A stretch of 64,000 nucleotides of DNA. Source: Minisyncoccota bacterium. Lineage in GTDB: Bacteria > Patescibacteriota > Minisyncoccia > Phycocordibacterales > UBA9973. How positions within the stretch are numbered: the stretch's first letter is position 1; every line of letters starts with the position of its first letter. Both the position numbers and the translations under genes were made by a program. Under the pieces are notes generated by a model. That model was not told where the DNA came from. It worked only from the letters and a program-made list of their open reading frames with translations, and ran no database searches. The DNA lies in assembly GCA_041667145.1 (NCBI GenBank), contig JBAYFP010000001.1, forward strand, positions 17,958 to 81,957, in the 5' to 3' direction. Of the stretch, positions 1 to 64,000 are shown one piece after another.

Positions 1-158
1 AGGATGCATACCCTGTAGTCAGCTTTGCTGTACTACTGGGGTTCGAATAAGTTTGGTGAAAGGGTAGTAATTTACCCCATACCACTAACCACTATATCTC
101 TAGGAAGTTCACAATGTTCACATGTGCATAAGTGAACGTTGTCTTTTATTGAGAGAAA

Positions 159-440
159 TTGTATAGTTTTTGTATGGCATATCTATATGTATTTTTATTT
201 GCATTAATATTTATCACATCAGGTATCATTAATCTCAACCCTAAACTACGTGTTTGGGCTATAAACTATAACAATCAAATGAGAGGTATTAAAACCGAAA
301 TTACAGAAAAAACCCATAAAACATATTTTTACTTTGGTTTATTTTCATTAATAATTGGCATATGTATTTTAATATTTGCTATTTTATTTTCGCTAAAAAT
401 TTGTACTCTGATTACACCATTTTATTGGTGTCCTAAATAA
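159..440 (+). CDS. hypothetical small membrane protein
   Basis: 93-aa ORF with two hydrophobic segments; no recognisable motif. Confidence 0.25.
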   Translation: MYSFCMAYLYVFLFALIFITSGIINLNPKLRVWAINYNNQMRGIKTEITEKTHKTYFYFGLFSLIIGICILIFAILFSLKICTLITPFYWCPK

Positions 441-448
441 CATATCTG

Positions 449-476
449 GCTCCAGACTTGGGAGGATGTTCGAATG
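449..476 (+). repeat. 28-bp direct repeat copy A (GCTCCAGACTTGGGAGGATGTTCGAATG; SD GGGAGGA + ATG)
   Basis: near-identical copies at 1520-1547 and 2047-2074; followed by 6-codon ORF MSIIGE*. Confidence 0.8.
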
Positions 477-500
477 AGTATAATAGGGGAGTAGAAAGAG

Positions 501-535
501 ATAAAATAAAACCCCTCGACTTTCATCAAGGGGCC
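501..535 (-). terminator. rho-independent terminator downstream of pepE
   Basis: minus-strand hairpin CCCCT/AGGGG (512-516 with 529-533) followed by T-rich run (plus 501-511). Confidence 0.4.
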
Positions 536-613
536 GATAGTATATTCTATCCGATTACCTATACCTATAACCACTTTTGATTTTTATTACTATTTGGATG
601 TTTTTTCCGAAAA

Positions 614-1357
614 TTACAACATTTCTTTTTCCGGATAAGGCTTACCAGGTAGCCAAAGTGTTGGTTCTTTGGCATTTTTGAAAATAACCGCTTCTCCCTT
701 TCCCTTGAGGATGTATTCGTCATTTTCCACGACAATCCAACATCCCTCTGGCAAACCGATAACTGTTTGATTTTGGTTCCACATAAGAAATTGCTGGATT
801 CTCTCTCCACGTGTTTCCCCCATATGTTTTTCTACGAGGGCTCCAGAAACAAAATGTGGATTGATTTGGAAAGGAACTAAACCCAGAGCTTTGTCGCTTC
901 TTGGGAATATGGGGGCCATGTCATTTGTTGTCATCATGCTGGGACAAGCTACAACGGTACCAGCACTTGCGCTGATATATTTCCATTCGCAGGAACTGAC
1001 CTTTCCAAGAATTCGATGAATGAGCTCAAATTCATGAAGCCAGTACGCCAATGTCCATGTGTTGCCTCCGCCGATACAGATGGCTATGATCGAAGGATCA
1101 GAGAAACAGTCTCGAGCTGGATATGAAGTGATGTCTACGAGCTCATATCCTAGTTCGGCAAATGGTTCGGAAACCATTTTTGTATAATCTGTATAACCTG
1201 TATAACCTCCGTTTGCCTTTGCATATGGAATAAACACGATTTTATTTTTCCCTTGGATTGCGGGTCCCAAGAAATTCTTTAAGTCATCAAGACAATGACC
1301 CCAGAATTTACCATCTTGGTAGCGAGAACTACTGATTAGAAAAAGTTGTTTCATCAC
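614..1357 (-). CDS. pepE: dipeptidase E (peptidase S51, alpha-aspartyl dipeptidase)
   Basis: full-length resemblance to PepE, including GGGNT and TTNDMP-like motifs; AAGGAG SD 6 nt upstream of ATG. Confidence 0.75.
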   Translation of the reverse strand: MMKQLFLISSSRYQDGKFWGHCLDDLKNFLGPAIQGKNKIVFIPYAKANGGYTGYTDYTKMVSEPFAELGYELVDITSYPARDCFSDPSIIAICIGGGNTWTLAYWLHEFELIHRILGKVSSCEWKYISASAGTVVACPSMMTTNDMAPIFPRSDKALGLVPFQINPHFVSGALVEKHMGETRGERIQQFLMWNQNQTVIGLPEGCWIVVENDEYILKGKGEAVIFKNAKEPTLWLPGKPYPEKEML

Positions 1358-1519
1358 TATCTCCTTAATTGATTGTGAATTTTTTATTTATATTATTTGT
1401 AGCAACCAAATTTTTATAAAGAAACGTATTAGACAAAACGTAGAAAAACTTTTATCTCAAAGAATTGTATTTAATTACAAATTACCACATATTTAATTAT
1501 GAGTCAATTTTCCCACGAT

Positions 1520-1547
1520 GCTCCAGACTTGGGAGGATGTTCGAATG
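1520..1547 (+). repeat. 28-bp direct repeat copy B
   Basis: identical to copy A; followed by 8-codon ORF MEMIKMNN* and a hairpin. Confidence 0.8.
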
Positions 1548-1573
1548 GAAATGATAAAAATGAATAACTGAAA

Positions 1574-1604
1574 AAGCCTGTCCCCTCATAGAGAGGACAG
1601 GCTT
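1574..1604 (+). terminator. perfect 10-bp hairpin AAGCCTGTCC..GGACAGGCTT
   Basis: stem 1574-1583 with 1595-1604, 11-nt loop, followed by GTATTTG. Confidence 0.35.
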
Positions 1605-2046
1605 GTATTTGACAGTTCTATATCAACATATAATCGCCTTATTTAGAGATGTCAGCTCTGCATAGGCAATGGGAATCAGTCAAAATATATCTCGGAAGGA
1701 ATCTTAGAATGTGATTCCCTAGATCTTCCAGAACCATCCGAGACATAGCTCAGTTTAAAAAAATAGAATCTCCGACATTACTGAGCATCATTCGGGATAA
1801 TGAAGACTAATATGACTGCACTGGCGTATCTTAAAAGTTGTCTTCGAAACTCTTAAGATAAAAAACATAGGCCCTTACAGTTTAGATAATAAAGAACTAC
1901 AACAAATGTAGAAGGAGGCAAATATCACCTAACTCCTACATAATCAGGATAGCATATTCTGATTTAAAAGTCAAGCATTTTTAAAATACTTTTTTGAAAC
2001 ATAAATAATTCTTATAAAATAAGGCTACATTGAATTGCTCCAAACT

Positions 2047-2074
2047 TGGGAGGATGTTCGAATGGCTATACTTA
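2047..2074 (+). repeat. 28-bp direct repeat copy C (one substitution)
   Basis: GCTCCAAACTTGGGAGGATGTTCGAATG; followed by 10-codon ORF. Confidence 0.8.
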
Positions 2075-2206
2075 ACGAAAAAGAGCCCGTGTGATTATTT
2101 AATAATCCACAGAAATTATAAAAATATTTCTCTATAATAATAGTTAACTTAAAAGTTATTAACAACGAAAACTTGTTATTTTGCGTGATTTTGGTATATT
2201 GACAAT

Positions 2207-2806
2207 ATGGTCAAATTGGTCAATCGTACAGATTTTGTGTCTAAAATTAAGGCTAAAAAGATTAGTCTTTTTTCTGGACGTGAGATTCAAACATTATTTG
2301 GAGTTTCTAAGGTTGCTACCACTGGCATATTGCATCGTTATAGCAAGCAAGGTTTTATCATCCAAATTAAACGAGGTTTGTATGCGTTTCCTGATGCTTT
2401 ACCTCCTGAATTGTATCTTGCTAATAAACTCTATGATCCATCCTATATCTCAAGAGAGTTTGCTCTGTCATATCGTGGGATAATTCCTGAGATGGTATAT
2501 GAAATTACATCAGTGACAACTAAGGCTACACAAAAATTTAAAGCATTAGGTAAAATATATTCTTATCGTACGATTAAAAAATCTGCTTTTACTGGGTACA
2601 CAGTAGAGAAACAGCAAGGTTTTACTTTTCGCATAGCAGATGCAGAAAAAGCATTTGTTGATACTCTTTATTATCGCGTTATTTTTGGAAAAAAACCTAT
2701 AAGTCGTTTTAATAAAGAAAAAATAAATAAAAATAAAGCACTTAAATATGGTGAACTTTTTGATAATCCTAAACTTATTGGTATACTAAAGAGAACATTA
2801 TCATGA
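2207..2806 (+). CDS. AbiEi-family antitoxin / transcriptional regulator (type IV TA)
   Basis: N-terminal wHTH-like pattern ...LFGVSKVATTGILHRYSKQGFIIQIKRGLYAFPD typical of AbiEi; stop overlaps start of the next gene (ATGA). Confidence 0.55.
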   Translation: MVKLVNRTDFVSKIKAKKISLFSGREIQTLFGVSKVATTGILHRYSKQGFIIQIKRGLYAFPDALPPELYLANKLYDPSYISREFALSYRGIIPEMVYEITSVTTKATQKFKALGKIYSYRTIKKSAFTGYTVEKQQGFTFRIADAEKAFVDTLYYRVIFGKKPISRFNKEKINKNKALKYGELFDNPKLIGILKRTLS

Positions 2807-3567
2807 TTGGACCAGAACTATTAGAAAATATTGCACGACAGGAACAAACAAGCATATTCCCGAATATTGTTCGTGAATATGTGCAACATTTGTTTTTAAC
2901 CGAGTTATATCAACTTCCAGAATCGGAGAAATTGCTTTTTAAAGGTGGCACTGCTCTGCGTATAGTTTATAATTCGCCACGTTTTTCAGAAGATTTAGAC
3001 TTTTCTTTATTTGGAGTTCCTTCTAATGAAATTGGATCATTTGTTGATCGTTTATTTCTTGACGTTCTTGCAAAACTTGAAAGTACAGGTATTCACATAG
3101 AAATCGATAATAAATCTGCTCGGACATCTGGTGGATACTTTGGTCTAGCTACTCTCAATACAAATGGTTATCCTCCTATAAACATTGAAATCAATATATC
3201 ATCTAGAGGTGGAAATCATATTCAAGGAGAAATAGATAGTATCACAAATAATTTTGTACCAACGTATACGCTTTATCATTTACCACAAAAAGATATGGTT
3301 GATGAAAAAATATTTGGTGCATTGATTGATAGGAAAAAACCTCGTGATTATTATGATTTATATTTTTTGATGCGTAAGGGGATGTTGTCTCCAGAGCAAA
3401 AAAAACATCTTAGTGAAGTTGCAAAAGAAATCATTGATAGTTCTAAACAAGTTGATTTTCAAGGAGAACTTGGAATATTTTTACCTGCAAGCCAACAATC
3501 TATTATACGTGATTTTCCCCAAACATTAGAAAGAGAAATGCGTAATCAACTTTCCTTTAATCAATAA
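2803..3567 (+). CDS. AbiEii/AbiGii-family nucleotidyltransferase toxin (abortive infection)
   Basis: hallmark FKGGTALRIVYNSPRFSEDLDFS motif of the DUF1814/AbiEii NTase family; 4-bp overlap with upstream AbiEi. Confidence 0.75.
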   Translation: MIGPELLENIARQEQTSIFPNIVREYVQHLFLTELYQLPESEKLLFKGGTALRIVYNSPRFSEDLDFSLFGVPSNEIGSFVDRLFLDVLAKLESTGIHIEIDNKSARTSGGYFGLATLNTNGYPPINIEINISSRGGNHIQGEIDSITNNFVPTYTLYHLPQKDMVDEKIFGALIDRKKPRDYYDLYFLMRKGMLSPEQKKHLSEVAKEIIDSSKQVDFQGELGIFLPASQQSIIRDFPQTLEREMRNQLSFNQ

Positions 3568-3664
3568 AATTGTTATTTAATATAATATTCTATTACAGAA
3601 GATACGACTCTATTTTTTTAGTTATTAAATAATATGTAAATACTAAAAGTACTTTAATTAAAAT

Positions 3665-4948
3665 ATGGCTGATCCAATACGCACCAAAAAAGTTAGCATT
3701 TTTGCTGAAACTAAAGTAGTTGTAGAAGGCAAAGAATTACTTATAAAACTAAATACTCTAGTTGACGCAGATAAATTTCTTGCACTATCAGAAGAGGAGA
3801 AAAAAACCTTTTTACTCCAAGAGGCAAATAAAACATCACCAACACCAGTTAGTGGTATTTTTACCCTAAACTCATCTTTCAAGTATGTTAACCCAAGTTT
3901 TTTGAAAGAATTTAATTATGGAAATGTTTTAGTTGAATTAAATATTCCATATTGCTTACATATTCCAAATGGATATGAGCTAGAAGTTATGTTTTCAAAA
4001 GACACAAAACAAATGGCACTTATAATCCCTTCAAAAATTTGGACTCAAAAAGCACAAACCAACAAAGAACGATCTGATGAAACAGATTTTTTTGCTGATG
4101 ACAGAGTTCTCTATTTTCGCAAAAATGCAATAGTGGGTCCTAAAATGCCCTTAGACTTATCAGAGGGTTGGGAGCAAAATTATACAGGTTTTAATGTGAA
4201 TAGAATAAAAGATAGAAATGGAAGATTTCGCTTTACGCATTTATATATACAGTTTGATTTAACTGCTACTGAAAAAGAGTTAGAAAATAAGTTTAATTCT
4301 AATATAGTAATTGAAAAAGTAAAAGACATAACATTCCAAGTAGTTAATAAACTTATAGATGCCTATAGATTTACAACAAACGAAGAATATATCACTAGGC
4401 TTGGAGAAGTTAGTTTAACTATGATTTATTTCATTGATTTAAATCAAGGTATTTATTTATCACAAGTAAATACAGAGGTGGCACCAATGAATAGGTCTAA
4501 ACCAGAAATAGAAAAAATAGAAGAAATGTTAGATAAAGGAGATAGCCCAGATTTATATACTTTACTATTATTAGACGCACAGAACTCTTTCAATACCAAA
4601 AACTATCCTCTCGCTGTAGTCCAATCATTTCAAGCACTAGAAATCTTTATTGAAAATTTTTTAATTAAAGGATTTATTGATGTTGGTAAAACAGAAATAG
4701 AAGCTTCTGATTATATAATTCAAAGTAATAATTGGATGACTAAAACCAGATTAAAAGAGTTACTTAAAGAAATTAAAGGAAAATCTTTACAAGAAATAGA
4801 TCAATCTCTTTGGGATAAATGGTGCACCACCTACGATGTAGTAAGAACTGCTGTCATACACAAAGGTAAAGAACCTATTGTCTCTGAAATAAAAAATACT
4901 CTTGAAAATAATTTTCAAGTTATTGAGTTACTAAAATCATTGGTTTAA
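3665..4948 (+). CDS. hypothetical protein, possible C-terminal HEPN-like domain (Rx4H)
   Basis: 427 aa, no known catalytic motif except C-terminal VVRTAVIH (R-x4-H) preceded by helix-like ALEIFIENFL; sits in a defense island. Confidence 0.3.
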   Translation: MADPIRTKKVSIFAETKVVVEGKELLIKLNTLVDADKFLALSEEEKKTFLLQEANKTSPTPVSGIFTLNSSFKYVNPSFLKEFNYGNVLVELNIPYCLHIPNGYELEVMFSKDTKQMALIIPSKIWTQKAQTNKERSDETDFFADDRVLYFRKNAIVGPKMPLDLSEGWEQNYTGFNVNRIKDRNGRFRFTHLYIQFDLTATEKELENKFNSNIVIEKVKDITFQVVNKLIDAYRFTTNEEYITRLGEVSLTMIYFIDLNQGIYLSQVNTEVAPMNRSKPEIEKIEEMLDKGDSPDLYTLLLLDAQNSFNTKNYPLAVVQSFQALEIFIENFLIKGFIDVGKTEIEASDYIIQSNNWMTKTRLKELLKEIKGKSLQEIDQSLWDKWCTTYDVVRTAVIHKGKEPIVSEIKNTLENNFQVIELLKSLV

Positions 4949-5160
4949 GTAATTTTTATTTTCATAATAAAAACTATTCAGTTAATTGAATAATTCAAAT
5001 AATACTATTTTTTATTTTTTGTTATAATGATAATAATCAGCCGAAAGTTAAAAGCTGTTTTTAACTTACTTACCCTTCTTTAATATAGACCTAACAGTAA
5101 AAGTCGCTTCTAGCTTCTTGTTTTATTAGGTCCTAATATTATTAAATAAAATTAAAAAAT

Positions 5161-5562
5161 ATGTCTACAATAAAACAAAAAAAACTAGCAAAAGAAATAG
5201 TAAATAATATGAAAAGAACAAAACCCATTAATAAAGGAAAATTGGTGGAAATGGTTGGATATAGTAAAATAACAGCGGAAACAAAACCCGGAGAAATAAT
5301 TCATCAAAAAGGTGTTCAAGAAGAATTAAAAGAATTAGGTTTTGATGAAGATTCTGCAAAAAAGGTTGTTAGTGAAATAATGAATAATCCAAAAGCAGAA
5401 CCAGGTGCTAGATTAAAAGCAACGGACCAGGTATTTAAAGTTTTGGGTTTGTATTCTCCAAAAGAACCTGTTAATAAATTTGCTGGATGGAGCAGAGAAC
5501 AATTAATAGATCTAATCCTTTCAAAAATTACAAACAAATCAATTCATGTAGTTAGTCATTAG
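5161..5562 (+). CDS. phage terminase small subunit-like HTH protein
   Basis: N-terminus KQKKLAKEIV..GKLVEMVGYSKITAETKPGEIIHQKGVQEEL follows the Terminase_2 pattern (KQxxFxxEY..AGYSxKTA..). Confidence 0.35.
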   Translation: MSTIKQKKLAKEIVNNMKRTKPINKGKLVEMVGYSKITAETKPGEIIHQKGVQEELKELGFDEDSAKKVVSEIMNNPKAEPGARLKATDQVFKVLGLYSPKEPVNKFAGWSREQLIDLILSKITNKSIHVVSH

Positions 5563-5565
5563 AAG

Positions 5566-5973
5566 CTATTTTAAAAGACTTAGAAGAGGTAATAATGTTG
5601 CAGGAGAAATAATAAATATTGTATTTGATACAAACATAAGAATATTAATAAATACTAATAAAATCATAATCCATTTCTCTATTTCTCTTTCTTCATCAAT
5701 TTTAAAGATAGCTATTATTCCAAAAATAGCTGATATAAATATAGGCATTACATAAAAAATATAAAAAGGCACCCAATCTAAAAAATCTGGAACAGATAAA
5801 ATTTGAGATACAGATAAATGTTTATATATAAATTTAGGTACCCATTCATCTGGTATATATATCCCTAATAAATGTGATACAGAATATTCACCAACAAGCA
5901 AATAAAATATTGTAAAAATTACTGCCAGAATTGAAAATTTATTTATCTTTTTAAGCATGTGTTTATAAAACAA
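5566..5973 (-). CDS. hypothetical membrane protein
   Basis: 135 aa, 4 hydrophobic helices. Confidence 0.4.
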   Translation of the reverse strand: MFYKHMLKKINKFSILAVIFTIFYLLVGEYSVSHLLGIYIPDEWVPKFIYKHLSVSQILSVPDFLDWVPFYIFYVMPIFISAIFGIIAIFKIDEEREIEKWIMILLVFINILMFVSNTIFIISPATLLPLLSLLK

Positions 5974-7119
5974 TTACTGCTCATGTATAGCTGAATAATT
6001 AATAATAGAACCTAAGCTCTCTAATTCACCTACAGTTACAGATGTTGGTATACCAAACCAACAACCATTCTTTTTTAAGAAAGCTCCTCCACCAGAATTA
6101 CCATGTTCTATCTTAGCTGATGTCTTAATCATATATCCCTCAAATCCGCTTATAACTCCCTCTGTGGCAGTAATAGTGTCACCTCCTACTCCTGGATAAC
6201 CCAAAATTATGATTTCATCACCTAACTTAATACTACTAGATCGACAAAGGTTATGTGCAACTGTACTAACACTGTCTGGAAGAGTCTGTATTGGTTTAAG
6301 TAAGGCAATATCTAAAGTTGGGACGGTAGAAGCAACACTGGTGTCATACCAACGTACGGGAGATTTCTTTATATCATCTGTAACCCCCACACTGCATAAA
6401 ACTGAGTCTTTTACTACATGTAAGTTAGTTAAAATAAATTTATTTAACCCGAAAATAGTTCCACTCCCTACAACAAAATTTTCAGAAGATCCATCAGAAC
6501 AGATTATCCTAACTATATATTTTGCTAAGTCACTCGCAAGCAGTGAACTGTTTGCCTGAGTAGAAGTGATAATTTTTTGTGGTTTGTTTTTGAGTATTTC
6601 TACTTCTTGTCTTAAATTTTCAACTTCTAGATTTTTTAATTTTTGTGTTTCTTTATCTTTTTTTTCTTTATTAATCTTTTCAATTTCATCTACTAGATTT
6701 ATTTTTTCTTTATTCAATACTTCCTTAAATATTTTTATGTCTTCTTCTGTAAAATTCTTTACTAATTTATTTACTTCATCGTTTTTATCTTCTCTTATAA
6801 GTTTTTGTACCCTCAAAACAACAGGAAACATTCTTTTTTCAGCTTGATAATTTTGATAGTACTTAAAGCCAAAATAACTAGCACCACCAATAACAACCAT
6901 ACTCAAAAATAGTATAGGGATAAACCACTTGTATTTTAAATATTTTATTTTAATCCCTTTTGATTTCAAAAACCTGAATATAAAATACGAAGTCAAAATG
7001 AGAAACAGAAAGACAATAAAATAAATGATCTCATTAGTAGAAATACTACTTTTCTGATGTGTAGTTTCTAAAATCGTAGGTGAAACTTCTTCTTTTGGAA
7101 ATTCATAAGGTATTATCAT
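5974..7119 (-). CDS. membrane-anchored trypsin-like serine peptidase (S1 family) with coiled-coil
   Basis: N-terminal TM, KE-rich coiled coil, C-terminal domain with TNLHVV (His), DIALL (Asp), GNSGG (Ser) motifs. Confidence 0.6.
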   Translation of the reverse strand: MIIPYEFPKEEVSPTILETTHQKSSISTNEIIYFIVFLFLILTSYFIFRFLKSKGIKIKYLKYKWFIPILFLSMVVIGGASYFGFKYYQNYQAEKRMFPVVLRVQKLIREDKNDEVNKLVKNFTEEDIKIFKEVLNKEKINLVDEIEKINKEKKDKETQKLKNLEVENLRQEVEILKNKPQKIITSTQANSSLLASDLAKYIVRIICSDGSSENFVVGSGTIFGLNKFILTNLHVVKDSVLCSVGVTDDIKKSPVRWYDTSVASTVPTLDIALLKPIQTLPDSVSTVAHNLCRSSSIKLGDEIIILGYPGVGGDTITATEGVISGFEGYMIKTSAKIEHGNSGGGAFLKKNGCWFGIPTSVTVGELESLGSIINYSAIHEQ

Positions 7120-7123
7120 AATT

Positions 7124-7726
7124 TTAATTTTCTATTTCATAATAAAAGTCTTTCCCATTTTCTCGTTTACAAAATGATGAATAATAATTTCCATTATTAA
7201 TGAATAATATAGTTAATCCATCTGATTTCCAAAATAAACATAATAATTCCTCGTCATTTTTTATTGCTTCAAGAGAATATTTTTTTGAAAGCCCATACAA
7301 AAACTCATAAGAGTAATAAATAACTATTATTAATAGTGACAATATAGTAAACCATTGCTTTTCAAAAATTGAGGATAAAAGTAAAACAACAAACGAGATA
7401 TTGACCACATATTCTCTTGTGGGAGAATTTGGAGTTAATAAAAAGAAAGCTATTACTGAAAAAGGCAGAGTAAGAAGTAATATAAAATTACTAGTTACAA
7501 AACTATAAATTATAAGAGCTAATATCAGTACAAACGGGACTGCAGCACTAAGCATAGTTCTTGTTCTTAAATTTTTTGGCACCTTGTGTCCTGATATTAT
7601 CCAATTTAAAGCATTGCCTTTTGCTACGAGTAATTGACTTTCTTTTTTATTAAGTGATTCTTGTAATTGGTCAAAATTAGTGAAGGGAAAATTTTTTAAA
7701 TACTCAATTTTTTCAAAATTTTTCAT
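7124..7726 (-). CDS. hypothetical membrane protein
   Basis: 200 aa, several TM helices. Confidence 0.4.
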   Translation of the reverse strand: MKNFEKIEYLKNFPFTNFDQLQESLNKKESQLLVAKGNALNWIISGHKVPKNLRTRTMLSAAVPFVLILALIIYSFVTSNFILLLTLPFSVIAFFLLTPNSPTREYVVNISFVVLLLSSIFEKQWFTILSLLIIVIYYSYEFLYGLSKKYSLEAIKNDEELLCLFWKSDGLTILFINNGNYYSSFCKRENGKDFYYEIEN

Positions 7727-8203
7727 AAATTATTTACTAGAACGCAAAAAGCTCCCAGCCAGCTTGATGGTTTTTAAGCCACCCGTATCCGTTTCCAGAT
7801 ACGACACAGTGAAGTGTAAACTCTGACTAGGAGTTCTTTATTCTTCACTGTGTTTTTAACCATACCTTATAGCTTTTTAAGCAATAAGGGTTAGGTCCTG
7901 TTTATTTAATTGTATTTATATTGTAACAAAAGAGAATTTGATAGTCTAATGTTTTTTTATTTGACTTTTAAAGCTTAGGAGTTAGAATAGAAATGTAGAG
8001 TTTTTAAAAAATAAAATATATGGCTTCTATTATTCAGAGAGTTTTTGTTTTTCCGCGAGACCAATAATTTTGGATACGCGAGATAGTCTTTAAAAGATTA
8101 AACCTGAAAATTGAATGCTAAATTATTACTAAAAAGATAACTCTTTTTAGGGTGTATTTAGTGTTTAATTTTTAGCTTAGGTCTAAAAATGAACAAATAA
8201 ATT

Positions 8204-8226
8204 ACCGCCAGTCGCGGTTTTTTTAT
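8204..8226 (+). terminator. small hairpin + T7 run
   Basis: ACCGC..GCGGT stem followed by TTTTTTT. Confidence 0.3.
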
Positions 8227-8261
8227 TTGTCTAAGCACTTCTTATTATACCCTTAATTTTT

Positions 8262-8432
8262 ATGGAATTAAGTGAGAAGGCAAAAAAAGAATTAAAACAA
8301 ATTCTTCAAAAGGAAATAGGTTTCGAGAGTGTCTCAATGCTCACTGATCAAGAGATTAATCATCTTGGTGTTTTTTTTCTTTCTATTTTTACTGAATCAC
8401 TCAAAATGAAAAATCTTAAAAAAAGCATATAA
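8262..8432 (+). CDS. small ORF (56 aa) immediately upstream of the serine recombinase
   Basis: ATG 8262 to TAA 8430-8432, MELSEKAKKELKQILQKEIGFESVSMLTDQEINHLGVFFLSIFTESLKMKNLKKSI; position suggests a helper/RDF-like protein but no motif. Confidence 0.2.
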   Translation: MELSEKAKKELKQILQKEIGFESVSMLTDQEINHLGVFFLSIFTESLKMKNLKKSI

Positions 8433-8440
8433 TATAAATT

Positions 8441-10111
8441 ATGGATAAAGATTTTTATAAAAACTTAAAAGTAGCAGGTTATTCTAGAAAATCATCTGAA
8501 GCAGAAGATAGACAAGTACTTTCTATAGGCTCACAAAAAGATGAGATAGAGAAAATGAAAGAATTAAATGGAATTACAGACACAATTTATTACGAAGACA
8601 GTAAATCAGCAAAAACTCCAGGAATAAGAGATCATTTTTCAAACATGATACAGGATATAAAAAATGGTAAAAGAAATGCAATTGCATGTTGGAAACCCGA
8701 CAGACTTGCAAGAAATATGGATGAGGGTGGAGAGATTATAGATTTATTACAAAGAGGAATTATCAAATCAATAATTACGCCTAGTAAAACCTATACACCT
8801 TCTGAACCAAGCTGGTCATTACTTCTTGAATTTGGTATGGCTAATCAGTTTAGTCGTGATTTATCTGTAAACGTAAAAAGAGGTCAAAATAAAAAAGCTA
8901 GAATGGGTATTCCACATGGATTAGCAAAAATAGGTTTTTTGAATGACAAAACTGAAGAAAAAGGAAATAGAAAATGGTTGATTGACGAAAAAAGATTTCG
9001 AATAATAAAAGAGGTATTTAAGGTATATCTAACTGGTAATTATTCTGGAGGTCAAATGTATGATCTAGCAATAAGAGCCGGACTTACTACACCAAAACAC
9101 AAACATAGTGGTGGTAATTCAATAACCCATTCTAGAATATATACAATATTAAAAGATACAATATATGCTGGTTTTTTTCATCAAGGAGGAGAAAGATACG
9201 AGTTAGATAAAACCTTACCTAGAATTATTACCGAAGATGAACACGAGAAAGTACTTAGAATGCTTTCTGGTAAAAATATACCAAAAACACAAACTCATCA
9301 ATCGATGTATGGCGGTTTTATAATATCACCTCAAAATAAATCCATAGGTACAGACTGTAAATTTCAAATTATATGTGAGTGTAAATACAAATTTTCTTAT
9401 ATTAATAAAACTCATTGTCCAAAATGTGGAAAAGAAATAATTTTAATAAAAAATCCAAAATATCTTGAGTATGAATATTATTACAATGTTGCCTTGAAAA
9501 AGAAAAAGTGGTCAATTAAAAATATTTCACAAAGTAAAGTTACTGATTTTTTATTAGAATTTGCGGATAAGTTTTCAATGTCCCCCGCTCTTGCAAATTG
9601 GTCCAGACGCCATATCCATGAAATTCATGATTCTGAAGTTGAATCAAAATTAGTGGTTGTAGAAAGTCAAAAGGAAAGGATTGAACAACTAGAAACAAAA
9701 AAGGAAAGATACCGTAATATGTTAGCTGATGAGATGATAGAAAGAGAAGAATACGAACATGACACAAAGAAATTTAGCGCCGAAATAGAAAAAATTAAAC
9801 AAAATTCACAAAACCAAGTAAATTGGCTACAAGAAGCTGAAAAAATAATTGACTTGGGGTTAGAAATGAAAAAAATAATCAAAAATGGAACCACAATGGC
9901 AAAAAGAGAGATACTTTCTAAACTCGGTTCGAACCTAATCTGGGACGAGGAAGAACTCAATATTATCAACAAAAAACCAATCCAAGTGCTGATCGATGGA
10001 CTTCTTTGGGCCAAACAAAAAAATCCTAAGTTCGAACCTAGTTCTATAGTTGATACATCAAGTCAGAATGATGTTTTTGAGGACATTCGTCCTATCTTGC
10101 TCCGGGGGTAG
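8441..10111 (+). CDS. large serine recombinase (resolvase/invertase catalytic domain + recombinase domain + zinc ribbon)
   Basis: N-terminal AGYSRKSSEAEDRQ..SIGSQ catalytic-serine motif, DRLAR, C-terminal CPKCGKE zinc ribbon; 556 aa; 3' end overlaps the tRNA 3' end. Confidence 0.85.
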   Translation: MDKDFYKNLKVAGYSRKSSEAEDRQVLSIGSQKDEIEKMKELNGITDTIYYEDSKSAKTPGIRDHFSNMIQDIKNGKRNAIACWKPDRLARNMDEGGEIIDLLQRGIIKSIITPSKTYTPSEPSWSLLLEFGMANQFSRDLSVNVKRGQNKKARMGIPHGLAKIGFLNDKTEEKGNRKWLIDEKRFRIIKEVFKVYLTGNYSGGQMYDLAIRAGLTTPKHKHSGGNSITHSRIYTILKDTIYAGFFHQGGERYELDKTLPRIITEDEHEKVLRMLSGKNIPKTQTHQSMYGGFIISPQNKSIGTDCKFQIICECKYKFSYINKTHCPKCGKEIILIKNPKYLEYEYYYNVALKKKKWSIKNISQSKVTDFLLEFADKFSMSPALANWSRRHIHEIHDSEVESKLVVVESQKERIEQLETKKERYRNMLADEMIEREEYEHDTKKFSAEIEKIKQNSQNQVNWLQEAEKIIDLGLEMKKIIKNGTTMAKREILSKLGSNLIWDEEELNIINKKPIQVLIDGLLWAKQKNPKFEPSSIVDTSSQNDVFEDIRPILLRG

Positions 10112-10416
10112 GGATCGAACCTACGACCAATCGCTTACACTTTATCTTCTATTACTAGAAGTGTGGACTATATCATCTCCATGTTCATAACTTATGAATT
10201 TAGGAGCAAGGCGCTTCGCGCTCTAATAAATATTAGAGAGCTACTCCAAAATGGATAGTCTCTACACCTTCCTCAATTTTGTAATTGAGGCTTGGCTCGG
10301 GATTACCCTAAAAGGGCTTCCCCGAATTCACCTTGTTGTTCAACCTACCTTTTGATAGGAAGCTGCGTAATTTTTTATCGACACAGGCGACCGCTCTACC
10401 GCTGAGCTACCCCGGA
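10100..10416 (-). tRNA. tRNA (probably Asn-GUU) interrupted by a group I intron in the anticodon loop
   Basis: 5' exon TCCGGGGTAGCTCAGCGGTAGAGCGGTCGCCTGT (10383-10416) and 3' exon TAAGCGATTGGTCGTAGGTTCGATCCCTACCCCCGGAG (10100-10137) fold into a 72-nt cloverleaf with anticodon loop CUGUUAA; exact splice junction not resolvable by eye. Confidence 0.7.
10138..10382 (-). ncRNA. group I intron (IC3-like, Azoarcus/cyanobacterial tRNA intron type)
   Basis: contains AATCCCGAGCCAAGCC and GGAAGGTGTAGAGACTATCC, matching the conserved P7/P3 region (GAGCCAAGC, GAAGGUGUAGAGACUA) of Azoarcus tRNA-Ile and cyanobacterial tRNA-Leu introns. Confidence 0.7.
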
Positions 10417-10561
10417 ATGTATTTAATTAATGAAAGAACTTTAATTATCTTAACAGAAAATGAGTAAAAAACAATAGAGTAGATTTATTATTGAATTTAA
10501 AGTATAATATGAATTATATTATTAATAATCAAAATCATAACCGTTTAAGGCGGTAAATTAT

Positions 10562-10687
10562 ATGGCAAAAAGAAGTACAACCCTTGGTCCAAAAAAGAAA
10601 TCACGACGTTCACATAAGACAAAGAAAAGATTAGAAATTAAAAGGCTTATGCTAGCTAAAAAGGCTACTAAAAGAAAACATAAGTAA
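10562..10687 (+). CDS. small highly basic protein (41 aa), ribosomal-protein-like
   Basis: MAKRSTTLGPKKKSRRSHKTKKRLEIKRLMLAKKATKRKHK; AAGGCGG SD upstream; the LAKKATKRKHK tail loosely resembles bL35. Confidence 0.3.
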   Translation: MAKRSTTLGPKKKSRRSHKTKKRLEIKRLMLAKKATKRKHK

Positions 10688-10689
10688 AT

Positions 10690-11136
10690 ATGAAGTCTAT
10701 ACTTAATTTTTTTGATAAACTTGAAGATAGAATCAGAGCTCAGTTGAGTCATTACCCTATACTTTATGCATTTATTGGTGGGGTAGGGATAGTTATCTTT
10801 TGGCGTGGTGTTTGGCATACGGCAGATTTTTTTACTACAATTATTGTTTTATACCAACAAAATGAATCAATTGATTTAGGTATTCTCCCTTGGTGGGATG
10901 GACCGTTGTCTCTCGTTGTTGGGAGTGCATTGCTTTTATCCACTGGTTTATTTGTATTTGATTTCATTGGTAGTCAGTCTATCATTTCAGGGCTTAAGGG
11001 AGAGAAAAAATTAGAAGAGAAAACAGAAGAAGAAGTCAGAGAAGAAACTGGTACAATAAAAGAGATAAAAGATGAAGTAAAAAAGATATCACGTCATTTA
11101 GATGAAATTGAAAAGGAATTAGAAGAAAAAAAATAG
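10690..11136 (+). CDS. hypothetical membrane protein with C-terminal coiled coil
   Basis: two TM segments then EEK-rich tail. Confidence 0.4.
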   Translation: MKSILNFFDKLEDRIRAQLSHYPILYAFIGGVGIVIFWRGVWHTADFFTTIIVLYQQNESIDLGILPWWDGPLSLVVGSALLLSTGLFVFDFIGSQSIISGLKGEKKLEEKTEEEVREETGTIKEIKDEVKKISRHLDEIEKELEEKK

Positions 11137-11169
11137 AGTCGTTTTTATTAGTTTAATTTAGTAAATTTT

Positions 11170-11844
11170 ATGGAAAACACAAAGAGTTATAGTAAGTTGT
11201 TGATAGGTATAGCATTATTAGTTTTTTCTGTAGTCTTTTTTCTTTCTGCTCAGAATTTTTCGAAACAGGGGTCTTATATTGAGGTGAAAGGATTGTCAGA
11301 GAAAATAGTTAAAGCAGATACAGCAATCTGGTCAATCAACTTTGAAGTTAAGTCAAACAATGTTGATTCTTTGTATGCTGATATAGAAAAGAATGTTACA
11401 ACAATTAAAAATTTCTTGAAGACAAAAGGTTTTGAAGATTCGGAAATAAACATTGCTCCAGTCAATACATATCAGGATACATATAAAGATGCATTATTTA
11501 GATATAATTCTACGACACAGCTCTCTGTTTATACGAAAAAAGTAGATTTAGTGAAGTCTGCTTCTAAGGATACTTTGATTTTAGTTAAAAATGGGATAGT
11601 TATGAATCAGAATTCAGTAAATTTTGAGTTTTCAGACATAAATAGTGTCAAACCTGAAATGTTGGCTGAAGCCTTAAAGAATGCGAAGGATACAGCTCAA
11701 AAAATTGCTCAAGATTCCGGGTCTAGTTTGGGTGGCTTGCATCGAGGGAATCAAGGAGTGTTTGATATTACAGATAAAGATTCTGGTTCACCTGAATACA
11801 AAAAGATACGTTTAGTTTCTACTTTACAGTTTTTGTTAAAATAA
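11170..11844 (+). CDS. SIMPL-domain (DUF541/BP26-like) protein
   Basis: signal anchor followed by the SIMPL-type pattern (KADTAIWSINFEV .. KNAKDTAQKIAQDSG). Confidence 0.55.
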   Translation: MENTKSYSKLLIGIALLVFSVVFFLSAQNFSKQGSYIEVKGLSEKIVKADTAIWSINFEVKSNNVDSLYADIEKNVTTIKNFLKTKGFEDSEINIAPVNTYQDTYKDALFRYNSTTQLSVYTKKVDLVKSASKDTLILVKNGIVMNQNSVNFEFSDINSVKPEMLAEALKNAKDTAQKIAQDSGSSLGGLHRGNQGVFDITDKDSGSPEYKKIRLVSTLQFLLK

Positions 11845-11849
11845 ATCAT

Positions 11850-11965
11850 AAAAAGTGAAGAACGAATATTTTTGCCGGTACGGATTTTTTGAAGCTTAAA
11901 AAATCCTGAAGTTTTCGCGCCGTCGCGCTCAAAACCCCTTAAAAACATTGTTCTTCACTTTTTAT
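11850..11965. repeat. structured repeat element copy 1: conserved 71-nt core inside a locus-specific long inverted repeat
   Basis: core 11876-11946 CGGTACGGATTTTTTGAAGCTTAAAAAATCCTGAA..AAACCCCTTAAAAAC shared with 27798-27869; flanks AAAAAGTGAAGAAC / GTTCTTCACTTTTT pair. Confidence 0.7.
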
Positions 11966-12135
11966 TTTTCACAAAACTTGTCGTAGGCGTACTTATTAGA
12001 AAACATTGCGCAGGAGCTTAGAAAATAAAGGAGGTATCCCGGACTATTATTTTCTTGAGTGACGAGCATAGCAATCCGCCAGCTGGCGGATATGCGTGTT
12101 TTATAATAAGTATGCCAAGTAAAAAGATTTGTGAT

Positions 12136-12621
12136 TTATAGGAAAAGTTTTTGAATTTTTTCCCAAGGGATAGCGACGAGCATCGTTCCCAAGACTACCA
12201 AAAAAAGACCGATACCTGTTTGCAAAGTGACGCCTTCTGTCAAAACGACGACTGCAAGTATTGCTGTAAAGACTATGGAAAGTTTATCAATGACTGTCAC
12301 AGCGACAGTCGGTCCTACTGATAATGCTTGATAAAAGAAAATCCAAGACAAAGCTCCACCGAGCCCAGAGAGAATCACAAAAATCCATTGTTTTGTAGAA
12401 AGTGATGATATTGCCGTTACTGTGAGTTTTCCAAATGATAATGCAGCGATAGACACAATGATGGCCATTATGATGCCTCGAATCGCTGTCAATAAATTTG
12501 CGTCAACCCCTTTAAGTCCTAATTTAGCAAAAATAGTTCCCATGCTTGCCATAATTGCACCCAACAATGCGTATATTATATACATGGGTTTTATTATATC
12601 AAACACATTGAAATAAAGCAT
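12136..12621 (-). CDS. EamA/DMT-superfamily small transporter (4-TM)
   Basis: hydrophobic 4-helix protein with EamA-like pattern; true start probably the internal Met at 12585. Confidence 0.5.
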   Translation of the reverse strand: MLYFNVFDIIKPMYIIYALLGAIMASMGTIFAKLGLKGVDANLLTAIRGIIMAIIVSIAALSFGKLTVTAISSLSTKQWIFVILSGLGGALSWIFFYQALSVGPTVAVTVIDKLSIVFTAILAVVVLTEGVTLQTGIGLFLVVLGTMLVAIPWEKIQKLFL

Positions 12622-12641
12622 TTTAGGTGTAATATATATGT

Positions 12642-14402
12642 ATGAAAAGCGAGACGAAGCAATGTCAAAACTGCAAACAAGACTTTACAATAGAACCAGA
12701 AGATTTTAATTTCTATGAGAAAATAAAGGTTCCTCCACCGACTTTTTGCCCACTTTGTAGGGCAGAAAGGCGATTTACTTTTAGGAATGAACGTAAGCTT
12801 TTTAAAGTAAAAGATTTTTATACTGATAAGGATATTTTTTCTTTATATCCAGCACGTGATAGTAAAAAAAATTTTACTCAAGAAGAGTGGTTTAGTGACA
12901 ATTGGGATGCATTAGAATATGGTCGTGATTATGATTTTTCTATACCATTTTTTAAACAATTTTTTGATTTAGAAAAAGTAGTTCCAGTTTGGCCGCTTCG
13001 AGTTGAATACGTCGTAAATAGTCCATATAGTGCTAATGCCTCAGCACTTAAAAATTGTTATTTATGTTTTAATTCAAGTCAATCAAAAGATTGTATGTAT
13101 AATAATGCAATAGACTTCAGTACAGACTGTATTGATAATTCCCATATTTTTCAATCAGAACGATGCTATGAATGTTTTTGGACGGATAATTCCTACCAAT
13201 GTTATTATTCTATAATTTGTAAAGAATCCCATAATCTTTATTTTTGTAAAAATTGTCTCGGATGCTCGGATTGTTTTGGATGTGTAGATTTAAGGAAATC
13301 CTCGTATTGTATTTTTAATAAGCAATATACAAAAGAGGATTATAAAAAGGAGATAGAGAATATGAAATTAAATACCATTTCTGGAGTTTCAAGAGCAAGA
13401 GAGAAGGCTCGAGTTTTTTGGTTGACTATGCCAACAAAATATCATCAAGGTTTAAAAAATTACGATTCGACTGGTTCTTATGTAACGAATTGCAAAAACG
13501 TAAAAGAAAGTTTTCTAATGAGAGAAGGAGAAAATATTAAATATTCTCAATATTTACAAGTTCCGAAAAATAAAGATTGTTATGATGCTACTGCATGGGG
13601 ACAGAATATGGAACTTAATTATGAAACTTGTCTTTGTGGGGAAAATTCTTTTAATATAAAATTTTGTTCAGATTGCTGGCCTAATTTTAAAGATTCTGAA
13701 TATTGTATAAGTATGTTTAGTTGCTCGGATTGTTTTGGATGTGTTGGTTTAAAGAAAAAACAATATTGTATTTTGAATAAACAATATACAAAAGAAGAAT
13801 ATAAAATTTTAGTAGAAAAAATTAAAAAACATATGGATGATATGCCTTTTGTTGACAGTAAAGAAAGGATATATAAATATGGAGAATTTTTTCCTATAGA
13901 ATTTTCTCCATTTGGTTATAACAATACAACAGCAATTCAGTATTTTAAAATGACAAAGGAAGAAGCAGAAAAAAAGGGTTATCCATGGAAAGAAATTGAA
14001 AGGGGTGAATATAATATCACTAAAAAAGTATCAGAACTTTCTGATTCTATTAACGATGTTGATGATTCTATCTTAAAAGAAGTAATAGAATGTGAAAACT
14101 GTAAGAGACCTTATCGTATTTTAAAGAATGAATTTATTTTTTATAAAAAAGAAAATTTACCTCTACCTGATTTGTGTGATGAATGTCGTTTTAGAAGAAG
14201 AATTAATGACAGGCTGGGGATTAAGTTGTATGAAAGGTCCTGTATGTGTAAAAGCGATTCTGATGAAACAGGTGTCTATAAAAATACTGTAGAACATATA
14301 CATGGTAATGAACCTTGTGGTGAAATATTTAAAACTGGATATAGCCCTGATTCTAAAGAGATAGTATACTGTGAGAAATGTTATCAGCAGGAGGTTTATT
14401 AA
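12642..14402 (+). CDS. cysteine-rich protein, paralog 1 (about 60 Cys; N- and C-terminal zinc-ribbon-like CxxC pairs; internal repeats)
   Basis: CQNCKQDF..CPLCR N-terminal ribbon; internal duplicated blocks ..CKNCLGCSDCFGCV.. and ..CSDCFGCVGLKKKQYCILNKQYTKEEY..; C-terminal CENCK..CDECR..CEKCY. Confidence 0.6.
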   Translation: MKSETKQCQNCKQDFTIEPEDFNFYEKIKVPPPTFCPLCRAERRFTFRNERKLFKVKDFYTDKDIFSLYPARDSKKNFTQEEWFSDNWDALEYGRDYDFSIPFFKQFFDLEKVVPVWPLRVEYVVNSPYSANASALKNCYLCFNSSQSKDCMYNNAIDFSTDCIDNSHIFQSERCYECFWTDNSYQCYYSIICKESHNLYFCKNCLGCSDCFGCVDLRKSSYCIFNKQYTKEDYKKEIENMKLNTISGVSRAREKARVFWLTMPTKYHQGLKNYDSTGSYVTNCKNVKESFLMREGENIKYSQYLQVPKNKDCYDATAWGQNMELNYETCLCGENSFNIKFCSDCWPNFKDSEYCISMFSCSDCFGCVGLKKKQYCILNKQYTKEEYKILVEKIKKHMDDMPFVDSKERIYKYGEFFPIEFSPFGYNNTTAIQYFKMTKEEAEKKGYPWKEIERGEYNITKKVSELSDSINDVDDSILKEVIECENCKRPYRILKNEFIFYKKENLPLPDLCDECRFRRRINDRLGIKLYERSCMCKSDSDETGVYKNTVEHIHGNEPCGEIFKTGYSPDSKEIVYCEKCYQQEVY

Positions 14403-14405
14403 ATA

Positions 14406-14460
14406 CCCAGACGTTGGACATCTGGGGATTATCCATAGTTCCAGATGTCCAACATCTGGG
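14406..14460 (+). other. pair of GC-rich hairpins (inverted copies of a 21-nt unit) between the Cys-rich paralogs
   Basis: CCCAGACGTTGGACATCTGGG (14406-14426) and CCAGATGTCCAACATCTGG (14441-14459), each self-complementary. Confidence 0.5.
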
Positions 14461-14471
14461 TGAAGAAAATC

Positions 14472-16238
14472 ATGGAGTATAAAAATGAAAATAAAATATG
14501 TCAAAACTGTAAACAAGATTTTACAATAGAGCCAGAAGATTTCAATTTTTATGAAAAAATAAAGGTACCTTCACCGACGTTTTGTCCACTTTGTAGGGCA
14601 CAGAGAAGATTTGCTTTTAGAAATGAAAAAAAATTTTTTCGTACAAAAAGCGCATTTTCTAATAAGGACATTTTTTCTTTATTACCCAAAGAAAGTCAAA
14701 GAAAAATTGTGACCGAAGAAGAGTGGCATGGAGATACATGGGACGCGATGGAATATGCTAGTGAAATAGATTTTTCAAAACCATTTTTGAAACAAATTTT
14801 AGATTTAGAAAAACTAATACCCATTTATAATCTAAATTGTCAATTTATGGTAAATAGTCAGTATTCAGGGAATGCGACAGCCCTTAGAAATTGTTATCTT
14901 TGTTTTAATTCTAACCATTCTGAAGATTCTATGTATGGGAATGCAATCGATAGCTCAAAGGATTGTGTAGATAATTCACATGTAAACCATTCTGAAAGAT
15001 GTTATGAATGTTTTTGGTTAGAAAATTGTTATCAATGTTATTTTTCGATAATATGTAAAGATTCTTTTAATCTATATTTTTGTAAGAATTGCGTAGGATC
15101 TTCAAATTGTTTTGGGTGTATGAATTTAAGTAAATCATCTTTCTGTATTTTTAATAAACAATATACAAAAGAAGAATATGAAATTGAAATAGAAAAAATG
15201 AAATTGAACACAATTTCAGGAATTTCAAAAGCTAGAGAAAAAGCACGTATATTCTGGTTAACTAAACCAGTAAAAAATCATCAGGGTTTGAAGAATTTGA
15301 ATTCAACAGGTTCTTATGTGACAAATTGTAAAAACGTAAATGATAGTTATTTAATTAGGGAGAGTGAAAATATGCGTTATTGTCAGTATATGCAGGTTTC
15401 AGGTAACAAGGATTGTTATGATACCTCTATTTGGGGAGAACACATGGAGTTGGATTATGAGACTTGTCTTTCTGGTGAAAATTCTTACAATTTAAAATTC
15501 TGCTTAAATTGTTGGCCAGCTTGTCGGAATAATGAATATTGTATTAATCTTTTTAGTACGACGGATTGTTTTGGTTGTGTTGGTTTGAAAAAGAAACAGT
15601 ATTGTATCTTAAATAAACAATATACAAAAGAAGAATACGAAATTTTGGTAGAAAAAATTAAGAACCATATGTATGAAATGCCATATGTTGATTCACAAGG
15701 TCTTGTTTATAAATATGGGGAGTTTTTCCCAATAGAATTTTCAGCATATGGATACAACAATTCGATTGCTTTTCAACATTTCCCGATTACGAAAGATGAG
15801 GCAGAAAAAAGGGGATATTTATGGATTGAAGTTCCTCATGGAGAATATACTATTACGAAAAAAGTTTCGGATCTCCCAGATTCGATTGATGATGTTGATG
15901 ATAATTTTTTAAGGGAAGTTGTAGAATGTGAAAATTGTAAAAATGCTTTTCGTGTCTTAGAGGATGAATTAAATTTTTTACAAAAAGAGAAACTTCCTTT
16001 ACCGACGATGTGTCATGATTGTAGACATAAAAGAAGGATAAGTGATAGATTGGAAATAAAATTATATGAAAGATCTTGTATGTGCAAGGGGGACTTTGAT
16101 GAAACTGGTGTTTATAAAAATACTGTAAAACATATACATAGTGATGAACCTTGCGGTGAAATATTTAAAACTGGATATAATCCTGATTCAAAAGAAATAG
16201 TATATTGTGAAAAATGTTATCAGCAGGAGGTATATTAA
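14472..16238 (+). CDS. cysteine-rich protein, paralog 2 (tandem duplicate of 12642-14402)
   Basis: roughly two-thirds identical to paralog 1 along full length; start moved to the Met aligned with paralog 1 (the ORF-track start 14445 overlaps the hairpin). Confidence 0.6.
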   Translation: MEYKNENKICQNCKQDFTIEPEDFNFYEKIKVPSPTFCPLCRAQRRFAFRNEKKFFRTKSAFSNKDIFSLLPKESQRKIVTEEEWHGDTWDAMEYASEIDFSKPFLKQILDLEKLIPIYNLNCQFMVNSQYSGNATALRNCYLCFNSNHSEDSMYGNAIDSSKDCVDNSHVNHSERCYECFWLENCYQCYFSIICKDSFNLYFCKNCVGSSNCFGCMNLSKSSFCIFNKQYTKEEYEIEIEKMKLNTISGISKAREKARIFWLTKPVKNHQGLKNLNSTGSYVTNCKNVNDSYLIRESENMRYCQYMQVSGNKDCYDTSIWGEHMELDYETCLSGENSYNLKFCLNCWPACRNNEYCINLFSTTDCFGCVGLKKKQYCILNKQYTKEEYEILVEKIKNHMYEMPYVDSQGLVYKYGEFFPIEFSAYGYNNSIAFQHFPITKDEAEKRGYLWIEVPHGEYTITKKVSDLPDSIDDVDDNFLREVVECENCKNAFRVLEDELNFLQKEKLPLPTMCHDCRHKRRISDRLEIKLYERSCMCKGDFDETGVYKNTVKHIHSDEPCGEIFKTGYNPDSKEIVYCEKCYQQEVY

Positions 16239-16275
16239 GAGGAGGCCGGACCTTTTTAGAAGGTCCGGCCTCCTC
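16239..16275 (+). terminator. 16-bp GC-rich perfect hairpin right after the paralog-2 stop
   Basis: GAGGAGGCCGGACCTT / AAGGTCCGGCCTCCTC; no T-run follows. Confidence 0.4.
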
Positions 16276-16290
16276 TAGTTATCCACAATT

Positions 16291-16812
16291 ATGAAAAATG
16301 AAAAAAAAAATCCCAGTACTAGAGCAAAGCTCAGTACAGGACAAGGGAAGATAGTAGTAGTTAGTGGGGGATTTGATCCACTTCATATTGGACATATTCG
16401 CTATATGCAAGAGGCAAAAAAACTGGGCGATAAATTAATTGTCATTTTAAACAATGATAATTGGAAAAGACAAAAAAGAAAGCATGTTTTTATGCCTGAT
16501 CACGAACGCAAAGAAATTATAGAAGCTTTAGCTTGTGTAGACAGGGTAATTATTAGCGGACACTCTAAAAATACAAAAGGTCCTAAAAATATGAGTGTGA
16601 GCAAAGAGTTGCTTAAAATTAAACCGCATATTTTCGCCAATGGTGGAGACAGGAATGAAGAAGATGCCAAAGATCCAAACTCCTCCCAATATTTTGATGT
16701 GGAAATGTGTAAGAAACTTGGTATCCAAATGGTTTTTAACGTAGGTAGAGGCGGAAAAATCAGGAGCTCGTCTGAACTTCTCAAAGAATATTCAAAAAAA
16801 ATAAAGAAATAA
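16291..16812 (+). CDS. cytidylyltransferase-like nucleotidyltransferase (HldE/RfaE domain II / TagD-like)
   Basis: VSGGFDPLHIGHIRYMQEAKKLGD (HxGH motif), ISGHS..; N-terminus includes a palindromic GTACT element. Confidence 0.6.
   Translation: MKNEKKNPSTRAKLSTGQGKIVVVSGGFDPLHIGHIRYMQEAKKLGDKLIVILNNDNWKRQKRKHVFMPDHERKEIIEALACVDRVIISGHSKNTKGPKNMSVSKELLKIKPHIFANGGDRNEEDAKDPNSSQYFDVEMCKKLGIQMVFNVGRGGKIRSSSELLKEYSKKIKK
16312..16340. repeat. GTACT-family palindromic element (short-loop form) inside the CDS N-terminus
   Basis: CCCAGTACTAGAGCAAAGCTCAGTACAGG; compare 44881-44916 and 50562-50594. Confidence 0.55.
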
Positions 16813-16875
16813 ACTTTTTTGTTTATTTATATTCTTTTTAGTGTTATTATACTTACATAATAAAGCTCGAGTATT

Positions 16876-17991
16876 ATGGTAAAAATACTAAAGAAACAGG
16901 GGAAAATAGTCAAAGTCAAAAAACAAAACAAAAAAACTGTTTCACTTAAAACTCGTAAAAAAGGCAAAAAAATAATTAAAATAGCGAAACTTAAAAGATT
17001 TTCGCATAATCCAATTATTGAGCCTAGCCCATATCCTTGGGAATCCAAAGCTACATTTAATCCAACTGCCTTTTTAGTGGATGGAAAAATTCATCTTATT
17101 TATCGAGCAATCGGTGATGATGATGTATCAGTTTTAGGATATGCTTCTAGTTTAGATGGTTCTAAAATAAAAGAAAGGTTTGCATATTCTATTTATAATA
17201 AATTTGGAAAATTTGTAAAATCTGGAGAGCCTATAAACTATATTTCAGGAGGGGGGTGGAATGGTGGTTGTGAAGATCCACGTGTTACTTTGATAGATAA
17301 TGTAGTTTATATGATTTATACAGCTTTTGATGGTTGGGGATCTTTACGAATGGCTTTAACTTCTATCAAACTAGATGATTTTAAAAAAAAGAAATGGAAC
17401 TGGGAAAAACCAATTTTAATTTCTCCTCCTGGTGAAATTCATAAAAATTGGGTTTTATTTCCAGAAAAAATAAATGGTAAATTTGCGATTTTGCATAGTA
17501 TCTCTCCTAAAGTTTTAATAGATTATGTGAAAAATTTTGATGAATTTGATGGTACTAAATTTATAAAAAGTTATCACAGTAGCACTCCTTCTTGGGGAAA
17601 TTCATGGGATAATATAGTGAGAGGCGTAGGCCCAACGCCAATAAAAATCAAAATAGGTTGGCTTGTTTTATATCATGCCATGGATAGAAACGATCCCAAC
17701 AGATATAAATTGGGGGCTATGATTTTAGACCTCAAGGATCCAACAAAAGTTTTGTATCGTTCTCCTTGTCCAATATTAGAGCCAGATGAAGATTATGAGA
17801 ATGAAGGATTTAAAGCTGGTGTCATATATTCCTGTGGTGCAGTAGTGAAAGACGGACAGCTTTTTGTATACTATGGTGGGGCTGATAGTGTAGTTTGTGT
17901 AGCTTCTATAAAACTATCAGATTTGATAAATAATCTTGTGAAAAATAAAAATATTAAATTAGAAAAAAATAAAAAATTTGAACTTAATTAA
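16876..17991 (+). CDS. glycoside hydrolase family 130 (beta-mannoside phosphorylase-like, DUF377)
   Basis: GCEDPRV, YTAFDG, YYGGAD hallmark motifs. Confidence 0.7.
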   Translation: MVKILKKQGKIVKVKKQNKKTVSLKTRKKGKKIIKIAKLKRFSHNPIIEPSPYPWESKATFNPTAFLVDGKIHLIYRAIGDDDVSVLGYASSLDGSKIKERFAYSIYNKFGKFVKSGEPINYISGGGWNGGCEDPRVTLIDNVVYMIYTAFDGWGSLRMALTSIKLDDFKKKKWNWEKPILISPPGEIHKNWVLFPEKINGKFAILHSISPKVLIDYVKNFDEFDGTKFIKSYHSSTPSWGNSWDNIVRGVGPTPIKIKIGWLVLYHAMDRNDPNRYKLGAMILDLKDPTKVLYRSPCPILEPDEDYENEGFKAGVIYSCGAVVKDGQLFVYYGGADSVVCVASIKLSDLINNLVKNKNIKLEKNKKFELN

Positions 17992-17997
17992 AATTAT

Positions 17998-19929
17998 ATG
18001 TTTGTTGTAAAAAAATCAGAACACAATCCTATACTTGTTCCCAATGAAGATCATTATTGGGAAGAATTTGCGAGTTTTAATCTTTGTCCGGTTAGACATA
18101 ATAAATCGATTTATGGACTTTACAGAGCCATCTCTGCAGTCGATATTTTACAAAATCCTCGTCAAAGATCTATCATAGGGATTACTCAGAGTAAAGATGG
18201 AATACATTTTAAAAATCGTGTGCCGTTTATTGTTCCTAAAGAAGAGTGGGATCAATTTGGTTGTGAAGATCCGCGGGTGACATATTTTGAAGGTGTTTTT
18301 TACACTTTTTATACGGCGCTTTCAGAGTATCCTTTCAACGCAAAAGGAATCAAGGTGGCCGTCGCAATATCTCGAGATTTAAAGAAGATTGACGAAAGAC
18401 ATTTAGTGACACCTTTTAACGCTAAAGCCATGACTCTCTTTCCAGAACGTATAAATGGAAAGATTGTTGTTGTTTTTTCTTACCACACTGATTCTCCTCC
18501 GACAAAAATAGCATTTGCGATGTTGGATAAGATAGAAGATTTGTGGTCGCAAACATTTTGGGAAAAATGGGAAAATAAAGTTGATGATTATACAATTGAT
18601 TTGAAACGTACACAGTATGATCATATCGAAGTCGGAGCTCCACCACTTAAAACAAAATACGGCTGGCTTTTTATTTATTCGCATATTCAAAATTATTTTC
18701 AATCACCTAATAATTTAGACAGAATTTTCGGTATTGAAGCGGTGTTGCTTGATTTAAAAGATCCAAGAAAGATAATTGCTAGAACTTCTGGACCGATGAT
18801 CGTTCCAGAAGAGTCTTATGAACTTTCAGGATATGTTCCAGATATAGTTTTCCCGACTGGCGCACTAATAGAAAAAGATACTCTTACGATATATTATGGT
18901 GCAGCTGATACTACGGTTTGCTCTGCAAAGGTTTGTTTGTCTGATCTTATTTCAAACATGCTTCCTAAGTTTAGAGAGGGCTCTCGTTTCAAGCGTTCTC
19001 TTAAAAATCCTATTATTGTTCCAATAAAAGAAAATAAATGGGAAGAGCAATCTACATTTAATCCCGCGTCAATATTACTTAATGGAAAGATACATATAGT
19101 GTATCGTGCAATGTCGCAGGACAATACATCTACACTTGGATATGCAATGACAAAGAATGGTGTTGATGTGATAGAACGTTTATCTTTACCCATCTATGTT
19201 CCTCGTGAAGATTTTGAAAATAAAAAAGTCAGTAATGGTAATTCTGGTTGTGAAGATCCGAGACTAACAAAGATTGGTAAGAATATTTATTTGTGTTATA
19301 CAGCTTTTGATAGTATTGGCCCTCCTAGGGTAGCTATCTCATCTATTACGGAAAAAGATTTTATTTCTCATAATTGGAGATGGGAAAAACCATTTTTAAT
19401 AACGCCACAAGGAATGGATGACAAAGATGCTTGTCTTTTTCCTAATAAATTTAAATTAGGTTATTTTATTTTGCATCGTTTAGACAATGAAATTTGTGGT
19501 GATTATTTAAACACTTTAGACTTTAAACATGAAGCTGTAAAAAAATGTATAAGAATTATTGGGCCTCGAGTAAACACATGGGACAGTGCTAAAGTAGGTA
19601 TCTCTGCTCCACCGATTAAAACAAAATATGGCTGGCTTTTGCTCTATCATGGAGTATCCAAAAGTCATAGTACTTATCGCATTGGGTGTGTTTTACTTGA
19701 TCTTAAAGATCCTGGCATTGTGCTTGCACGTAGTACTGAACCAATTTTTGAACCTGAAGAACAGTATGAAAAAATTGGTGTAGTTAATAATGTTGTATTT
19801 CCATGTGGAATGATAGTAAAAAATAAATTACTTTATATTTATTATGGAGGAGGAGATCGTGTGGTGGGGGTAGCCACGATGAAGCTTGATGTCATTTTGA
19901 AGGTACTTTTACATGGTACAAAATTATGA
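17998..19929 (+). CDS. tandem double GH130 domain protein
   Basis: two full repeats each with GCEDPR(V/L), YTA(L/F), YYG(A/G)(A/G)D motifs; 643 aa. Confidence 0.7.
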   Translation: MFVVKKSEHNPILVPNEDHYWEEFASFNLCPVRHNKSIYGLYRAISAVDILQNPRQRSIIGITQSKDGIHFKNRVPFIVPKEEWDQFGCEDPRVTYFEGVFYTFYTALSEYPFNAKGIKVAVAISRDLKKIDERHLVTPFNAKAMTLFPERINGKIVVVFSYHTDSPPTKIAFAMLDKIEDLWSQTFWEKWENKVDDYTIDLKRTQYDHIEVGAPPLKTKYGWLFIYSHIQNYFQSPNNLDRIFGIEAVLLDLKDPRKIIARTSGPMIVPEESYELSGYVPDIVFPTGALIEKDTLTIYYGAADTTVCSAKVCLSDLISNMLPKFREGSRFKRSLKNPIIVPIKENKWEEQSTFNPASILLNGKIHIVYRAMSQDNTSTLGYAMTKNGVDVIERLSLPIYVPREDFENKKVSNGNSGCEDPRLTKIGKNIYLCYTAFDSIGPPRVAISSITEKDFISHNWRWEKPFLITPQGMDDKDACLFPNKFKLGYFILHRLDNEICGDYLNTLDFKHEAVKKCIRIIGPRVNTWDSAKVGISAPPIKTKYGWLLLYHGVSKSHSTYRIGCVLLDLKDPGIVLARSTEPIFEPEEQYEKIGVVNNVVFPCGMIVKNKLLYIYYGGGDRVVGVATMKLDVILKVLLHGTKL

Positions 19930-19942
19930 TAGAATAGGGACA

Positions 19943-20013
19943 CTTGTCCCGTACTAAATTTTTGATTACGGGATATAAGGATAAAGATTATTAGTTAAAA
20001 TTTTAGTACTGGG
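19943..20013 (+). promoter_or_regulatory. GTACT-family long hairpin abutting the hpf start codon
   Basis: arms CTTGTCCCGTACTAAATTTTTGA / AAAATTTTAGTACTGGG, then ATG; same arms recur at 48408-48480. Confidence 0.55.
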
Positions 20014-20412
20014 ATGAAAATAAATTTACAAGGTAAAAATTTAGAAATTACTCCGGCTATTAATGATTATGTGGTAAAAAGAATGACCAATCTAGGTCGG
20101 TTGCTTTCGGAGATTGAAGAAAAAGGTGGAGATATTTTAGTTCGTTTTAATGTTTCAAAAACAACAAATCATCACAGAGCAGGAGATGTTTTTGAGGCTG
20201 ATTGTTCTATAAGTATAAAAGGAGAGAACTTTTATTCTAAAGTTGTGATGGAAGATCTTTATCAAGCGATAGATATGGTGAAAGAAAATCTTTTTAATGA
20301 TATTGAGAAAAATAAAGATCGTAGGCAGACACTTTTTAGGAGAGGGGCGGCGAGTGTCAAAAAGATGATGAAAGGTCTTTCAAAGCGAAATCCTTTTACG
20401 TCGAAATATTAA
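20014..20412 (+). CDS. hpf: ribosome hibernation promoting factor / RaiA (S30AE family)
   Basis: typical S30AE fold sequence (LEITPAINDYVVKRM, VRFNVSK). Confidence 0.75.
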   Translation: MKINLQGKNLEITPAINDYVVKRMTNLGRLLSEIEEKGGDILVRFNVSKTTNHHRAGDVFEADCSISIKGENFYSKVVMEDLYQAIDMVKENLFNDIEKNKDRRQTLFRRGAASVKKMMKGLSKRNPFTSKY

Positions 20413-21317
20413 TTTTTATAATCTATCTCTTTTCCCCCTTCTGGAATAATCTTTTTTATTATAAACTGGTTATTTTCAAGTATCGCATCTGTAATTATTA
20501 TTCTTTTGCCATTCTTAAAAAAGAAAGTTCGGGGCCAAGTAGCATAAGCTCTGAATTTATTATAATTATTTACCCCATCATCATTTAAATTTATAAACCC
20601 GTCTTCTTTCTTAATTTTCTTGCAATAGGTGGCTTGAGATTCGTTTTGTTTTTCTCCCCCTGCGAAGGGGGAGTGTCCAGAGGACGAGGGGGTCTTTAAT
20701 ATTTTTACTAAAAGTTCTCCCCCAATTTTTATCATACGTTTACGTAATTCTCCTGCTTTTTCATCTGGCTTAATTTCTATTTTTTCTACAGCTATGATAG
20801 GTCCTGTATCCATCTTGTATTCCATCTTTTGGATAGTGACGCCCGTTTCTGTATCCCCATTTAATATAGCTGATTCTACAGGAGAGGCTCCACGATATTT
20901 GGGAAGTAGAGAATAATGAATGTTTATAGAAACTAGTTTAGGTAGATTTATTAAATCTTCTGGAATTATTTTTCCATAGGCGACTACCAGAAAGAAATCT
21001 GGTAAGGATTTGCTTTTAGCGGGTGTCTCGCAGGCTGACGAGCCGAGAGGCAGCGCTGTGCCAGTAGGCACAGACAGCGACCCGATAAAAGTAGAATCCT
21101 TACCAGATAGAATCTCGGGTTGCAGATAGGGGACATTGTTATTTATTGCCCAAACTTTTACGGGTGGGGGAGTTATGAGCATTTTACGTCCTTGTGGTTT
21201 ATCGGGAGCAGTGATTATAAGCGATGGCATATAGCCGTTTTCTTTTAGAATTTCTAATGTTTCGGAAGCGACATCTGGTGTTCCCCAGAATATGAAATTT
21301 AAATTTTTTGTATTCAC
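20409..21317 (-). CDS. fmt: methionyl-tRNA formyltransferase
   Basis: HYSLLPKYRGASP motif, N-terminal formyltransferase domain; carries two GC-rich palindromic inserts. Confidence 0.85.
   Translation of the reverse strand: MNTKNLNFIFWGTPDVASETLEILKENGYMPSLIITAPDKPQGRKMLITPPPVKVWAINNNVPYLQPEILSGKDSTFIGSLSVPTGTALPLGSSACETPAKSKSLPDFFLVVAYGKIIPEDLINLPKLVSINIHYSLLPKYRGASPVESAILNGDTETGVTIQKMEYKMDTGPIIAVEKIEIKPDEKAGELRKRMIKIGGELLVKILKTPSSSGHSPFAGGEKQNESQATYCKKIKKEDGFINLNDDGVNNYNKFRAYATWPRTFFFKNGKRIIITDAILENNQFIIKKIIPEGGKEIDYKN
20654..20673. repeat. GC-rich hairpin CTCCCCCTGCGAAGGGGGAG inside fmt
   Basis: 8-bp perfect stem in AT-rich coding context; encodes extra low-complexity residues. Confidence 0.45.
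21054..21079. repeat. GC-rich palindrome CGCTGTGCCAGTAGGCACAGACAGCG inside fmt
   Basis: 7-bp stem CTGTGCC/GGCACAG inside an insertion encoding GSLSVPTGTALPLGSS. Confidence 0.4.
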
Positions 21318-21349
21318 TTTACAACTTTAAGAACTTTTTACTTTATAAA

Positions 21350-21931
21350 CTATTTTACAGGTAGCTCCTCTTTTATATCTTTAGCATGGTCGATAAAGAG
21401 GATACCTTTTAGGTGATCTGTTTCATGTTGGAATATTTGAGCTAGAAGGCCAGATGCACCTCTTTGGAATTTTTTGCTGTTTTCATCATAAGCAGTAATT
21501 AGAGCCTTTTTTGATCTATGAGTTTTTCCATAGAGCCATCTGACGGACAAACATCCTTCAGGAAGCCATTCTTTTTCACGAGATAATTTTGAAATTTTTG
21601 GATTGATAAAAACTAGATCTTTTAGCATTTCTTCATTTTGGATTTTTTCAAATTCTTGTTGGCCTCCTACAAAATCTTTGTGAAAAATCTTTCCTGATAC
21701 TACGAAAATAGAAAGTTTGTATCCTATCTGAGGGGCAGCGATAGCTACCCCGTCACTTTGGCTTTTCAAAGCTTGAGACATTTCTTTTATTATTTTTCTT
21801 ATCTTAAGAGTTTTAATCTCGCCAATCGGTACATCTTTTGTATTTTGATGTAAAACTCTATCTTCCCCGCCTGCAACGCTATGCGTAGCATTGCGGGCAG
21901 GTTTTTGATTAGCTTGTAAAATTTTCTTCAT
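21350..21931 (-). CDS. def: peptide deformylase
   Basis: GVAIAAPQIG, EGCLS, HETDHL motifs; def-fmt operon order. Confidence 0.85.
   Translation of the reverse strand: MKKILQANQKPARNATHSVAGGEDRVLHQNTKDVPIGEIKTLKIRKIIKEMSQALKSQSDGVAIAAPQIGYKLSIFVVSGKIFHKDFVGGQQEFEKIQNEEMLKDLVFINPKISKLSREKEWLPEGCLSVRWLYGKTHRSKKALITAYDENSKKFQRGASGLLAQIFQHETDHLKGILFIDHAKDIKEELPVK
21866..21901. repeat. 36-bp GC-rich palindromic element in frame inside def (family B)
   Basis: CCCGCCTGCAACGCTATGCGTAGCATTGCGGGCAGG; near-identical copy at 58111-58146 inside valS. Confidence 0.7.
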
Positions 21932-21938
21932 GATTTGG

Positions 21939-23249
21939 TTATTTGATTTCTTTCAAATATTCTAAAAGTTTTCCTAATTTTACGGTCTCTTGGGACCTGT
22001 TGGACATATCACGTACGATGACTGAATCATCAAGCGCTTCTTTTACTCCGAAAATAAGTGCATAAGGCACATTTAATTTTTCAGCGATAGCTAGTTGAGA
22101 TCCTAAACTATCTTTTGAAAGCGATTGAGCGATAGGTACATGTGCTTTACGCAATATCTCTATTATATTTAGACTTTTTAGTTTTGCTTCGGACCCAAGC
22201 TGAATGAAATATATTTTTGGTTTTTTCATTATGCGAGGAGAAAGTTTTTTATACCAAGGAGATGAAATGATCCTGTCTACTCCAATTGAAAAGCCGACAG
22301 CTGGCACGTCTTTTTTACTACCGAGTTGTTTTGCTAGATAATCATATCGTCCGCCTCCAGCGAGGGTGAGAGGTGTGCCATCTTCAGATCCACCTTGCTC
22401 TATTATTTCAAAAACAGTACGTGTGTAATAAGAAAGTCCGCGTACGAGATTTTTATTAATAGTATATGCAATATTCATTTCTTCTAAGTATTCTAATACC
22501 TCTTTAAAATGTTTCTTACATGAAGCACAGAGGAAACTTACAGCATCTGGTGCATTCTCATTTATTTCTTTAGTTTTTTCTTCTTTTGAATCTAATATTC
22601 TGAGTGGATTTGTTTTTAGACGTTCACGATCGATATGTGCTAGGTCATTAATATGTTTTCTATAATAACTTGTGAGTTCTTTTAGATATGTGTGTCTACA
22701 TTCTTTATCACCTATAGAATTGATATCAACTGAAAGATTGGTAGCGCCGGCTTCTTCTAAAATACTCATTCCAACCTTAATCACGAGTGCGTCCATGATA
22801 CTCTTATCACTTCCTAGAGAATCTAAATCAAATTGCCAAAATTGTCGATAACGTCCGCGTTGGGGATTGTCATGTCTAAAGACGGGGCCATATTGATAAA
22901 ACATTACAGGCTGGGGCATATTTTGCATTCCTTTTTCAATATAAGATCTCATAAGAGATGCTGTATGTTCTGGTTTTAATGCTAAATGATCTCCACCTTT
23001 TGTTTTGAGTGTATACATTTCCTTATCGACTATATCTGTTCCCTCACCAATGCCGGAAGTAAAAGTCTCTATGTGTTCAAGTAGGGGAGTTTCAATAGGT
23101 TTAAAACCGTAATAAACTGCGACTTCCTGTGCCTTTTCAAAAAAACCTTGGAAGCAATAATAGTCGTCATTAATGATGTCTCTCATTCCTTTTGGTGATG
23201 TGAGGTTTTTTGTTTTGTTTTGTTTCACTTTTTTCATGGCTCTACTCAA
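21939..23249 (-). CDS. hisS: histidyl-tRNA synthetase
   Basis: class II motifs, including FRHDNPQRGRYRQFWQ. Confidence 0.85.
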   Translation of the reverse strand: MSRAMKKVKQNKTKNLTSPKGMRDIINDDYYCFQGFFEKAQEVAVYYGFKPIETPLLEHIETFTSGIGEGTDIVDKEMYTLKTKGGDHLALKPEHTASLMRSYIEKGMQNMPQPVMFYQYGPVFRHDNPQRGRYRQFWQFDLDSLGSDKSIMDALVIKVGMSILEEAGATNLSVDINSIGDKECRHTYLKELTSYYRKHINDLAHIDRERLKTNPLRILDSKEEKTKEINENAPDAVSFLCASCKKHFKEVLEYLEEMNIAYTINKNLVRGLSYYTRTVFEIIEQGGSEDGTPLTLAGGGRYDYLAKQLGSKKDVPAVGFSIGVDRIISSPWYKKLSPRIMKKPKIYFIQLGSEAKLKSLNIIEILRKAHVPIAQSLSKDSLGSQLAIAEKLNVPYALIFGVKEALDDSVIVRDMSNRSQETVKLGKLLEYLKEIK

Positions 23250-23255
23250 TTAGAT

Positions 23256-23861
23256 TTATTCGACTTGTTTATAATTACCTGGCAGGATACCTATCTTGTT
23301 TAGTGGGAATAGACGTAAGAATACTTTTCCTATTAAGAGTTTCTTTGGTACTGCACCCCAATATCTTGAATCTGAACTAGCAGATCTGTTGTCTCCCATT
23401 ACAAAATATTCGTCAGATTTTAACACAAAATGAGTATCATTGTTTGAAGTGTTTTCTAAATATGATTGATCAAGGATTAGCCCGGAGGGATGATTTTTAT
23501 TTGTTATTGTCACAGTGTTTCCTTTTATGTCTACTGTTTCATTTGGAAGCCCGATTATTCTTTTTATAAAAAACTTTGTTGTATCATTCGGATATCTAAA
23601 AACTATTACGTCGTCTCTTTGTGGATCATTAAATCTATAAGATATTTCATCTATTATTAAATATTGCCCATCTTGAAATGTAGGTATCATTGAAGAACCA
23701 GAAACGATAAATGGTTGGGCGATGTATACACGTATAGGTATAACAATAGCGACTGCTATTATTGTAAAGCGTACAAGTTCCCAAAATGATTTCTTGTCAA
23801 ACTTTTTTTCATCTTGACTCACGGAGATAGGTGTTATATTTTCTTGTTCTTTTGATTCCAT
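23256..23861 (-). CDS. lepB: signal peptidase I
   Basis: N-terminal TM, SGSSM (Ser), GDNRSASSDSR box. Confidence 0.8.
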   Translation of the reverse strand: MESKEQENITPISVSQDEKKFDKKSFWELVRFTIIAVAIVIPIRVYIAQPFIVSGSSMIPTFQDGQYLIIDEISYRFNDPQRDDVIVFRYPNDTTKFFIKRIIGLPNETVDIKGNTVTITNKNHPSGLILDQSYLENTSNNDTHFVLKSDEYFVMGDNRSASSDSRYWGAVPKKLLIGKVFLRLFPLNKIGILPGNYKQVE

Positions 23862-23991
23862 GTTGCTATTTTAGCACAAAAAAGTCTTGACACAATGGGG
23901 GAATATGTTTTGGAATAAATTATTCCCCTACACCAGGTGAAGGGGAATCACCACCCCCAACCCCCTCCTCCACAAGGAGGGGATGAAGTTA

Positions 23992-24000
23992 TGTTATAAT
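23992..24000 (+). promoter_or_regulatory. extended -10 TGTTATAAT 6 nt upstream of the pth ATG (leaderless-type)
   Basis: TGTTATAAT-agaatt-ATG; identical architecture at gap and rpiB. Confidence 0.5.
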
Positions 24001-24006
24001 AGAATT

Positions 24007-24537
24007 ATGAAATTAATCGTTGGCTTGGGCAATCCAGGCGAAGAATATAAAAATACCAGACACAATACTGGGTATATTATGCTTGATATGGTTGAGAAAA
24101 AAATAGATTTGAAAGATAAAGTTAGATTTGTTTATCCAGATAAATTTATGAATAATTCTGGTAAAGTAGTCGGACCCTTGATAAAATCAAAAAAAGATTT
24201 GAAAGATCTTGTAGTGATTTATGATGACATTGATTTGCCAATAGGGAAAATGAAGATATCTTTCAATAGATCCTCGGGTGGACATAATGGTTTAGGTTCT
24301 ATAATAAAAGCATTAAAGTCTGAAGAATTTGTACGTATTCGTATTGGTATATCTAAAGCGACTCCTTCAGGAAAAATAAGAAAACCAAAAGGGGAGAAAG
24401 AAGTGCTAAAATTTTTACTTGGTGAATACAAAAAGAATGAGTTAGATGAACTTAAAAAACTTTCAAAAAAAGTGATTTTAGCTATTGAAACTATTTTTAC
24501 TGAAAGTAAAGATAAAGCGATGAGTTTGTATAATTAA
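24007..24537 (+). CDS. pth: peptidyl-tRNA hydrolase
   Basis: MKLIVGLGNPG..YKNTRHNTG motif; start moved to the internal Met. Confidence 0.85.
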   Translation: MKLIVGLGNPGEEYKNTRHNTGYIMLDMVEKKIDLKDKVRFVYPDKFMNNSGKVVGPLIKSKKDLKDLVVIYDDIDLPIGKMKISFNRSSGGHNGLGSIIKALKSEEFVRIRIGISKATPSGKIRKPKGEKEVLKFLLGEYKKNELDELKKLSKKVILAIETIFTESKDKAMSLYN

Positions 24538-27500
24538 ATCGCTTTCACTGCCTCTATAATTATACTTTTTTCGCCATTGCGAAGAGAAACTTTGCCGGAG
24601 AGGGCGATACATTTTTCGGGGACGAGTATGTCTACTGATTCTTTGAATATAGAAGGGAATGCGACGGCTTCTATCGATCCAGTAAAGTCAGAAATTTTTA
24701 AGAATGCCATGCGGTCATTGTTTTTTGTGATGACGACTCTAGCTGTCTCTATTATTCCAGCTATGGTGACAGGAATACCGTTTCCTAATTTTTCTTTTAT
24801 TTTTTTAATATTTATATCTCTGCTTTCTAATTTTTCGCGAACTCTGTCTAATGGATGTCCCGAAATATATAGTCCCAGCAATTCTTTTTCCCAAAGTAAT
24901 TTATCTGCCTGAGTTGCCGGTGGGGCTTCTTTTAATTTAAAAGTAGAAATGTCGGATTGTGGCAAGCCACCAAAGAGAGAAGTTTGATTTTCATTTTGGT
25001 TAAATGATTCTTTATTAAAGAGAAGCATATCCTCAAGGTTTGCAAGTAAAACTCCTCGATCAGCCCATTCATCCATACTGCCGGATTTGATCAAAGCTTC
25101 CATGGATTTTTTATTTAAATTTTTGTGTTTAATTCTTTTTAAGAAATCTGTAATGGATTTAAATTTGCCGTTTAATTTTCTCTCCGCTATTATCGCGTCT
25201 GAAATATCTGTACCGAGATTTTTAATCGTATAGAAACCAAATCTTATTTTTTCGCTAATATTTTTTTCTTCATCCCTTATTACCGTAAAGCCGCCATAGT
25301 TTTCATTTATGTTTGGAGGGAGAACTGGGATATTCATATTTTTGCATTCATTAATTATTTCAGAAATCTTTTCTACGTCGCCTGATTCAGCTGTAAGGAT
25401 GGCTGTCATATATTCGACAGGGTAATTGGCTTTCATATAGGCTGTCTGATAAGCGACGCGTCCATAGCTTGCGGCATGAGCTTTGTTGAAACCGTAGGCT
25501 TGGAATGGTTCAAAAAGTTTCCAAAGTTTCTCAGCAAATTCTGGAGTTTGTCCATTTGAAATAATTCCCTTAGTAAATTTTTCTCTTTGAGCTGCCATTT
25601 CTTTTGGAATTTTTTTACCGACAGCTTTTCTGAATTTATCTGCTTCTTCCCAGTTGTATCCGGCTAGCTCTATAGCACAAAAGAGGAGGTCGTCTTGATA
25701 AACGATAAGCCCGTATGATTCACCTAAGAATTTCTTCATTCGAGGATCTAAATATTTTACAAGATTTCTATTGTGTTTACGTTTAATATATTCTGGAATT
25801 GATTCCATAGGTCCAGGGCGGTATAGGGCGACCATTGCATTGATATCATGAATAGAAGTAGGTTTAAGCTCTTTTAAATATCTTGTCATTCCTGCACCGT
25901 TTAATTGGAATAGTCCTTCTGTTTGCCCACTAGCCAAAAGTGAGAAAGTTTTTTTGTCATTGAGGGGGATACGTTCTATGTCTATATCTATATTATAAAA
26001 TCTTTTGACTAGACTTATAGCGTCTCCTAATATTGCCAAGTTTCTAATACCCAAAAAATCAAATTTCAAAAGTCCGGCATCTTCGACACTGTACATATCA
26101 TATTGGGTAATTATTTTTCCACCCTTAGGGTCAAATTGAGTAGGTACATATTCATAAAGAGGTTTTGGAGCGATGACGACCCCGGCGGCATGTACTGAAA
26201 TGTGTCGTACACATCCTTCCAATTTTTTTGCTAGGTCTATAATTTTTTTAGTATCTTTTTCATCTTTATATGCTCCTTTTAATTCTGGAACCATTTCCAT
26301 CGCGTGGTCTATGGTCATTGGCATTCCCTGAGAACCCATTGGGATCATTTTTGAAATTCTGTCACCAATACTGTATGGGTAGCCTAATGCTCGAGCGACA
26401 TCACGCACGGCACCTCTGGCCATCATCGTACCAAATGTACCTATTTGTGCCACTTTATCCTCGCCATATTTCTTTTTCGCATATTCGATCATTTCGTCTC
26501 GTCTATTGTCGGCGTAGTCCATATCTATATCAGGAGGAGAAGGACGAAATGGGTTTAAAAATCTTTCAAAGGGAAGTTTGTATTCTATGGGGTTTACATT
26601 AGTAATACCAAGAAGATAGGTAACCATAGATCCGGCGACAGAACCTCGAATAGTCGTCAAAATACCATTATCTTTTGCATAATCTAATAAATCATCAACT
26701 ACTAGAAAATATGGTGAATATCCTTTTTTAAAAATAATTTTTAATTCATATTCTACTCTTTCAATAATTTCTGGTGTTTGTTTTATTCCTATATTTTCAA
26801 AACCAGCATAAGTAAGCTCGCGTAATTTTTCGTCATATGTCATACCTGCCTCAATTTTAAAATCTGGGAAAACCCAACTCCCGAGCTCGAGTTCAAGATC
26901 ACACATATCGGCTATTTTTTGAGTATTTGTCACAGCTTCAGGAATATCTTTAAAGATTTTTAAGGCTTCCTTTGTATCTATCAATGAAAAATCATCATCT
27001 GAAAATTCAAATTTTGATGTTTCTTTATTGTCTCCTTGTGTATTTATTTGAAGCAATGTATGGTGTGCCTCATGGTCTTCACTACATGGATAATGAGAGT
27101 CCTGTGTAGCAACGACAGGGATGTTGTGTTTCTTTGCGAGTTTCACCAATGTGTCACGCACATGTTTGTCATTTTCTACAGATGGGTGACATTGTATTTC
27201 TATAAAATAATTTTCCTTACCAAATATTTTTTGATATTCAGAAATAATTTTTTCTGCTTTTATCATATCATTACGAGCGATACTTTGAGACAATTCTCCT
27301 CCAAGACAACCCGAGAGAGCAATGACGCCTTCGTGATATTGCTCTAAAATTTCTTTATCCATTCTTGGTTTGTAATAATATCCTTCTAGATTTGAAATAG
27401 TGACGAGTCTGATGAGATTTTTGTACCCTTGTAAATTTTTTGCTAGAAGAGTGAGGTGATAATAACGTTTGCCGCCATCTGATTCTGTCGTTCTGTCTTT

Positions 27501-27746
27501 TCGAGAACCTGCTGTCATATATGCCTCGACTCCAATGATGGGTTTGATGCCTTCTTTTTTTGCTAATTTATAAAATTCTATAGCGCCATACATATTGCCA
27601 TGGTCAGTGACAGCTATAGCGGGCATGTTGTTTTTTTTAGCGAGGGCGACTAAATCTTTAAGCTTAGAAAGCCCATCCAAGAGAGAATAATGGCTGTGTG
27701 TATGTAGGTGTATGAAGCTTGTTTCTGATTTTTCCATTTTTAACAT
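24534..27746 (-). CDS. dnaE: DNA polymerase III alpha subunit
   Basis: PHP domain HLHTHSHYSLLDG, polymerase core, 1070 aa. Confidence 0.9.
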   Translation of the reverse strand: MLKMEKSETSFIHLHTHSHYSLLDGLSKLKDLVALAKKNNMPAIAVTDHGNMYGAIEFYKLAKKEGIKPIIGVEAYMTAGSRKDRTTESDGGKRYYHLTLLAKNLQGYKNLIRLVTISNLEGYYYKPRMDKEILEQYHEGVIALSGCLGGELSQSIARNDMIKAEKIISEYQKIFGKENYFIEIQCHPSVENDKHVRDTLVKLAKKHNIPVVATQDSHYPCSEDHEAHHTLLQINTQGDNKETSKFEFSDDDFSLIDTKEALKIFKDIPEAVTNTQKIADMCDLELELGSWVFPDFKIEAGMTYDEKLRELTYAGFENIGIKQTPEIIERVEYELKIIFKKGYSPYFLVVDDLLDYAKDNGILTTIRGSVAGSMVTYLLGITNVNPIEYKLPFERFLNPFRPSPPDIDMDYADNRRDEMIEYAKKKYGEDKVAQIGTFGTMMARGAVRDVARALGYPYSIGDRISKMIPMGSQGMPMTIDHAMEMVPELKGAYKDEKDTKKIIDLAKKLEGCVRHISVHAAGVVIAPKPLYEYVPTQFDPKGGKIITQYDMYSVEDAGLLKFDFLGIRNLAILGDAISLVKRFYNIDIDIERIPLNDKKTFSLLASGQTEGLFQLNGAGMTRYLKELKPTSIHDINAMVALYRPGPMESIPEYIKRKHNRNLVKYLDPRMKKFLGESYGLIVYQDDLLFCAIELAGYNWEEADKFRKAVGKKIPKEMAAQREKFTKGIISNGQTPEFAEKLWKLFEPFQAYGFNKAHAASYGRVAYQTAYMKANYPVEYMTAILTAESGDVEKISEIINECKNMNIPVLPPNINENYGGFTVIRDEEKNISEKIRFGFYTIKNLGTDISDAIIAERKLNGKFKSITDFLKRIKHKNLNKKSMEALIKSGSMDEWADRGVLLANLEDMLLFNKESFNQNENQTSLFGGLPQSDISTFKLKEAPPATQADKLLWEKELLGLYISGHPLDRVREKLESRDINIKKIKEKLGNGIPVTIAGIIETARVVITKNNDRMAFLKISDFTGSIEAVAFPSIFKESVDILVPEKCIALSGKVSLRNGEKSIIIEAVKAI

Positions 27747-27773
27747 AATAGCATAAAATTAGATTATTAAAAT

Positions 27774-27887
27774 AAAAGAGCAAAAGATAAATTTTTGTCG
27801 GTACGGATTTTTTGAAGCTTAAAAAATCCTGAAATTCTCGGCTCGACAGCCTCGAAACCCCTTAAAAACTTATCTTTTGCTCTTTTA
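27774..27887. repeat. structured repeat element copy 2 (core 27798-27869 inside a 23-bp perfect locus-specific inverted repeat)
   Basis: flanks AAAAGAGCAAAAGATAAATTTTT / AAAAACTTATCTTTTGCTCTTTT; second internal hairpin shows compensatory changes vs copy 1. Confidence 0.7.
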
Positions 27888-27894
27888 TTTTGTA

Positions 27895-27903
27895 TGTTAT
27901 AAT
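27895..27903 (+). promoter_or_regulatory. extended -10 TGTTATAAT 6 nt upstream of the gap ATG
   Basis: TGTTATAAT-attctt-ATG. Confidence 0.5.
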
Positions 27904-27909
27904 ATTCTT

Positions 27910-28935
27910 ATGAAGAAAATTAAAGTAGCCATTAATGGCTTTGGGAGAATAGGTAGAGCATTTTTAAAAATAGCTTGGGACAGACCAGAGATTGAAATAG
28001 TTGCAGTAAATGATTTAGGTTCGATAGAAAGTCTCGCTTATTTACTTCGTCATGATACCGTTTACAGAAATTGGAATCACAAGGTAGAAATTTCTGGTAC
28101 TGATTTATTAATAGATGGAAAAGTTATTAAATTTATTTCAGAAAAAGATACTACAAAACTCCCATGGAAAGAATTAGGCATCGATGTAGTTGTAGAATCA
28201 ACAGGATTATTTACTTCTTATGACAAGGCTGAATTTCATATCAAACAAGGCGCAAAGAAAGTTGTCATTTCTGCTCCATCTAAGGGAGCAGAAGGAAATG
28301 TAAAAGGGGAAACCATATTGCTTGGAATCAATGAAGATAAATTTGGTACTTGTGATATTACTTCCAATGCTTCTTGTACGACAAACGCTGCCTCACCACT
28401 TATTTCGATATTACACGAAGCTTTAGGTATAGAAAAAGCAATTTTAAATACTGTTCATGGGTATACAGCTTCTCAAGCACTTGTCGATGGTCCAAGTAGA
28501 AAAGATTTAAGAGAAGGACGTGCAGCAGCACAGAATATTGTACCGAGTTCTACTGGGGCAGCCATAGCTGTGACAGAAGCATTTCCAGAATTAAAAGGTT
28601 TATTTGATGGTATTTCTATTCGTGTGCCTGTGCCTGCTGGATCAATCGTAGATATCACTTTTATTTCTAAGAAAAATACAACTAAAGAAGAGGTGAATAG
28701 TATTTTAGAAAAAGCTTCGAAAGATAAAAAATGGGAAAAGATTTTTTCTGTCACTAAAGAGCCGTTAGTTTCTTCAGATATTTTAGGGGAATCACATGCG
28801 TGTATCGCAGACCTTGAAATGACTCGCGTCGTAGGGGGAAATCTCGTAAAAGTTCTCGGCTGGTACGATAACGAAATGGGGTATACGTATACCCTAGTTG
28901 ATCATGTAATTAAAACAGGGGGAACGATTAAATAA
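27910..28935 (+). CDS. gap: glyceraldehyde-3-phosphate dehydrogenase (type I)
   Basis: VAINGFGRIGR, SNASCTTN motifs; start moved to MKKIKVAING. Confidence 0.9.
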   Translation: MKKIKVAINGFGRIGRAFLKIAWDRPEIEIVAVNDLGSIESLAYLLRHDTVYRNWNHKVEISGTDLLIDGKVIKFISEKDTTKLPWKELGIDVVVESTGLFTSYDKAEFHIKQGAKKVVISAPSKGAEGNVKGETILLGINEDKFGTCDITSNASCTTNAASPLISILHEALGIEKAILNTVHGYTASQALVDGPSRKDLREGRAAAQNIVPSSTGAAIAVTEAFPELKGLFDGISIRVPVPAGSIVDITFISKKNTTKEEVNSILEKASKDKKWEKIFSVTKEPLVSSDILGESHACIADLEMTRVVGGNLVKVLGWYDNEMGYTYTLVDHVIKTGGTIK

Positions 28936-28943
28936 AAATTAAT

Positions 28944-29852
28944 ATGGAAGAAAATAGAAAATTTAATAATACTTCGGTTGAATCTTCTAAAAAAAGTTTA
29001 ATGTCCAGACGTCATTTTTTAAAGTTAGGTATTTTTGCTGGTGCTGGTGCTGTTTTGGGTTATCCTAAAATCAAGAATGAAATTTTAAACATACTTGATG
29101 AGAATGGTTTGAAAGAAAATATAAAAAGTTTAAAAAATTTTTTATATTCTAATTACAATTTAAATGCTGAACTGGATATTAGCAAAATTCCATCCATTGG
29201 TCATTCGATTAAAAGCGAAAGTACATCTTTAGCCGAACAATCTGAATTTCTTATTTGGATTTGTAAGGAAATAACTAAGTATCCGTTAGATTTTATCAAA
29301 AATTCGGGTTTAAAATCAATTTATTGTACTAAGGCTTTGGAACTTGATGGAACTATCGTCACAAGTTTTGCGTATGGAAATATTTTTTTTATATCTATTG
29401 GTCTATATGGGATTCTTGATAATTTGTATGCTAGTCATTCAGGTGTTACAGAAGATTTTCATCATGAATTATTTCATGTTGCAGACAGAATAAATAATGT
29501 TGAATGGGCTAAATTAAACGAAAAGGGTGATAAAGTCTATATGAGAACTTGGCAACATAATTTGTCTTGGGATGAGCTATATAAAGAATTAACCACAAGT
29601 CGACCAGAAGGATTTGCTGACAGATATGGCTTGAAAAATGAAGGGGAAGATAAAGCTACAATAGCTATGATGTTAATGACCGATCCGGTAAGAGCTTTTT
29701 CTTTAGCTGAAACTGATCTTGTTTTTTCTAAAAAGTTGGAAATTTGTAAAAAGTTATTTAAGGAATTAAGTGATGGCAAAATGGATGAAGTTTTTTGGAA
29801 AGATCTTAGTTTAGGTAATGTAGGTAAAGATTATTGGCAAAATAAAAAATAA
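28944..29852 (+). CDS. putative Tat-secreted protein with HExxH motif
   Basis: SRRHFLKLG twin-arginine-like signal; FHHELFHVADR. Confidence 0.35.
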   Translation: MEENRKFNNTSVESSKKSLMSRRHFLKLGIFAGAGAVLGYPKIKNEILNILDENGLKENIKSLKNFLYSNYNLNAELDISKIPSIGHSIKSESTSLAEQSEFLIWICKEITKYPLDFIKNSGLKSIYCTKALELDGTIVTSFAYGNIFFISIGLYGILDNLYASHSGVTEDFHHELFHVADRINNVEWAKLNEKGDKVYMRTWQHNLSWDELYKELTTSRPEGFADRYGLKNEGEDKATIAMMLMTDPVRAFSLAETDLVFSKKLEICKKLFKELSDGKMDEVFWKDLSLGNVGKDYWQNKK

Positions 29853-29883
29853 TTAATTTCTGTACATCAGGAATGGTTTGATA

Positions 29884-30675
29884 TTAATCGATTTCCCCTT
29901 TGAATACAAATTCGGCTGGGCCGCGGAGAATTATTTCATTTTTTTCATTTTCTGATAGGTAAAGTTTTCCGCCTGGAAATTCTAAGGTTATTTCTTTATT
30001 TTCAGCTAGGCCTTGCCTAGATAATATTGCATACACAGCACAAGCACCCGTACCACAGGCAAGTGTCGCACCACAACCACGCTCCCAGACTTTTACTTTA
30101 AAATAATCATCTGCCACCTTTTCCACAAATTCAGTATTTATTTTATTTGGAAAATGTGAGTCGTTTTCTATTTTAGGACCGATTTGTGATAAATCTATTT
30201 TAGAAATATCTTTTACAATACCAACAGCATGAGGATTACCCATGGAAACAAATTGAAATAAAATATTTTCTATAGTTGTTGGTTTACTAGGGAAGTCAGC
30301 ATGAGAAAAAATCGGGGCTCCCATGTTTACCGAAAAACTTTTATCATTATTACAAATTATTTTTTTTATCCCAGCTCTGGTATCTATCGATAATTCTTTT
30401 TTATTTGATTTTGTTTGTTCTAAAAAAAATTTTGCTAAGCATCTTACTCCGTTACCACACATTTCAGCCAAAGTGCCGTCACTATTGTAATAATTCATAA
30501 AACAATCTGCCTTTAGGGAATTCTCAAGAAGTATTATGCCGTCGGCTCCAATCCCAAAACGTCGATAACAGAGTAGCCTTATGTTATCTGTATTTTTTTC
30601 ATCAAAAGCCTTATCCCGATTGTCTATCATTATAAAGTCATTTCCAGCTCCGTGGTATTTATAAAATTTTATCAT
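29884..30675 (-). CDS. dapF: diaminopimelate epimerase
   Basis: YHGAGNDFIMID and CGNGVRC motifs; start moved to MIKFYKYHG. Confidence 0.8.
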   Translation of the reverse strand: MIKFYKYHGAGNDFIMIDNRDKAFDEKNTDNIRLLCYRRFGIGADGIILLENSLKADCFMNYYNSDGTLAEMCGNGVRCLAKFFLEQTKSNKKELSIDTRAGIKKIICNNDKSFSVNMGAPIFSHADFPSKPTTIENILFQFVSMGNPHAVGIVKDISKIDLSQIGPKIENDSHFPNKINTEFVEKVADDYFKVKVWERGCGATLACGTGACAVYAILSRQGLAENKEITLEFPGGKLYLSENEKNEIILRGPAEFVFKGEID

Positions 30676-30753
30676 GGTATTATATAGATTACTATATAAC
30701 AATGGCGCTCGGACATCAAACAAATAAACTATTTGCTTGTGCTCCTCGCTTAT

Positions 30754-30762
30754 TGTTATAAT
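30754..30762 (+). promoter_or_regulatory. extended -10 TGTTATAAT 6 nt upstream of the rpiB ATG
   Basis: TGTTATAAT-aatact-ATG. Confidence 0.5.
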
Positions 30763-30768
30763 AATACT

Positions 30769-31251
30769 ATGAAAATTTTTATTGGTACAGATCACGCAGG
30801 GTATGTATTAAAAGAAAAACTTGTCTCTTTTTTAAAAGCTCAAGGTCATGAAGTGATAGATGAAGGTGCTTATGTTTATGATGAGGATGATGATTACCCC
30901 GATTTTGTTTCCAAAGTCGCCCGTGAAGTTTCGAAGGATCCAAACTCAAATAGAGTGAGGGGTATTATTTTGGGTGGTACAGGACAAGGGGAAGCTATCG
31001 TGGCAAACAGATTCCCTCATGTTAGAGCCATAGTTTATTATGGCAGAGCAAAGGCTGTAGTAGAAAACGAATCAGGAATTCTTGCTAGATCTAGAAATCA
31101 CAATGATGCTAACATTCTTTCTCTTGGTGCTAGATATTTTACAGAAGAAGATATGGTAGAGATAGTTAATTATTGGCTTAATGCTCCTTTCAGTGAAGGC
31201 GAGAGGCATATTCGTCGTTTAGGAAAAATAGATGCAATAAAAGTTGATTAA
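30769..31251 (+). CDS. rpiB: ribose-5-phosphate isomerase B
   Basis: MKIFIGTDHAGY, RpiB/LacAB family length and motifs. Confidence 0.8.
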   Translation: MKIFIGTDHAGYVLKEKLVSFLKAQGHEVIDEGAYVYDEDDDYPDFVSKVAREVSKDPNSNRVRGIILGGTGQGEAIVANRFPHVRAIVYYGRAKAVVENESGILARSRNHNDANILSLGARYFTEEDMVEIVNYWLNAPFSEGERHIRRLGKIDAIKVD

Positions 31252-31978
31252 GACCATGATTGAAATAATTCCAGTAATTTTACCGAAAAATTATGAAGAT
31301 TTAAAAAACAAAATCGCACTAGTGCGAGGAATTGTTCCTATTGTGCAAGTGGATATTTGTGATGGTATTTTTGTATCGAGTGTTACATGGCCATTTTTGT
31401 CTGCTGGAGGAAAATTTAATGCAGAGAAAGCTGACCTTGATGAACATTTTAATAAAATTTTGAATGAAGAAGAAGGAATGCCTTTTTGGGAAGATATTGA
31501 TTTTGAACTTGACCTATTGGTGAAAGATGCAGTAGAGAATTTTGATATTTATACTAAATTAGGACCAAAAAGAATTATTTTCCATATTGAGGCAGTTGGT
31601 GATCTTGAAGATTTTAGGTATTTCTTAGAAGGGATAGATATGTATACTAGAGATAGTATAGAGATAGGTATTGCCATAAATCCTTCTACCCCTATAGAGC
31701 AGGCCTTCTCCTTAATTTCATGTGTAGATTTTGTTCAATTTATGGGGAACGATAAGATCGGGTATCAAGGAGTGACTTTAGATGAAAAAATTTACAAAAA
31801 GATTAAAGATTTTAGAGAAAAATATTTCGATATCCCCATTGCTGTCGATATCGGGGTGAATAAAAAGACAGCTCCACTTTTGATAAAAGCAGGAGTCACA
31901 AAGCTCATCATGGGTTCGGCGATCTTTAATACAGATGATGTTGTCGGAACGATAGAAGAATTTAAGAATTTAGAATAA
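31244..31978 (+). CDS. rpe: ribulose-phosphate 3-epimerase-like TIM-barrel protein
   Basis: VDICDGIFV (cf. DVMDGHFV), operon with rpiB. Confidence 0.5.
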   Translation: MIKTMIEIIPVILPKNYEDLKNKIALVRGIVPIVQVDICDGIFVSSVTWPFLSAGGKFNAEKADLDEHFNKILNEEEGMPFWEDIDFELDLLVKDAVENFDIYTKLGPKRIIFHIEAVGDLEDFRYFLEGIDMYTRDSIEIGIAINPSTPIEQAFSLISCVDFVQFMGNDKIGYQGVTLDEKIYKKIKDFREKYFDIPIAVDIGVNKKTAPLLIKAGVTKLIMGSAIFNTDDVVGTIEEFKNLE

Positions 31979-31983
31979 AACAT

Positions 31984-32592
31984 ATGATTAAATTGATCAT
32001 GTTTGATTTTGATGGAGTCATAGATAACAATTATGATTTGCATTTTGGTTTAAGTGAAAAGAAATTTACAGATATTACAAGAGAAGAACACAGGAAATTG
32101 TTTGAAGGCAACATTCATATTGAGAGAGAAAAATTGAAACACAGAGATACCGGTTTTGATTTTTTGAAACATCTAAGTGATACAAGAAAAGACAGAAAAA
32201 TAGAAAAAAATATAGAAAAAACTTTAAAAATATTAGCTCAAGATTATAATTTAGGGATAGTTTCTTCTTGTCATGAATATGGAATAAAAGAATATCTTCA
32301 AAATAATAAAATAGAAAACTTATTTTCTTTTCTTTATGGGCTTGAGACGCATAAATTAAAAACCCATAAATTTAAAAAAGTTTTAGGGGAATTTAATCTG
32401 AAAGAAGAAGAATGTATTTTTATAACAGATACATTGGGAGACATACTCGAGGCCAATGAAGCTGGGATAGATACTGTGGCTGTTGATTTCGGTTATCACG
32501 AAAGAGAGAGGCTAAAAAAGGGCAATCCTAAGAAAATAATTTCAGATTTTAAGGAGTTGATTGAAGTTCTAAAAAATATTGAGAATTTATAG
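31984..32592 (+). CDS. HAD-superfamily hydrolase
   Basis: motif I FDFDGVI; C-terminal D-containing motif. Confidence 0.55.
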   Translation: MIKLIMFDFDGVIDNNYDLHFGLSEKKFTDITREEHRKLFEGNIHIEREKLKHRDTGFDFLKHLSDTRKDRKIEKNIEKTLKILAQDYNLGIVSSCHEYGIKEYLQNNKIENLFSFLYGLETHKLKTHKFKKVLGEFNLKEEECIFITDTLGDILEANEAGIDTVAVDFGYHERERLKKGNPKKIISDFKELIEVLKNIENL

Positions 32593-32642
32593 GTTTTTGT
32601 GATTGACTGAAGAAATTTATGTAGGTATACTTAAAGATATAA

Positions 32643-33995
32643 ATGAACTTCTTGGGTAGAAAAAAAGAGGGTAGGAAGCTGTCTGGGAATATTTTATTTT
32701 TCTTGATTTTTTTTGTTTTTATTTTTGGGTTAGTGTTTTTCTCTGTTGTAGAGGCAGATTTTACAAGTACTAATTTTAAGCTCGAAAATCCAATTAATAT
32801 AATTAGCGGAGAACAATCAACATCACCGAGTTTTAAATATCTATCTACTACTTCTCAGTTAGTGCAAGGCCAGAGTACTAGTACTAATTTTACTCAAAAC
32901 GCAGGTTTTTTATATTTTCCAATAGCTACCTCACCTGTCTTATCTGCAACAGCCGGAGATGCACAGGTAGTTTTAAATTGGACTTCTGCTATAGGAATTT
33001 TAGCTAACATAACAAGTTATGAAGTGGGAATAAGTACTAGCTCGGGTGGAACATATACGTATACTTCAGTTGGAAATGTTCTGACTGATACGAAAACATC
33101 TCTTACAAACGGGACTCCATATTATTTTAAAATTCGTTCTTTTACTGCAGGACTTTTGTTAAGTGAATCTGCTATTGTGAGTGCGACACCTGTAGCTACA
33201 ATTATTCCTCCTCCAGGTGGCGGAGGCGGTGGAGGTGGAGGTGGAGTCCCACCACCAGCTCAAACGGGAGTAATTTTTTCTGGTAGAGCGTATCCATTAA
33301 GTAAAGTTAGTTTTCTAAAAGATGGACAACTAGCGCTTTCAACTATTGCTGGTCCGGATAGTAATTTTACTGGAAGTTTGACTAATCTTTCAGCAGGTAA
33401 TTATAACTTTTCTGTATATGGTGAAGATAAAAATGGTTTACGTTCAACTCCATTTAGTTTCCAGGTATTTGTGACATCAGGAGCGACTACAAACATTAGT
33501 GGGATATTTATTGCTCCGACGATTGCTGTAGATAAAAGTGAAGTAAAAAAAGGAGATAATATAGCTATCTTTGGACAAAGCGCTCCTTCATCAGAAATTG
33601 TCATCAGTATAAATTCTGCACAAGAATTTTTTAATAGTGCAGCTAGTGATAATAATGGTATATACTTACACAATTTTGATACATCTGTTCTCGAGCTTGG
33701 TAATCACTCCACAAAATCTAAAGCTTTAAAAAATGGTGAGATCAGTTCTTTTAGTAATATAGTAGGTTTTATTGTTGGAACAAAAAATATACTTGCAAAA
33801 GCACCAGAAAAAAGTGATAAATGTGATTTGAATGAAGATGGGCGTTGTAATCTTGTAGATTTTTCTATTGCAGCATTTTGGTATAAAAAACCTCTAAGTG
33901 AAGAATTCAAATTGAGAGAAAAGAAACATTTAAATGGAGACGGGAAAGTCGATTTGGTTGATTTTAGTATAATGGCCTTTTATTGGACAGGGTAA
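32643..33995 (+). CDS. secreted/anchored protein with fibronectin type III domain, Gly/Pro linker and C-terminal dockerin repeats
   Basis: FN3-like VVLNWTSA..YEVGISTSSGG..YYFKIRSF; PPPGGGGGGGGGGVPPP; dockerin pair DLNEDGRCNLVDFSI / LNGDGKVDLVDFSIM. Confidence 0.55.
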   Translation: MNFLGRKKEGRKLSGNILFFLIFFVFIFGLVFFSVVEADFTSTNFKLENPINIISGEQSTSPSFKYLSTTSQLVQGQSTSTNFTQNAGFLYFPIATSPVLSATAGDAQVVLNWTSAIGILANITSYEVGISTSSGGTYTYTSVGNVLTDTKTSLTNGTPYYFKIRSFTAGLLLSESAIVSATPVATIIPPPGGGGGGGGGGVPPPAQTGVIFSGRAYPLSKVSFLKDGQLALSTIAGPDSNFTGSLTNLSAGNYNFSVYGEDKNGLRSTPFSFQVFVTSGATTNISGIFIAPTIAVDKSEVKKGDNIAIFGQSAPSSEIVISINSAQEFFNSAASDNNGIYLHNFDTSVLELGNHSTKSKALKNGEISSFSNIVGFIVGTKNILAKAPEKSDKCDLNEDGRCNLVDFSIAAFWYKKPLSEEFKLREKKHLNGDGKVDLVDFSIMAFYWTG

Positions 33996-34011
33996 TATTA
34001 TAAAAATTATT

Positions 34012-34887
34012 ATGAAAAAATTTAGTCTAGTTTTATTTTTAATATTTTTTTTACCATTAGTATCTTTTGCTGCTAATATTTCTTTTGATTCAAATAAAGA
34101 TACCTTTTCTCAAGGTGAAGAATTTTTAGTGCAAGTTTTGTTAGACACAAAAGATGTGTCAGTGAATGCAGTAGAAGGAACTATCACATTTTCAGCTGAA
34201 TTTTTAGAACTAAAAGAGGTCAGAGATGGAAATTCGACTATTAATTTTTGGATAGAAAAACCTAATAATAAAAATGGAAATATTTCTTTTTCTGGTATCA
34301 CCACTGGTGGTTTTTCGGGGAGTAAAATGTTTTTATTTGGAATGGTATTCAAAACGAAAAAAGATGGAAACAGTCAAATGAATTTTAATAATGTAAGAAT
34401 TTTAGAGAATGATGGTATAGGTACAAAAATATCTACAAAAGAAATTCCTTTTAATTTTTCTATATCAAAAGATTTAAGTGGAAATAAAGTGGAAGATCTA
34501 ACCCTAAATGATAATGAAATGCCAGAAGATTTCACGCCATTCATAGGGAATGATTCTACTTTGTTTGGTGGGAAATATTTTATTGTATTTAGTACTGTAG
34601 ATAAAAGATCTGGCATAGACCATTATGAGGTACGAGAAAGTCCTTGGTATTTATTTGGATTTTTTGGAGGAAAATATGTAGTTACAGACAGCCCATATCT
34701 TTTGAGAGATCAAACACTTAAGGATACAATATATGTTAAAGCAATAGACAAAGCTAATAATGAGAGAATAGTAAAGATCGGAGCTCAAAACAGGCTAGCT
34801 CTATTGGAACAATGTTTAATTGTTGGTATACTTCTAAGCATATGTATTTTCTTATTCAAAAAATATGGACCAAATTTATTACGCTAA
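34012..34887 (+). CDS. cohesin-domain protein (secreted)
   Basis: signal peptide; cohesin-like beta-sandwich pattern GEEFLVQVLLDTKDVSVNAVEGTITFSAEFLELKEV. Confidence 0.45.
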   Translation: MKKFSLVLFLIFFLPLVSFAANISFDSNKDTFSQGEEFLVQVLLDTKDVSVNAVEGTITFSAEFLELKEVRDGNSTINFWIEKPNNKNGNISFSGITTGGFSGSKMFLFGMVFKTKKDGNSQMNFNNVRILENDGIGTKISTKEIPFNFSISKDLSGNKVEDLTLNDNEMPEDFTPFIGNDSTLFGGKYFIVFSTVDKRSGIDHYEVRESPWYLFGFFGGKYVVTDSPYLLRDQTLKDTIYVKAIDKANNERIVKIGAQNRLALLEQCLIVGILLSICIFLFKKYGPNLLR

Positions 34888-36001
34888 GAAAAAAATAATC
34901 AAAAAGCTTTTAATCTTAGCAATATTTTTGGGAATATTTGTTTTTTCCCCGTTTTTTGCAGAAGCTGCGACTCTATCTTTGAGTCCTTCGACTGGTATTT
35001 TTGAAACGGGTGAAAGAGTGGCTGTCAAAGTATTGGTGACATCAAACAATGTTCCTTTTAATGCAGTTTCGGGGATACTTTCTTTTCCATCTATTTTTTC
35101 TGTAGAATCTGTTTCGAAAACAAATTCAGCTCTTAACTTTTGGGTGACAGAGCCGACTATCAGTGGAGGGTCAGTAAAATTTGAAGGTATCGCTTTAGGT
35201 GGTTTTACTGGTTCTACAGGTAATGTCGTTACAATAAATCTTCGTGCGACAAAAGTAGGTGAAGGACAGGTATCTTTTAAATCTGGACAAATACTAGCTA
35301 ACGATGGAGACGGTACAGATATTACAGGTAATCTAATAGGTGCAAATTATTCTATAAAAGAAGCGACACAAAAAGCTCCACAGCCTAAACCAGAACCTAT
35401 ACCAACGCCTGAACCAGAACCAGTAGCCCCAGAAATAATCCAACCAGCTCCTTCTCTTAAAGCTCCAGAGATTATGCTTGGTGCTAAATATGGTTCACCA
35501 GCTATCATCGGAACATCTGAATATCCTGAAGCTCAAGTTTTAATGACATTCATTGCTGAGGATGGAGTAAAAGTATTCATACTAGGTGATGCAGATGTAG
35601 AAGGTAGCTTTAATATGCTGGTTCCAAATTCGTTGAAACATGGTTTATATACTGTGACAGCTGTGATGATAAAGACAGATAAGACAAATAGTCAAACTTC
35701 AAATGAAATAGTTATAAAAGTTGGTAATATTTTTTCTGATATTGGCTATGAGATATATTGGCTCATTTTGATCCTTATCCTTTTGATTTTGTATCTCGTA
35801 GCACGTATTATTTTCCATTTTAAAGACAAAAGTATAAATAAAAACTTAAAGAAAGAATTACATGAAGCTGAAGATATAATTCATAAGTCTTTTGATATTC
35901 TTCGTGAGGATGAGGTAGAGCATAAGAGTGTATCTGAGATAAAGAAAGATATTAATGAAGCGGAAAAAATAATAACTAAGGAAATTAAAGATATTGAATA
36001 G
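34865..36001 (+). CDS. membrane-anchored cohesin-domain scaffold-like protein with Pro-rich linker
   Basis: signal peptide, cohesin-like domain (GERVAVKVLVTSNNVPFNAVSGILSFPSIFSVESV), PQPKPEPIPTPEPEP linker, C-terminal TM + charged tail. Confidence 0.45.
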   Translation: MDQIYYAKKKIIKKLLILAIFLGIFVFSPFFAEAATLSLSPSTGIFETGERVAVKVLVTSNNVPFNAVSGILSFPSIFSVESVSKTNSALNFWVTEPTISGGSVKFEGIALGGFTGSTGNVVTINLRATKVGEGQVSFKSGQILANDGDGTDITGNLIGANYSIKEATQKAPQPKPEPIPTPEPEPVAPEIIQPAPSLKAPEIMLGAKYGSPAIIGTSEYPEAQVLMTFIAEDGVKVFILGDADVEGSFNMLVPNSLKHGLYTVTAVMIKTDKTNSQTSNEIVIKVGNIFSDIGYEIYWLILILILLILYLVARIIFHFKDKSINKNLKKELHEAEDIIHKSFDILREDEVEHKSVSEIKKDINEAEKIITKEIKDIE

Positions 36002-36048
36002 AGATAAATTTAGTTTCTTTTTTGTCTTTATTTTGTTAACATAAATTT

Positions 36049-37035
36049 ATGCTAAGTATTGGAATCGTGGGGTTGCCTAATGTCGGGAAATCGACGCTTT
36101 TTAATGCGCTTACAAAGAAAAGCGTGCCAGCGGAGAATTATCCTTTTTGTACTATAGATCCATCTGTGGGCATTGTTCCTGTGCCAGATGAAAGAGTACA
36201 GAAACTATCTGAATTTTCTAAATCTAAAAAAACTATCCCCGCAGTGATCGAGTTTGTGGATATCGCAGGGCTTGTGGCTGGAGCTTCCAAGGGTGAAGGT
36301 TTGGGAAATAAATTTTTAACAAATATTCGTGAGGTAGATGCTATAGCACATGTCGTGCGTGTTTTTCAGGATAATTCTGTGATTCACGTTGCTAATAAAG
36401 TTGACCCAATGCAAGATGTAGGAGTTATTAATTTAGAATTAGCTTTGGCTGACTTTGAAACAGTACAAAAAAGAATTTCTAGTATTCAAAAAGATGTCAA
36501 AAAAAATGATAAAGATGCGCTAAGTGAAGAAATTGTTTTAAAAAAAGTAGAGAAAGTGTTGGAAGAAGGGAAAATGGCGACTGACGCAAAATTGAGCGAA
36601 GATGAAAAGTTTAAAATAAAATCATTAAATTTGCTTACATTAAAACCAATGCTTTATGTTTTGAATACTTCAGAAGCGAGTGAGAACGTTGATATAAAAT
36701 TATCCGGGATGTCTGTAAAAGTCGATCCAGTTTTTGGACAAGGTTTTGATGAATTAATTAAGAAAAGTTATGAACTTTTAGGTCTTGAGACGTTTTTAAC
36801 AACAGGAGAAGACGAGACACGTGCTTGGACTATAAAGATAGGATCTACTGCACCTCTCGCAGGGATGGCCATTCATACAGATTTTAAAGAGAAATTTATT
36901 CGTGCAGAGGTGATAAGATGGGATAAATTATTAGAAGCTGGTTCACATTCTAAGGCTAAAGAAAAGGGATGGGTGAGAACAGAGGGTAAAGACTATATTG
37001 TTCAGGATGGAGATGTTATAGAATTCTTGATTTAA
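36049..37035 (+). CDS. ychF: ribosome-binding ATPase YchF (Obg-like)
   Basis: GIVGLPNVGKSTLFNALT P-loop; C-terminal TGS-like EGKDYIVQDGDVIEF. Confidence 0.8.
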   Translation: MLSIGIVGLPNVGKSTLFNALTKKSVPAENYPFCTIDPSVGIVPVPDERVQKLSEFSKSKKTIPAVIEFVDIAGLVAGASKGEGLGNKFLTNIREVDAIAHVVRVFQDNSVIHVANKVDPMQDVGVINLELALADFETVQKRISSIQKDVKKNDKDALSEEIVLKKVEKVLEEGKMATDAKLSEDEKFKIKSLNLLTLKPMLYVLNTSEASENVDIKLSGMSVKVDPVFGQGFDELIKKSYELLGLETFLTTGEDETRAWTIKIGSTAPLAGMAIHTDFKEKFIRAEVIRWDKLLEAGSHSKAKEKGWVRTEGKDYIVQDGDVIEFLI

Positions 37036-37043
37036 AAAATAAA

Positions 37044-38000
37044 ATGAAAAATGAAATTAAAATTTTTTGTGTAAAAGATTGGAAAGACTATGAGCTTTTA
37101 GATACTGGTGAAGGGGAAAAATTGGAAAGATTTGGTCCGTATACTTTTGTGCGTCCATATGAGGATGCTGTTTGGCTGAAAACTTTAGAAAACAAAGAAT
37201 GGGCGAAAGCTGATGGTAAATTTTGGAGTTCAAAAGTTGGTGCAAAGCCTGGATGGAAGATGAATAATAAAATTGAGAAGAAATGGGAGATGGAATATAA
37301 AGGGGTTAAATTTTTTGCTTCTCCTACATCTTTTAGACATTTAAGTTTCTTTCCTGAACAGGCGTATCATTGGGATTCTATATATGAAAAGATTACTTCA
37401 CAGAATGAGACTTTTTCTCGGGTCCTCGAGGCAGAGCCCCAGACCAGCTCAAAAAAGTCTCATTCTGTTTCGTTAGATTTAAAAAAAATAAAATTTCTGA
37501 ATCTTTTTGGTTACACTGGGGTCGCTAGTTTGTTTGCTTTGAAGGCTGGGGCAGAAGTGACGCATGTCGATGCTTCAAAATCTTCTATTGAACAGGCAAA
37601 AGAAAATCAGAAAATAAATATTGAATTGGCTGAAGCGCCTATGCGGGCTATTTGTGATGATGTACTTAAGTTTTTAGAAAGGGAAGTAAAGAGAGGAAAT
37701 AAATATGATGCTGTTGTTATGGATCCACCTAAATTTGGTCGCGGGCCTAAAGGAGAAATTTGGGAAATTGAAAAAGATTTACCGAAACTTCTTTCGTTGG
37801 TTCGTAAAATTTTGAGTGATAAACCACTTTTTGTTATTTTGAATTCTTATGCCATAGATTCATCCTCGCTTTCTTTAGGTTATGCCCTAGAGGATGCCAT
37901 GAAGGTTTTAGATGGCGAAGTTTCTGTTGGTGAGCTTTGCCTCTTAGAAAAATCTAATAATAGAACTATTTCTCTTTCAAATACTGCTATTTGGTGCTAA
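37044..38000 (+). CDS. class I SAM-dependent methyltransferase (RlmI/YccW-like)
   Basis: FGYTGVASL (motif I), VVMDPPKF (DPPxF motif IV). Confidence 0.5.
   Translation: MKNEIKIFCVKDWKDYELLDTGEGEKLERFGPYTFVRPYEDAVWLKTLENKEWAKADGKFWSSKVGAKPGWKMNNKIEKKWEMEYKGVKFFASPTSFRHLSFFPEQAYHWDSIYEKITSQNETFSRVLEAEPQTSSKKSHSVSLDLKKIKFLNLFGYTGVASLFALKAGAEVTHVDASKSSIEQAKENQKINIELAEAPMRAICDDVLKFLEREVKRGNKYDAVVMDPPKFGRGPKGEIWEIEKDLPKLLSLVRKILSDKPLFVILNSYAIDSSSLSLGYALEDAMKVLDGEVSVGELCLLEKSNNRTISLSNTAIWC
37428..37459. repeat. GC-rich element (family E: GGTCCTCGAG..CCCAGACCA) inside the MTase CDS
   Basis: CGGGTCCTCGAGGCAGAGCCCCAGACCAGCTC; cf. 40438-40467 and 60754-60798. Confidence 0.45.
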
Positions 38001-38011
38001 AATAAAAGACT

Positions 38012-38587
38012 ATGGAAACAAAACCAAAGGTTTTAAAGTGGGCGCTTATTATAGGTATTGTAGTGGTGTTAAATTTATTTTTTAATTATACTATTTCTCT
38101 TTTTTATAAAGAGCCAGATTATAATACTTTTTTCCCACAGCAACAAGTCGTGGAGCCGATAACTAATAAAGATGCATGTCTCAAAGTCGGTGGGCAGTGG
38201 ATTGAAAGCCCTGTATATAAAGATGGGAAGACTGTTCCAGTTCCAGCAGGTTCTCCACAAGTGATGAGTTATTGTAATCCTGATTTTACCAAACAGCAGG
38301 AATTTAGTGATGCGCAAAAGGTTTACCAAAGAAACATTTTTATAATACTTGTCGTACTTGGTGTCCTATCTCTCGTTTTAGGTGTGTTTCTTGCCAATGA
38401 AATTATTACCTTAGGTCTTTCATGGGGTGGAGTTCTTTCACTTGTCATTGCTTCAATGCGATATTGGTCAACTGCAGACAATCTTATAAAAGTTCTGATA
38501 TTAGGATTTGCATTAGCTGCACTTGTTTGGTTGGCTGTCAGAAAGTTTGGGAAAAATATTAGTTCTGATGAAAAATTACAACCATAA
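38012..38587 (+). CDS. hypothetical membrane protein
   Basis: N- and C-terminal TM helices. Confidence 0.4.
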   Translation: METKPKVLKWALIIGIVVVLNLFFNYTISLFYKEPDYNTFFPQQQVVEPITNKDACLKVGGQWIESPVYKDGKTVPVPAGSPQVMSYCNPDFTKQQEFSDAQKVYQRNIFIILVVLGVLSLVLGVFLANEIITLGLSWGGVLSLVIASMRYWSTADNLIKVLILGFALAALVWLAVRKFGKNISSDEKLQP

Positions 38588-40946
38588 AACAATTGAATTA
38601 AAAATCCAGAGGGAATGGGAAAAGAAAAAAATTTATTCTGTCTCTGAAAAATCTAAAAAACTAAAATTTTATGGTTTGGTTGAATTTCCATATCCTTCAG
38701 GAGAGGGTTTGCATATTGGGCACCCTCGTTCGTACACAGCAATGGATATTATTGCACGTAAACGAAGAATGGAAGGGATGAATGTTTTGTATTCAATCGG
38801 CTGGGATGCTTTTGGATTGCCTACAGAAAATTATGCTATTAAGACTGGAATTCAGCCGGCGATTGTTACAAAGAAAAATACAGATACATTTCGCAAACAA
38901 TTAAAAAGTTTGGGATTTTCATTTGATTGGTCTAGGGAAATAAATACAACTGATCCGAAATATTATAAATGGACACAGTGGATTTTCTTACAGTTTTTCA
39001 AAAAGGGCTTAGCATATAAAGCAAAATCTTACATAAATTGGTGTCCGAAAGATAAAATAGGATTAGCTAATGAAGAGGCTGTGGGTGGTATTTGTGATCG
39101 TTGTGGAAGTGCTACAGAAAAGCGTGAAAAAGAACAGTGGATGCTTGCTATCACAAAGTATGCAGATAGACTCGATAAAGATTTAGATTTAGTTGATTAT
39201 CCTGAGCGAGTAAAAATACAACAAAAAAATTGGATAGGGAAAAGTGAAGGAAGTGAGATTTTATTTAAAATTCCTCTTAGCTCTTTTTTTGTAAAAGTAT
39301 TTACTACTAGGCCTGATACACTTTTTGGTGTTACGTATGTTGTGCTTGCGCCAGAGCATCAATTAGTTGCAAAACTTTTTGATCAAATCGAAAATAAAAA
39401 GGAAGTTCAAAAATTTATTGAGGATACTAAAAAGAAAACTGAGTTAGAAAGGACAGCAGAGAACAAAAATAAAACGGGGATTGAATTAAAAGGTATTAAA
39501 GCTTTAAATCCTGCAAATAATGAAGAGGTGCCTGTCTGGATAGCTGATTATGTATTAGCAGATTATGGTACAGGGGCGGTAATGGCTGTACCACAACATG
39601 ACGCACGAGATAGAGAATTTGCAGAAAAATATAATTTACCGATAATAGATAAGCCTTTAGTTGATGCAAAAGAAATTACTAAAAAAGTCGGTGGGAAAAT
39701 TGTTACAAAATTTAAATTACGAGATTGGGTGTTTTCAAGGCAGAGGTATTGGGGTGAGCCGATACCGATAATAAATTGCGAAAAATGTGGCTCTGTGCCA
39801 GTGCCAGAAAAAGATTTACCTGTGAAATTACCAGAAGTGAAAAGTTATAAGCCAACGAATAATGGAGAGTCTCCACTTGCTAGTATTTTAAAATGGGTGA
39901 ATGTAAAATGTCCTAAATGTAAAGGTAAAGCAAAGAGGGAAACAGACACCATGCCTAATTGGGCAGGAAGCTCTTGGTATTATTTAAGATATACTGATCC
40001 TAAAAATAATAAGGTTTTTGCAGACCCTAAAAAAATGAAATATTGGCTTGGGAACAAATCGGGGCAGGGCGGTGTAGATTGGTATAACGGAGGAATGGAA
40101 CACACTACTCTTCATTTATTGTATTCTCGTTTTTGGCATAAATTTTTGTATGATTTAAAACTTGTGCCGACTATTGAGCCGTATCAAAAAAGGACTTCAC
40201 ATGGGATGATTTTGGGTGAAGGGGGAGTAAAAATGTCTAAATCTTTAGGCAATGTGGTAAATCCAGATGATATTGTGAAAACTTACGGTGCGGATACTTT
40301 ACGAGTATATGAAATGTTTATTGGGCCTTTTGAAGAATCTGTAGCTTGGAGTACAGAAAGTATTATCGGTTCGAGAAGGTTTATAGAAAAAGTTTGGAGG
40401 TTGAGAAATAAAGCGGAAGAGAGTCCAAAGAATTTTTCAGGTCCTCGAGATAAATCCCAGACCATTCAAAATCCTTCGGCCTCTCTCCCGCTTCAAAAAC
40501 TTTTACATAAAACTATTAAAAAAGTGGGAGAAGATATAGAAAATATGCGTTTTAATACTGCTATTTCTGCAATGATGATACTTGCAACAGAGATGGAGAA
40601 AGTAGAAACTGTTGATGTAGAGGATTTTAAAAAGTTTTTACAAATTTTAGCTCCATTTGCTCCACATATTGTTGAAGAAATTTGGCAAAATTTAAGAGAA
40701 AAAAAATCTATTAGTTTTTCAGAATGGCCTAAATATGATGAAAATCTAATAAAAGATAAAGAAATAAAAATAGCCGTGCAAGTAAATGGTAAATTTAGAA
40801 CTGAGATTCTAATAGAGGTAGATGAGAAAGAAGAAATTGTAAAAAATAAAGCTTTGAAAAATGAAATAGTTTTGAAATATATGATGGGTGGATCTCCTAA
40901 AAAGGTGATTTATGTAAAAAATAGACTTATCAACATATTAACCTAG
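38568..40946 (+). CDS. leuS: leucyl-tRNA synthetase
   Basis: HIGH (HIGHPRSY) and KMSKS (VKMSKSLGNVV) motifs, CP1/zinc region; start moved to MKNYNHK. Confidence 0.85.
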   Translation: MKNYNHKTIELKIQREWEKKKIYSVSEKSKKLKFYGLVEFPYPSGEGLHIGHPRSYTAMDIIARKRRMEGMNVLYSIGWDAFGLPTENYAIKTGIQPAIVTKKNTDTFRKQLKSLGFSFDWSREINTTDPKYYKWTQWIFLQFFKKGLAYKAKSYINWCPKDKIGLANEEAVGGICDRCGSATEKREKEQWMLAITKYADRLDKDLDLVDYPERVKIQQKNWIGKSEGSEILFKIPLSSFFVKVFTTRPDTLFGVTYVVLAPEHQLVAKLFDQIENKKEVQKFIEDTKKKTELERTAENKNKTGIELKGIKALNPANNEEVPVWIADYVLADYGTGAVMAVPQHDARDREFAEKYNLPIIDKPLVDAKEITKKVGGKIVTKFKLRDWVFSRQRYWGEPIPIINCEKCGSVPVPEKDLPVKLPEVKSYKPTNNGESPLASILKWVNVKCPKCKGKAKRETDTMPNWAGSSWYYLRYTDPKNNKVFADPKKMKYWLGNKSGQGGVDWYNGGMEHTTLHLLYSRFWHKFLYDLKLVPTIEPYQKRTSHGMILGEGGVKMSKSLGNVVNPDDIVKTYGADTLRVYEMFIGPFEESVAWSTESIIGSRRFIEKVWRLRNKAEESPKNFSGPRDKSQTIQNPSASLPLQKLLHKTIKKVGEDIENMRFNTAISAMMILATEMEKVETVDVEDFKKFLQILAPFAPHIVEEIWQNLREKKSISFSEWPKYDENLIKDKEIKIAVQVNGKFRTEILIEVDEKEEIVKNKALKNEIVLKYMMGGSPKKVIYVKNRLINILT
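40438..40467. repeat. family E GC-rich element inside leuS
   Basis: CAGGTCCTCGAGATAAATCCCAGACCATTC. Confidence 0.45.
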
Positions 40947-41043
40947 CTAATATATTGTTAAATATATTAGGTTTGTAGTATGATATGGGTATCAATAAAG
41001 TCGTTGAAACTTTTATTAGTATTTTAATGTTAGTATAAAAAAT

Positions 41044-43122
41044 ATGTTATCAAATATTTTAGATAGAATCTCTTTTTGGTCACTTTTTGTGGTCGTTGTC
41101 CTGTTGCCAGTTTTTTTCTTACCATTTACTCAGATCCCCGTCGAGACATCGAAGGGTCTTATTTTAGTTATAGGTTTGGCAGTGTCTGTCATTTTCTGGA
41201 TAGCTGCTAGATTTTCAGATGGAAGGGTAGTTATCCCGAAGTCTCGCCTTTTACTTGCTGGGGTTGCTGTTTTATTAGTTACGCTTATTTCTGCTTTATT
41301 TTCTTCTACTTCGCAATTGTCTCTTTTTGGTATAATGCTTGATCTTGGGACTTTCTATTTCATATTGGCAGCCTTTCTTTTAATGTTCTTTGCATCTATG
41401 ATCTTGAAAGATACCAAAGATGCCAAGAAAGTTTTCTGGGGAGTGATAATTTCTTCAGCAGTTTTATTTGTATTTCAGATTTTTCACTTGTTTTTCCCTC
41501 AGTTTTTGTCTCTAGGAGTTTTAGGAAGTAAGACGGAGACCATCTTGGGTTCTTGGAATGCGTTTGGTTTGTTTGCTGGTTTCTCGGCTGTCATGTCTCT
41601 TTTTATTGTTGAATTTTTTTCAATTTCAAAAAATATTAAATGGTTCTTGGGTGTTTTGATTGCAATTTCTGTCCTATTGTCTGCTGCAGTCAACTTCCCA
41701 CTAGTTTGGGAGCTTCTCGGAGTTTTTGCTTTGATTATCTTTGTTTATAAGATTTCATATTCATTTGGTGAGAAACAAGAAGAAGGAAAGAAAAGAAATT
41801 TCCCAGCTTTTTCGTTTGCAGTTGTTATGATTTCCTTATTGTTCTTTATATCAGGTCAATTTATAGGAGGACTTTTACCAAATGCTCTTAATTTATCAAA
41901 CATTGAGATCAGGCCTTCTTTTAGTGCCACTATGTCAGTGACGAAAGATGCGATTATGAAAAATCCAGTTTTGGGAGTAGGTCCAAATAAATTTTCTGAA
42001 GTATGGGCAATGTATAAACCAGCTGTTATTAATTCTACTCAATTTTGGGATTCATCTTTTAATTTTGGTTCTGGCTTGTTGCCGACTTTTGCTTCTACGA
42101 CTGGTATTTTAGGTATATTAGCTTGGTTAGCATTCTTTGTTTTATTTATACTTGCAGGTGTCAAATCTCTTTTTTCTAGTATTAAGAATAATATGAGTTG
42201 GGAGGTGGTAGCATTCTTCGTAGCTTCATTATACTTGTTTGTTTCCTCTTTCTTTTATTCTACTGGATCAGTTTTGTTTTTATTGGCTTTTGCTTTCTTG
42301 GGAGCATTTATAGGGATATCTTCAAATAATTCTAACAAAGAAATTTCATTTTCATTTTTAGATGATCCTAGGAAAAGTTTTTTCTCGATATTATTTCTTG
42401 TGGTGTTGATGATCGTTTCTGCGGCTGCTGGATTTAAATATGTAGAGAGATTAGCTTCCGTATCATATTTAGGGGAGACACTTTCCACTTCGACAATTTC
42501 TGTCGCGGAAGATTCAATCACTAAAGCTATTTCTCTTAACCAAAATGATTTGTATTTGCGTACTTATGCTCAAGTTTATATTGCAAAAATTAATTCTTTA
42601 GTTGCTAAGGGTTCTTCTTTGACTGATGAAGAAAAAGCTAGTTTACAGACAAGTTTTGATCAAGCATTAAACGGTGCAAATCTAGCGATAGTTTATGATA
42701 AGACAAATTATTTAAATTATATTTCTTTAGGATCTGTATATAATACAGTCGGTGGACTCGGCGTGCAGGATGCTTACACAAAAGCTGTCGAAGCATATAA
42801 AACAGCTTCGATTCTTAATCCATTGAATCCGGGAATAAAACTTACAATAGCACGTATATTATTTACAGATGGAAAAATAAAAGAAGCTAGAGATTTTGCA
42901 AAAGAAGCTCTCTCCTTAAAACCCGATTATTTGGAAGCATTGATTACTATGTCTCAAATAGAAAAGAAAGATGGTAATAATACGATCGCTATTACTTATG
43001 CTGAGACAGCACTCTCTCTTGCCCCTACTAATAAGGATTTGATTCAATATGTTGCTTCATTAAAAAAGGGAGATACTACAGTTACACCACCAGCTACAAG
43101 TAATAATAAAAAAACACAATAA
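41044..43122 (+). CDS. polytopic membrane protein, O-antigen ligase (Wzy_C)-like with C-terminal TPR repeats
   Basis: more than 10 TM helices then TPR-like repeats (..AYTKAVEAYKTASILNP..). Confidence 0.4.
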   Translation: MLSNILDRISFWSLFVVVVLLPVFFLPFTQIPVETSKGLILVIGLAVSVIFWIAARFSDGRVVIPKSRLLLAGVAVLLVTLISALFSSTSQLSLFGIMLDLGTFYFILAAFLLMFFASMILKDTKDAKKVFWGVIISSAVLFVFQIFHLFFPQFLSLGVLGSKTETILGSWNAFGLFAGFSAVMSLFIVEFFSISKNIKWFLGVLIAISVLLSAAVNFPLVWELLGVFALIIFVYKISYSFGEKQEEGKKRNFPAFSFAVVMISLLFFISGQFIGGLLPNALNLSNIEIRPSFSATMSVTKDAIMKNPVLGVGPNKFSEVWAMYKPAVINSTQFWDSSFNFGSGLLPTFASTTGILGILAWLAFFVLFILAGVKSLFSSIKNNMSWEVVAFFVASLYLFVSSFFYSTGSVLFLLAFAFLGAFIGISSNNSNKEISFSFLDDPRKSFFSILFLVVLMIVSAAAGFKYVERLASVSYLGETLSTSTISVAEDSITKAISLNQNDLYLRTYAQVYIAKINSLVAKGSSLTDEEKASLQTSFDQALNGANLAIVYDKTNYLNYISLGSVYNTVGGLGVQDAYTKAVEAYKTASILNPLNPGIKLTIARILFTDGKIKEARDFAKEALSLKPDYLEALITMSQIEKKDGNNTIAITYAETALSLAPTNKDLIQYVASLKKGDTTVTPPATSNNKKTQ

Positions 43123-43134
43123 TAATTAATAAAA

Positions 43135-44829
43135 ATGCAGAGGATCTTGAAAATTTTCAGTAAGGAATATGGAAATATAAATCAAGCTGCTCTTCTTTTA
43201 GGCTGTTTTACTCTTCTTTCTCAAGTATTGGCACTTTTTCGTGATAGAAGTATTGCACATTTTATAGGTCCTGGATCTGAACTAGATGCCTATTATGCGG
43301 CTTTTAGAGTTCCAGATCTTATCTTTATCTCTATTGCTTCTCTTGCTTCTATCACTGTACTTATCCCATTCATAGTATCAAAAATGGATGGTGAAAAAGT
43401 TACTGGGGAGGCTCGTAAATTATTAAATGATGTTTTTACAGTTTTTTTAGTAGCTATGGTATTTGTTTCTTTTTTAGCTTTTATCTTGATGCCTTATTTG
43501 ACATCTTTTATCGCTCCAGGTTTTACACCAGTAATGCAAGCTAAGGTAGTTTTACTTTCACGGATAATGTTGCTCTCTCCGATACTGATGGGGCTTTCAA
43601 ATCTCTTTGGTACCGTCACTCAACTTTTTCGAAAGTTTTTTATTTATTCTTTGAGTCCAATATTTTATAATTTGGGTATTATCATTGGTGTAGTTTTTCT
43701 GTACCCAATTTTTGGAATTGTTGGAATGGTTTTAGGTGTGGTATTAGGTGCATTAATGCATTTTCTAATTCAAGTGTTTGCTTCTTTTGGATGTGGTTTT
43801 ACTTTGAGATTGTCTTTAGGTTATGGTGCAAGTGCTATTAATTTCAAGGAAATAAAATGTATAGCTTTTACGTCACTTCCTAGAACACTTGGTCTTTCTT
43901 TTAACAATATCGCTCTAATTTCAATAATTGCTTTTGCTTCTTATTTGGCAAGTGGTTCAATTTCAATTTTTAATCTCTCATTCAATCTACAATCTGTACC
44001 ACTTAACATAATTGGAGTATCTTATGCTGTCGCCGCTTTCCCAACCTTAGTAAAATCTTTTGGATATGAGAAAAAAGAAGAATTTAGAAATCACTTAAAA
44101 TCTACAGCTAGACAGATAGTATTTTGGTCTCTTCCGGTGATATTTCTTTTTATTGTGATTAGAGCACAGATCGTCCGTGTGGTATTAGGTTCTGGATCTT
44201 TTTCTTGGGAAAATACTCGTCTTGTTGCAGCATCTTTGGCTGTTTTTTCTATTTCGATTCTTGCTCAAGGTATGACTGCTCTTTTATCTAGAGCTTATTA
44301 TGCAGCGGGAGATACAAAACAACCCCTAACAGTAAATCTATCTTGTTCTATTTTGATTATAATTTTATCTTTTGTATTTTTGCATATTTTTGAAAACATT
44401 CCGATGTTTCGTTATTTTATTGAATCATTATTGAAAGTCACAGATATTCCTGGGACAGAAGTGTTAATGTTGCCACTTGCATATTCTACAGGCACTATCA
44501 TTAATGCGATTTTACATTGGTATTTTGTTAGAAGAGATTTTATGGAGCATGAGTCATTTATTACTAAAACTTTTTTTCAAAGTCTAGGTGCTTCATTCTC
44601 GCTTGGAGTAGTGGCTTATATAAGTTTAAATATTCTCTCTCCGATTTTTGGTACTACCACAGGCTGGGGAGTATTTTTGCAGGGATTTATTTCTGGAATT
44701 TTAGGTATTTGTGCTGGCTTTTTGGTATTGTATCTTTTAAAAAATGAGGAGCTTAAAGATCTTGTAAAAGTTCTTAAAACTAAATTTTGGCGTACAAAAG
44801 TTCTCATTTCTCCTCAAGAAGAACTCTAA
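43135..44829 (+). CDS. murJ: lipid II flippase MurJ/MviN
   Basis: N-terminal LALFRDRSIAHFIGPGSELDAYYAAFRVPDLIF pattern, 14-TM topology. Confidence 0.75.
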   Translation: MQRILKIFSKEYGNINQAALLLGCFTLLSQVLALFRDRSIAHFIGPGSELDAYYAAFRVPDLIFISIASLASITVLIPFIVSKMDGEKVTGEARKLLNDVFTVFLVAMVFVSFLAFILMPYLTSFIAPGFTPVMQAKVVLLSRIMLLSPILMGLSNLFGTVTQLFRKFFIYSLSPIFYNLGIIIGVVFLYPIFGIVGMVLGVVLGALMHFLIQVFASFGCGFTLRLSLGYGASAINFKEIKCIAFTSLPRTLGLSFNNIALISIIAFASYLASGSISIFNLSFNLQSVPLNIIGVSYAVAAFPTLVKSFGYEKKEEFRNHLKSTARQIVFWSLPVIFLFIVIRAQIVRVVLGSGSFSWENTRLVAASLAVFSISILAQGMTALLSRAYYAAGDTKQPLTVNLSCSILIIILSFVFLHIFENIPMFRYFIESLLKVTDIPGTEVLMLPLAYSTGTIINAILHWYFVRRDFMEHESFITKTFFQSLGASFSLGVVAYISLNILSPIFGTTTGWGVFLQGFISGILGICAGFLVLYLLKNEELKDLVKVLKTKFWRTKVLISPQEEL

Positions 44830-44880
44830 TTTTGGAATCAAAAGCTTTTCTGCTAATATGAATTTATGGATTTAAAACAC

Positions 44881-44916
44881 CCCGGTACTAGAGCAAAGCT
44901 TCAGTACGGGGCAGGC
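44881..44916 (+). promoter_or_regulatory. GTACT-family palindromic element (short-loop form) upstream of lepA
   Basis: CCCCGGTACTAGAGCAAAGCTTCAGTACGGGGCAGG. Confidence 0.55.
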
Positions 44917-44927
44917 ATTAGAAATTT

Positions 44928-46811
44928 ATGAAATTAGGAAATATTAGAAACTTCAGCATAATAGCTCATATTGATCATGGGAAGAGTACCTTGGCAGATC
45001 GAATGCTTGAGATTACTCATACTATTCCAGAACGTAAAATGCGCGACCAGGTGTTAGATACTATGGAGCTTGAACGTGAACGTGGAATTACTATCAAAAT
45101 GCAACCTGTGAGGATGGAATTTTCCCCGAATTCCCCGAAACCAGGTTTAGGGGGAATTCCCCTAAACCTGGTTTCGGGGAAAAATGAGACTTATGTTTTA
45201 AACCTTATAGACACTCCTGGACATATAGATTTCTCTTATGAGGTATCTCGCGCCCTAAAGGCTGTAGAGGGGTCTATTTTGTTGGTTGATGCAACACAGG
45301 GAGTACAGGCGCAAACACTTACTACGCTTAATATGGCGCGTGAGGGAGGCATCAAGATCATCCCTGTTCTGTCTAAAATAGATTCACCTTTGGCCCGTGT
45401 GGAAGAGGTAAAAAAGGAGGTTATAGAGCTTTTAAATTGTGATTCTAATGATGTTCTTATGGTCTCAGGACGTACAGGTGAAGGAGTGGAAAATTTGTTA
45501 CAAGAGATCATAAAACGTGTTCCACCACCAAAAGAAAATTACCAACAAGGTGAAAATATTTTACGTGCTCTTGTTTTTGATTTTAAATATTCAAGCCATA
45601 AAGGTGTGATAGTTTTTATTCGATTACTTGATGGGCAAGTAAAGAAAGGAGAGAGTTTAATTTTTTCAGTTTCAGGAGAGAAATTTAGTTCTCTTGAAGT
45701 TGGTACTTTTTCTCCTGAAGAAACTCCTAGGGATTTTTTGTCAGCAGGAGACACAGGATACATTGTCACAGGTATTAAAAGGCCAGGTATAGCTTCTGTT
45801 GGAGATACCATTACTAAAGAAAAAAATCCATTACCTCCGCTTCCTGGATACATGCAACCGATGCCTGTCGTTTGGGCTTCTGTTTTTCCTGAAGACGCGG
45901 ATGACTTTATGGAGTTAAAGGCCTCATTAGGTAAATTAAAACTTTCGGATTCTTCTTTTTCTTATGAGGAAGAATCTTCAGGTTCATTGGGGCGGGGTTT
46001 TCGTTGTGGATTTTTAGGAATGTTACATTTGGAAATAATTACAGAAAGATTAAGACGAGAATTTAATTTAAAATTAGTAATCACAACACCTTCTATTACT
46101 TACGAAGTTGTTATGAAAAATCCTTCTATAGTTTCAGGGCATTTTGGTAAAAAAGTAAAAATATATTCTCCATATTTTTTCCCAGATGATGGAAATATAG
46201 AAACAGTTCAAGAGCCTTGGGTTGATGTAAAAATAATTTCTCCAGCAAAATTTTTAGGTAATATTATGCAACTTCTTTTCGACCATGAAGCGGAAGTAAG
46301 AGAAACAGATAATTTTGGTAATAATCGTTCTTCTTTATCTGTCAGAATGCCACTTCGTGAACTTATGCGTAATTTTTTTGATGAATTAAAAAGTGTAACA
46401 TCTGGCTATGGATCTATTTCTTATAAAATAGGGGAAATGAGAGAAGCGAATGTCACTCGACTCGATATTCTTGTAGCGGATGAAGTCGTTCCAGCTTTTT
46501 CGAGAGTTATAGCAAAAAAGAGAGCGGAAGAAGAAGCAGAAAAAGCTGTTGAAAGGCTAGAAGGTATTTTACCAAGACAGATGTTTACTTTAAAAATACA
46601 GGGTAGAGCTTTAGGGCGTATTATTTCTTCACGTACAATGTCTGGCATGAAAAAAGATGTCACCCAGCACATGTATGGTGGAGATATCACTCGTAAAATG
46701 AAGCTTCGTGAGAAACAGAAAAAAGGGAAGAAGAAAATGAAAGAGCGAGGCAGGGTAAATATCCCACAGGATGTATTCTTAAAAATGATGCGTTCGGGGA
46801 ATGATAATTAG
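44928..46811 (+). CDS. lepA: elongation factor 4 (LepA)
   Basis: GTPase motifs AHIDHGKST, DTPGH; LepA C-terminal domain; carries in-frame palindromic insert. Confidence 0.9.
   Translation: MKLGNIRNFSIIAHIDHGKSTLADRMLEITHTIPERKMRDQVLDTMELERERGITIKMQPVRMEFSPNSPKPGLGGIPLNLVSGKNETYVLNLIDTPGHIDFSYEVSRALKAVEGSILLVDATQGVQAQTLTTLNMAREGGIKIIPVLSKIDSPLARVEEVKKEVIELLNCDSNDVLMVSGRTGEGVENLLQEIIKRVPPPKENYQQGENILRALVFDFKYSSHKGVIVFIRLLDGQVKKGESLIFSVSGEKFSSLEVGTFSPEETPRDFLSAGDTGYIVTGIKRPGIASVGDTITKEKNPLPPLPGYMQPMPVVWASVFPEDADDFMELKASLGKLKLSDSSFSYEEESSGSLGRGFRCGFLGMLHLEIITERLRREFNLKLVITTPSITYEVVMKNPSIVSGHFGKKVKIYSPYFFPDDGNIETVQEPWVDVKIISPAKFLGNIMQLLFDHEAEVRETDNFGNNRSSLSVRMPLRELMRNFFDELKSVTSGYGSISYKIGEMREANVTRLDILVADEVVPAFSRVIAKKRAEEEAEKAVERLEGILPRQMFTLKIQGRALGRIISSRTMSGMKKDVTQHMYGGDITRKMKLREKQKKGKKKMKERGRVNIPQDVFLKMMRSGNDN
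45124..45179. repeat. 46-bp near-perfect palindrome inserted in frame in lepA (family C)
   Basis: CCCCGAAACCAGGTTTAGGGG-gaatt-CCCCTAAACCTGGTTTCGGGG (45133-45179), with a partial extra half-copy 45124-45132; adds about 14 aa before DTPGH. Confidence 0.75.
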
Positions 46812-46819
46812 ATTAAGAC

Positions 46820-46912
46820 AGGCCACTCTTGAAAGAATTTTCGAAACTGCGCCCTCGGAGTCATAAGGACAGGGAACCCACACGTTTCTTAAAATTCTTT
46901 CAAGAGTGGCCT
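46820..46912 (+). terminator. long hairpin (22-bp perfect stem, about 49-nt GC-rich loop) just after the lepA stop
   Basis: AGGCCACTCTTGAAAGAATTTT / AAAATTCTTTCAAGAGTGGCCT, followed by TTTTCAGTTATTT. Confidence 0.5.
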
Positions 46913-47051
46913 TTTCAGTTATTTAAGTTGAAAAATAGGGGAATAGAGTAAAATCATACTGATGATGATCAATACGCAGACTACTGCCCAGATAATTTGT
47001 ATTTTCTTTTGGTGTTTTTTATTGAAAAACATGTAATAATGATAGCATATT

Positions 47052-47429
47052 ATGCGAAGTTTTCAAAAAGGAGGAAGGTTAAAACATATGATGCAGTCAA
47101 AAATCTTTTTGATATTTTTAGGTGTTTTAATTCTTGTTTTCTTTTATAATATGTTCGGTCTTTTGGGAAAAATGGAGGAAACTAGAAAAAATAGACAGAT
47201 AGTGGAAGATAAAATTGCAGAATTAGAAAAAACTAAAGAAAAATTAAATTCTGAAATTACCTCTTTGAAAACTGAAAAAGGAGTAGAAGAAAGTATAAGA
47301 GAGAAATTTGGTTTAGCAAAAGAAGGGGAAGGTATGATTATGGTGGTAGACGAAAAACCCCAAAAAGAAGTAGAAAAAACTTCAAATTCTTCTACTTTCT
47401 TTTCTTTTTTTACTAATTTGTTTAAATAA
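47052..47429 (+). CDS. septum formation initiator (FtsB/DivIC-like)
   Basis: TM + coiled coil + IREKFGLAKEGE (cf. FtsB ARERLGLVKPGE). Confidence 0.55.
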   Translation: MRSFQKGGRLKHMMQSKIFLIFLGVLILVFFYNMFGLLGKMEETRKNRQIVEDKIAELEKTKEKLNSEITSLKTEKGVEESIREKFGLAKEGEGMIMVVDEKPQKEVEKTSNSSTFFSFFTNLFK

Positions 47430-47450
47430 GTAATGTGATATAATAAAGTA

Positions 47451-48404
47451 ATGAAAATAGCATTTTTTTATAAGTCTGAGGAAGTTCGAGAACTTTTAGA
47501 AGATTCTTTTCCTGGCAATGAAGTGTCTTTTTTTAACGAAAAATTAAGTGAGAGTAATGTTGATAAAATAAAAGAATTTGAGATTATTTCAGTATTTATA
47601 GATTCAGAAGTTAATAAGAATATTATTGACAATTTGCCAAACCTAAAATATATTACCACTCGATCGACAGGTTATGATCATATCGATTGTAAGTATGCAG
47701 AGAGTAAGGGTATAAAAGTTTCAAATGTTCCAGTTTATGGTTCAAGTACAGTAGCTGAATTTGCTTTTGCTCTTTTGTTAAATCTTTCTAGAAAAATTAG
47801 TGAAGCAGGTAAACAATTAAAAGAAGGTGGTGATTTTGAAACATCTGAGAAATGTGAAGGTTTTGATCTTGATGGAAAAACTATAGGAGTTATTGGTACA
47901 GGTAAAATTGGTAAAAATATAATTCGTATCGCTAAAGCTTTCAATATGAAAGTATTAGCTTATGATTTATATCCAGATGTTAATTTCGCAAGAGAAAATG
48001 GATTTGAATATAAAGATTTTGAAGAGATTCTTTCTGTGTCAGATGTAGTTACTTTGCATGCACCTTATACAAAAGAAAATCATCATCTTATAAACAAAGA
48101 AAATATTTTAAAAATGAAAAAAGGCGTTTACATTATAAACACTGCTCGTGGTGAACTTGTAGATAATGATGCATTACTTTTAGGTATCAATGAGGGCATT
48201 GTCGGGGGTGTCGGATTAGATGTTTTGGAAGGGGAACGTAACATTAAAAAGGGTGACAAAATTTCTCTTTTAGATAAACCTAATGTAATTATTACTCCTC
48301 ATGTAGCTTTTTATTCTAAAGAAGCGATGATGAGAATTATGCAAACGACTGTGGAAAACATAAAAGGATTCATATCTGGAAATTTACAAAATCTGGTTAG
48401 ATAA
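47451..48404 (+). CDS. D-isomer-specific 2-hydroxyacid dehydrogenase (glycerate/hydroxypyruvate reductase-like)
   Basis: GKTIGVIGTGKIGKNI Rossmann motif, catalytic R/E/H pattern. Confidence 0.75.
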   Translation: MKIAFFYKSEEVRELLEDSFPGNEVSFFNEKLSESNVDKIKEFEIISVFIDSEVNKNIIDNLPNLKYITTRSTGYDHIDCKYAESKGIKVSNVPVYGSSTVAEFAFALLLNLSRKISEAGKQLKEGGDFETSEKCEGFDLDGKTIGVIGTGKIGKNIIRIAKAFNMKVLAYDLYPDVNFARENGFEYKDFEEILSVSDVVTLHAPYTKENHHLINKENILKMKKGVYIINTARGELVDNDALLLGINEGIVGGVGLDVLEGERNIKKGDKISLLDKPNVIITPHVAFYSKEAMMRIMQTTVENIKGFISGNLQNLVR

Positions 48405-48407
48405 AAA

Positions 48408-48480
48408 ACTTGTCCCGTACTAAATTTTTGAGTAAAACAAATGGTCAATATTAATAACAATTTAAAATTTTAGTACTGGG
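48408..48480 (+). promoter_or_regulatory. GTACT-family long hairpin abutting the glycerate kinase start codon
   Basis: arms identical to 19943-20013 (CTTGTCCCGTACTAAATTTTTGA .. AAAATTTTAGTACTGGG-ATG), loop differs. Confidence 0.55.
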
Positions 48481-49776
48481 ATGAATGAAAGACTTATCAA
48501 AAATTTTGACGATTTAGCAACGACAGAAAATCGCAAGATAGCTTTAGAAATAATAGAAGCAGGGCTTGGTGCTATAAATACGAGCAAAGTGATTAGTTCT
48601 CTGGTTTCTCTTACTGGTGATGTTTTATCAGTTGCAGGTAAAAAATTTGATCTTACTAAGTATAAAAATATAAAAGTTGTTGGTTTTGGTAAATCTTCTT
48701 GTGAGGGAGCTTTAGCAATAGAGAAAATTTTGGGAGCTAGGATAACTAGCGGAGCTGTGATTGGACTTCAGAAGGCTGATTGTAAATATATTGAAACTTT
48801 TGCTGGCACACACCCAAAGCCATCCGAGGAAAACATTAAAGCAGGGGAAAAGATATATGAGATTATAAATGGTTCAAAAGAGGATGACCTTATTATTGTG
48901 CTTGTCTCTGGTGGGGGTTCTTCACTCCTTTGTTACCCTGAAAGTGAATATAAAGAAGGAGCTAGACTCTATGATGCTTTTCTAAAATCTGGCAAAACGA
49001 TAACAGAAATAAACACAGTTAGGAAACATCTCTCATTGTTTAAAGGTGGAGGATTAGCAAAAATAGCATATCCTGCGACTATCGTTGGGCTTATTTTTTC
49101 AGATATTCCTGGAAATGATTTTAAAAATGTTGCTTCTGGTGCGACATATAAAGATGACACTACTATAGAAGATGCTCAAAAAATTATTATAGAAAATAAC
49201 TTAGGGGAATTTAATTTAATTGAAACACCAAAAGAAGATAAATATTTTGAAAATGTTTTTAATTTTATTCTTGTTTCAGATAAAACTGCGGTAGATGCGA
49301 TGGCTCAAAAGTCGAGAGAGTTTAATTTGGGAGTAAATATTCTTTCTACTGAATTATACGATGAGGTAGATGAAGCGCTCGGAAAAATATTTAAAGATAA
49401 AAGTGATAGTTCTGTCGTTTTGGCTGCTGGTGAGCCTAGAATTGTTGTAAAAAAAGAAGCGGGTAAAGGTGGGAGAAGTCTTCATATGGCTCTTTCTGTA
49501 GTTGCCAAAAAACTTATAAACAAAGAAGATTTTATGAATTCTGTTTTTATATCCTTTGCCTCTGACGGTATGGACAATAGTGATGCCGCGGGAGCTATTG
49601 TCGATAAAAATACAATAGAGAAAATAGAGAAATTAAATTTAAATGTTGATGATGCTTTAGAGCGTTTTGATTCCTACCCAGTTTTCGAAAAATCAGGTGA
49701 TATGATCATGACAGGTCCTACAGGTGCAAATGTTTCAGATTTGATGTTACTTTTGACGAAAAAAAATAATTTATGA
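48481..49776 (+). CDS. glycerate 2-kinase (MOFRL family)
   Basis: MOFRL-type N- and C-terminal domains (..VVGFGKSS.., ..LVSGGGSSLL..). Confidence 0.6.
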   Translation: MNERLIKNFDDLATTENRKIALEIIEAGLGAINTSKVISSLVSLTGDVLSVAGKKFDLTKYKNIKVVGFGKSSCEGALAIEKILGARITSGAVIGLQKADCKYIETFAGTHPKPSEENIKAGEKIYEIINGSKEDDLIIVLVSGGGSSLLCYPESEYKEGARLYDAFLKSGKTITEINTVRKHLSLFKGGGLAKIAYPATIVGLIFSDIPGNDFKNVASGATYKDDTTIEDAQKIIIENNLGEFNLIETPKEDKYFENVFNFILVSDKTAVDAMAQKSREFNLGVNILSTELYDEVDEALGKIFKDKSDSSVVLAAGEPRIVVKKEAGKGGRSLHMALSVVAKKLINKEDFMNSVFISFASDGMDNSDAAGAIVDKNTIEKIEKLNLNVDDALERFDSYPVFEKSGDMIMTGPTGANVSDLMLLLTKKNNL

Positions 49777-50270
49777 AAAATAATGAAGATAACGTTGCAT
49801 ATATAGATGGAGCAAATCTACACAAGGGAATGAAGGCTCTAGATTGGGAATTTGATTACGGGCGTTTTAGAGTTTGGTTAAAAGAAAAATATCGTATTCA
49901 ACAAGCTTATTTATTTTTAGGATTTATTCCAAAATATAAAGATCTTTATACAAAATTACAAGAACAAGGGTACACTCTTGTTTTTAAAGAAGTTATTTTT
50001 GATGGTGATGGAAAAGCAAAAGGAAATTGTGATGCAGATATCGTTGTTCACGCCATGCAAGATGCCTATGAGAATAAATTTAATAAAGTGGTTTTGATTT
50101 CTAGTGATGGTGACTATGCTCCATTAGTTAAATTCCTGAAAGAAAAAAATAAAATTGAATTTATTTTATCTCCATATGATACAAAAAAGTGTTCGATTTT
50201 ATTAAAAAGAACTGGAGTAAAAATATCTTATATTTCTGACCAGAAAAATATTCTTAAAAAGAGTACTTAA
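49773..50270 (+). CDS. NYN-domain (LabA-like) protein
   Basis: VAYIDGANL, CDADIVVHAM, LISSDGDYAPLV. Confidence 0.6.
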   Translation: MKNNEDNVAYIDGANLHKGMKALDWEFDYGRFRVWLKEKYRIQQAYLFLGFIPKYKDLYTKLQEQGYTLVFKEVIFDGDGKAKGNCDADIVVHAMQDAYENKFNKVVLISSDGDYAPLVKFLKEKNKIEFILSPYDTKKCSILLKRTGVKISYISDQKNILKKST

Positions 50271-50290
50271 AAAGAAAAAGCCCCCGATGT

Positions 50291-50327
50291 GGACTAACCA
50301 CATAAGGGTCTTTTTCGTAAGGATGTG
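50291..50327 (+). terminator. rho-independent terminator
   Basis: CCCgATGTGG..CCACATaaGGG stem then TCTTTTTCG. Confidence 0.5.
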
Positions 50328-50403
50328 TATATTATATCAAAATGTCAGACAAAAAGTCAATAGTTATCCACAGGTAGTAAAATATAGTATAATCAATTAA
50401 ATT

Positions 50404-51717
50404 ATGGATAAAAAGATTACAAAAATTGTGGGAGAAGAGATTAAGGATTCGAGAGGGAACCCGACTATTAAAGTGACTGTTTGGGTAGGTGATGAATCAG
50501 GCAGTTTTGCTGTGCCGTCTGGAGCCTCTACGGGGGCTCATGAAGCTCATGAATTAAGAGACCCCGAACCAGAGCAAGCTCGGTACGGGGCAGGTCCAGA
50601 TGGCAAGGGTGGTATGAAGAAAGCTATTTGGAACGTAGAGAATATAATTGCTCCGGCATTGATTGGTCAAAATGTTTTAAATCAAGAAGTAATAGATAGA
50701 ATGATGATTAAATTAGATGGCACTCCAAATAAAGACAATCTCGGAGGGAATGCTCTTATTGGTGTCTCTATCGCTTGTGCTAAAGTAGCAGCAAAAGTTT
50801 TTAGTTTAGAAACTTTTGAGTATTTGCGAACTTTAGCAAAAATAAAACCTTCAAGAAAAATTCCTTATTTGTATATGAATTTAATAAATGGGGGGAAGCA
50901 TGCGAAAAATGAGTTGGCCTTCCAAGAATATCACATAGTACCTAGCACTGAAGATGTAAGCGAAGCAATGGAAATGGGTATCAAAATACAAAATAGTTTG
51001 AAAGAAATTATTAGTAAAGACCTTGGGGGAGAATCAATAGTATTTGGTGATGAGGGTGGTTTTGCTCCTAAAATAAGCGACGTTAAAAAACCTTTAGAAT
51101 ATCTAAGTAAAGCAATAAAACAAAATAATCTTGTAGACAAAGTACGTTTAGCATTAGACGTCGCTAGTTCTTCATTTTTTGAAAATCCTGCCCGCAATGC
51201 TTCAGGCATAGCTGATGCAGGCGGGGGGAAATATAAAATTGATAGTAAAGAAATAACGAAAGAAGAGTTGATAAGTGTTTATAATTCTTTAATTAGGGAA
51301 TTTGATTTACTTTCAATAGAAGATCCGTTTGATGAGGAAGATTTTTCCAGTTTTAGAAAATTAAGAGAAAATAATAAAAAATTATTTAGACCTAGGTCTA
51401 GTCTTTTAGTGGTAGGGGATGACCTGACTGTCACAAATAAAATTTTATTGGAAAAAGCGATAGGAGAAAAGAGTATTAATGCAATGATAATTAAACCAAA
51501 TCAGATAGGTACTCTTACGGAAACTCTTGAAACGATGAAAAAAGCACGAGAGAATGATGTTGAGTTGATTATTAGCCACCGAAGCGGGGAAACGGAGGAT
51601 GATTTTATTGCTGACCTTGCCTATGCTTTTGGTTGTTTTGGATTAAAAGCTGGTTCTCCCCAAAAACCTGAAAGAATGGTGAAGTATAAAAGATTAATTA
51701 AAATTTCAGAAATGTAA
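50404..51717 (+). CDS. eno: enolase
   Basis: DSRGNPTIKV, VGDDLTVTN, SHRSGETED motifs; carries GTACT-family insertion. Confidence 0.9.
   Translation: MDKKITKIVGEEIKDSRGNPTIKVTVWVGDESGSFAVPSGASTGAHEAHELRDPEPEQARYGAGPDGKGGMKKAIWNVENIIAPALIGQNVLNQEVIDRMMIKLDGTPNKDNLGGNALIGVSIACAKVAAKVFSLETFEYLRTLAKIKPSRKIPYLYMNLINGGKHAKNELAFQEYHIVPSTEDVSEAMEMGIKIQNSLKEIISKDLGGESIVFGDEGGFAPKISDVKKPLEYLSKAIKQNNLVDKVRLALDVASSSFFENPARNASGIADAGGGKYKIDSKEITKEELISVYNSLIREFDLLSIEDPFDEEDFSSFRKLRENNKKLFRPRSSLLVVGDDLTVTNKILLEKAIGEKSINAMIIKPNQIGTLTETLETMKKARENDVELIISHRSGETEDDFIADLAYAFGCFGLKAGSPQKPERMVKYKRLIKISEM
50562..50594. repeat. GTACT-family element in frame inside eno
   Basis: CCCCGAACCAGAGCAAGCTCGGTACGGGGCAGG, same loop (AGAGCAA(A)GCTC) and right arm (GTACGGGGCAGG) as 44881-44916. 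Confidence 0.55.
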
Positions 51718-51879
51718 GAAGATTCAGAGTATCAAAAGATAAAAAGAAACATATTGAAAAATATGGGGAAATTGCAGATAATCCATATTTAATACGTCTG
51801 CCGTTTATTTTAGTATAAAATATGTTATACTTGAATCTGAATTAAAAATTCTTTTATTCAACTTATACAATGGTGAATT

Positions 51880-52071
51880 ATGTCAGAAACTGATATGATG
51901 TTTCTTCGTAATCCTGTTGTTTCAACGTTATTGATTTTTGTGATGCTTAGCTTAGGGGTTTATATCGTCATGGGGATCATAAACATAAATAGGCAATTAC
52001 GAAAAGGAATTCAGAAACGAAATGATCGTGCTGCAGAAGAAGTACTTTTAAGGAAGTCTAAAAAAAGATGA
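51880..52071 (+). CDS. small membrane protein
   Basis: 63 aa, one TM. Confidence 0.3.
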   Translation: MSETDMMFLRNPVVSTLLIFVMLSLGVYIVMGIININRQLRKGIQKRNDRAAEEVLLRKSKKR

Positions 52072-52199
52072 CTTCAGGGATTTTTAAAAAAATGGTAGAA
52101 CTGAAGTTTTACCATTTTTTATTTTTTAGAATAGCATAAATTATGCTATAATATTTGTATATATTTAATGGGTATTGATTATTATTAATTTAGTAATTT

Positions 52200-54611
52200 A
52201 TGACAGAAGAAAAAAATAATTTTGTAAAGTGGTATAGCGAAGTGGGTATTGCAGATGTTCCGTCAGTTGGAGGGAAAAATGCAGCATTAGGAGAAATGTA
52301 TTCAAATCTTGTGCCACTTGGAGTAAATATACCGGATGGTTTTGCTTTGACGGCAGATGCATATCGACATTTCTTTAAAGAAACAGGACTAGATGAAGAA
52401 ATAAAGAAAATCTTGGCTGATCTCGATACAAAAAATATTAAAAATCTTCAAATTCGTGGGAAAAAAGTTAGAGAGACTATTTTGAAGGCATCCTTACCAC
52501 AAGATTTGCAAGATGTTATTACAAAATCATATGCAGAGTTAGGTAGAAAATATGGGAAAGATAGTGATGTAGCTGTGCGTTCTTCTGCTACGGCCGAAGA
52601 TCTTCCAGGTGCTTCTTTTGCCGGACAACAGGAGACTTTTTTAAACGTTCACGGTATTGAAAATATTCTTATTGCCACTAAAAAATGTATAGCTTCACTT
52701 TTTACTGACCGAGCTATTTCTTATAGGGTAGATAAAGGTTTCTCACATTTTGATGCCGCTTTATCTGTCGGTGTTCAAATAATGGTTCGTTCCGACCTTT
52801 CTGCCTCTGGCGTTGCTTTTACTTTAGACACGGAGACAGGTTTTGATAAAGTTATTTTAATAAATGGTATTTATGGGCTTGGTGAATTCATCGTTCAAGG
52901 GAAAGTTATCCCAGATGAGTTTATAATCTTCAAGCCCACATTAGAAAGTGGTAAAAATCCGATCATTGGTAAAAATATTGGTAAGAAAAATATTAAACTT
53001 ATTTATGCGAAAGATGGTACGAAACAAGAAAAAGTTTCCTTACAAGAACAACAAAAATTTTGTATTACAGACGAAGAGGCAATAAAGCTCGGTAAATGGT
53101 GTTTGCAAATAGAAAAATATTTTTCTGAAAAACACAATCGCTATCAGCCGATGGATATCGAATGGGCAAAGGATGGAAAAACTGGCCAGCTTTTTATTGT
53201 ACAAGCTCGTCCTGAGACTGTTCGTTCTGGTGAAGATAGAAATATTTTAAAAGAATATCAATTACAAAAAGCAGGCAAAGTGTTGGTAAGTGGTATTGCT
53301 GTCGGTTCTAAGATTGGCAGTGGAAAAGTTCGTATCTTGCGCAGTGCTAAAAATATTTCTTCTTTCCAAAAAGGGGAAGTATTGGTGACAGAAATAACCG
53401 ACCCAGATTGGGAACCTATCATGAAGATAGCGAGCGCTATTGTGACGGATAAGGGCGGGCGTACATCTCATGCCGCTATCGTTTCTCGTGAGCTTGGTAT
53501 TCCTTGTATTGTAGGGTCAAATAATGCCACTAAGGCTCTTAAAAATGGTCAGGACGTGACTGTAGACGCTTCAGGAGGCCAAGTAGGCAATGTTTATGAA
53601 GGCATTATCCCATTTAAAATTATAGAACATCAGCTAGACAAAATACCAAAAATAGAGACAAAAATCATGGTAAATATCGGTTCTCCAGATGAAGCTTTTA
53701 AGAATTATCATCTTCCTACACAAGGTGTGGGTTTGGGGAGACTAGAATTTATTATTGCTTCACATATTCGTGTTCATCCAAATGTATTGATTAACTATAA
53801 AAAATTAAAAGAAGGCAAAAAAACTTCTGCAATAAATAAAGTTCTAAAAGAAGTTGAAAATCTTACTCCTCTTTATAAAGATAAAACACAATTTTATGTG
53901 GATGAGCTTGCGCGAGGTATAGCAAAGATTGGAGCCACGTTTTTCCCTAATAAAGTTATTATTCGTTTTTCTGATTTTAAAACAAATGAATATCGTACAT
54001 TGCTCGGTGGAGATATGTATGAACCACATGAGGAGAATCCAATGCTTGGTTGGCGTGGGGCATCTCGATATTACGATCCAAAATTTAAAGAGGCTTTTGG
54101 CCTCGAATGTGTCGCGATGAAACGCGTGCGAGAAGATATGGGCCTTACGAATGTCATACCTATGGTTCCGTTTTGTCGAACTCCTGAAGAGGGAAAACAA
54201 GTGATAGAAACAATGAAAGAATATGGTTTAGACAGAGAGAAAGATAAAGAACTTAAAGTTTATGTGATGTGTGAAATCCCTTCCAACATTCTTTTAGCCG
54301 ACGAATTCCTTGAAATTTTTGACGGCATGTCTATAGGATCTAACGATTTGACACAGCTTACCTTAGGACTTGATCGTGATTCAGGAATAGTTACACATAT
54401 AGCAAATGAGAACAACGCAGCAGTTAAGAAACTTGTAGCTCAAATTATTCATAAATGTAAAGAAAAAGGGAAGTATATAGGTATTTGTGGGCAGGCACCT
54501 TCAGATTATCCAGAATTTGCAAAGTTTTTAGTGAGTGAGGGAATAGAAAGTATGTCGCTCAACCCTGATACTGTTATTAAAATTATTATGGCTTTGAGTG
54601 AAAATAAATAA
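52200..54611 (+). CDS. ppsA: phosphoenolpyruvate synthase (pyruvate, water dikinase)
   Basis: N-terminal PPDK-N domain, GGRTSHAAIVSRELGIPCIVG phospho-His domain, C-terminal PEP-utilizing TIM barrel. Confidence 0.85.
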   Translation: MTEEKNNFVKWYSEVGIADVPSVGGKNAALGEMYSNLVPLGVNIPDGFALTADAYRHFFKETGLDEEIKKILADLDTKNIKNLQIRGKKVRETILKASLPQDLQDVITKSYAELGRKYGKDSDVAVRSSATAEDLPGASFAGQQETFLNVHGIENILIATKKCIASLFTDRAISYRVDKGFSHFDAALSVGVQIMVRSDLSASGVAFTLDTETGFDKVILINGIYGLGEFIVQGKVIPDEFIIFKPTLESGKNPIIGKNIGKKNIKLIYAKDGTKQEKVSLQEQQKFCITDEEAIKLGKWCLQIEKYFSEKHNRYQPMDIEWAKDGKTGQLFIVQARPETVRSGEDRNILKEYQLQKAGKVLVSGIAVGSKIGSGKVRILRSAKNISSFQKGEVLVTEITDPDWEPIMKIASAIVTDKGGRTSHAAIVSRELGIPCIVGSNNATKALKNGQDVTVDASGGQVGNVYEGIIPFKIIEHQLDKIPKIETKIMVNIGSPDEAFKNYHLPTQGVGLGRLEFIIASHIRVHPNVLINYKKLKEGKKTSAINKVLKEVENLTPLYKDKTQFYVDELARGIAKIGATFFPNKVIIRFSDFKTNEYRTLLGGDMYEPHEENPMLGWRGASRYYDPKFKEAFGLECVAMKRVREDMGLTNVIPMVPFCRTPEEGKQVIETMKEYGLDREKDKELKVYVMCEIPSNILLADEFLEIFDGMSIGSNDLTQLTLGLDRDSGIVTHIANENNAAVKKLVAQIIHKCKEKGKYIGICGQAPSDYPEFAKFLVSEGIESMSLNPDTVIKIIMALSENK

Positions 54612-54840
54612 CATGGATACACTAATAATAATTCAAATCATCTTCTATATACTAGCCTCCATAGCTATTTTGGCTGTGGGGATTTTGTTAGTAATTATGC
54701 TTTATTATTTGATAGGCATATTGAAAAATACTCGGAATCTTTCAGACGATATAAACCAAACTTACGTAAAGATTAAAAAACATATTAAAAAAATTATTAA
54801 TTCGTTAACAAATAATAAAAAAGATGAAAAAAGTAAATAA
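54598..54840 (+). CDS. small membrane protein
   Basis: 80 aa, one TM. Confidence 0.3.
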   Translation: MKINNMDTLIIIQIIFYILASIAILAVGILLVIMLYYLIGILKNTRNLSDDINQTYVKIKKHIKKIINSLTNNKKDEKSK

Positions 54841-55093
54841 AATTAAGAAACAAGAGAAAAAGAGTTCAAAATTTATAAAAGGTGCTTTGATAGGTGTAGC
54901 TTTAGGTGCAGCGGCTGGAGCGTTTGCTACTTCTAAAAAGGGGAAGAAAATAGGTAAAGATATAAAAGATGAATCTATGAAGCTTTATAAAAAATTTGAA
55001 CCAGAAATAAAAAAAGTAAAAGAGATGGGTGAAAAAGAGTATAAGAAATTTCTAAAAACTGCTGTGAGTGAATATAAAAAGAGGAAGAAATGA
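54824..55093 (+). CDS. YtxH-like small protein
   Basis: GALIGVALGAAAGAF then K-rich helix. Confidence 0.35.
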   Translation: MKKVNKIKKQEKKSSKFIKGALIGVALGAAAGAFATSKKGKKIGKDIKDESMKLYKKFEPEIKKVKEMGEKEYKKFLKTAVSEYKKRKK

Positions 55094-55115
55094 GATCTTT
55101 GATATGAAAGTGTAA

Positions 55116-55147
55116 AAGCGGTTTTGTCTTATTCGACAAAACCGCTT
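55116..55147. terminator. bidirectional terminator hairpin (13-bp perfect stem)
   Basis: AAGCGGTTTTGTC ttattc GACAAAACCGCTT between convergent genes. Confidence 0.45.
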
Positions 55148-55161
55148 ATTGTTTCTGAATT

Positions 55162-55833
55162 TTATTTCAGATATAGTGGGCAGTCGCTAAAATCCCAGTT
55201 TTTTATCGATACTGCCGGTGACGAATTATTTTTACAAAGTGGACACTCATCAGGTACCCATTTTGATATCTTGCGATTGACAAGTGCAAGAATTTCTTTG
55301 TTGTTGCCAGTCCTTATCCCGGATTGATTCATAAAGGTAGCAACATATGGTAGGACATTTCCACCACTTTCCATGATGATACTGTCAATCAAAGGAATAT
55401 CCGAAAATATTGTTTCGGAGAAGAAGTTTGTAATTAGTAAAATTTCTTCTCCGGTTCGGATATCCATTGATGGGCGAGATGGTAAATTGCATTCTTCAAT
55501 AACATACCCGCCATGAAGACATGTGTTGCCATATTGTGGTATTTGCCCGAGGCGGAGTGCCATATTGTAGGCGATGATGTTTGATCTTAAATCAAGGCTT
55601 AATATTTTTTTAATTCTTTTGATGTTGCCAATCTTAGACCAAGTTATTGTGATAAGATCATTACAGATTTCATTAAGGAAATCTGGATCCTTAGTGATTA
55701 TCTCTGGTCTTGTAAAACCATCTGAATGTCTTCCCGAATGAAGAATAGCATGAGGTTTTTTTGGATCTCCACTATAATCATAGAACCAAATAATACCTCT
55801 TTTCGCTAATTCTTCTTTATGATCTAAATGCAT
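55162..55833 (-). CDS. hypothetical protein
   Basis: 223 aa, no confident motif. Confidence 0.35.
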   Translation of the reverse strand: MHLDHKEELAKRGIIWFYDYSGDPKKPHAILHSGRHSDGFTRPEIITKDPDFLNEICNDLITITWSKIGNIKRIKKILSLDLRSNIIAYNMALRLGQIPQYGNTCLHGGYVIEECNLPSRPSMDIRTGEEILLITNFFSETIFSDIPLIDSIIMESGGNVLPYVATFMNQSGIRTGNNKEILALVNRKISKWVPDECPLCKNNSSPAVSIKNWDFSDCPLYLK

Positions 55834-55940
55834 GGTTGTTCCTTTCTTTTATTGTATTCTGTTTTCAATGAGGGTTAATTTTTTTAAATTACAATAAAAA
55901 AGACAAAAAAGCAAGGGCAAAATAGAAAATATAATTTTTG

Positions 55941-56011
55941 TGCGGGATGGGGTAATCGAAACCCCGTCTAATCCTTGGGAAGGACTCATTCTACCACTAA
56001 ACTAATCCCGC
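55941..56011 (-). tRNA. tRNA-Gly (CCC)
   Basis: GCGGGAT acceptor, anticodon loop UUCCCAA, T-arm GGGGT TTCGATT ACCCC; 71 nt. Confidence 0.8.
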
Positions 56012-56106
56012 ATTCATAAAATATATCGTTATTTTGCTTTTTGAGCAAGTGTTTAAATTAAACTGGTTAATGCTTGTTGTTGTCAATAAATTACACTTGA
56101 CACGTA

Positions 56107-56115
56107 TGCTATAAT
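56107..56115 (+). promoter_or_regulatory. extended -10 TGCTATAAT 8 nt upstream of the grx ATG
   Basis: TTGACA just upstream but too close for a -35. Confidence 0.4.
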
Positions 56116-56123
56116 ATAAATAT

Positions 56124-56357
56124 ATGAAAAATATAACAATATATTCGACACCGTCTTGTCACTTTTGCCACATGGCAAAAGATTTTTTTAAGGCGAATAA
56201 CGTAGCTTACACAGAATATGATGTAGCTAGCAACTTAGAAAAAAGAAAAGAAATGGTAGATAAAAGCGGGCAAATGGGTGTGCCTGTGATCATTATAGAT
56301 AATGATATCATCGTAGGTTTCGATAAACCTCAAATATCTAAATTATTAGGACTTTAA
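56124..56357 (+). CDS. glutaredoxin-like protein (NrdH/Grx, CxxC)
   Basis: TIYSTPSCHFCHMAK thioredoxin-fold CxxC, 77 aa. Confidence 0.7.
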   Translation: MKNITIYSTPSCHFCHMAKDFFKANNVAYTEYDVASNLEKRKEMVDKSGQMGVPVIIIDNDIIVGFDKPQISKLLGL

Positions 56358-56365
56358 TAAATTTG

Positions 56366-56437
56366 TGTCCTCGCCGGGAGTCGAACCTGGATCAGCTCGT
56401 TAGGAGTGAGCTATTCTATCCATTGAACTACGAGGAC
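56366..56437 (-). tRNA. tRNA-Arg (CCU) candidate
   Basis: GTCCTCG/CGAGGAC acceptor, anticodon loop CUCCUAA; one A-C mismatch each in anticodon and T stems. Confidence 0.55.
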
Positions 56438-56522
56438 TAACTTTAGGAACTCTTATAATTTAACACAAAAAAGCTAATTTTAAAAATTGGCTTTTTTGGG
56501 ATGTGTATGATAAAATACCAAA

Positions 56523-56783
56523 ATGGATCCAGAATCTAAGCAATTGTTACAAAACACATTAGCACTTGCTGAAGAAAACAATAAAATGCTTCATAAGATT
56601 AGAGGCGCCCAGAGGAGGGAAGTCGTTTGGCGAACATTAAAGATTCTTGTGATAATAGCGATAGCTTTCGGATCTTTTTATTTCGTAGAACCATATCTAA
56701 ACAAAGTGATGGATATGTATAATTCAGTTGTTGGTGTACAACAGAAGTTAAATAGTGGTTCTGATTTATTGAAAAAATTATAG
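56523..56783 (+). CDS. hypothetical small membrane protein
   Basis: 86 aa, central TM. Confidence 0.3.
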   Translation: MDPESKQLLQNTLALAEENNKMLHKIRGAQRREVVWRTLKILVIIAIAFGSFYFVEPYLNKVMDMYNSVVGVQQKLNSGSDLLKKL

Positions 56784-56786
56784 AAT

Positions 56787-56859
56787 GCTTGGGTAGCTCA
56801 GTTAGTAGAGCATTCCCCTGAAGAGGGAAGGGTCGGCAGTGCGATTCTGCCCCCAAGCA
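56787..56859 (+). tRNA. tRNA-Phe (GAA)
   Basis: GCTTGGG acceptor, D-arm GCTC AGTTAGTA GAGC, anticodon loop CUGAAGA; 73 nt. Confidence 0.85.
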
Positions 56860-56866
56860 CAAATTT

Positions 56867-56893
56867 AAAAAACTGCAGGTTCTGCAGTTTTTT
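56867..56893. terminator. bidirectional terminator AAAAAACTGCAG-gtt-CTGCAGTTTTTT
   Basis: 12-bp stem with A/T-run tails on both strands, between tRNA-Phe (+) and hsp20 (-). Confidence 0.6.
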
Positions 56894-56899
56894 AAATTC

Positions 56900-57361
56900 T
56901 TATATTGATTTGACTTTTATTGTACTTCTTTTTTCTTTATCTACTTTTTGGATTTTGACAGTCAATAGTCCATGTTTTTCTACTGCTTCGACTTCTTCTG
57001 GCTCTACTTCTTGGGGGAGAAGTATCGAGCGGGAAAATTTACCCCAATAAAGTTCTTTTACGAAGTAATTTTCCTCATCTATTGTTCTGTTTTCTTCCCT
57101 TTTGCCTTTGATGGTGATCATATCTCTCGTCACAGCAAGTTCTAGATCTTCTGGTTTAACTCCAGCAACCATGGTTTGCAATATTATATCTGTAGGTGTC
57201 TGATAGACATCTACAGCTAGCTCTAATTCATCATTTTCTTCTTCCATCCATCCATTTCCATTTTTTTTATCTCCTTTTACAGAAACATTTTTTATTTCCT
57301 CTTCATCCTCATGTACACCACCAGTTAGTCTTTCAAAAAAACTTCTTTTTTTATTTTGCAT
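56900..57361 (-). CDS. Hsp20/alpha-crystallin small heat-shock protein
   Basis: alpha-crystallin domain pattern (..VDVYQTPTD..AVTRDMITIKGKRE..GLLTVKIQK). Confidence 0.75.
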   Translation of the reverse strand: MQNKKRSFFERLTGGVHEDEEEIKNVSVKGDKKNGNGWMEEENDELELAVDVYQTPTDIILQTMVAGVKPEDLELAVTRDMITIKGKREENRTIDEENYFVKELYWGKFSRSILLPQEVEPEEVEAVEKHGLLTVKIQKVDKEKRSTIKVKSI

Positions 57362-57368
57362 ATATTTT

Positions 57369-58079
57369 TTATTCTACGCTCATTCTTCTTAATTTTTCAA
57401 AAAGTAACATAATAATAATTGTGACGACCCAAAGAAAACCTAACACACTTAAAGAATTACTTCCGTTATTCTCCATTATAAAAAAATTAAACGCACTATG
57501 CAAGGTGATAGCCAAGATAATACCTACAAAAACATAAATATACTTAGTAAATTTACCCATAAAGAAGGAAAGTCCTAATGCTATACCTATGATACCAGTC
57601 GATACAGCGTGAAGGAGCGTGGATCCAAGGAATCTAAGCTGTCCTGTGAGTAAGCCTACAGTCGTTTGGTCTAGTGATAATGGTTTTATTAAAAAAAGAG
57701 TATTTTCGAGGGCTGCGAATCCTAATGCTGCTGTAATCAAGAATACTGGCCAGTCTACAGGTTCATCTACGCGGTTTGTCTTGTAGAGTAGGATAACCAC
57801 ACATAGATATTTTACTAATTCTTCGATGCTTGCCCAGCCAATGATTTGCCATTCGTGTGAACTTACATTATTTTGAATTAATTTTTGGAGTGGTATAACG
57901 ATGATAATAGAAAACATCCCAAGAAAAAATATTGCAGTTAAAAGTCCTTTGGGTTCGGGCTTGTTTTGGTCGTCTTCTCTAAGCCAAAACCAAAGCCAAA
58001 AGAGTGCTGGGGCTATGCCTCCTAAAAGTGCTAAACCTAAAATTTTTGGATCAGTTGTCATTAAGGGGCCATTTAGCAA
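57369..58079 (-). CDS. PrsW-family intramembrane protease
   Basis: polytopic; EELVKY (EExxK), FAALENTLF (FxxxE) and HxxxN-type motifs. Confidence 0.6.
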   Translation of the reverse strand: MLNGPLMTTDPKILGLALLGGIAPALFWLWFWLREDDQNKPEPKGLLTAIFFLGMFSIIIVIPLQKLIQNNVSSHEWQIIGWASIEELVKYLCVVILLYKTNRVDEPVDWPVFLITAALGFAALENTLFLIKPLSLDQTTVGLLTGQLRFLGSTLLHAVSTGIIGIALGLSFFMGKFTKYIYVFVGIILAITLHSAFNFFIMENNGSNSLSVLGFLWVVTIIIMLLFEKLRRMSVE

Positions 58080-60249
58080 TCATTAATAAATCATTCTTCT
58101 CTCGTTTTTTCCCGCCTGCATCACTATGCGAAGCATTGCGGGCAGGAATTATAGACCAGATTTCTTCAGTGACAAAAGGCATAAATGGATGGAGAATTAT
58201 CAAAAGTGTATTTAAGTGAGTAAATAAAAGTGTTTTTGCTGAAAGAGAATTTTGGTTTTTAATAATTTTTGTTTTTGATCTTTCTATTAAAATATCTGCA
58301 AAAGTATGCCAGAAATAATGATAAAGCTTTTCAGCAACGATTGAAAAACGGAATTCATTCATTTCTTTAGAGATTTCAGAAACGAGTTTATTTAGTTCTT
58401 CATGACTTTCTTTATCTTCAGTGTCTAGATTATCTAAATTTATAGAATTTAAGTCTTTTGTGTTTTCTATAACAAATCGTGAAGCATTCCAGATTTTATT
58501 AGCAAATTTCTTATAACCACGGATATCGTCCTCATTTAATTTTAGATCATTCCCGGGAGTATTGCCGACGACCATAGCCATGCGTAAAGCATCATTGCCA
58601 TGTTTTTCTATTATATCTAATGGATCTATTGCTTTATCTCCCATTGATTTGGACATCTTTTTTCCATCGGCTGTCCGGATCATTCCGTGTAGATATACAT
58701 TTTTAAATGGTATGTCACCCAATAAATATTGTGACATAAGTATCATTCGAGCAATCCAAAAAAATAAAATATCATGTCCTGTTTCAAGTACGCTTATAGG
58801 ATGATATGTTTTAAGATCTTTTGTCTGTTCTGGCCAACCTAGGGTAGAGAAAGTCCAAAGTCCAGAGGAAAACCAAGTATCTAATGTATCTTCATCTTGT
58901 TTCCATTCAGAACCTACAGGAGCCTCTATGTTACAATATATTTCATCTTGTTTGTACCACACAGGGATTCTATGTCCATACCATATTTGGCGAGATATAC
59001 ACCAGTCGTGTAGGTTTTCAATCCAATTATAGTAGACTTTTTCAAAATGATTGGGAATTATTTTTATTTTTCCGTCACGTACTGGTTCGAGCATCAATTC
59101 TTTTAGAGATTTATTACTACGGGAAGAAATTTTCTTATTTACATCTATAAACCATTGGAGCATTATTTGTGGTTCTATAATTCCACCAGTTCGTTCAGCA
59201 GTAGCAACTCTGTTTATATAATTTTCATCAACAGATATAAGTAACCCTTTGCTCTTTAATTTTTCAACAATTTTTTCACGTGCATCTAGGATTTTCATCC
59301 CCGCAAACTCCTGAGCTATAGGAAGCAATTTGCCATATTTGTCTATTATTTGTTCTTTGTCCAATTTGTATTTTTCTGCTAGAGCAAAGTCTTCATGTGA
59401 ATGCCATGGAGTGATGGTCATGACTCCAGTACCAAACTCCATGTCGATCATTTCATCTTTTATGATAGTCGCTTCTATAGGCCCATTTATCCATTCAAGT
59501 TTTATTTTTTGCATGTGCTTCCAGTCTTTATATCTTTTATCATCTGGATGCATCACCACATATTTATCTCCAAATTTTGTTTCAGGTCGCGCTGTACTTA
59601 TCTCAAATGGGCCATATTTAAAAGTATAAAATTTGTTTTTTCTTTCTTCGTATACTATTTCGTCATCTGAGATGACTGTTTGACCCTTTGGGTCCCAATT
59701 GACCATACGATTCCCTCGATAAATAAGACCATCGTCATACATTTGTTTGAATGCAGTTTTAACAGCGAGATTGCGTTTTTCATCGAGAGTAAAAGCTTCT
59801 CTAGACCAGTCGAGAGAAGCTCCCATTTTTTTTGCTTGGCCAACTATTGTGTTGTGTGAATCTTGAGCATATTTTTCTACTTTTTTTAGAAATTCTTCAC
59901 GGCCTATATCATTTTTACGAATACCTTCTTTTTCTAACAGTTTTTCGACTTTTGATTGAGTAGCTATAGCTGCATGGTCTGTCCCAGGCAACCATAAAGT
60001 ATTTTTACCATTCATTCGAGCATAGCGGATCATGATATCTTCAATGATTAAAGTGAGTGCATGTCCTGTGTGTAGACTACCTGTCACATTCGGTGGAGGA
60101 AGGACTATAGAAAAAGATTCTGTATTAGATTTTGTTATTCCATTTTTTATGCAAATATCTGGATTAAAAAAACCAGACTCTTCCCAGAGCTTGTATATTT
60201 TATCCTCAGTTTCTTTTGGGTCGTAGGGCTTTAGTAATCTCTCATCCAT
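58051..60249 (-). CDS. valS: valyl-tRNA synthetase
   Basis: HIGH (SLHTGHAL), KMSKS (KMSKSMGD), WCISRQIWYGHRIPVWY; C-terminal tail carries family B palindromic element. Confidence 0.8.
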   Translation of the reverse strand: MDERLLKPYDPKETEDKIYKLWEESGFFNPDICIKNGITKSNTESFSIVLPPPNVTGSLHTGHALTLIIEDIMIRYARMNGKNTLWLPGTDHAAIATQSKVEKLLEKEGIRKNDIGREEFLKKVEKYAQDSHNTIVGQAKKMGASLDWSREAFTLDEKRNLAVKTAFKQMYDDGLIYRGNRMVNWDPKGQTVISDDEIVYEERKNKFYTFKYGPFEISTARPETKFGDKYVVMHPDDKRYKDWKHMQKIKLEWINGPIEATIIKDEMIDMEFGTGVMTITPWHSHEDFALAEKYKLDKEQIIDKYGKLLPIAQEFAGMKILDAREKIVEKLKSKGLLISVDENYINRVATAERTGGIIEPQIMLQWFIDVNKKISSRSNKSLKELMLEPVRDGKIKIIPNHFEKVYYNWIENLHDWCISRQIWYGHRIPVWYKQDEIYCNIEAPVGSEWKQDEDTLDTWFSSGLWTFSTLGWPEQTKDLKTYHPISVLETGHDILFFWIARMILMSQYLLGDIPFKNVYLHGMIRTADGKKMSKSMGDKAIDPLDIIEKHGNDALRMAMVVGNTPGNDLKLNEDDIRGYKKFANKIWNASRFVIENTKDLNSINLDNLDTEDKESHEELNKLVSEISKEMNEFRFSIVAEKLYHYFWHTFADILIERSKTKIIKNQNSLSAKTLLFTHLNTLLIILHPFMPFVTEEIWSIIPARNASHSDAGGKKREKNDLLMIAKWPLNDN
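58111..58146. repeat. 36-bp family B palindromic element in frame at the valS C-terminus
   Basis: CCCGCCTGCATCACTATGCGAAGCATTGCGGGCAGG; encodes PARNASHSDAGG, cf. def PARNATHSVAGG. Confidence 0.7.
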
Positions 60250-60281
60250 TACTCGATAATAACATAAAATATTGACGTTTT

Positions 60282-61427
60282 CTACTTTAGACGTAAGTTT
60301 CCCTTCGCTTTAATTTTTGAGGTTTTGGCTAGTTTATCTTTGTTTTTTAAAAACTGTAAATATCCGACTATCCCTATCATTATAGAGTTATCTCCTGATA
60401 ATTCCTTTTTTGGGAAAAATAATTTTGTGTTTTTATCCATAACCTTTTTCATTTGCCTCTGTAGGTGTCTATTACAAGCAACTCCACCGGCAACAATTAA
60501 AGTTTTAGCTTTATATTTTTCTTTTGCCTTGATTGTTTTATAAATTAGAGTTTCTACGACAGCGTTTTCAAATTCTAAAGCTATAGCTTGTTTTGTTTTT
60601 TCATCTTTTAAAATATTTGGATTTTCTTTTTCTAAGTCACGTATTAAATAGAGTACCGCTGTTTTTAATCCTGAAAATGAGAAATCAAAATTTTTACTAT
60701 AAAGCATAGGGCGGGGAAGAGAATTTTTTTTAGCTTTGCCTGTATGCTTTTGTGAATGGTCTGGCCGGGGTAGGGGACCCGGGGAACCGAGGACCTGAGC
60801 AAAAGCATCGGGCAAGGCTAATCTTGCCTCCTCAGCTAATTTTGAAATTTTTGGGCCACCAGGGTATTCTAACCCGAGCATTCGTGCGACTTTATCGTAT
60901 GCTTCACCAGCTGCGTCATCTAAGGTTTCACCGATGATTTTATATTTTTCAAAGTTTTTTGTAATAATTAGTTCTGTATGTCCTCCAGAGACAAGAAGTG
61001 ACAAAATAGGGGATTCTATTTTTGGAATATTAAACTTTCCTTTGTTTTTTCCAAAGACAGATAATATGTGTCCTTCCATATGATTTACAGGTATGAGTGG
61101 GACTTTCCATTTTTCGGCTAGTTCTTTTGCAAAGGTTATCCCAGTCCAGAGTGAAGGTTCTAGCCCTGGTCCATATGTCACAGCTATTGCATCTATTTTT
61201 TCTTTGGTGATTTTTTTTAGTACTTGCTCTAAAAGTATAGGTAGATTTTTTATATGTTCTCTTTTTGCAAGCATAGGAAAAACTCCACCATATTGTGCAT
61301 GGATTTTAACTTGTGAATTTGACACATTGGCTAGTATTTTAAAAGAGGTATTTTCTTTATTTCCCTTTACCTCCATTACGGTTAGAGCCGTGTCGTCGCA
61401 GCTTGTTTCAATACTTAAAATTCTCAT
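60282..61427 (-). CDS. tsaD: tRNA N6-adenosine threonylcarbamoyltransferase TsaD
   Basis: MRILSIETSCDDTA, HMEGH, VAGGVACN motifs; carries GC-rich insertion. Confidence 0.85.
   Translation of the reverse strand: MRILSIETSCDDTALTVMEVKGNKENTSFKILANVSNSQVKIHAQYGGVFPMLAKREHIKNLPILLEQVLKKITKEKIDAIAVTYGPGLEPSLWTGITFAKELAEKWKVPLIPVNHMEGHILSVFGKNKGKFNIPKIESPILSLLVSGGHTELIITKNFEKYKIIGETLDDAAGEAYDKVARMLGLEYPGGPKISKLAEEARLALPDAFAQVLGSPGPLPRPDHSQKHTGKAKKNSLPRPMLYSKNFDFSFSGLKTAVLYLIRDLEKENPNILKDEKTKQAIALEFENAVVETLIYKTIKAKEKYKAKTLIVAGGVACNRHLQRQMKKVMDKNTKLFFPKKELSGDNSIMIGIVGYLQFLKNKDKLAKTSKIKAKGNLRLK
60754..60798. repeat. family E GC-rich element inside tsaD
   Basis: coding strand CAGGTCCTCGG-TTCCCCGGGTCCCCTACCCCGG-CCAGACCATTC; encodes inserted GSPGPLPRPDHSQ. 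Confidence 0.45.
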
Positions 61428-61513
61428 GTGCGTTTATACTAGCAAATATAGGTATATTTGCAAAATCATTAGATGATATATGTCTAAATTAAAATTTATG
61501 TTATTATGGTTTC

Positions 61514-62786
61514 ATGAAATCACCAGAAGGCCCTAGAAAAGTAAAGAATAAAAATGAAGATGTTATTCCAGAATATGGGTTAGAAGATGGCATAAAAAAA
61601 TTAGTTAGTCTTATCCAAGAGAAAATTTCTAAAGGCATTTTGCCTGTTATTGTCAGAGTGGCTGGAGGTTCTGCTTGTGGCAAGACGACAGAAGTATCAG
61701 AGAAAATTAAAAGAATTTTTAATGAAGATGAAGTGCTTATTCTTTCCATGGATAATCATTATTTTGATAAACATCATTGGGTAAAAATGGCTAAACAAGG
61801 AATTTCTAAACCTAATGTAGATGAACCGGCTTCAATTAATTTTGCGTCAGTAGAAAAAAATGAAGAACAGTTGATAAGTGGGAAAACAATTGAAGAGCCA
61901 TTATATAGTCACAGAATGCAAGAAGCTACTAAAACAGTTACAGAACAACCGCATAATATAATTGTTGAAGAAGGTATTTTTAATCTTCTTCTTGAAAAAA
62001 AATCTGAGAGACATATCAATGTATTTGTTGATACTGATACTTATGGGAGAATGATTCGACGAGTTTATAGAGATGTAAAATATAGGATGAGACCAAATGA
62101 GACTGCAGCTGATATGCTTAAATATGTTCTTGAAACAGTTGAGCCTATGTATGAGAAGCATGTAAAGCCCACTATGGAAAATGCTGATATGATTATTAAT
62201 AATCCATTTGATCCAGAGTCTGAAACAGAAAAATTTGAGTTGAAAGAAGCGCAATTAAATTTTAAAACCGAATTAACTTCAGAAAAATTACTTGCCTTAG
62301 GTGCTAAAGTGATTGATCAAGCAGAGCAGGTAGATTATTACTATAATCCCAAAAACTTAGATGAAACTGGGGAAACTTTGAGAATTCGTCATGAATTTAG
62401 GATAGGCGAGGAAGAAAATAATGAGAAAGAAACTATTTTTTTTTGGTTACAAAGGACCTGAGAAGGGTGTTGAATCAGATTTTAGAGTACATCCAAAATT
62501 AGAATTTGAAATAGATAAAGATGCTGAAAAAAAATTTATAGAAACATTTGGTGATCATACAAAAAGAATAGAAAAAGATAGGATTTTGTACGAACTTGAT
62601 GGGGTAATGTTTTTTCTTGATGATGTTGTAAAAATTGAAAAAGGTGATGTACAGACTTATTTAGAAAAGTTTATAGAAATTAGATCAACTGATAAAGAAA
62701 TTAACGATGAAAAGATAAAATCTTTGGTTTCAAAACTTGGTCTTAAAATGGAAGATGGAATAAAAACTCCTTATTCTAAGATGTAA
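61514..62786 (+). pseudogene. P-loop kinase (uridine kinase/PRK family)-CYTH domain fusion, frameshifted at a T9 tract
   Basis: Walker A AGGSACGKTT; CYTH (ELKEAQLNFKTEL..ETLRIRHE; YKGPEKG..); frames 61514-62461 and 62421-62786 rejoin if T9 (62436-62444) is read as T8. Confidence 0.6.
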
Positions 62787-62789
62787 TGT

Positions 62790-62864
62790 GTGGGCGGCAC
62801 AGGAATCGAACCTGTTACCTTGTCTACGTCAAAGACACGCTCTAGCCAAATGAGCTAGCCGCCC
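62790..62864 (-). tRNA. tRNA-Val (GAC)
   Basis: GGGCGGC acceptor, anticodon loop UUGACGU, T-arm ACAGG TTCGATT CCTGT; 75 nt. Confidence 0.85.
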
Positions 62865-62873
62865 AAAATTTGA

Positions 62874-63623
62874 TTATACAGCAAGTTTCTCCAATATTCC
62901 AAGTTCTTCTTTTGTATTTGGCTGGAATGCTTCGATAACATTTGCCAATGGTGCTGATTCTATTTTTATGTTTTGATGACGAGCTATTTCAAGGAGATCA
63001 CCTATATAATATTCCTTTTGTGTGTTTTCATTTTTTATAGAACCAATATTTTTCCAAAGCCAATTTGAGTCAAAAGCATAGACTGCTGGATTTAGCTCTT
63101 TTATTAATTTTTCTTTTTCTGAAGTGTCTTTAAATTCGACAATACCTTCTATTGATCCATCACTTCCTCTTATTATTCTCCCAAAATGCCTTAGGCCTGA
63201 TCTCCATCCTTCAAAGTCCGGCATAGATACCGTCGCTATTGTTATTATAGATTTTTTTTCTTCGTGTTTTTTTAAAAGATGTTCGATTGTTTTTTTTGAA
63301 ATAAGTGGCTGATCGCAAGAGAGTATCAATACAGTATTGTGCTCATAGGAGATGGCTTTTTTTGCTGCAGCGACTGCATGCCCTGTTCCTAATGGCTCAT
63401 CTTGGATAGCATATAGATAATCATTCCCCAAGACCTCTTTTATTCTTTCTTTTTTATGGCACACTACGATTATTGGTTTGAGTGGTATATCTAAAGTAGA
63501 TACAGTATCGAGTATATGTTTGATAAGAGGTTTTTTCTTGAGTATTTGAAGTGCTTTTGGTTCGTCAGACTTCATGCGTGTTCCTTTTCCTCCTGCTAAT
63601 ATTATTATTTGTGTATTTTGCAT
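62874..63623 (-). CDS. sugar-phosphate nucleotidyltransferase (GlmU N-terminal domain-like)
   Basis: ILAGGKGTRMKSDEPKAL signature. Confidence 0.65.
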   Translation of the reverse strand: MQNTQIIILAGGKGTRMKSDEPKALQILKKKPLIKHILDTVSTLDIPLKPIIVVCHKKERIKEVLGNDYLYAIQDEPLGTGHAVAAAKKAISYEHNTVLILSCDQPLISKKTIEHLLKKHEEKKSIITIATVSMPDFEGWRSGLRHFGRIIRGSDGSIEGIVEFKDTSEKEKLIKELNPAVYAFDSNWLWKNIGSIKNENTQKEYYIGDLLEIARHQNIKIESAPLANVIEAFQPNTKEELGILEKLAV

Positions 63624-63751
63624 TAAATTTTTTTATTTAATTTATATTTAGTTATATTAACATTTTTATTCTCATAACGTCTAGGTGTACAATTCAGTAA
63701 GACTCTATTTTCTTTTTAGATTACTTTAAAAAAGTGATATAATTTATTCAA

Positions 63752-64000
63752 ATGACTAAGATAAATATTGTGGCGATTAATCTTCAATCAGGTGTCGGTA
63801 TGACGAAAGGTGGTTTTCATATCCCATTAAATACTTGGAAATATTGGTTGCCACATTCACATAAACCTATTTCGGATGCAGGGGAAATGATAAAGGATGA
63901 AGGTGTAGATATCGCCTGTGTGACAGAGATTACAGAAAGTTCTATACGCACAGGTTTTCGTTCACAGACGGATTTTCTTGCAAGGAAATCAGGATTGCGA
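63752..64000 (+). CDS. endonuclease/exonuclease/phosphatase-family protein (5' partial, runs off window)
   Basis: ATG 63752 preceded by TGATATAAT; N-terminal INIVAINLQ..DIACVTE pattern. Confidence 0.3.
   Translation, partial: MTKINIVAINLQSGVGMTKGGFHIPLNTWKYWLPHSHKPISDAGEMIKDEGVDIACVTEITESSIRTGFRSQTDFLARKSGLR

Follow-up and report, generated by a model that had tools for sequence, protein, structure and literature searches.

The locus analysed here is very probably a tRNA-Asn(GUU) gene with a 245-nt group I ribozyme, lacking any ORF, inserted at 35/36, and a member of the published class that Williams (2020; 10.1101/2020.01.27.920355) named "Asn.4Ug". The arrangement is not novel but an ordinary further example of an experimentally validated class, one that is enriched in Patescibacteria. 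Nakagawa et al. (2026, mSystems; PMC13011429) showed that Patescibacteria tRNA-Asn introns at 35/36 self-splice in vitro, sequenced the ligated tRNA-Asn and found it joined at 35/36, and reported that an ωG-to-C mutant lost splicing. We compared the window (the whole 64-kb stretch of DNA that was analysed) with homologs from a scan of species-level genomes, which yielded at least 111 typed loci, the window being one of 68 Asn loci. The original prediction had called tRNA-Asn an unusual host for such an intron; this is out of date, since the class was named in 2020 and validated in 2026, and tRNA-Asn is the commonest host of the intron lineage among the matches listed (68 of 111 typed loci).

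The intervening sequence lies in the anticodon loop and holds AAUCCCGAGCCAAGCC and GGAAGGUGUAGAGACUAUCC. It scores 66.7 bits with the Rfam Intron_gpI model (RF00028), whose gathering score is 50, with E = 9.8e-15 for the 64-kb window; the P1 that the Rfam alignment sets upstream of the tRNA (10417-10456) is a misplacement. The 5' exon comprises the acceptor 5' strand, the D arm, the 5' strand of the anticodon stem and loop residues C32, U33, G34 and U35, the last of which, at 10383, is U(-1) of the 5' splice site. The 3' exon begins with U36, A37 and A38 and continues through the 3' strand of the anticodon stem, the variable loop, the T arm and the acceptor 3' strand to the discriminator G73 at 10100; CCA is not encoded in it. 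Joined, the exons form a 72-nt cloverleaf that ARAGORN reads as tRNA-Asn(gtt), with a 7-bp acceptor stem and the 7-nt loop CUGUUAA. The exon positions, the cloverleaf, the insert of about 245 nt and the core motifs were all found at the coordinates that the original prediction had given for a group I intron splitting a tRNA, a reading now upheld by a covarying fold and by the covariance-model search it had proposed, which scored above threshold.

To evaluate the fold, we derived a secondary structure by hand (76 pairs in 15 helices) and tested it on an alignment of 33 homologs (Table 1). Across these homologs 90.3% of cells are paired, compared with 35–44% when the partners are slid, and the covariation score of 0.471 exceeds that of shuffled alignments (0.138; 0 of 500 reach it) and of slid controls (0.04–0.13), with double changes in 55 of the 76 pairs. 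The window matches every one of the 65 columns that are invariant over the 33 homologs, among which are both P7 strands, J8/7, the internal guide sequence (IGS), P9.0 and ωG. The P7 motif agrees with the Rfam consensus. The P7.1/P7.2 helices are 76–78% paired with compensatory changes in every pair, in an alignment that mixes two sub-architectures. P1 is short, the position after its four exon and two intron pairs being a C-C mismatch; P10, examined by eye, is a weak match (UAA/UUA, displaced by one nucleotide), and the bases on the 5' side of the IGS vary from relative to relative.

Table 1. Features of the split tRNA-Asn gene, its intron and the adjoining recombinase gene (positions in the window).
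Feature	Position	Strand	Sequence or evidence
tRNA-Asn(GUU) 5' exon, 34 nt	10383..10416	-	UCCGGGGUAGCUCAGCGGUAGAGCGGUCGCCUGU
Group I intron, 245 nt, without ORF	10138..10382	-	Rfam RF00028, covarying fold, junction tests
P1 5' strand, CUGU/GU	10381..10386	-	4 exon nt + 2 intron nt; U•G wobble at 10383; P1 95% of cells paired, both intron-side pairs covary
IGS (P1 3' strand), ACGCAG	10363..10368	-	GCAG pairs with exon CUGU
P2 hairpin, CCUAUC-AAAA-GGUAGG	10344..10359	-	96.5% paired; compensatory changes in 6/6 pairs
P3 5' strand, CAAGGUG, partner 10207-10213	10329..10335	-	99.6% paired; 3/7 pairs covary
P4-P5 domain, UCGGGG AA GCCCU UUU AGGGU AA UCCCGA	10297..10325	-	P4 99.5% paired, 4/6 covary
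P6/P6a, GCC AAG CCUCAAUU ACAA AAUUGAGG AA GGU	10266..10296	-	Covariation; P6 100% paired; P6a 95.8% paired, 6/6 aligned pairs covary
P7 5' strand, G-A(bulge)-GACUA	10256..10262	-	Guanosine-binding helix; 6/6 pairs invariant (33 sequences)
P7.1/P7.2 extra module, P7 to P3'	10218..10255	-	Compensatory changes
P7.1, UCCA-UUU-UGGA	10245-10255	-	Followed by GUA linker
P7.2, GCUCUCUAAUA...UAUUAGAGCGC	10218-10241	-	Hairpin
P3 3' strand, CGCCUUG, within conserved GAAGCGCC motif	10207..10213	-	Alignment
P8/P8a, CUCC...UUCAU-AAGUU-AUGAA...GGAG	10177..10206	-	P8 97% paired, 3/4 covary
J8/7 (AUGAUA), then P7 3' strand (UAGUCC)	10165..10176	-	Invariant block AUGAKAUAGUCC
Intron 3' end: P9.0, P9, ωG	10138..10164	-	P9.0 pairing, covariation; AC (10164-10163) with GU (10140-10139), around P9 CUUCUA-GUAA-UAGAAG (10146-10161)
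tRNA-Asn(GUU) 3' exon, 38 nt	10100..10137	-	UAAGCGAUUGGUCGUAGGUUCGAUCCCUACCCCCGGAG
Large serine recombinase gene, 556 aa	8441..10111	+	Pfam Resolvase 60.5 bits, Recombinase 32.8 bits

The window looks like the chromosome of a small-genome member of the Patescibacteria: it encodes the housekeeping proteins DnaE, PPDK and a class I aminoacyl-tRNA synthetase, indicating that it is chromosomal. A SIMPL-like protein is also encoded in the neighbourhood. Scans for promoters near the locus returned two promoter-like sites against 2.4 expected, which is the background level, and a terminator scan gave nothing over background. Ten related loci were searched for LOOT RNA without a match, and a literature search on it was likewise empty.

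The recombinase gene is convergent with the tRNA gene and overlaps it by 12 nt, its last three codons and stop (CTC CGG GGG TAG) reading antisense to the 3' end of the tRNA acceptor/T stem. Inspection of its translation by eye revealed a Cys-rich zinc-ribbon region and a long coiled-coil segment. An AbiE toxin-antitoxin pair is encoded on the recombinase side of the tRNA, the recombinase standing at the edge of that stretch. Recombinase homologs abut tRNA-Asn in six other loci among those listed: five with an intact frame (L038, L008, L052, L043 and L031, from genomes of Patescibacteria and Omnitrophota), all of which read into the tRNA in the same frame, and L002, which carries a truncated homolog at the same place. 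On viral contigs, homologs abut genes for tRNA-Trp, Ala, Gly, Gln, Glu and Asn. The family is divergent, with 22–34% identity to the window protein. This recurrent adjacency in related and viral loci lends circumstantial support to the earlier proposal that the tRNA is an integration target of the overlapping recombinase. The window protein probably serves as the integrase of an element that entered at the 3' end of tRNA-Asn; its gene is no part of the intron. More tentatively, and with the odds slightly against it, this divergent family of large serine recombinases may use tRNA gene 3' ends as its integration site. When the 64-kb window was searched for repeats of the tRNA 3' end, allowing up to 3 mismatches, the tRNA itself was the only match; serine integrases leave no long repeats. 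No empty-site match for the recombinase element was found among the related loci, and nothing in the 3' flanks of relatives without the recombinase corresponds to the sequence that lies past it in the window.

Should the recombinase mark a mobile element, the tRNA and its intron might belong to that element rather than to the host chromosome. The 12-nt overlap, the AbiE pair on the recombinase side and the recombinase homologs that adjoin intron-split tRNA-Asn in two viral-contig loci (L125 and L129) all favour this reading, which we nonetheless consider improbable: about 32 of the 38 Asn.4 loci with enough 3' flank, among those listed, have no adjacent recombinase, and on the 5' side of the tRNA, L074 and L038 carry formyltransferase-like housekeeping genes, which the window has as well. 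Moreover, an integrase that abuts the 3' end of a host tRNA is established as the usual outcome of site-specific integration (cf. PMC7192596). A chromosomal tRNA-Asn, probably with an element inserted beside it, is the reading that we retain.

The intron itself also belongs to a lineage with signs of mobility. In the window the P1 loop is 12 nt long and holds no homing endonuclease ORF, while in about 13 relatives among the matches listed the P1 loop contains an HNH-like ORF of 100–135 aa; the two of these that were scanned with Pfam HNH gave E-values of 4e-4 and 8e-4, slightly below the gathering score. HNH endonuclease genes have likewise been reported in some published copies (PMC13011429). 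The HNH-like ORFs in related copies suggest that the intron lineage probably spreads, or once spread, by homing, the endonuclease ORF of the window copy having been either lost or never present. A phage origin of the intron was considered and rejected; the sole match in the phage collection, to Pseudoalteromonas phage pYD6-A, is 78% over 85 nt of the core.

We infer that the window copy splices from the in vitro self-splicing, at the same junction, of a homolog whose precursor is 61.5% identical to that of the window. It is very unlikely that the intron has instead decayed and lost splicing, leaving the split gene a pseudogene and an intact tRNA-Asn elsewhere in the genome. The weak P10 and the lack of a homing endonuclease ORF would fit decay, and our view spans 64 kb of the genome, yet all core helices are intact and the invariant columns are retained without exception. 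The exons provide further evidence against decay: the mature tRNA of the window matches that of L108 exactly and differs by one base from those of L120 and L033, and the introns of these three loci have diverged from the window intron despite the near-identical mature tRNAs, which indicates purifying selection on the exons. In addition, the interrupted tRNA-Asn or tRNA-Asp is the sole genomic copy in both genomes used for the splicing assays of Nakagawa et al. (PMC13011429).

For an intron that splices, the position of the junction determines whether the product is tRNA-Asn(GUU) or tRNA-Thr(UGU), and the evidence decides for Asn and an insertion at 35/36. The configuration CUGU/...G/UAA occurs in 68 of 111 typed loci among the matches listed (67 besides the window), and in 17 of the 68 no other U(-1)/ωG junction is possible. 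The only U•G wobble in P1 (CUGU/GU with ACGCAG) falls at U35. The P9.0 pairing (AC/GU) fixes ωG at 10138, where P9.0 pairs in 68 of 68 introns through 10 dinucleotide combinations; at the Thr-junction ω, both pairs form in about 1%. A position-aware analysis across the listed homologs located the IGS GCAG in all 68 Asn.4 introns, directly 5' of P2 wherever the context is seen, and in introns of other host classes the guide follows the exon, being GUGA in Met/Ile2.5 and GGGN in Phe.2. U1:A72 and G73 are present in the window and in all Asn.4 homologs, and most annotated phage tRNAs that match the spliced tRNA over its full length are tRNA-Asn. The original prediction, which had preferred tRNA-Asn(GUU) with a ...CUGU exon end and a ...GUG intron end, citing U1-A72 and the discriminator G, was thus right to the base, and the folding it recommended for fixing the splice sites places them at 35/36 through the P1 wobble and P9.0. 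A tRNA-Thr(UGU) with the intron 2 nt further 5', between positions 33 and 34 (10384-10140), is barely credible: splicing there would likewise have U(-1) before the cut and a G at the intron's 3' end, and the joined exons fold into a valid cloverleaf, called Thr(TGT) by ARAGORN (ARAGORN and tFind treat many published homologs in the same way), but this junction sets U33 opposite A rather than G in the conserved P1, has no conserved alternative IGS, lacks P9.0 support and, in 17 homologs, lacks the G at ω. Uninterrupted tRNA-Thr(UGU) genes number just two in these loci, a small sample, and both have G1:C72 and U73 in place of the Asn-like pair and discriminator; the spliced tRNA finds its best annotated matches in tRNA-Asn, and the sequenced product of the homolog spliced in vitro is joined at 35/36.

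On the Asn(GUU) assignment, we propose the following pathway. The precursor would be transcribed from the minus strand, and the intron is predicted to fold into a two-domain core (P4-P6 and P3-P9) with the additional P7.1/P7.2 module. The guide GCAG and exon CUGU would form P1 with U35 in the U•G wobble, and an external guanosine held in P7 would attack after U35. P9.0 (AC/GU) would then dock the terminal G, 10138, in the same site, allowing the free 3'-OH of U35 to attack after ωG. Joining of ...CUGU to UAA... would restore the loop CUGUUAA, and the predicted ligated tRNA reads ...GCCUGUUAAGCG... across the junction. Because CCA is not encoded, it would be added post-transcriptionally.

The main value of the locus lies in annotation. 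Default tRNA finders miss the gene, as did ARAGORN in its default run, and intron-aware ones call it tRNA-Thr, as ARAGORN did (Thr(UGU)) with its intron option. In either case the genome seems to be without tRNA-Asn and scores as less complete, a point also made in published work on tRNA introns. The locus adds one more sequence to the experimentally validated class, and P9.0 covariation together with IGS conservation provides a simple sequence-only rule for the Asn/Thr ambiguity.

Compared with the published Asn.4Ug introns, the window copy shares the host tRNA, the CUGU/UAA site, U(-1) and ωG, the IGS GCAG, P9.0, the core and the P7.1/P7.2 module, as well as the Asn/Thr mis-annotation by ARAGORN, and its size falls inside the published range. 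Its precursor shares 66% identity with a published copy from Paceibacteria that also has this module, and the nearest relative among the matches listed is L120 (83% identity over 393 nt). Nothing essential differs: the window copy is a new sequence variant that lacks the HNH ORF some members have, and it has beside it a serine recombinase, which is not discussed in Williams 2020 or PMC13011429.

The original prediction had assigned the intron to the Azoarcus/cyanobacterial (IC3) type, and part of this comparison stands. The introns of Azoarcus tRNA-Ile(CAU) and cyanobacterial tRNA-Leu(UAA) and tRNA-fMet are likewise located in the anticodon loop, have core strands nearly identical to those of the window (AAUUCGGGGAA, CCGAGCCAAG, GAAGGUGUAGAGACUA and AUAGUCC), and share the U•G at the 5' splice site, ωG and the absence of an ORF. 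Their insertion sites, however, are 36/37, 34/35 and 33/34 rather than 35/36, and the stretch from P7 to P3', about 3 nt in the Azoarcus seed row, is 42 nt in the window and forms two hairpins (P7.1/P7.2). This module and the published typing speak against IC3: covariance models typed 25 of 28 introns at 35/36 as IA and no Patescibacteria tRNA intron as IC (PMC13011429). The window intron does not have the compact IC3 core with a short J7/3, and it does have the IA trait of helices P7.1/P7.2 between P7 and P3', as judged by architecture rather than by subgroup models.

The phage T4 td and nrdB introns belong to subgroup IA and contain P7.1/P7.2. Introns of this type resemble the present one in the hairpins between P7 and P3' and in the HNH endonucleases of some relatives. 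They differ in that their host is a protein-coding gene instead of a tRNA and in that the endonuclease ORF of the window's relatives, unlike theirs, lies in the P1 loop; the core sequence of the window is much closer to that of the bacterial tRNA introns.

The recombinase neighbour is less ordinary and less explored than the intron. Large serine integrases of the phiC31, Bxb1 and A118 type combine Resolvase and Recombinase domains, as the window protein does; its zinc-ribbon and coiled-coil regions and its place beside AbiE genes are further likenesses. The window recombinase abuts and reads into a tRNA gene, whereas the S-Int class is not known for tRNA targets (PMC7192596): that 2020 survey of integrative elements found S-Int at tRNA genes in 14 of 297 elements and requested experimental proof. 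If the use of tRNA gene 3' ends by this family holds true, it would represent a sizeable, lineage-wide targeting of tRNA genes by serine integrases, which was rare in that survey, and the recombinase/tRNA junction may be worth a separate study of how serine integrases choose their targets.

The tRNA interrupted by a group I intron at 10100–10416 is real, and both the exon and intron coordinates of the original prediction and the junction that it preferred proved right. The Rfam group I intron model (Intron_gpI; gathering score 50, E computed over the window) matches the window, as had been anticipated, with 66.7 bits (E = 9.8e-15), and the core motifs first quoted for the intron all lie inside the 245-nt insert. 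The model's placement of P1 at 10417–10456, an AT-rich segment upstream of the tRNA, is an artefact, since the true P1 uses the anticodon loop. In default mode ARAGORN called no tRNA at 10100–10416 of the window; the joined exons give a 72-nt tRNA-Asn(GTT), and the unspliced DNA run with the intron option (-i) gives a tRNA-Thr(TGT). Given the default miss and the Thr(UGU) call with -i, this tRNA-Asn would be absent from genome annotation.

Features of the split tRNA gene and its surroundings
Feature	Position	Strand	Basis or remark
AbiEi antitoxin / AbiEii nucleotidyltransferase toxin pair (type IV toxin-antitoxin)	2207-3567	plus	recombinase side of tRNA
LOOT RNA (RF03000), full-length match, 77.1 bits, E 9e-13	7766-7897	minus	Rfam
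Large serine recombinase gene, 556 aa	8441-10111	plus	Resolvase and Recombinase domains
tRNA 3' half	10137-10100	minus	sequence
Group I intron between tRNA halves, 245 nt	10382-10138	minus	Rfam match and sequence
tRNA 5' half	10416-10383	minus	sequence
ORF, 586 aa, very rich in Cys-x-x-Cys motifs	12642-14402	plus	no Pfam match
ORF, 597 aa, adjoining the 586-aa ORF	14445-16238	plus	no Pfam match

If the 5' exon must end in U and the intron in G, two junctions (arrows) are possible: CUGU↓...GUG↓UAA, which yields Asn-GUU with the intron at 35/36, and CU↓...AAG↓UGUAA, which yields Thr-UGU with the intron at 33/34. Both had been left standing at the outset; four independent lines (P1, relatives, P9.0, and the tRNA body) now favor Asn. 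Group I 5' cleavage takes place at a U•G wobble in P1, and in the conserved helix directly upstream of P2, where CUGU↓GU pairs with ACGCAG, the sole such wobble falls at U35 (10383). When one genome for each bacterial species was scanned for the core pattern, at least 120 related loci were recovered. Among the matches listed, 68 of 111 typed split-tRNA loci, window included, share the CUGU↓...G↓UAA configuration; 17 of these 68 offer no alternative U/G junction, and all 68 carry the internal guide GCAG, while same-family introns in other tRNAs carry their own exon-matched guide (GUGA for ...UCAU↓, GGGN for ...NCU↓). P9.0, formed by the dinucleotide that follows the P7 3' strand and the one that precedes the terminal G, is paired in 68/68 of the same listed sequences, with ten dinucleotide combinations in use (e.g., AC/GU, AA/UU, AU/AU, and GC/GC), whereas with the Thr-type terminal G the two pairs occur together in 1%. 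Finally, U1:A72 and discriminator G73 occur in the mature tRNA, as in all homologs among the matches listed; two uninterrupted tRNA-Thr(UGU) genes from the same loci, a small sample, have G1:C72 and U73. Annotated phage tRNAs that match the spliced sequence are mostly tRNA-Asn.

We derived a secondary structure by hand (P1, P2, P3, P4-P5, P6/P6a, P7, P7.1, P7.2, P8/P8a, P9.0, and P9) and evaluated it against 33 Asn-type introns without an ORF, aligned with MAFFT. Standard pairs occupy 90.3% of cells, both partners change in 55 of the 76 pairs, and the covariation score is 0.471 versus 0.138 with shuffled partners (0 of 500 shuffles reach the observed value), falling to 0.04–0.13 when partners are slid by 1–3 columns. 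P7 and J8/7 do not vary across the alignment. The window copy retains 65 of the 65 invariant columns, and its mature tRNA matches that of the L108 locus exactly and those of L120 and L033 at all but one base, despite diverged introns, which counts against a decayed relic; we infer that the window copy is spliced.

The recombinase gene is convergent with the tRNA and overlaps it by 12 nt, its last three codons and stop (CTC CGG GGG TAG) being the antisense of the tRNA 3' end. Among the matches listed, about 38 Asn-type loci have a 3' flank long enough to judge this adjacency, and homologs adjoin tRNA-Asn at the same position in L038, L008, L052, L043, and L031, with proteins 22–34% identical to the window recombinase, the same reading phase into the tRNA, and overlaps of 12–87 nt; L002 carries a truncated copy at this position. 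In nine of 80 viral-contig loci encoding relatives (L125, L126, L129–L131, L134, L140, L145, and L153), a tRNA converges on the recombinase and lies at its stop codon or overlaps it; two of these tRNAs are intron-split tRNA-Asn, two are Gly, Trp, Ala, Gln, and Glu occur once each, and one call is odd. G+C is slightly lower on the recombinase side (26–31% over ~3–10 kb, against 33% for the window), and the AbiEi/AbiEii pair is plausibly cargo. These observations fit an integrated element with the tRNA 3' end as attB; however, we found neither att sites nor element ends in the window, nor an empty site among relatives, so the proposal that this tRNA is an integration target is plausible but unproven. 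The literature regards serine-integrase targeting of tRNA 3' ends as rare and unproven: such integrases are not known for it, 14 of 297 lie at t(m)RNA sites, and experimental proof has been asked for (Mageeney et al., PMC7192596). The recurrent junction points to a possible family of serine integrases with tRNA 3' ends as their targets, and is the only part of these results that may merit separate attention.

The window is chromosomal, as indicated by DnaE, pyruvate phosphate dikinase, a class I aminoacyl-tRNA synthetase, and four other tRNAs. The LOOT RNA has a membrane-protein gene on one side and the recombinase module on the other; ten related loci showed no copy of it, and a literature search for it returned nothing. 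In L074 and L038, genes on the tRNA 5' side match window genes at 20.0–21.9 kb (a formyltransferase-like gene and its neighbor). The window has ~9.6 kb of extra genes in between (10417–20000), among them a SIMPL-like gene, an EamA-like gene, the two large ORFs, and a GH130 gene; these extra genes stem from a second insertion or else from a rearrangement.

The intron had been assigned to the Azoarcus/cyanobacterial type. Its core strands do closely resemble IC3 tRNA introns, but the Azoarcus intron has about three nucleotides between the P7 5' and P3 3' strands, whereas the window intron has 42, which make up two hairpins that covary (P7.1 and P7.2). Additional helices between P7 and P3' are a hallmark of subgroup IA. 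Subgroup covariance models typed 25 of 28 introns at 35/36 as IA and no Patescibacteria tRNA intron as IC (Nakagawa et al. 2026, mSystems, PMC13011429). The module takes two forms among tRNA-Asn introns (alignment A1, columns ~197–240; window 10218–10255): 'UCCN-loop-NGGA GUA(G/C) hairpin GAAGCGCC', window included, and 'GAG..GAGG..CCAAUAA..', the form of Williams's Pam37 seed and of the in vitro-spliced copy.

Some published tRNA-Asn intron copies carry HNH endonuclease genes (PMC13011429). In line with this, about 13 relatives among the matches listed have introns of ~545–600 nt whose P1 loop holds a 100–135-aa HNH-like ORF, downstream of the 5' splice site and upstream of the internal guide (ORF-bearing loci: L008, L018, L019, L025, L040, L043, L052, L055, L061, L073, L079, L087, L090, and L107). 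The ORFs share a CxxC...HH...CxxCH layout, and two match Pfam HNH slightly below the curated cutoff (E = 4e-4 and 8e-4). Copies in L008, L029, L048, L071, and L112 are seemingly truncated; the P1 loop of the window copy is only 12 nt.

An unannotated segment of Pseudoalteromonas phage pYD6-A (JF974296.1, 9301–9386) is 78% identical to the intron core (window query positions 121–205), suggesting a possible same-family group I intron in that phage genome. Besides the window, the matches listed include 67 Asn-type loci, of which about 41 are Patescibacteria (hand count by record title). The nearest intron relatives among them are Patescibacteria too (L120, a Nomurabacteria bin, 83% over 393 nt), and from these relatives a Patescibacteria affiliation of the window is inferred; the remainder of the 67 loci are Acidobacteriota, Cyanobacteria, Nitrospirota, Deltaproteobacteria-like bins, Elusimicrobia, and Margulisiibacteriota. 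Williams 2020 (bioRxiv 10.1101/2020.01.27.920355) brought the known host settings for group I introns in bacterial tRNAs to 21, up from four, with 'Pam37.Asn.4Ug' in the seed alignment. Nakagawa et al. (PMC13011429) reported Patescibacteria tRNA-Asn(GUU) with group I introns at 35/36, a two-nucleotide miscall of these as Thr(UGU) by ARAGORN and tFind, and self-splicing in vitro, with the ligated tRNA sequenced and an ωG-to-C control. Because the Asn.4Ug class is published and splices in vitro, the original prediction's view of tRNA-Asn as an unusual host falls; Asn is the commonest host of this intron lineage among the matches listed. The window intron is thus a further member of a published, experimentally validated class: its precursor shows 61.5% identity to the one that was spliced in vitro and 66% to a Paceibacteria copy from the literature, with which it shares the P7.1/P7.2 module.

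Follow-up and report, generated by a model that had tools for sequence, protein, structure and literature searches.

Predicted zinc-finger-capped solenoid proteins form an undescribed, tandemly arrayed family restricted to Patescibacteria

Two adjacent genes, A and B, in a 64,000-nucleotide stretch of DNA (the window) from a Candidatus Paceibacterota MAG encode members of a multigene, previously undescribed protein family that is restricted to Patescibacteria of the Parcubacteria/Paceibacteria type. The family is new and its tandem paralogous copies are genuine, and we infer, weakly, a function for it. The best explanation, which we propose tentatively and hold to be somewhat short of probable, is that these are zinc-finger-capped solenoid proteins, encoded by tandem paralogues, that serve as scaffolds partnering VirD4/HerA-like ATPases. 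Hardly any lineage-specific proteins have been characterised by experiment in Paceibacteria-type CPR bacteria, which are tiny, uncultivated and endowed with very small genomes, and here a single unannotated family comprises thousands of clusters, in 2–10 tandem copies, beside unusual ATPases in the dnaK locus.

The two co-directional ORFs (Table 1) encode proteins that are 70.3% identical across 585 aa, in agreement with a preliminary description of tandem paralogues of ~590 aa, and the ~60 cysteines that it assigned to each are corrected here to 38. Gene B shares the architecture of gene A, at an offset of +2 in residue numbering. Its longest ORF (14445–16238, 597 aa) opens at an ATG that falls within the 3′ arm of the intergenic hairpin; ATG 14472 is the start in homologues and in the NCBI call (P0016, 588 aa), and sequence comparison indicates that gene B probably starts there.

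Table 1. Features of the A/B locus, in window coordinates
Feature	Coordinates	Strand	Description
Gene A	12642..14402	+	586 aa, 38 Cys; orthogroup F0 member
Gene B	14472..16238	+	588 aa from ATG 14472, 38 Cys; orthogroup F0 member
N-terminal finger	12642..12797	+	A residues 1–52; treble-clef C8, C11, C36, C39, then basic helix (CRAERRFTFRNERK); zf_Tbcl-like; pLDDT >90
Linker domain d1	12798..13016	+	A residues 53–125; no known family
Repeat block 1	13017..13427	+	A residues 126–262; about eight 12-residue coils x-[DN]-C-x2-[CS]-x5-S
Repeat block 2	13428..13847	+	A residues 263–402; more degenerate duplicate of block 1
Domain d2	13848..14075	+	A residues 403–478; no known family; pLDDT 93–98
Second zf_Tbcl-type finger	14076..14225	+	A residues 479–528; C484, C487, C512, C515, basic helix
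C-terminal finger	14226..14402	+	A residues 529–586 and stop; C534, C536, H552, H554, C559, C577, C580
Intercistronic inverted repeat	14405..14461	+	21-nt arms, each arm palindromic ('double hairpin'); −38 kcal/mol, z −8.1
Hairpin after gene B	16238..16276	+	Perfect 17–18 bp, GC-rich, no U-tract; −36.9 kcal/mol, z −9.2

Structure prediction and profile comparison, the checks suggested with the preliminary description, yielded a fixed architecture. In the AlphaFold2 model (113-sequence alignment; pLDDT 85.1, pTM 0.88), the family order is a zf_Tbcl finger, d1, two repeat blocks, d2, a second zf_Tbcl finger and a zf_Tbcl_2-like finger. About 45% of the family carries an extra C-x2-C-x17-C-x2-C site in d1 (columns 58/61/79/82), which A and B have lost, and d2 holds the most conserved non-cysteine motif, (E/K)YGEFFP...S.F.YN.T.AQ..FP.TKEEA...G..W. 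The duplicated middle block noticed earlier is borne out (A residues 131–242 versus 279–395, hhalign probability 99.9%, E 6e-35), at a size of about 115–140 aa rather than ~150 aa. Block 1 finishes with C202-x2-C205-x2-C208-x2-C211-x2-C214, followed by the cap YCIFNKQYTKEDY and a helix, and block 2 with CSDCFGCVGLKKKQYCILNKQYTKEEY and a helix, both conforming to a conserved cap, ...CFGC..L[RK]K..YCI.NKQY[ST]KEEY. Across alignment columns 126–226 the autocorrelation is highest at lag 12, with a 3-residue sub-period, and block 2 gives a weaker signal. Model confidence is lowest in the repeat blocks (pLDDT 62–75), where hardly any strands are assigned by DSSP. The proteins (~580 aa) are predicted to be soluble, and a hydrophobic 19-mer is absent from 222 of 223 family ORFs, as expected from the earlier report of no signal peptide or TM segment.

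Zinc-ribbon-like termini had also been proposed, and these can now be sharpened to zf_Tbcl (PF13451) and zf_Tbcl_2/CxxC-x17-CxxC types. The N-terminal CQNC...CPLC ribbon is present with the spacing C-x2-C-x24-C-x2-C (not x19, as first given), and the C-terminal CENC...CDEC, CMC and CEKC motifs are seen in A and B. PF13451, a 'probable treble clef domain' without characterised function, is described by C-x2-C ... F.I...[ED]..FY.K...P.P..C..CR..RR over ~45 aa, with a basic helix after the second CxxC; two CxxC pairs about 20–25 residues apart, in a module of this length, occur at C8/C11/C36/C39, each cysteine of which is at least 0.89 conserved, and at C484/C487/C512/C515. Isolated segments match PF13451 with full-model coverage but below threshold (E 2e-4 to 9e-3): against a gathering threshold of 24 bits, the N-terminal segment of A reaches 16.4 bits (E 9e-3), with 18–21 bits for other paralogues, A and B both falling short of the threshold, and the domain spans <100 of the 586 residues. 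Across the family, 20 of 65 members match (E ≤ 0.1; best E about 5e-6). BFVD zinc-ribbon proteins superpose on the N-terminal finger at 0.7–0.8 Å, and the two zf_Tbcl-type fingers are duplicates of each other (hhalign probability 99%, E 4e-18). The C-terminal finger, with ...C..(F/Y).T.Y.P...EIVYCE.CY, resembles zf_Tbcl_2 (PF23477)/TIGR04272, with ..VPFKP...RPVYCK.C. Its second knuckle, IVYCEKC, is present, but the first (C534 ... C559) is interrupted by a 22-residue insert bearing C536, H552 and H554, and A and B again remain sub-threshold (isolated C-terminal segment, 17.6 bits, E 3e-3; cut-off 27 bits); 12 of 65 members match PF23477, with a best E of 5.5e-6. Small Methanosarcina proteins carrying a CxxC-x17-CxxC domain bind zinc (PMC12704099). 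In the family, structural zinc would presumably occupy the three Cys4 or Cys/His sites at the termini.

Between the fingers, the dense C-x2-C ladder had been read as a possible Zn or Fe-S site, and the analysis does not support this reading. Over 137 representatives at 50% identity, the Zn-site cysteines are conserved at about 0.89–0.99 and are lost as sets (phi 0.73–1.0), Cys 487/512/515 disappearing together in some subfamilies (phi 0.73–0.92). Conservation of the ladder cysteines is mostly 15–75%; Ser, Val, Ile, Leu, Ala or Thr takes their place, and each is lost independently of the others (phi ≤ 0.42). Such independent replacement argues for core residues rather than ligands, and most of the cysteines, judged from these alignments, look structural and not metal-binding. 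In PDB, the model's fold is matched exclusively by β-solenoids, with ~80–110 residues aligned, equivalent to one repeat block. The nearest narrow β-solenoids are the Tenebrio antifreeze protein (TmAFP; 1ezg), the spruce budworm AFP (1m8n) and curli CsgA (8c50), the best matches being CsgA and TmAFP, both extracellular. The interior of the TmAFP fold holds only small side chains. Like TmAFP, the family blocks have regular 12-residue coils; TmAFP differs in having two cysteines per coil, six apart and joined by an intra-coil disulfide, a TCT ice-binding face and secretion, whereas the family ladder has mainly one cysteine per coil (position 3, sometimes 6, 9 or 12) and comes with neither a TCT motif nor a signal peptide, and the sequence match is insignificant (E 8). 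Together, these features suggest that the ladder could be a core of small residues stacked inside a narrow solenoid with 12-residue coils. Dense C-x2-C ladders therefore need substitution and co-loss checks before they are annotated as metal sites.

A version of a single repeat block also seems to stand alone in phage proteins (phrog_15341), which share the cap CFGCRN...Y.ICN.Q.TKEEY, but are only 118–251 aa long, consist of an idealised (C-x-x)n run and lack the zinc fingers, d1 and d2. The phrog_15341 profile matches block 1 only (gene A residues 138–241, E 1.6e-4, 22 bits; gene B, E 4.7e-3) and reaches E 2e-29 with a family protein at another locus, L089. By tblastn the phage relatives are found at E 1e-5 to 1e-10, and on inspection the cap motif is common to both.

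The family is very large: it falls into at least 8000 clusters when grouped at 90% identity, or 4266 when grouped at 50%, and at least 528 stretches were confirmed by a scan of GTDB species genomes; the best 78 loci all come from CPR-type MAGs. In agreement with the earlier label of an uncharacterised family, no model in Pfam, NCBIfam, PADLOC or PDB searches spans the full protein, every named homologue is annotated "hypothetical", and we found no published description; a confident match to a characterised family that would explain the cysteines was sought in Pfam, NCBIfam and PDB and none was found. A few proteins carry the automatic JGI labels 'Fe-S cluster protein YjdI' or 'small metal-binding protein'. 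Two or more copies occur in 59 of 85 loci, with up to 10 in 18 kb, and in all 98 cases of two family genes side by side both run in the same direction (median gap 12 nt). The heteromer or diversification suggested earlier would fit such multi-paralogue arrays. The paralogues are 31–45% identical to each other, and the orthogroups are 65–80% conserved across MAGs and genera.

Neighbourhood conservation, also raised earlier, is seen as recurrent ATPase and DnaK contexts. A VirD4/TraD/HerA-like ATPase is encoded in 32 of the 85 loci, within three genes of the family in 29, and all 25 adjacent family–ATPase pairs are co-directional (median gap 42 nt). A neighbouring ATPase of ~700 aa bears a zf_Tbcl_2 finger homologous to the family C-terminus (hhalign probability 84%, E 7e-6). 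The adjacent ATPases have no transmembrane segments, score far below the TraD/VirD4 equivalog cut-offs, and show weak likeness to HerA and mad8 defence proteins and strong likeness to phrog_5156. A type IV secretion coupling-protein system was considered and rejected, the ATPases being without TM segments and VirB-type genes not recurring among the neighbours. In many genomes the arrays lie inside the grpE-dnaK-dnaJ locus (DnaK in 17/85 loci, DnaJ in 11/85), with recurring orders GrpE>FAMxn>PaaX_M<DnaK and DnaK>x>ATPase700>FAM>ATPase490>DnaJ. Copy number, orthogroup conservation across genera and dnaK-locus linkage together imply a core, lineage-defining function. The window has no VirD4/HerA-like ATPase or DnaK, ~60% of loci have no such ATPase within 8 kb, and other contexts occur (purL-X-purQ in loci L001 and L002, GH130 genes in the window), so the ATPase linkage could reflect lineage synteny.

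We suggest, with weak support, that the rigid solenoid body would act as a scaffold, and that the fingers and arginine-rich helices at both ends may attach it to either a nucleic acid or a protein partner. The overall pI of ~6.2 does not suggest a general nucleic-acid binder. The family protein's working partners would be the soluble VirD4/TraD/HerA-like P-loop ATPases of the neighbouring genes, and the many conserved paralogues per genome would probably be related or heteromeric scaffolds or adaptors for motors, rather than enzymes or metal stores.

Other readings have to be weighed against this scaffold proposal. A ladder that coordinates Zn, Cu or Fe-S centres in a row, for metal buffering, storage or electron transfer, seems quite unlikely. 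The cysteine content (5.9% versus 0.78% in neighbouring ORFs), the CutA1 (6 loci) and ArsR-type regulators (5 loci) within or beside arrays, and the few metal-related JGI names would fit it. Furthermore, some block cysteines are better kept (80–92% for C205-x2-C208-x2-C211-x2-C214, 88–96% for C367 and C376) and the phage relatives have cysteine strictly every third residue, up to 65 in 251 aa, so that some block cysteine chemistry may remain. Yet ladder cysteines are never preferentially replaced by His or Asp and are lost singly, gene B already lacks several that gene A retains, the only fold matches are solenoids with small-side-chain interiors, and ferredoxin, radical-SAM and other Fe-S models do not match. 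A ferredoxin or radical-SAM type was rejected on the absence of Pfam/NCBIfam matches and on the 205–214 run, which is spaced C-x2-C-x2-C-x2-C instead of forming a conserved CxxCxxCxxxC(P) or Cx3Cx2C ligand set and whose members are lost independently. Many cysteines and C-x2-C motifs are likewise found in the DnaJ cysteine-rich domain, metallothioneins and ferredoxins, and DnaJ often lies near the family, but none of the three gives a profile match, and their spacing, conservation pattern and predicted fold are unlike those of the family.

An exported cell-surface solenoid (a fibre, adhesin or ice-binding-like protein), handed over by the VirD4-like ATPases, kept unfolded by DnaK/DnaJ and stabilised outside by ladder disulfides as in the beetle antifreeze protein, is very unlikely. 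The extracellular nature of CsgA and of TmAFP, with its disulfide-laddered 12-residue coils, the VirD4/TraD-type and chaperone neighbours, and the MdbA/VKOR disulfide machinery widely encoded by CPR bacteria (PMC6744442) are in its favour, but the family lacks a signal peptide or TM segment, true coupling proteins have a TM anchor that the adjacent ATPases do not, other T4SS components were not seen in the loci, three zinc fingers are a typical intracellular trait, and orthologues 65–80% identical across genera are unlike surface or effector proteins. A slimmer chance still attaches to protein quality control, in which a zinc-dependent co-chaperone, holdase or redox sensor would act with DnaK/DnaJ/GrpE like the DnaJ Cys-rich domain or Hsp33: the arrays within the grpE-dnaK-dnaJ locus point that way, but no search gave similarity to the DnaJ CXXCXGXG domain or Hsp33, many arrays lie elsewhere, and, with arginase and CysRS in the locus as well, the neighbourhood may be due to nothing more than conserved synteny. 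Least credible, at a very low probability, is a selfish, mobile or defence cassette of family and HerA/VirD4-like ATPase genes expanding in arrays. Tandem amplification, the HerA/mad8 and phrog_5156 likenesses of the ATPases, the stand-alone phage block and a serine recombinase 2.5 kb upstream in the window are set against the lack of a PADLOC match to the family, orthogroups that keep, from genus to genus, high conservation and synteny with housekeeping genes, and a window context that is common to locus L011, and in part to L009, without the recombinase cluster (c92).

A more novel reading, unlikely on present evidence, is that the family and the two soluble VirD4/HerA-like ATPases of the grpE-dnaK-dnaJ locus form an undescribed CPR-specific machine. 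In such a machine, ring ATPases would assemble, move or remodel paralogous zinc-finger-tipped rods in a cytoskeletal, nucleoid-organising or DNA/protein-handling role, which would account for the up to ten or more copies that genomes of <1 Mb retain. An independent reading, also unlikely, is that the (C-x-x)n repeat, which phages have in its pure form, represents a new fold with a metal-thiolate or Cys core.

Around A and B, the features reported downstream are present, namely a cytidylyltransferase-like gene and two genes that together encode three GH130 domains; this context recurs in only one or two other loci and is not a conserved neighbourhood. The double hairpin between the paralogues and the GC hairpin after the second, both noted earlier, fold strongly (Table 1). 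The intercistronic inverted repeat, which occurs once in the window, is probably a terminator, attenuator or RNA-stabilising stem-loop, and the hairpin after gene B probably a terminator or RNA-stabilising stem-loop; comparable strong stem-loops lie 3′ of 27 of 177 family genes elsewhere.

The full-length proteins encoded by genes A and B, described in the preliminary description as an uncharacterized family, have no significant match in Pfam, NCBIfam, PADLOC, or PDB (sequence and profile searches), their homologs are all named "hypothetical protein" except for a few automatic JGI labels, and a literature search found no publication describing the family. The family is very large and restricted to CPR, with a fixed multi-domain architecture (a zf_Tbcl-type finger, d1, repeat blocks 1 and 2, d2, a second zf_Tbcl-type finger, and a zf_Tbcl_2-like finger). 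A word-indexed protein search gave at least 7994 significant matches among the 8000 candidates listed, and an exhaustive profile search of a 50%-identity library gave 4266 clusters at E ≤ 1e-3, of which 1748 reach E ≤ 1e-30; most of the top 150 are full-length (545-612 aa), and some are shorter and probably truncated. In a scan that took a single genome for each GTDB species, at least 528 stretches were confirmed, and nearly all of the 78 best of these lie in labeled Patescibacteria MAGs (Nomura-, Staskawicz-, Giovannoni-, Jorgensen-, Lipton-, and Sungiibacteria, Paceibacterota, and Minisyncoccia), the exceptions being automatically named "Saccharibacteria", plain "bacterium" MAGs, and one labeled Gammaproteobacteria. 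Family ORFs are split or truncated in several arrays, which suggests frameshifts, pseudogenes, or assembly errors inside the arrays. Some tblastn matches extend over ~2.5 kb for a 586-aa query; these are probably neighboring paralogs joined, an insertion being the other possibility.

The family forms tandem paralog arrays, and its operon-like placement next to soluble VirD4/HerA-like ATPases is enriched. Context was analyzed at 85 loci (six from exact-protein look-up, 78 from the genome scan, plus the window) by calling ORFs, finding family members by HMM, and clustering the neighbors. These loci hold 223 family ORFs, with two or more copies at 59 loci and a maximum of 10 copies within 17.7 kb at one locus; the family ORFs of a locus are all co-directional, and the median spacing of the 98 adjoining pairs is 12 nt. 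Paralogs of one array are 31-45% identical, yet identity to orthologs in other MAGs is 65-80%, so the arrays are old, conserved paralog sets. The commonest neighbor is a VirD4/TraD/HerA-like P-loop ATPase (32 of 85 loci, at most three genes away in 29), and where the two genes directly adjoin, all 25 pairs run in the same direction, separated by a median of 42 nt. The ATPase recurs in two forms of ~490 aa and ~700 aa (ATPase490 and ATPase700), neither with TM segments; both fall far under the TraD/VirD4 equivalog cut-offs, match no characterized equivalog, and match phrog_5156 strongly (E 1e-63). In ATPase700, a zf_Tbcl_2/TIGR04272 finger (CxxC-x17-CxxC) precedes a long proline-rich tail, and this finger aligns to the C-terminal module of the family (hhalign probability 84%, E 7e-6), whose first knuckle has a 22-residue insert relative to it. 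Orthogroup F0 includes both A and B, and several other genomes have a single F0 gene between or beside the two ATPases; the window contains no further family copy, no VirD4/HerA-like ATPase of this type, and no DnaK. A single family gene also sits between purL and purQ in a purL-X-purQ-purF-purN-purD operon; a role in purine biosynthesis was considered from this arrangement and set aside, as it occurs at two loci only.

The end domains probably belong to known but functionally uncharacterized zinc-finger families, in agreement with the zinc-ribbon-like termini first noticed. Residues 1-52 and 476-528 (gene A numbering) are duplicates of one finger module (hhalign on sub-alignments, probability 99%, E 4e-18). 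The N-terminal site is spaced C8-x2-C11-x24-C36-x2-C39, and the C-terminal set comprises C484-x2-C487-x24-C512-x2-C515, C534-x-C536, C559, and C577-x2-C580. Isolated finger modules match zf_Tbcl (PF13451) end to end at E 2e-4 to 9e-3, and the C-terminal 60 residues match zf_Tbcl_2 (PF23477) at E 3e-3. Among 65 diverse members, 20 match zf_Tbcl (best E 4.9e-6) and 12 match zf_Tbcl_2 (best E 5.5e-6), with no other recurring Pfam family. In a Foldseek comparison with viral models, "putative zinc-ribbon domain" proteins superpose over 43-44 columns at 0.7-0.8 Å. Furthermore, the CxxC-x17-CxxC domain (TIGR04272) binds zinc in small proteins of Methanosarcina mazei, as determined by ICP-MS (PMC12704099); in the neighboring ATPase, TIGR04272 and PF23477 denote one and the same finger. 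Each chain of A and B is predicted to hold three structural zinc sites. The linker domains d1 (53-125) and d2 (403-478) are confidently modeled and match nothing; d2 carries the strongest conserved non-Cys motif, EYGEFFP...YN.T.AQ..FP.TKEEA. An extra C-x2-C-x17-C-x2-C occurs in d1 at columns 58/61/79/82 in ~45% of the family, and A and B carry D, T, T, and E there (gene A: window 12813-12887), so this fourth Cys4 (zinc) site has been lost.

In addition to these terminal zf_Tbcl-type fingers, the proteins contain the internal duplication noted earlier: a single block occurs twice, as residues 131-242 and 279-395 (hhalign probability 99.9%, E 6e-35). Autocorrelation in block 1 is strongest at 12 residues, with a sub-period of 3, and the block consists of about eight stacked coils, x-[DN]-C-x2-[CS]-x5-S; both blocks end in a conserved cap, ...DCFGC..L[RK]K..YCI.NKQY[ST]KEEY, followed by a helix. 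An AlphaFold2 run with 31 close homologs (pLDDT 55) was replaced by one with a 113-sequence alignment, gathered by querying with two distant paralogs 31% and 40% identical to A, which gave pLDDT 85.1 and pTM 0.88. The repeat blocks show solenoid-like fold matches and belong to a known fold class; Foldseek against PDB gave no match. The description "narrow solenoid" is moderately supported, since model confidence is lowest in the blocks (pLDDT 62-75), where few strands are called by DSSP.

Short relatives of the repeat block are encoded at six loci in an IMG/VR scan, the complete ones being 118-251 aa long. They consist of an N-terminal helix (MKTKEEIL.M.K.EL..YKW), a (CSDCFG/CSDCSR)n run in which precisely every third residue is Cys (as many as 65 in 251 aa), and a cap (CFGCRN...Y.ICN.Q.TKEEYE.K). 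The cap motif is the same as in the family blocks. The phage form of the module is idealized, and cysteine chemistry may have been important ancestrally. These phage-type proteins belong to phrog_15341 (E 2e-29), which gene A matches at E 1.6e-4; neither Pfam nor PDB gives a match to them, and no relative of theirs, or of block 2, was found among GenBank phage genomes. Since phrog_15341 proteins stand alone in phages, block-plus-cap is an independent module, and it is undescribed, as are the full architecture, d1, d2, and the genomic association. At one IMG/VR locus (L086), two phage-type copies in tandem are followed by glycosyltransferases.

The dense C-x2-C ladder of the blocks had been taken as a plausible metal site, and we compared Cys columns in an alignment of 137 rows, made up of gene A and 136 full-length representatives at 50% identity. 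Finger cysteines are conserved at 0.89-0.99, except Cys 487, 512, and 515, which are absent from some subfamilies, and ligand sets are gained or lost jointly (phi 0.97-1.0 for columns 61/79/82 and 0.73-0.92 for 487/512/515). Ladder cysteines, unlike ligand sets, are conserved at 0.15-0.75, most often give way to Ser, Val, Ile, Leu, Ala, or Thr, and co-occur only weakly in pairs (phi ≤ 0.42); judged by these alignment columns, they behave like small buried core residues, and they would form the solenoid core. The metal-site proposal is thus not borne out for the ladder. C205, C208, C211, and C214 (0.80-0.92) and C367 and C376 (0.88-0.96) are exceptions in being better kept, and a capping site may exist there. 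A ladder that binds metal or Fe-S clusters is accordingly rather unlikely. Cys makes up 5.9% of family residues versus 0.78% in neighboring ORFs, and a hydrophobic 19-mer occurs in only 1 of 223 family ORFs, with a median family pI of 6.2. We consider an exported solenoid stabilized by disulfides a shade more doubtful still.

We tentatively prefer the speculative reading that the proteins are scaffolds or adaptors, in which the zinc fingers would tether the protein, the protein would work jointly with the neighboring VirD4/HerA-like ATPases, and the paralogs would possibly assemble as heteromeric sets. The ATPases are embedded between dnaK and dnaJ in many Paceibacteria-type MAGs, where PaaX_M< DnaK> x> ATPase700> FAM(1-3)> ATPase490> DnaJ> u200> arginase< CysRS< and GrpE> FAM(n)> PaaX_M< DnaK> recur (FAM, family genes); DnaK neighbors the family at 17 of the 85 loci and DnaJ at 11 (CutA1 at six and ArsR-type regulators at five). 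We hold a role as co-chaperone or redox holdase of the DnaK system to be improbable. A mobile or defense cassette, which the serine recombinase upstream of A and the phage relatives might bring to mind, is very improbable given the old, conserved arrays. The scaffold or adaptor reading apart, there is a small chance, greater than for any of these alternatives, that the family is a new machine specific to CPR or a new fold built on Cys repeats. For such tiny genomes, a family this large and conserved is costly.

Coordinates of the features discussed. Positions without a handle are in the window; L handles denote homologous loci elsewhere (MAGs; L086-L090, IMG/VR contigs).
Feature	Position	Strand	Details
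Gene A	12642-14402		586 aa, 38 Cys; ORF calling
Gene B	14445-16238 (ORF); likelier start ATG 14472		597 aa (ORF), 588 aa (likelier start); 38 Cys
Inverted repeat between A and B	14405-14461		21-nt arms, -38 kcal/mol, z -8.1
Hairpin 3′ of gene B	16238-16276		17-18 bp, -36.9 kcal/mol, z -9.2
Cytidylyltransferase-like gene	16291-16812		small, precedes GH130 genes
Two adjoining GH130 genes	16876-19929	+	371 aa, one domain; 643 aa, two domains
Large serine recombinase	8441-10111	+	556 aa, Resolvase + Recombinase domains, 2.5 kb upstream of A
Example ATPases	L006:4166-6247 and 13263-14750		equivalents in L003, L004, L008, L010, L014, L016, L021, others
Phage-type proteins (IMG/VR)	L086:5920-6423 and 6425-6781; L089:4962-5717; L090:~5914-6270; L088:~345-740		
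purL-FAM-purQ	L001:4972-10640; L002:5083-10516		single family gene
Split family ORF (example)	L004:4511-6166		305 aa + 202 aa; also L014, L020, L026, L052, others
~2.5-kb tblastn matches	L022:8001-10544; L009:2608-5136; L074:365-2940; L066:8001-10530		

A and B form the adjacent paralogous pair of the preliminary description, being co-directional and 70.3% identical across 585 residues, and the count of about 60 cysteines per protein is corrected to 38 in each. The product of gene A is identical to a "hypothetical protein" in the record of a Candidatus Paceibacterota MAG, where B is the next gene. The first hairpin covers ATG 14445 with its 3′ arm, and B more likely starts at ATG 14472 because homologs and the NCBI record (588 aa) begin there. 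The hairpins are ordinary terminator-like stem-loops with no special mechanism, since strong post-gene stem-loops are frequent in these genomes (27 of 177 family genes have one at -20 kcal/mol or lower on their 3′ side); a dispersed repeat was rejected, each occurring once in the window. A stem-loop between two paralogs is slightly unusual, the usual spacer there being 12 nt. The downstream cytidylyltransferase and three GH130 domains are present as claimed, the latter spread across two proteins, and the same arrangement lies 3′ of family genes in L011, a locus that shares the window context, as L009 does in part. They were rejected as functional partners because the arrangement recurs at only one or two other loci. 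The other genes upstream of A encode a small membrane protein, a SIMPL/DUF541 protein, and an EamA-type transporter.

Follow-up and report, generated by a model that had tools for sequence, protein, structure and literature searches.

A dispersed GC-rich hairpin repeat in genes and spacers of Patescibacteria

Introduction

How does the same short palindromic sequence come to lie in the first codons of a cytidylyltransferase gene, immediately upstream of lepA and inside the enolase gene (eno) of one Candidatus Paceibacterota (Patescibacteria/CPR) bacterium? CPR genomes are tiny and tightly packed, and classical mobile DNA is considered scarce in them. A preliminary description of the 64,000-nucleotide stretch of DNA analyzed here (the window, G+C content 33%) had noted the palindrome at these three sites, had taken them for copies of a single element of mobile or recombinational origin, and had likened the element to the Rickettsia palindromic elements (RPEs). 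Here we report that the window holds four such copies (S1 to S4). Our preferred reading, to which we assign a probability of about 0.72, is that they are copies of a dispersed, 33–36-nt GC-rich stem-loop repeat native to Patescibacteria, a selfish hairpin element that spreads at the DNA level, with selection retaining in-frame loop insertions.

Results

The window contains four copies of one repeat

We read out S1, S2, and S3 from the sequence and found all three as previously described (Table 1). The count of three was too low by one, as a fourth copy (S4) is located at the window edge on the minus strand. A covariance model of the repeat family (see below), run on the window with filters off, matches S3 with 55.4 bits, S2 with 54.2 bits (44879-44917), and S1 with 45.9 bits (16310-16347), at E-values from 2e-9 to 1e-11. 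S1 and S2 are two of the 73 seed rows of this model and a 33-mer identical to S3, from another genome, is a third, so that these scores are partly circular; the remaining seed rows come from other genomes. The model also picks up S4, on the minus strand at 5-42, with 40.8 bits and an E-value of 4e-8, so that the E-values of the four window copies range from 1e-11 to 4e-8. S4 is absent from the seed alignment and therefore confirms the family independently. A shared 12-mer, GTACGGGGCAGG, occurs twice in the window where 0.03 occurrences are expected, and GTACNGGG occurs seven times (1.24 expected). When folded as DNA, all four copies are more stable than their shuffled counterparts (z-scores from -2.95 to -4.16, with -4.16 for S1 and -3.87 for S4). 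Three of the four lie within present or relic coding sequence.

Table 1. Coordinates of the repeat copies, their long-loop relatives, and associated genes in the window
Feature	Position	Strand	Description
S4	7-41	-	CCCCAGTAGTACAGCAAAGCTGACTACAGGGTATG; at the window edge; missed in the preliminary description
Cytidylyltransferase-like gene (PF01467)	16291-16812	+	host of S1
S1	16311-16346	+	36 nt, TCCCAGTACTAGAGCAAAGCTCAGTACAGGACAAGG; in-frame part of the N-terminal tail (within codons 7-19 of the host ORF); encodes PSTRAKLSTGQG
Long-loop relative	19948-20013	-	66 nt; end adjoins the ATG of an hpf-like gene at 20014; weak covariance model match at 19941-19975 (-)
Relic lepA start	44866-44931	+	21-codon upstream ORF, MDLKH-PGTRAKLQYGAG-IRNL-stop, which reads through S2
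S2	44880-44915	+	36 nt, CCCCGGTACTAGAGCAAAGCTTCAGTACGGGGCAGG; 12 nt separate its end from the lepA ATG at 44928
lepA	44928-46811	+	host or neighbor gene of S2; from the ORF list, synteny, and Pfam families in L001 and L003
Long-loop relative	48414-48480	-	67 nt; exactly between the stop codon of a 2-hydroxyacid dehydrogenase gene and the ATG of a MOFRL (glycerate kinase-like) gene
eno	50404-51717	+	437 aa; host of S3
S3	50562-50594	+	33 nt, CCCCGAACCAGAGCAAGCTCGGTACGGGGCAGG; in frame in eno, encodes PEPEQARYGAG
Other patchy eno inserts (at least two)	51187-51228		PARNASGIADAGGG
			KLFRPRS

A covarying stem-loop family in Patescibacteria

We scanned a 596-Gb collection, with one genome per GTDB species, for the pattern CCCCN{9,13}AAGCTN{3,4}TACGGGGCAGG and located at least 118 loci in species-representative genomes, nearly all of them CPR MAGs. 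The chance expectation is ∼11 matches by our own estimate, which assumes 20 specified bases, 10 gap combinations, and uniform base composition. A scan of viral contigs with the same pattern returned 0 matches. The matches listed comprise 123 instances and 85 distinct sequences, and their loci carry labels that include Nomura-, Kaiser-, Uhr-, Wolfe-, Taylor-, Nealson-, and Niyogibacteria, Kazan, “Paceibacterota,” and “Saccharibacteria,” with a minority of the matches listed labeled Armatimonadota, Neomarinimicrobiota, Cloacimonadota, and others. One sequence, CCCCGAACAGTCGCAAGCTCCTTACGGGGCAGG, from MAGs labeled Armatimonadota, Neomarinimicrobiota, and Cloacimonadota, fits the pattern; its inner part is not hairpin-like by eye (it was not folded), and it was excluded from the model.

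The repeat unit is 33–37 nt long across the family. It starts with (A)CCCC and one or two purines that remain unpaired. A first stem of 5 bp and a bulged A come next, then a second stem of 4 bp (NAGC/GCTN) that an AA, AAA, or GAA loop closes; the 3′ half ends in GGGG and a single-stranded CAGG(C) tail. We aligned 73 of the 85 distinct sequences, from which the covariance model was derived, and found that they fit one structure with CCCC/GGGG outer pairs, the 5-bp stem, the bulged A, the 4-bp stem, a 2–3-nt A-rich loop, and the unpaired CAGG tail. In this alignment 88.9% of the cells are paired in a 13-bp interrupted stem, and the covariation score is 0.246, compared with 0.060 for shuffled alignments (0 of 500 shuffles attain the observed score). 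Three stem pairs in which the search pattern leaves both sides free alternate among GC, CG, AU, and UA. The model matches in the window, together with the stem covariation among the 85 distinct relatives in the matches listed, bear out the earlier proposal of a single element as opposed to convergent hairpins. The DNA mini-hairpin d(GCGAAGC) is very stable, and the apical GC(G/A)AAGC of the repeat resembles it, a likeness that may serve as a lead.

The copies among the matches listed are preceded by A at position -1 in 79% of cases and followed by C at position +1 in 64%, and beyond these two bases their flanks contain no conserved target motif. GTAG is present only within the stem of some subfamilies. 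Doublets are rare, with one inverted pair (L063) and one tandem pair (L027) in 59 model matches at 47 loci, the rest being singlets. Syntenic relatives (0.8 Mb) carry ∼1 copy per 65 kb, compared with four copies in the 64 kb of the window. Rfam gave no match at the sites at the gathering threshold; with E-values up to 10, it gave nothing for S2 and noise only for S3. A search of the literature on palindromic, REP, RAYT, or MITE elements in CPR, Patescibacteria, or Parcubacteria found no description of this repeat. The repeat family is real and previously unannotated.

Long-loop relatives adjoin start codons

Read on the strand opposite the downstream gene, two longer elements in the window (Table 1) have the termini of S1 (CAT/CCCAGTACT ... 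AGTACGGG/ACAAG) around an AT-rich core. The preliminary description had spoken of a family with a short-loop form, and the shared termini uphold this label. The two belong to a conserved 66–67-nt long-loop family that is also found in L063, L066, L088, L107, L124, L129/L131, and L163/L164, and in every long-loop relative examined one end adjoins a start codon. L001 and L003 lack an element upstream of the MOFRL gene, their empty site reading ...TAAAATAAAAA/ATG. A promoter suspected by eye within the long-loop form (TTGAGT-17-TTAATA) was not called by a consensus scan and was dropped.

The enolase copy is a patchy, precise insertion

Ortholog alignments of enolase and cytidylyltransferase, and of lepA as well, reveal that each copy is absent from most close orthologues, in agreement with the proposed lineage-specific insertions. 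The window enolase is 100% identical to a protein of a Candidatus Paceibacterota MAG. In this enolase, S3 places the 11 residues PEPEQARYGAG between ELRD and xDGKG. The segment is carried by 30 of 120 close homologues, among which it is well conserved, and most homologues read ELRD-x-DGKG(V). The insert had been described as PEPEQARYGAGPDG; it is indeed an in-frame, lineage-specific addition, but it comprises 11 residues (33 nt), and the PDG is part of the host loop. Comparison of filled with empty alleles shows the 33-nt unit as their sole difference (GA^[unit]^N), and no sequence is duplicated. The carriers are scattered over a rough NJ tree calculated with the insert columns masked, which requires 21 or more state changes. 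Most carriers have in common a downstream motif linked to the insert, GGMKKAIWNVEN; the insert is also found on the unlinked GKGVKKAI background (P0039, P0055, P0063, and P0094), and P0007 looks chimeric or recombinant.

A second eno copy of the hairpin family (CCCCAAAGGAAAGCAAGCTTCCTACGGGGCAGG) lies ∼230 codons downstream in L001 and L002. It covaries with S3 in the inner stem, and the model also matches at this second site in L128 and L132-L134. Two further genomes, L019 and L038, carry the identical S3 33-mer in different genes. At the first enolase site (site A) the 33-mer is identical in 33 of 33 positions in the window, L001, L003, and L123, compared with a flank identity of ∼79–85% (117–120 nt alignable without indels, in pairs among the window, L001, and L123). 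In L122 the pairing of the enolase copy is lost, a decay without compensation. A metagenome scan for relatives of the enolase returned L122, L123, and L125 as the only further site A carriers, and the conservation test thus compares four or five sequences. The 33/33 identity is too high for neutral selfish DNA and points to constraint, homogenization, or repeated re-insertion: neutral selfish DNA does not predict this identity, and a required signal does not predict the L122 decay.

Alignment with solved enolase structures places the S3 segment as extra residues in the ELRD...GKG loop, which contains KRY in canonical enolases. In the preliminary description, the same peptide in enolases of unrelated bacteria had been taken to mean that the segment is ancestral. 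We do find ...KRY.GKG in that loop, but the likeness is coincidental, because the tyrosine is encoded by the TAC of the element, which the search pattern fixes in every copy collected, because YGAG also occurs in copies within unrelated genes, and because the closest Paceibacterota enolases lack the segment; its origin by insertion stands. An AlphaFold model of the enolase keeps the fold, with a mean pLDDT of 85.7. Confidence is low around S3, where the two 10-residue blocks that make up residues 51–70 average 60 and 57, and a second inserted segment (residues 264–273) has a pLDDT below 50.

Copies at the 5′ ends of the cytidylyltransferase and lepA genes

The usual N-terminal tail of the cytidylyltransferases is a short Lys-rich stretch ahead of KIV(A/M)V-SGGFDP. 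Four of 121 sequences (the query plus 120 hits) contain a 12-residue N-terminal insert, P(S/G)TRAKLSTGQ(G/E), namely the query, P0121, P0178, and P0199. The outer stem of S1 is eroded (CCCA/AGGA), and most differences between S1 and the consensus of the family fall on third codon positions (ACG to ACA, GGG to GGA, and CAG to CAA). From the sequence, the erosion is consistent with synonymous G-to-A changes, a putative decay under AT pressure.

We compared 38 lepA 5′ regions (the window and 37 other loci), most of which start with ATGGATTTAAAACAC-ATACGA (MDLKHIR). The window keeps the ATGGATTTAAAACAC start and its upstream sequence at 44866, and S2 interrupts this relic start, in frame, behind codon 5 (CAC); CATTAGAAATTT follows, and then a second start, ATGAAATTAGGAAAT. 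The TGA of the relic ORF overlaps the present lepA ATG as ATGA. S2 is thus located ahead of the lepA start as originally described, but it is not simply part of an untranslated region, being in frame within the relic gene start. L157 has a copy at the same lepA position, which differs from S2 by a compensatory C:G to G:C change, and L175 has another copy between duplicated lepA starts.

Genic copies mostly lie in the sense orientation and preserve the reading frame

Among the matches listed, 50 of 123 instances lie in ORFs of at least 90 amino acids, and the other 73 lie in spacers (∼60%, in a small non-coding fraction). The genic copies in the matches listed are oriented in sense in 44 cases and in antisense in 6 (p = 3e-8). 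For spacer copies with co-directional flanking genes, again among the matches listed, the ratio is 27 same-strand versus 15 opposite (p = 0.09). Units deep within genes have a length that is a multiple of 3 in 29 of 40 cases, mostly 33 nt, compared with 16 of 78 elsewhere in the matches listed, where 34- and 35-nt forms dominate. The ORFs remain open across the genic copies, whose translation is predicted from sequence.

All three sense frames are used, yielding peptides such as DPEGKQASYGAG, TPKESKLPTGQ, and PRTRASSVRGRQ, which represent the three types ...QASYGAG, ...SKLPTGQ, and ...RASSVRGR. Their mean hydropathy is -1.1 to -1.25 in the sense frames and -0.1 to +1.3 in antisense. Because sense peptides are hydrophilic and antisense peptides neutral to hydrophobic, the genic sense bias can largely be explained without invoking RNA. 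We detect no sense-RNA signature, as G-U pairs do not exceed A-C mismatches on the sense strand (7 versus 11–20). Positions within genes are scattered from the N to the C terminus, and many spacer copies precede a start codon by 10–40 nt, with a distance of 13 nt recurring. Nothing else than spread at the DNA level explains the occurrence of the repeat in spacers and genes, in all three sense frames, occasionally in antisense, and at a second enolase site elsewhere, and this part of the preliminary description is borne out.

Discussion

We propose the following mechanism. The unit is copied at the DNA level into new sites, spacers and genes alike, as its presence or absence among orthologues and the variety of its host sites show. 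The hairpin itself may be recognized or required in this process, as the stem covariation across copies suggests. Copying would most likely be performed by a trans-acting enzyme that acts on single-stranded hairpin DNA, in a REP/RAYT- or IS200/IS605-like manner. REP/RAYT and IS200/IS605 elements leave no fixed target duplication. Selection then filters the landings, such that only in-frame units survive in genes, mostly of the 33-nt form and mostly in sense. The resulting hydrophilic peptides of 11–12 residues, from three frames, may be tolerated in surface loops and N-terminal tails, as judged from the statistics above and the enolase model. A copy may subsequently decay, as S1 and the L122 enolase copy appear to have done, or stay identical, as the enolase copy has in four lineages.

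Pfam scans of 50 window ORFs revealed no HUH/Y1 or DDE transposase. A tblastn search of 1.73 Mb around the elements, in genome fragments, returned nothing significant with IS200 TnpA and RayT queries, which makes for a weak test. No insertion event was seen between near-identical genomes, so that part of the patchiness could stem from recombination between alleles of enolase. The modest copy density counts against our reading as well.

Flanking direct repeats of ∼9–32 nt are found at 16 of 120 copies (∼13%), compared with 2.4 expected for random positions in the same loci; at a score of 11 or more the numbers are 8 and 0.5, respectively. Such repeats are not predicted by a clean REP/IS200-type mechanism.

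The repeat is REP-like in size and RPE-like in behavior, and has the defining features of neither. RPEs are palindromic repeats of ∼100–150 bp that are confined to Rickettsia and have a family consensus each (RPE-1 to RPE-10) (PMC10969869). Like them, our element is repeated palindromic DNA found in frame in unrelated housekeeping genes and in spacers, is predicted to add a peptide that may be compatible with the fold, and is patchy among relatives (PMC10969869). The unit described here is only 33–36 nt long, about four times shorter, belongs to an unrelated superphylum, and uses three reading frames, and no sequence relationship is expected; the analogy drawn in the preliminary description holds for in-frame insertion into housekeeping genes, not for membership. 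With the REP/REPIN-RAYT systems (Nunvar 2010; Bertels and Rainey 2011; Ton-Hoang 2012) the repeat shares a bulged, imperfect GC-rich palindrome of ∼35 nt, a conserved single-stranded tail of 4 nt, the absence of a fixed target duplication, occasional inverted doublets (L063), and the persistence of the family across related genomes. REPs are extragenic by definition, carry GTAG at their 5′ end, and number hundreds per genome. Here, in contrast, ∼40% of the copies are intragenic (50 of 123 in the matches listed), the conserved tail is a 3′ CAGG(C) with no 5′ GTAG tetranucleotide, and density is ∼1 per 16–65 kb. Unlike in REPINs, inverted doublets are not the common form (one among the 59 model matches at 47 loci), and no RAYT was found in the 50 window ORFs or, with the TnpA and RayT queries, in the 1.73 Mb of genome fragments.

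Two other kinds of short repeats invite comparison. The GC clusters and short hairpin repeats in mitochondria of yeast, sponges, and placozoans are considered mobile DNA of unknown mechanism (PMC7813641). They too are short GC-rich hairpins that multiply in spacers and protein genes of compact genomes and differ between close relatives (PMC7813641); they are, however, organellar and unrelated in sequence. The multiple-of-three rule found here argues for translation of the genic copies. In some yeasts, by contrast, mitochondrial inserts are bypassed by the ribosome and not translated. MITEs such as Correia and ERIC also form intragenic in-frame fusions (PMC10969869). With these the repeat has in common that it is non-autonomous and has inverted-repeat ends. 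MITEs measure 50–500 bp and have defined target-site duplications, whereas our element is a single hairpin with flanking repeats of variable length at ∼13% of the copies and no fixed-length duplication.

Could the hairpin instead be of use to its host? The hairpin and CAGG tail might serve a conserved CPR factor as a site of binding or processing, either in mRNA or in DNA; selection would keep the site, and insertions would distribute the signal. The factor might, for example, control mRNA stability, translation initiation, or genome maintenance. The enolase copy that stays 33/33 identical between flanks of ∼80% identity would fit such a signal, as would sequence conservation across CPR classes, the sense bias in genes and the weak one in spacers, and the compensatory change between the lepA copies of the window and L157 at the same position. 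Many spacer copies precede start codons at 10–40 nt, repeatedly at 13 nt, S1 and S2 lie at gene 5′ ends, and the long-loop relatives always adjoin a start codon. We nevertheless consider this explanation unlikely, given that S1 and the L122 copy decay without compensation, that positions within genes are scattered, that most enolase and cytidylyltransferase orthologues do well without a copy, and that there is no matching Rfam family. The missing G-U enrichment gives no sign of sense-RNA structure, and the genic sense bias is largely due to peptide hydropathy. An alternative that we rate slightly lower still is that each site was struck once, long ago, and that loss and homologous recombination account for the patchiness with no ongoing mobility. 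The linked GGMKKAIWNVEN motif in most enolase carriers, the recombinant appearance of P0007, low copy density, and the failure to find a transposase in the 50 window ORFs and the 1.73 Mb would all agree with old insertions. They sit less well with the four sequences that carry the insert on the unlinked GKGVKKAI background, with an enolase struck at two sites in different lineages, with identical 33-mers in unrelated genes of different genomes, and with 85 distinct covarying variants among the matches listed; moreover, an old neutral insert should not stay 33/33 identical in diverged genes.

It is very improbable that the segment is a peptide module kept for a function of its ...YGAG sequence. 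The conservation of PEPEQARYGAG among enolase carriers and the RY of the canonical loop would speak for it, but frame usage already contradicts it, as the same DNA is read in three sense frames into unrelated peptides. Against it, too, ∼60% of the copies in the matches listed are non-coding, and the enolase model shows the insert as a loop of low confidence. Short GC-rich palindromes are common in the window, yet chance or convergent hairpins, or assembly artifacts, have a probability close to nil, being already contradicted by model E-values down to 1e-11, by the blind match to S4, and by a family drawn from more than 100 independent assemblies.

A wider picture, which we put forward tentatively and regard as possible rather than probable, is that of a superphylum-wide, long-lived population of 33–36-nt hairpins in Patescibacteria. 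It would be kept by an unrecognized, vertically inherited trans-acting enzyme, analogous to REPIN-RAYT, and would regularly furnish housekeeping enzymes with new loops, while the 67-nt long-loop form would supply sequence placed right at start codons; where intragenic copies are perfectly conserved, as some are, this would then reflect active maintenance or function rather than recency.

If our reading is correct, the writing of 11–12-residue loops into many core proteins, among them enolase, LepA, and nucleotidyltransferases, would represent an undescribed route of protein divergence in CPR bacteria, and would account for many odd, lineage-specific “insertions” in CPR alignments. The repeat would provide a sequence marker for CPR contigs in bins, and start codons and N termini near copies, such as that of lepA here, would be open to mis-calling in annotation. 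It raises the biochemical question of which enzyme recognizes the hairpin, and its copies would constitute a natural experiment on the protein positions that tolerate a standard insert.

Long-loop elements and repeats at family copies

The two 66-67-nt long-loop elements in the window share their termini with the short form, and related elements are found at nine loci from other genomes (L063, L066, L088, L107, L124, L129, L131, L163, and L164). In every case the element ends exactly at a start codon (GGG-ATG, once GGG-GTG). Two comparison loci, L001 and L003, have an empty site upstream of the MOFRL gene.

Direct repeats of roughly 9-32 nt flank about 13% of the 33-36-nt element copies (16 observed versus 2.4 expected), for example at L021, L022, L040, L105, and L110. 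They often abut the element and begin with CAAGA or CAGGA. At lepA, a relic start forms a 21-codon upstream open reading frame that runs through the 33-36-nt element (S2), and its stop codon overlaps the present lepA ATG as ATGA. A comparable duplicated start surrounds a different copy of the element in L175.

The ends of the 33-36-nt repeat recur in a variant, CCCC(C)GAACAGTCGCAAGCTCCTTACGGGGCAGG, whose inner part does not appear hairpin-like when judged by eye. We located it in L006, L007, L018, L031, L035, L044, L046, L055, L061, L093, and L098, which derive from metagenome-assembled genomes labeled Armatimonadota, Neomarinimicrobiota, and Cloacimonadota. Homologous proteins encoded at four Armatimonadota loci (L035, L055, L093, and L098) contain it as FP(E/K)QSQA(P/L)YGAG. 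The presence of the variant under these labels may reflect either mis-binning or a wider distribution.

Other genes, repeats, and RNA elements

Features of the window with their positions
Feature	Position (strand)	Location or remark
37-nt repeat	449-485, 1520-1556, 2037-2073	three copies
AbiEi/AbiEii toxin-antitoxin pair	2207-3567
LOOT RNA (RF03000)	7766-7897 (-)	77 bits
Large serine recombinase	8441-10111 (+)	Resolvase and Recombinase domains
tRNA-like GC-rich ends	10074-10139, 10370-10426	associated with group I intron
Group I intron (RF00028)	10145-10456 (-)	66.7 bits
118-nt direct repeat	11851-11968, 27774-27891	two spacers 16 kb apart
Tandem paralogous ORFs	12642-14402, 14445-16238	586 and 597 aa
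Long-loop elements	19948-20013, 48414-48480	66-67 nt
GC-rich stem-loops	20643-20703, 21006-21092	fmt
GC-rich stem-loop	21717-21768	def
Second palindromic family	21856-21901	def (21350-21931, -)
GC-rich stem-loop	23920-23995	spacer
GC-rich stem-loop	33194-33277
Relic lepA start	44866-44931	contains S2
GC-rich hairpin	45119-45184	lepA coding sequence
NYN-domain gene	49773-50270	between MOFRL gene and eno
Second palindromic family	51187-51228	eno (+)
Second palindromic family	58101-58146	3' end of class-I aminoacyl-tRNA synthetase gene (58051-60249, -)
GC-rich stem-loop	60741-60823	tsaD

The group I intron apparently interrupts a tRNA-like gene and directly adjoins the large serine recombinase gene; the region may be an integration hotspot or an island boundary. 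The 37-nt repeat (GCTCCAGACTTGGGAGGATGTTCGAATG...) includes a Shine-Dalgarno sequence and an ATG. The tandem paralogous ORFs have 72-82% nucleotide identity, contain an internal repeat with 459-nt spacing, and returned no Pfam match; the copies of the 118-nt direct repeat share 77% identity. The NYN-domain gene, a predicted RNase, separates the MOFRL gene from eno. Since these two genes abut in L001 and L003, the NYN-domain gene is, judging from gene order, an insertion in the lineage of the window.

A second palindromic family and further GC-rich stem-loops

A second GC-rich palindromic family, CCTGCCCGCAATGCT..GCATAGC..TGCAGGCGGGG, is distinct from the 33-36-nt repeat, and one of its strands also terminates in GGGCAGG. 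Its eno copy encodes the peptide PARNASGIADAGGG, a patchy insert among enolase orthologues that is complete in P0018, P0025, P0026, and P0036 and shortened to a PAR-HGGG version in P0003, P0045, and P0047. KLFRPRS, at about residues 329-335 (RKLRENNKKLFRPRSSLLVVGDD), is a fourth patchy enolase insert, present in 12 of the 120 orthologues.

The lepA coding sequence carries a near-perfect 23-bp GC-rich hairpin, CCCCGAAACCAGGTTTAGGGGGAATTCCCCTAAACCTGGTTTCGGGG (-46 kcal/mol), and LepA comprises 627 amino acids in the window versus 601 in L003. Additional GC-rich stem-loops occur both in and between genes of this genome, whose G+C content is 33%, which suggests that its inserted hairpins belong to several families, beyond the 33-36-nt repeat alone.
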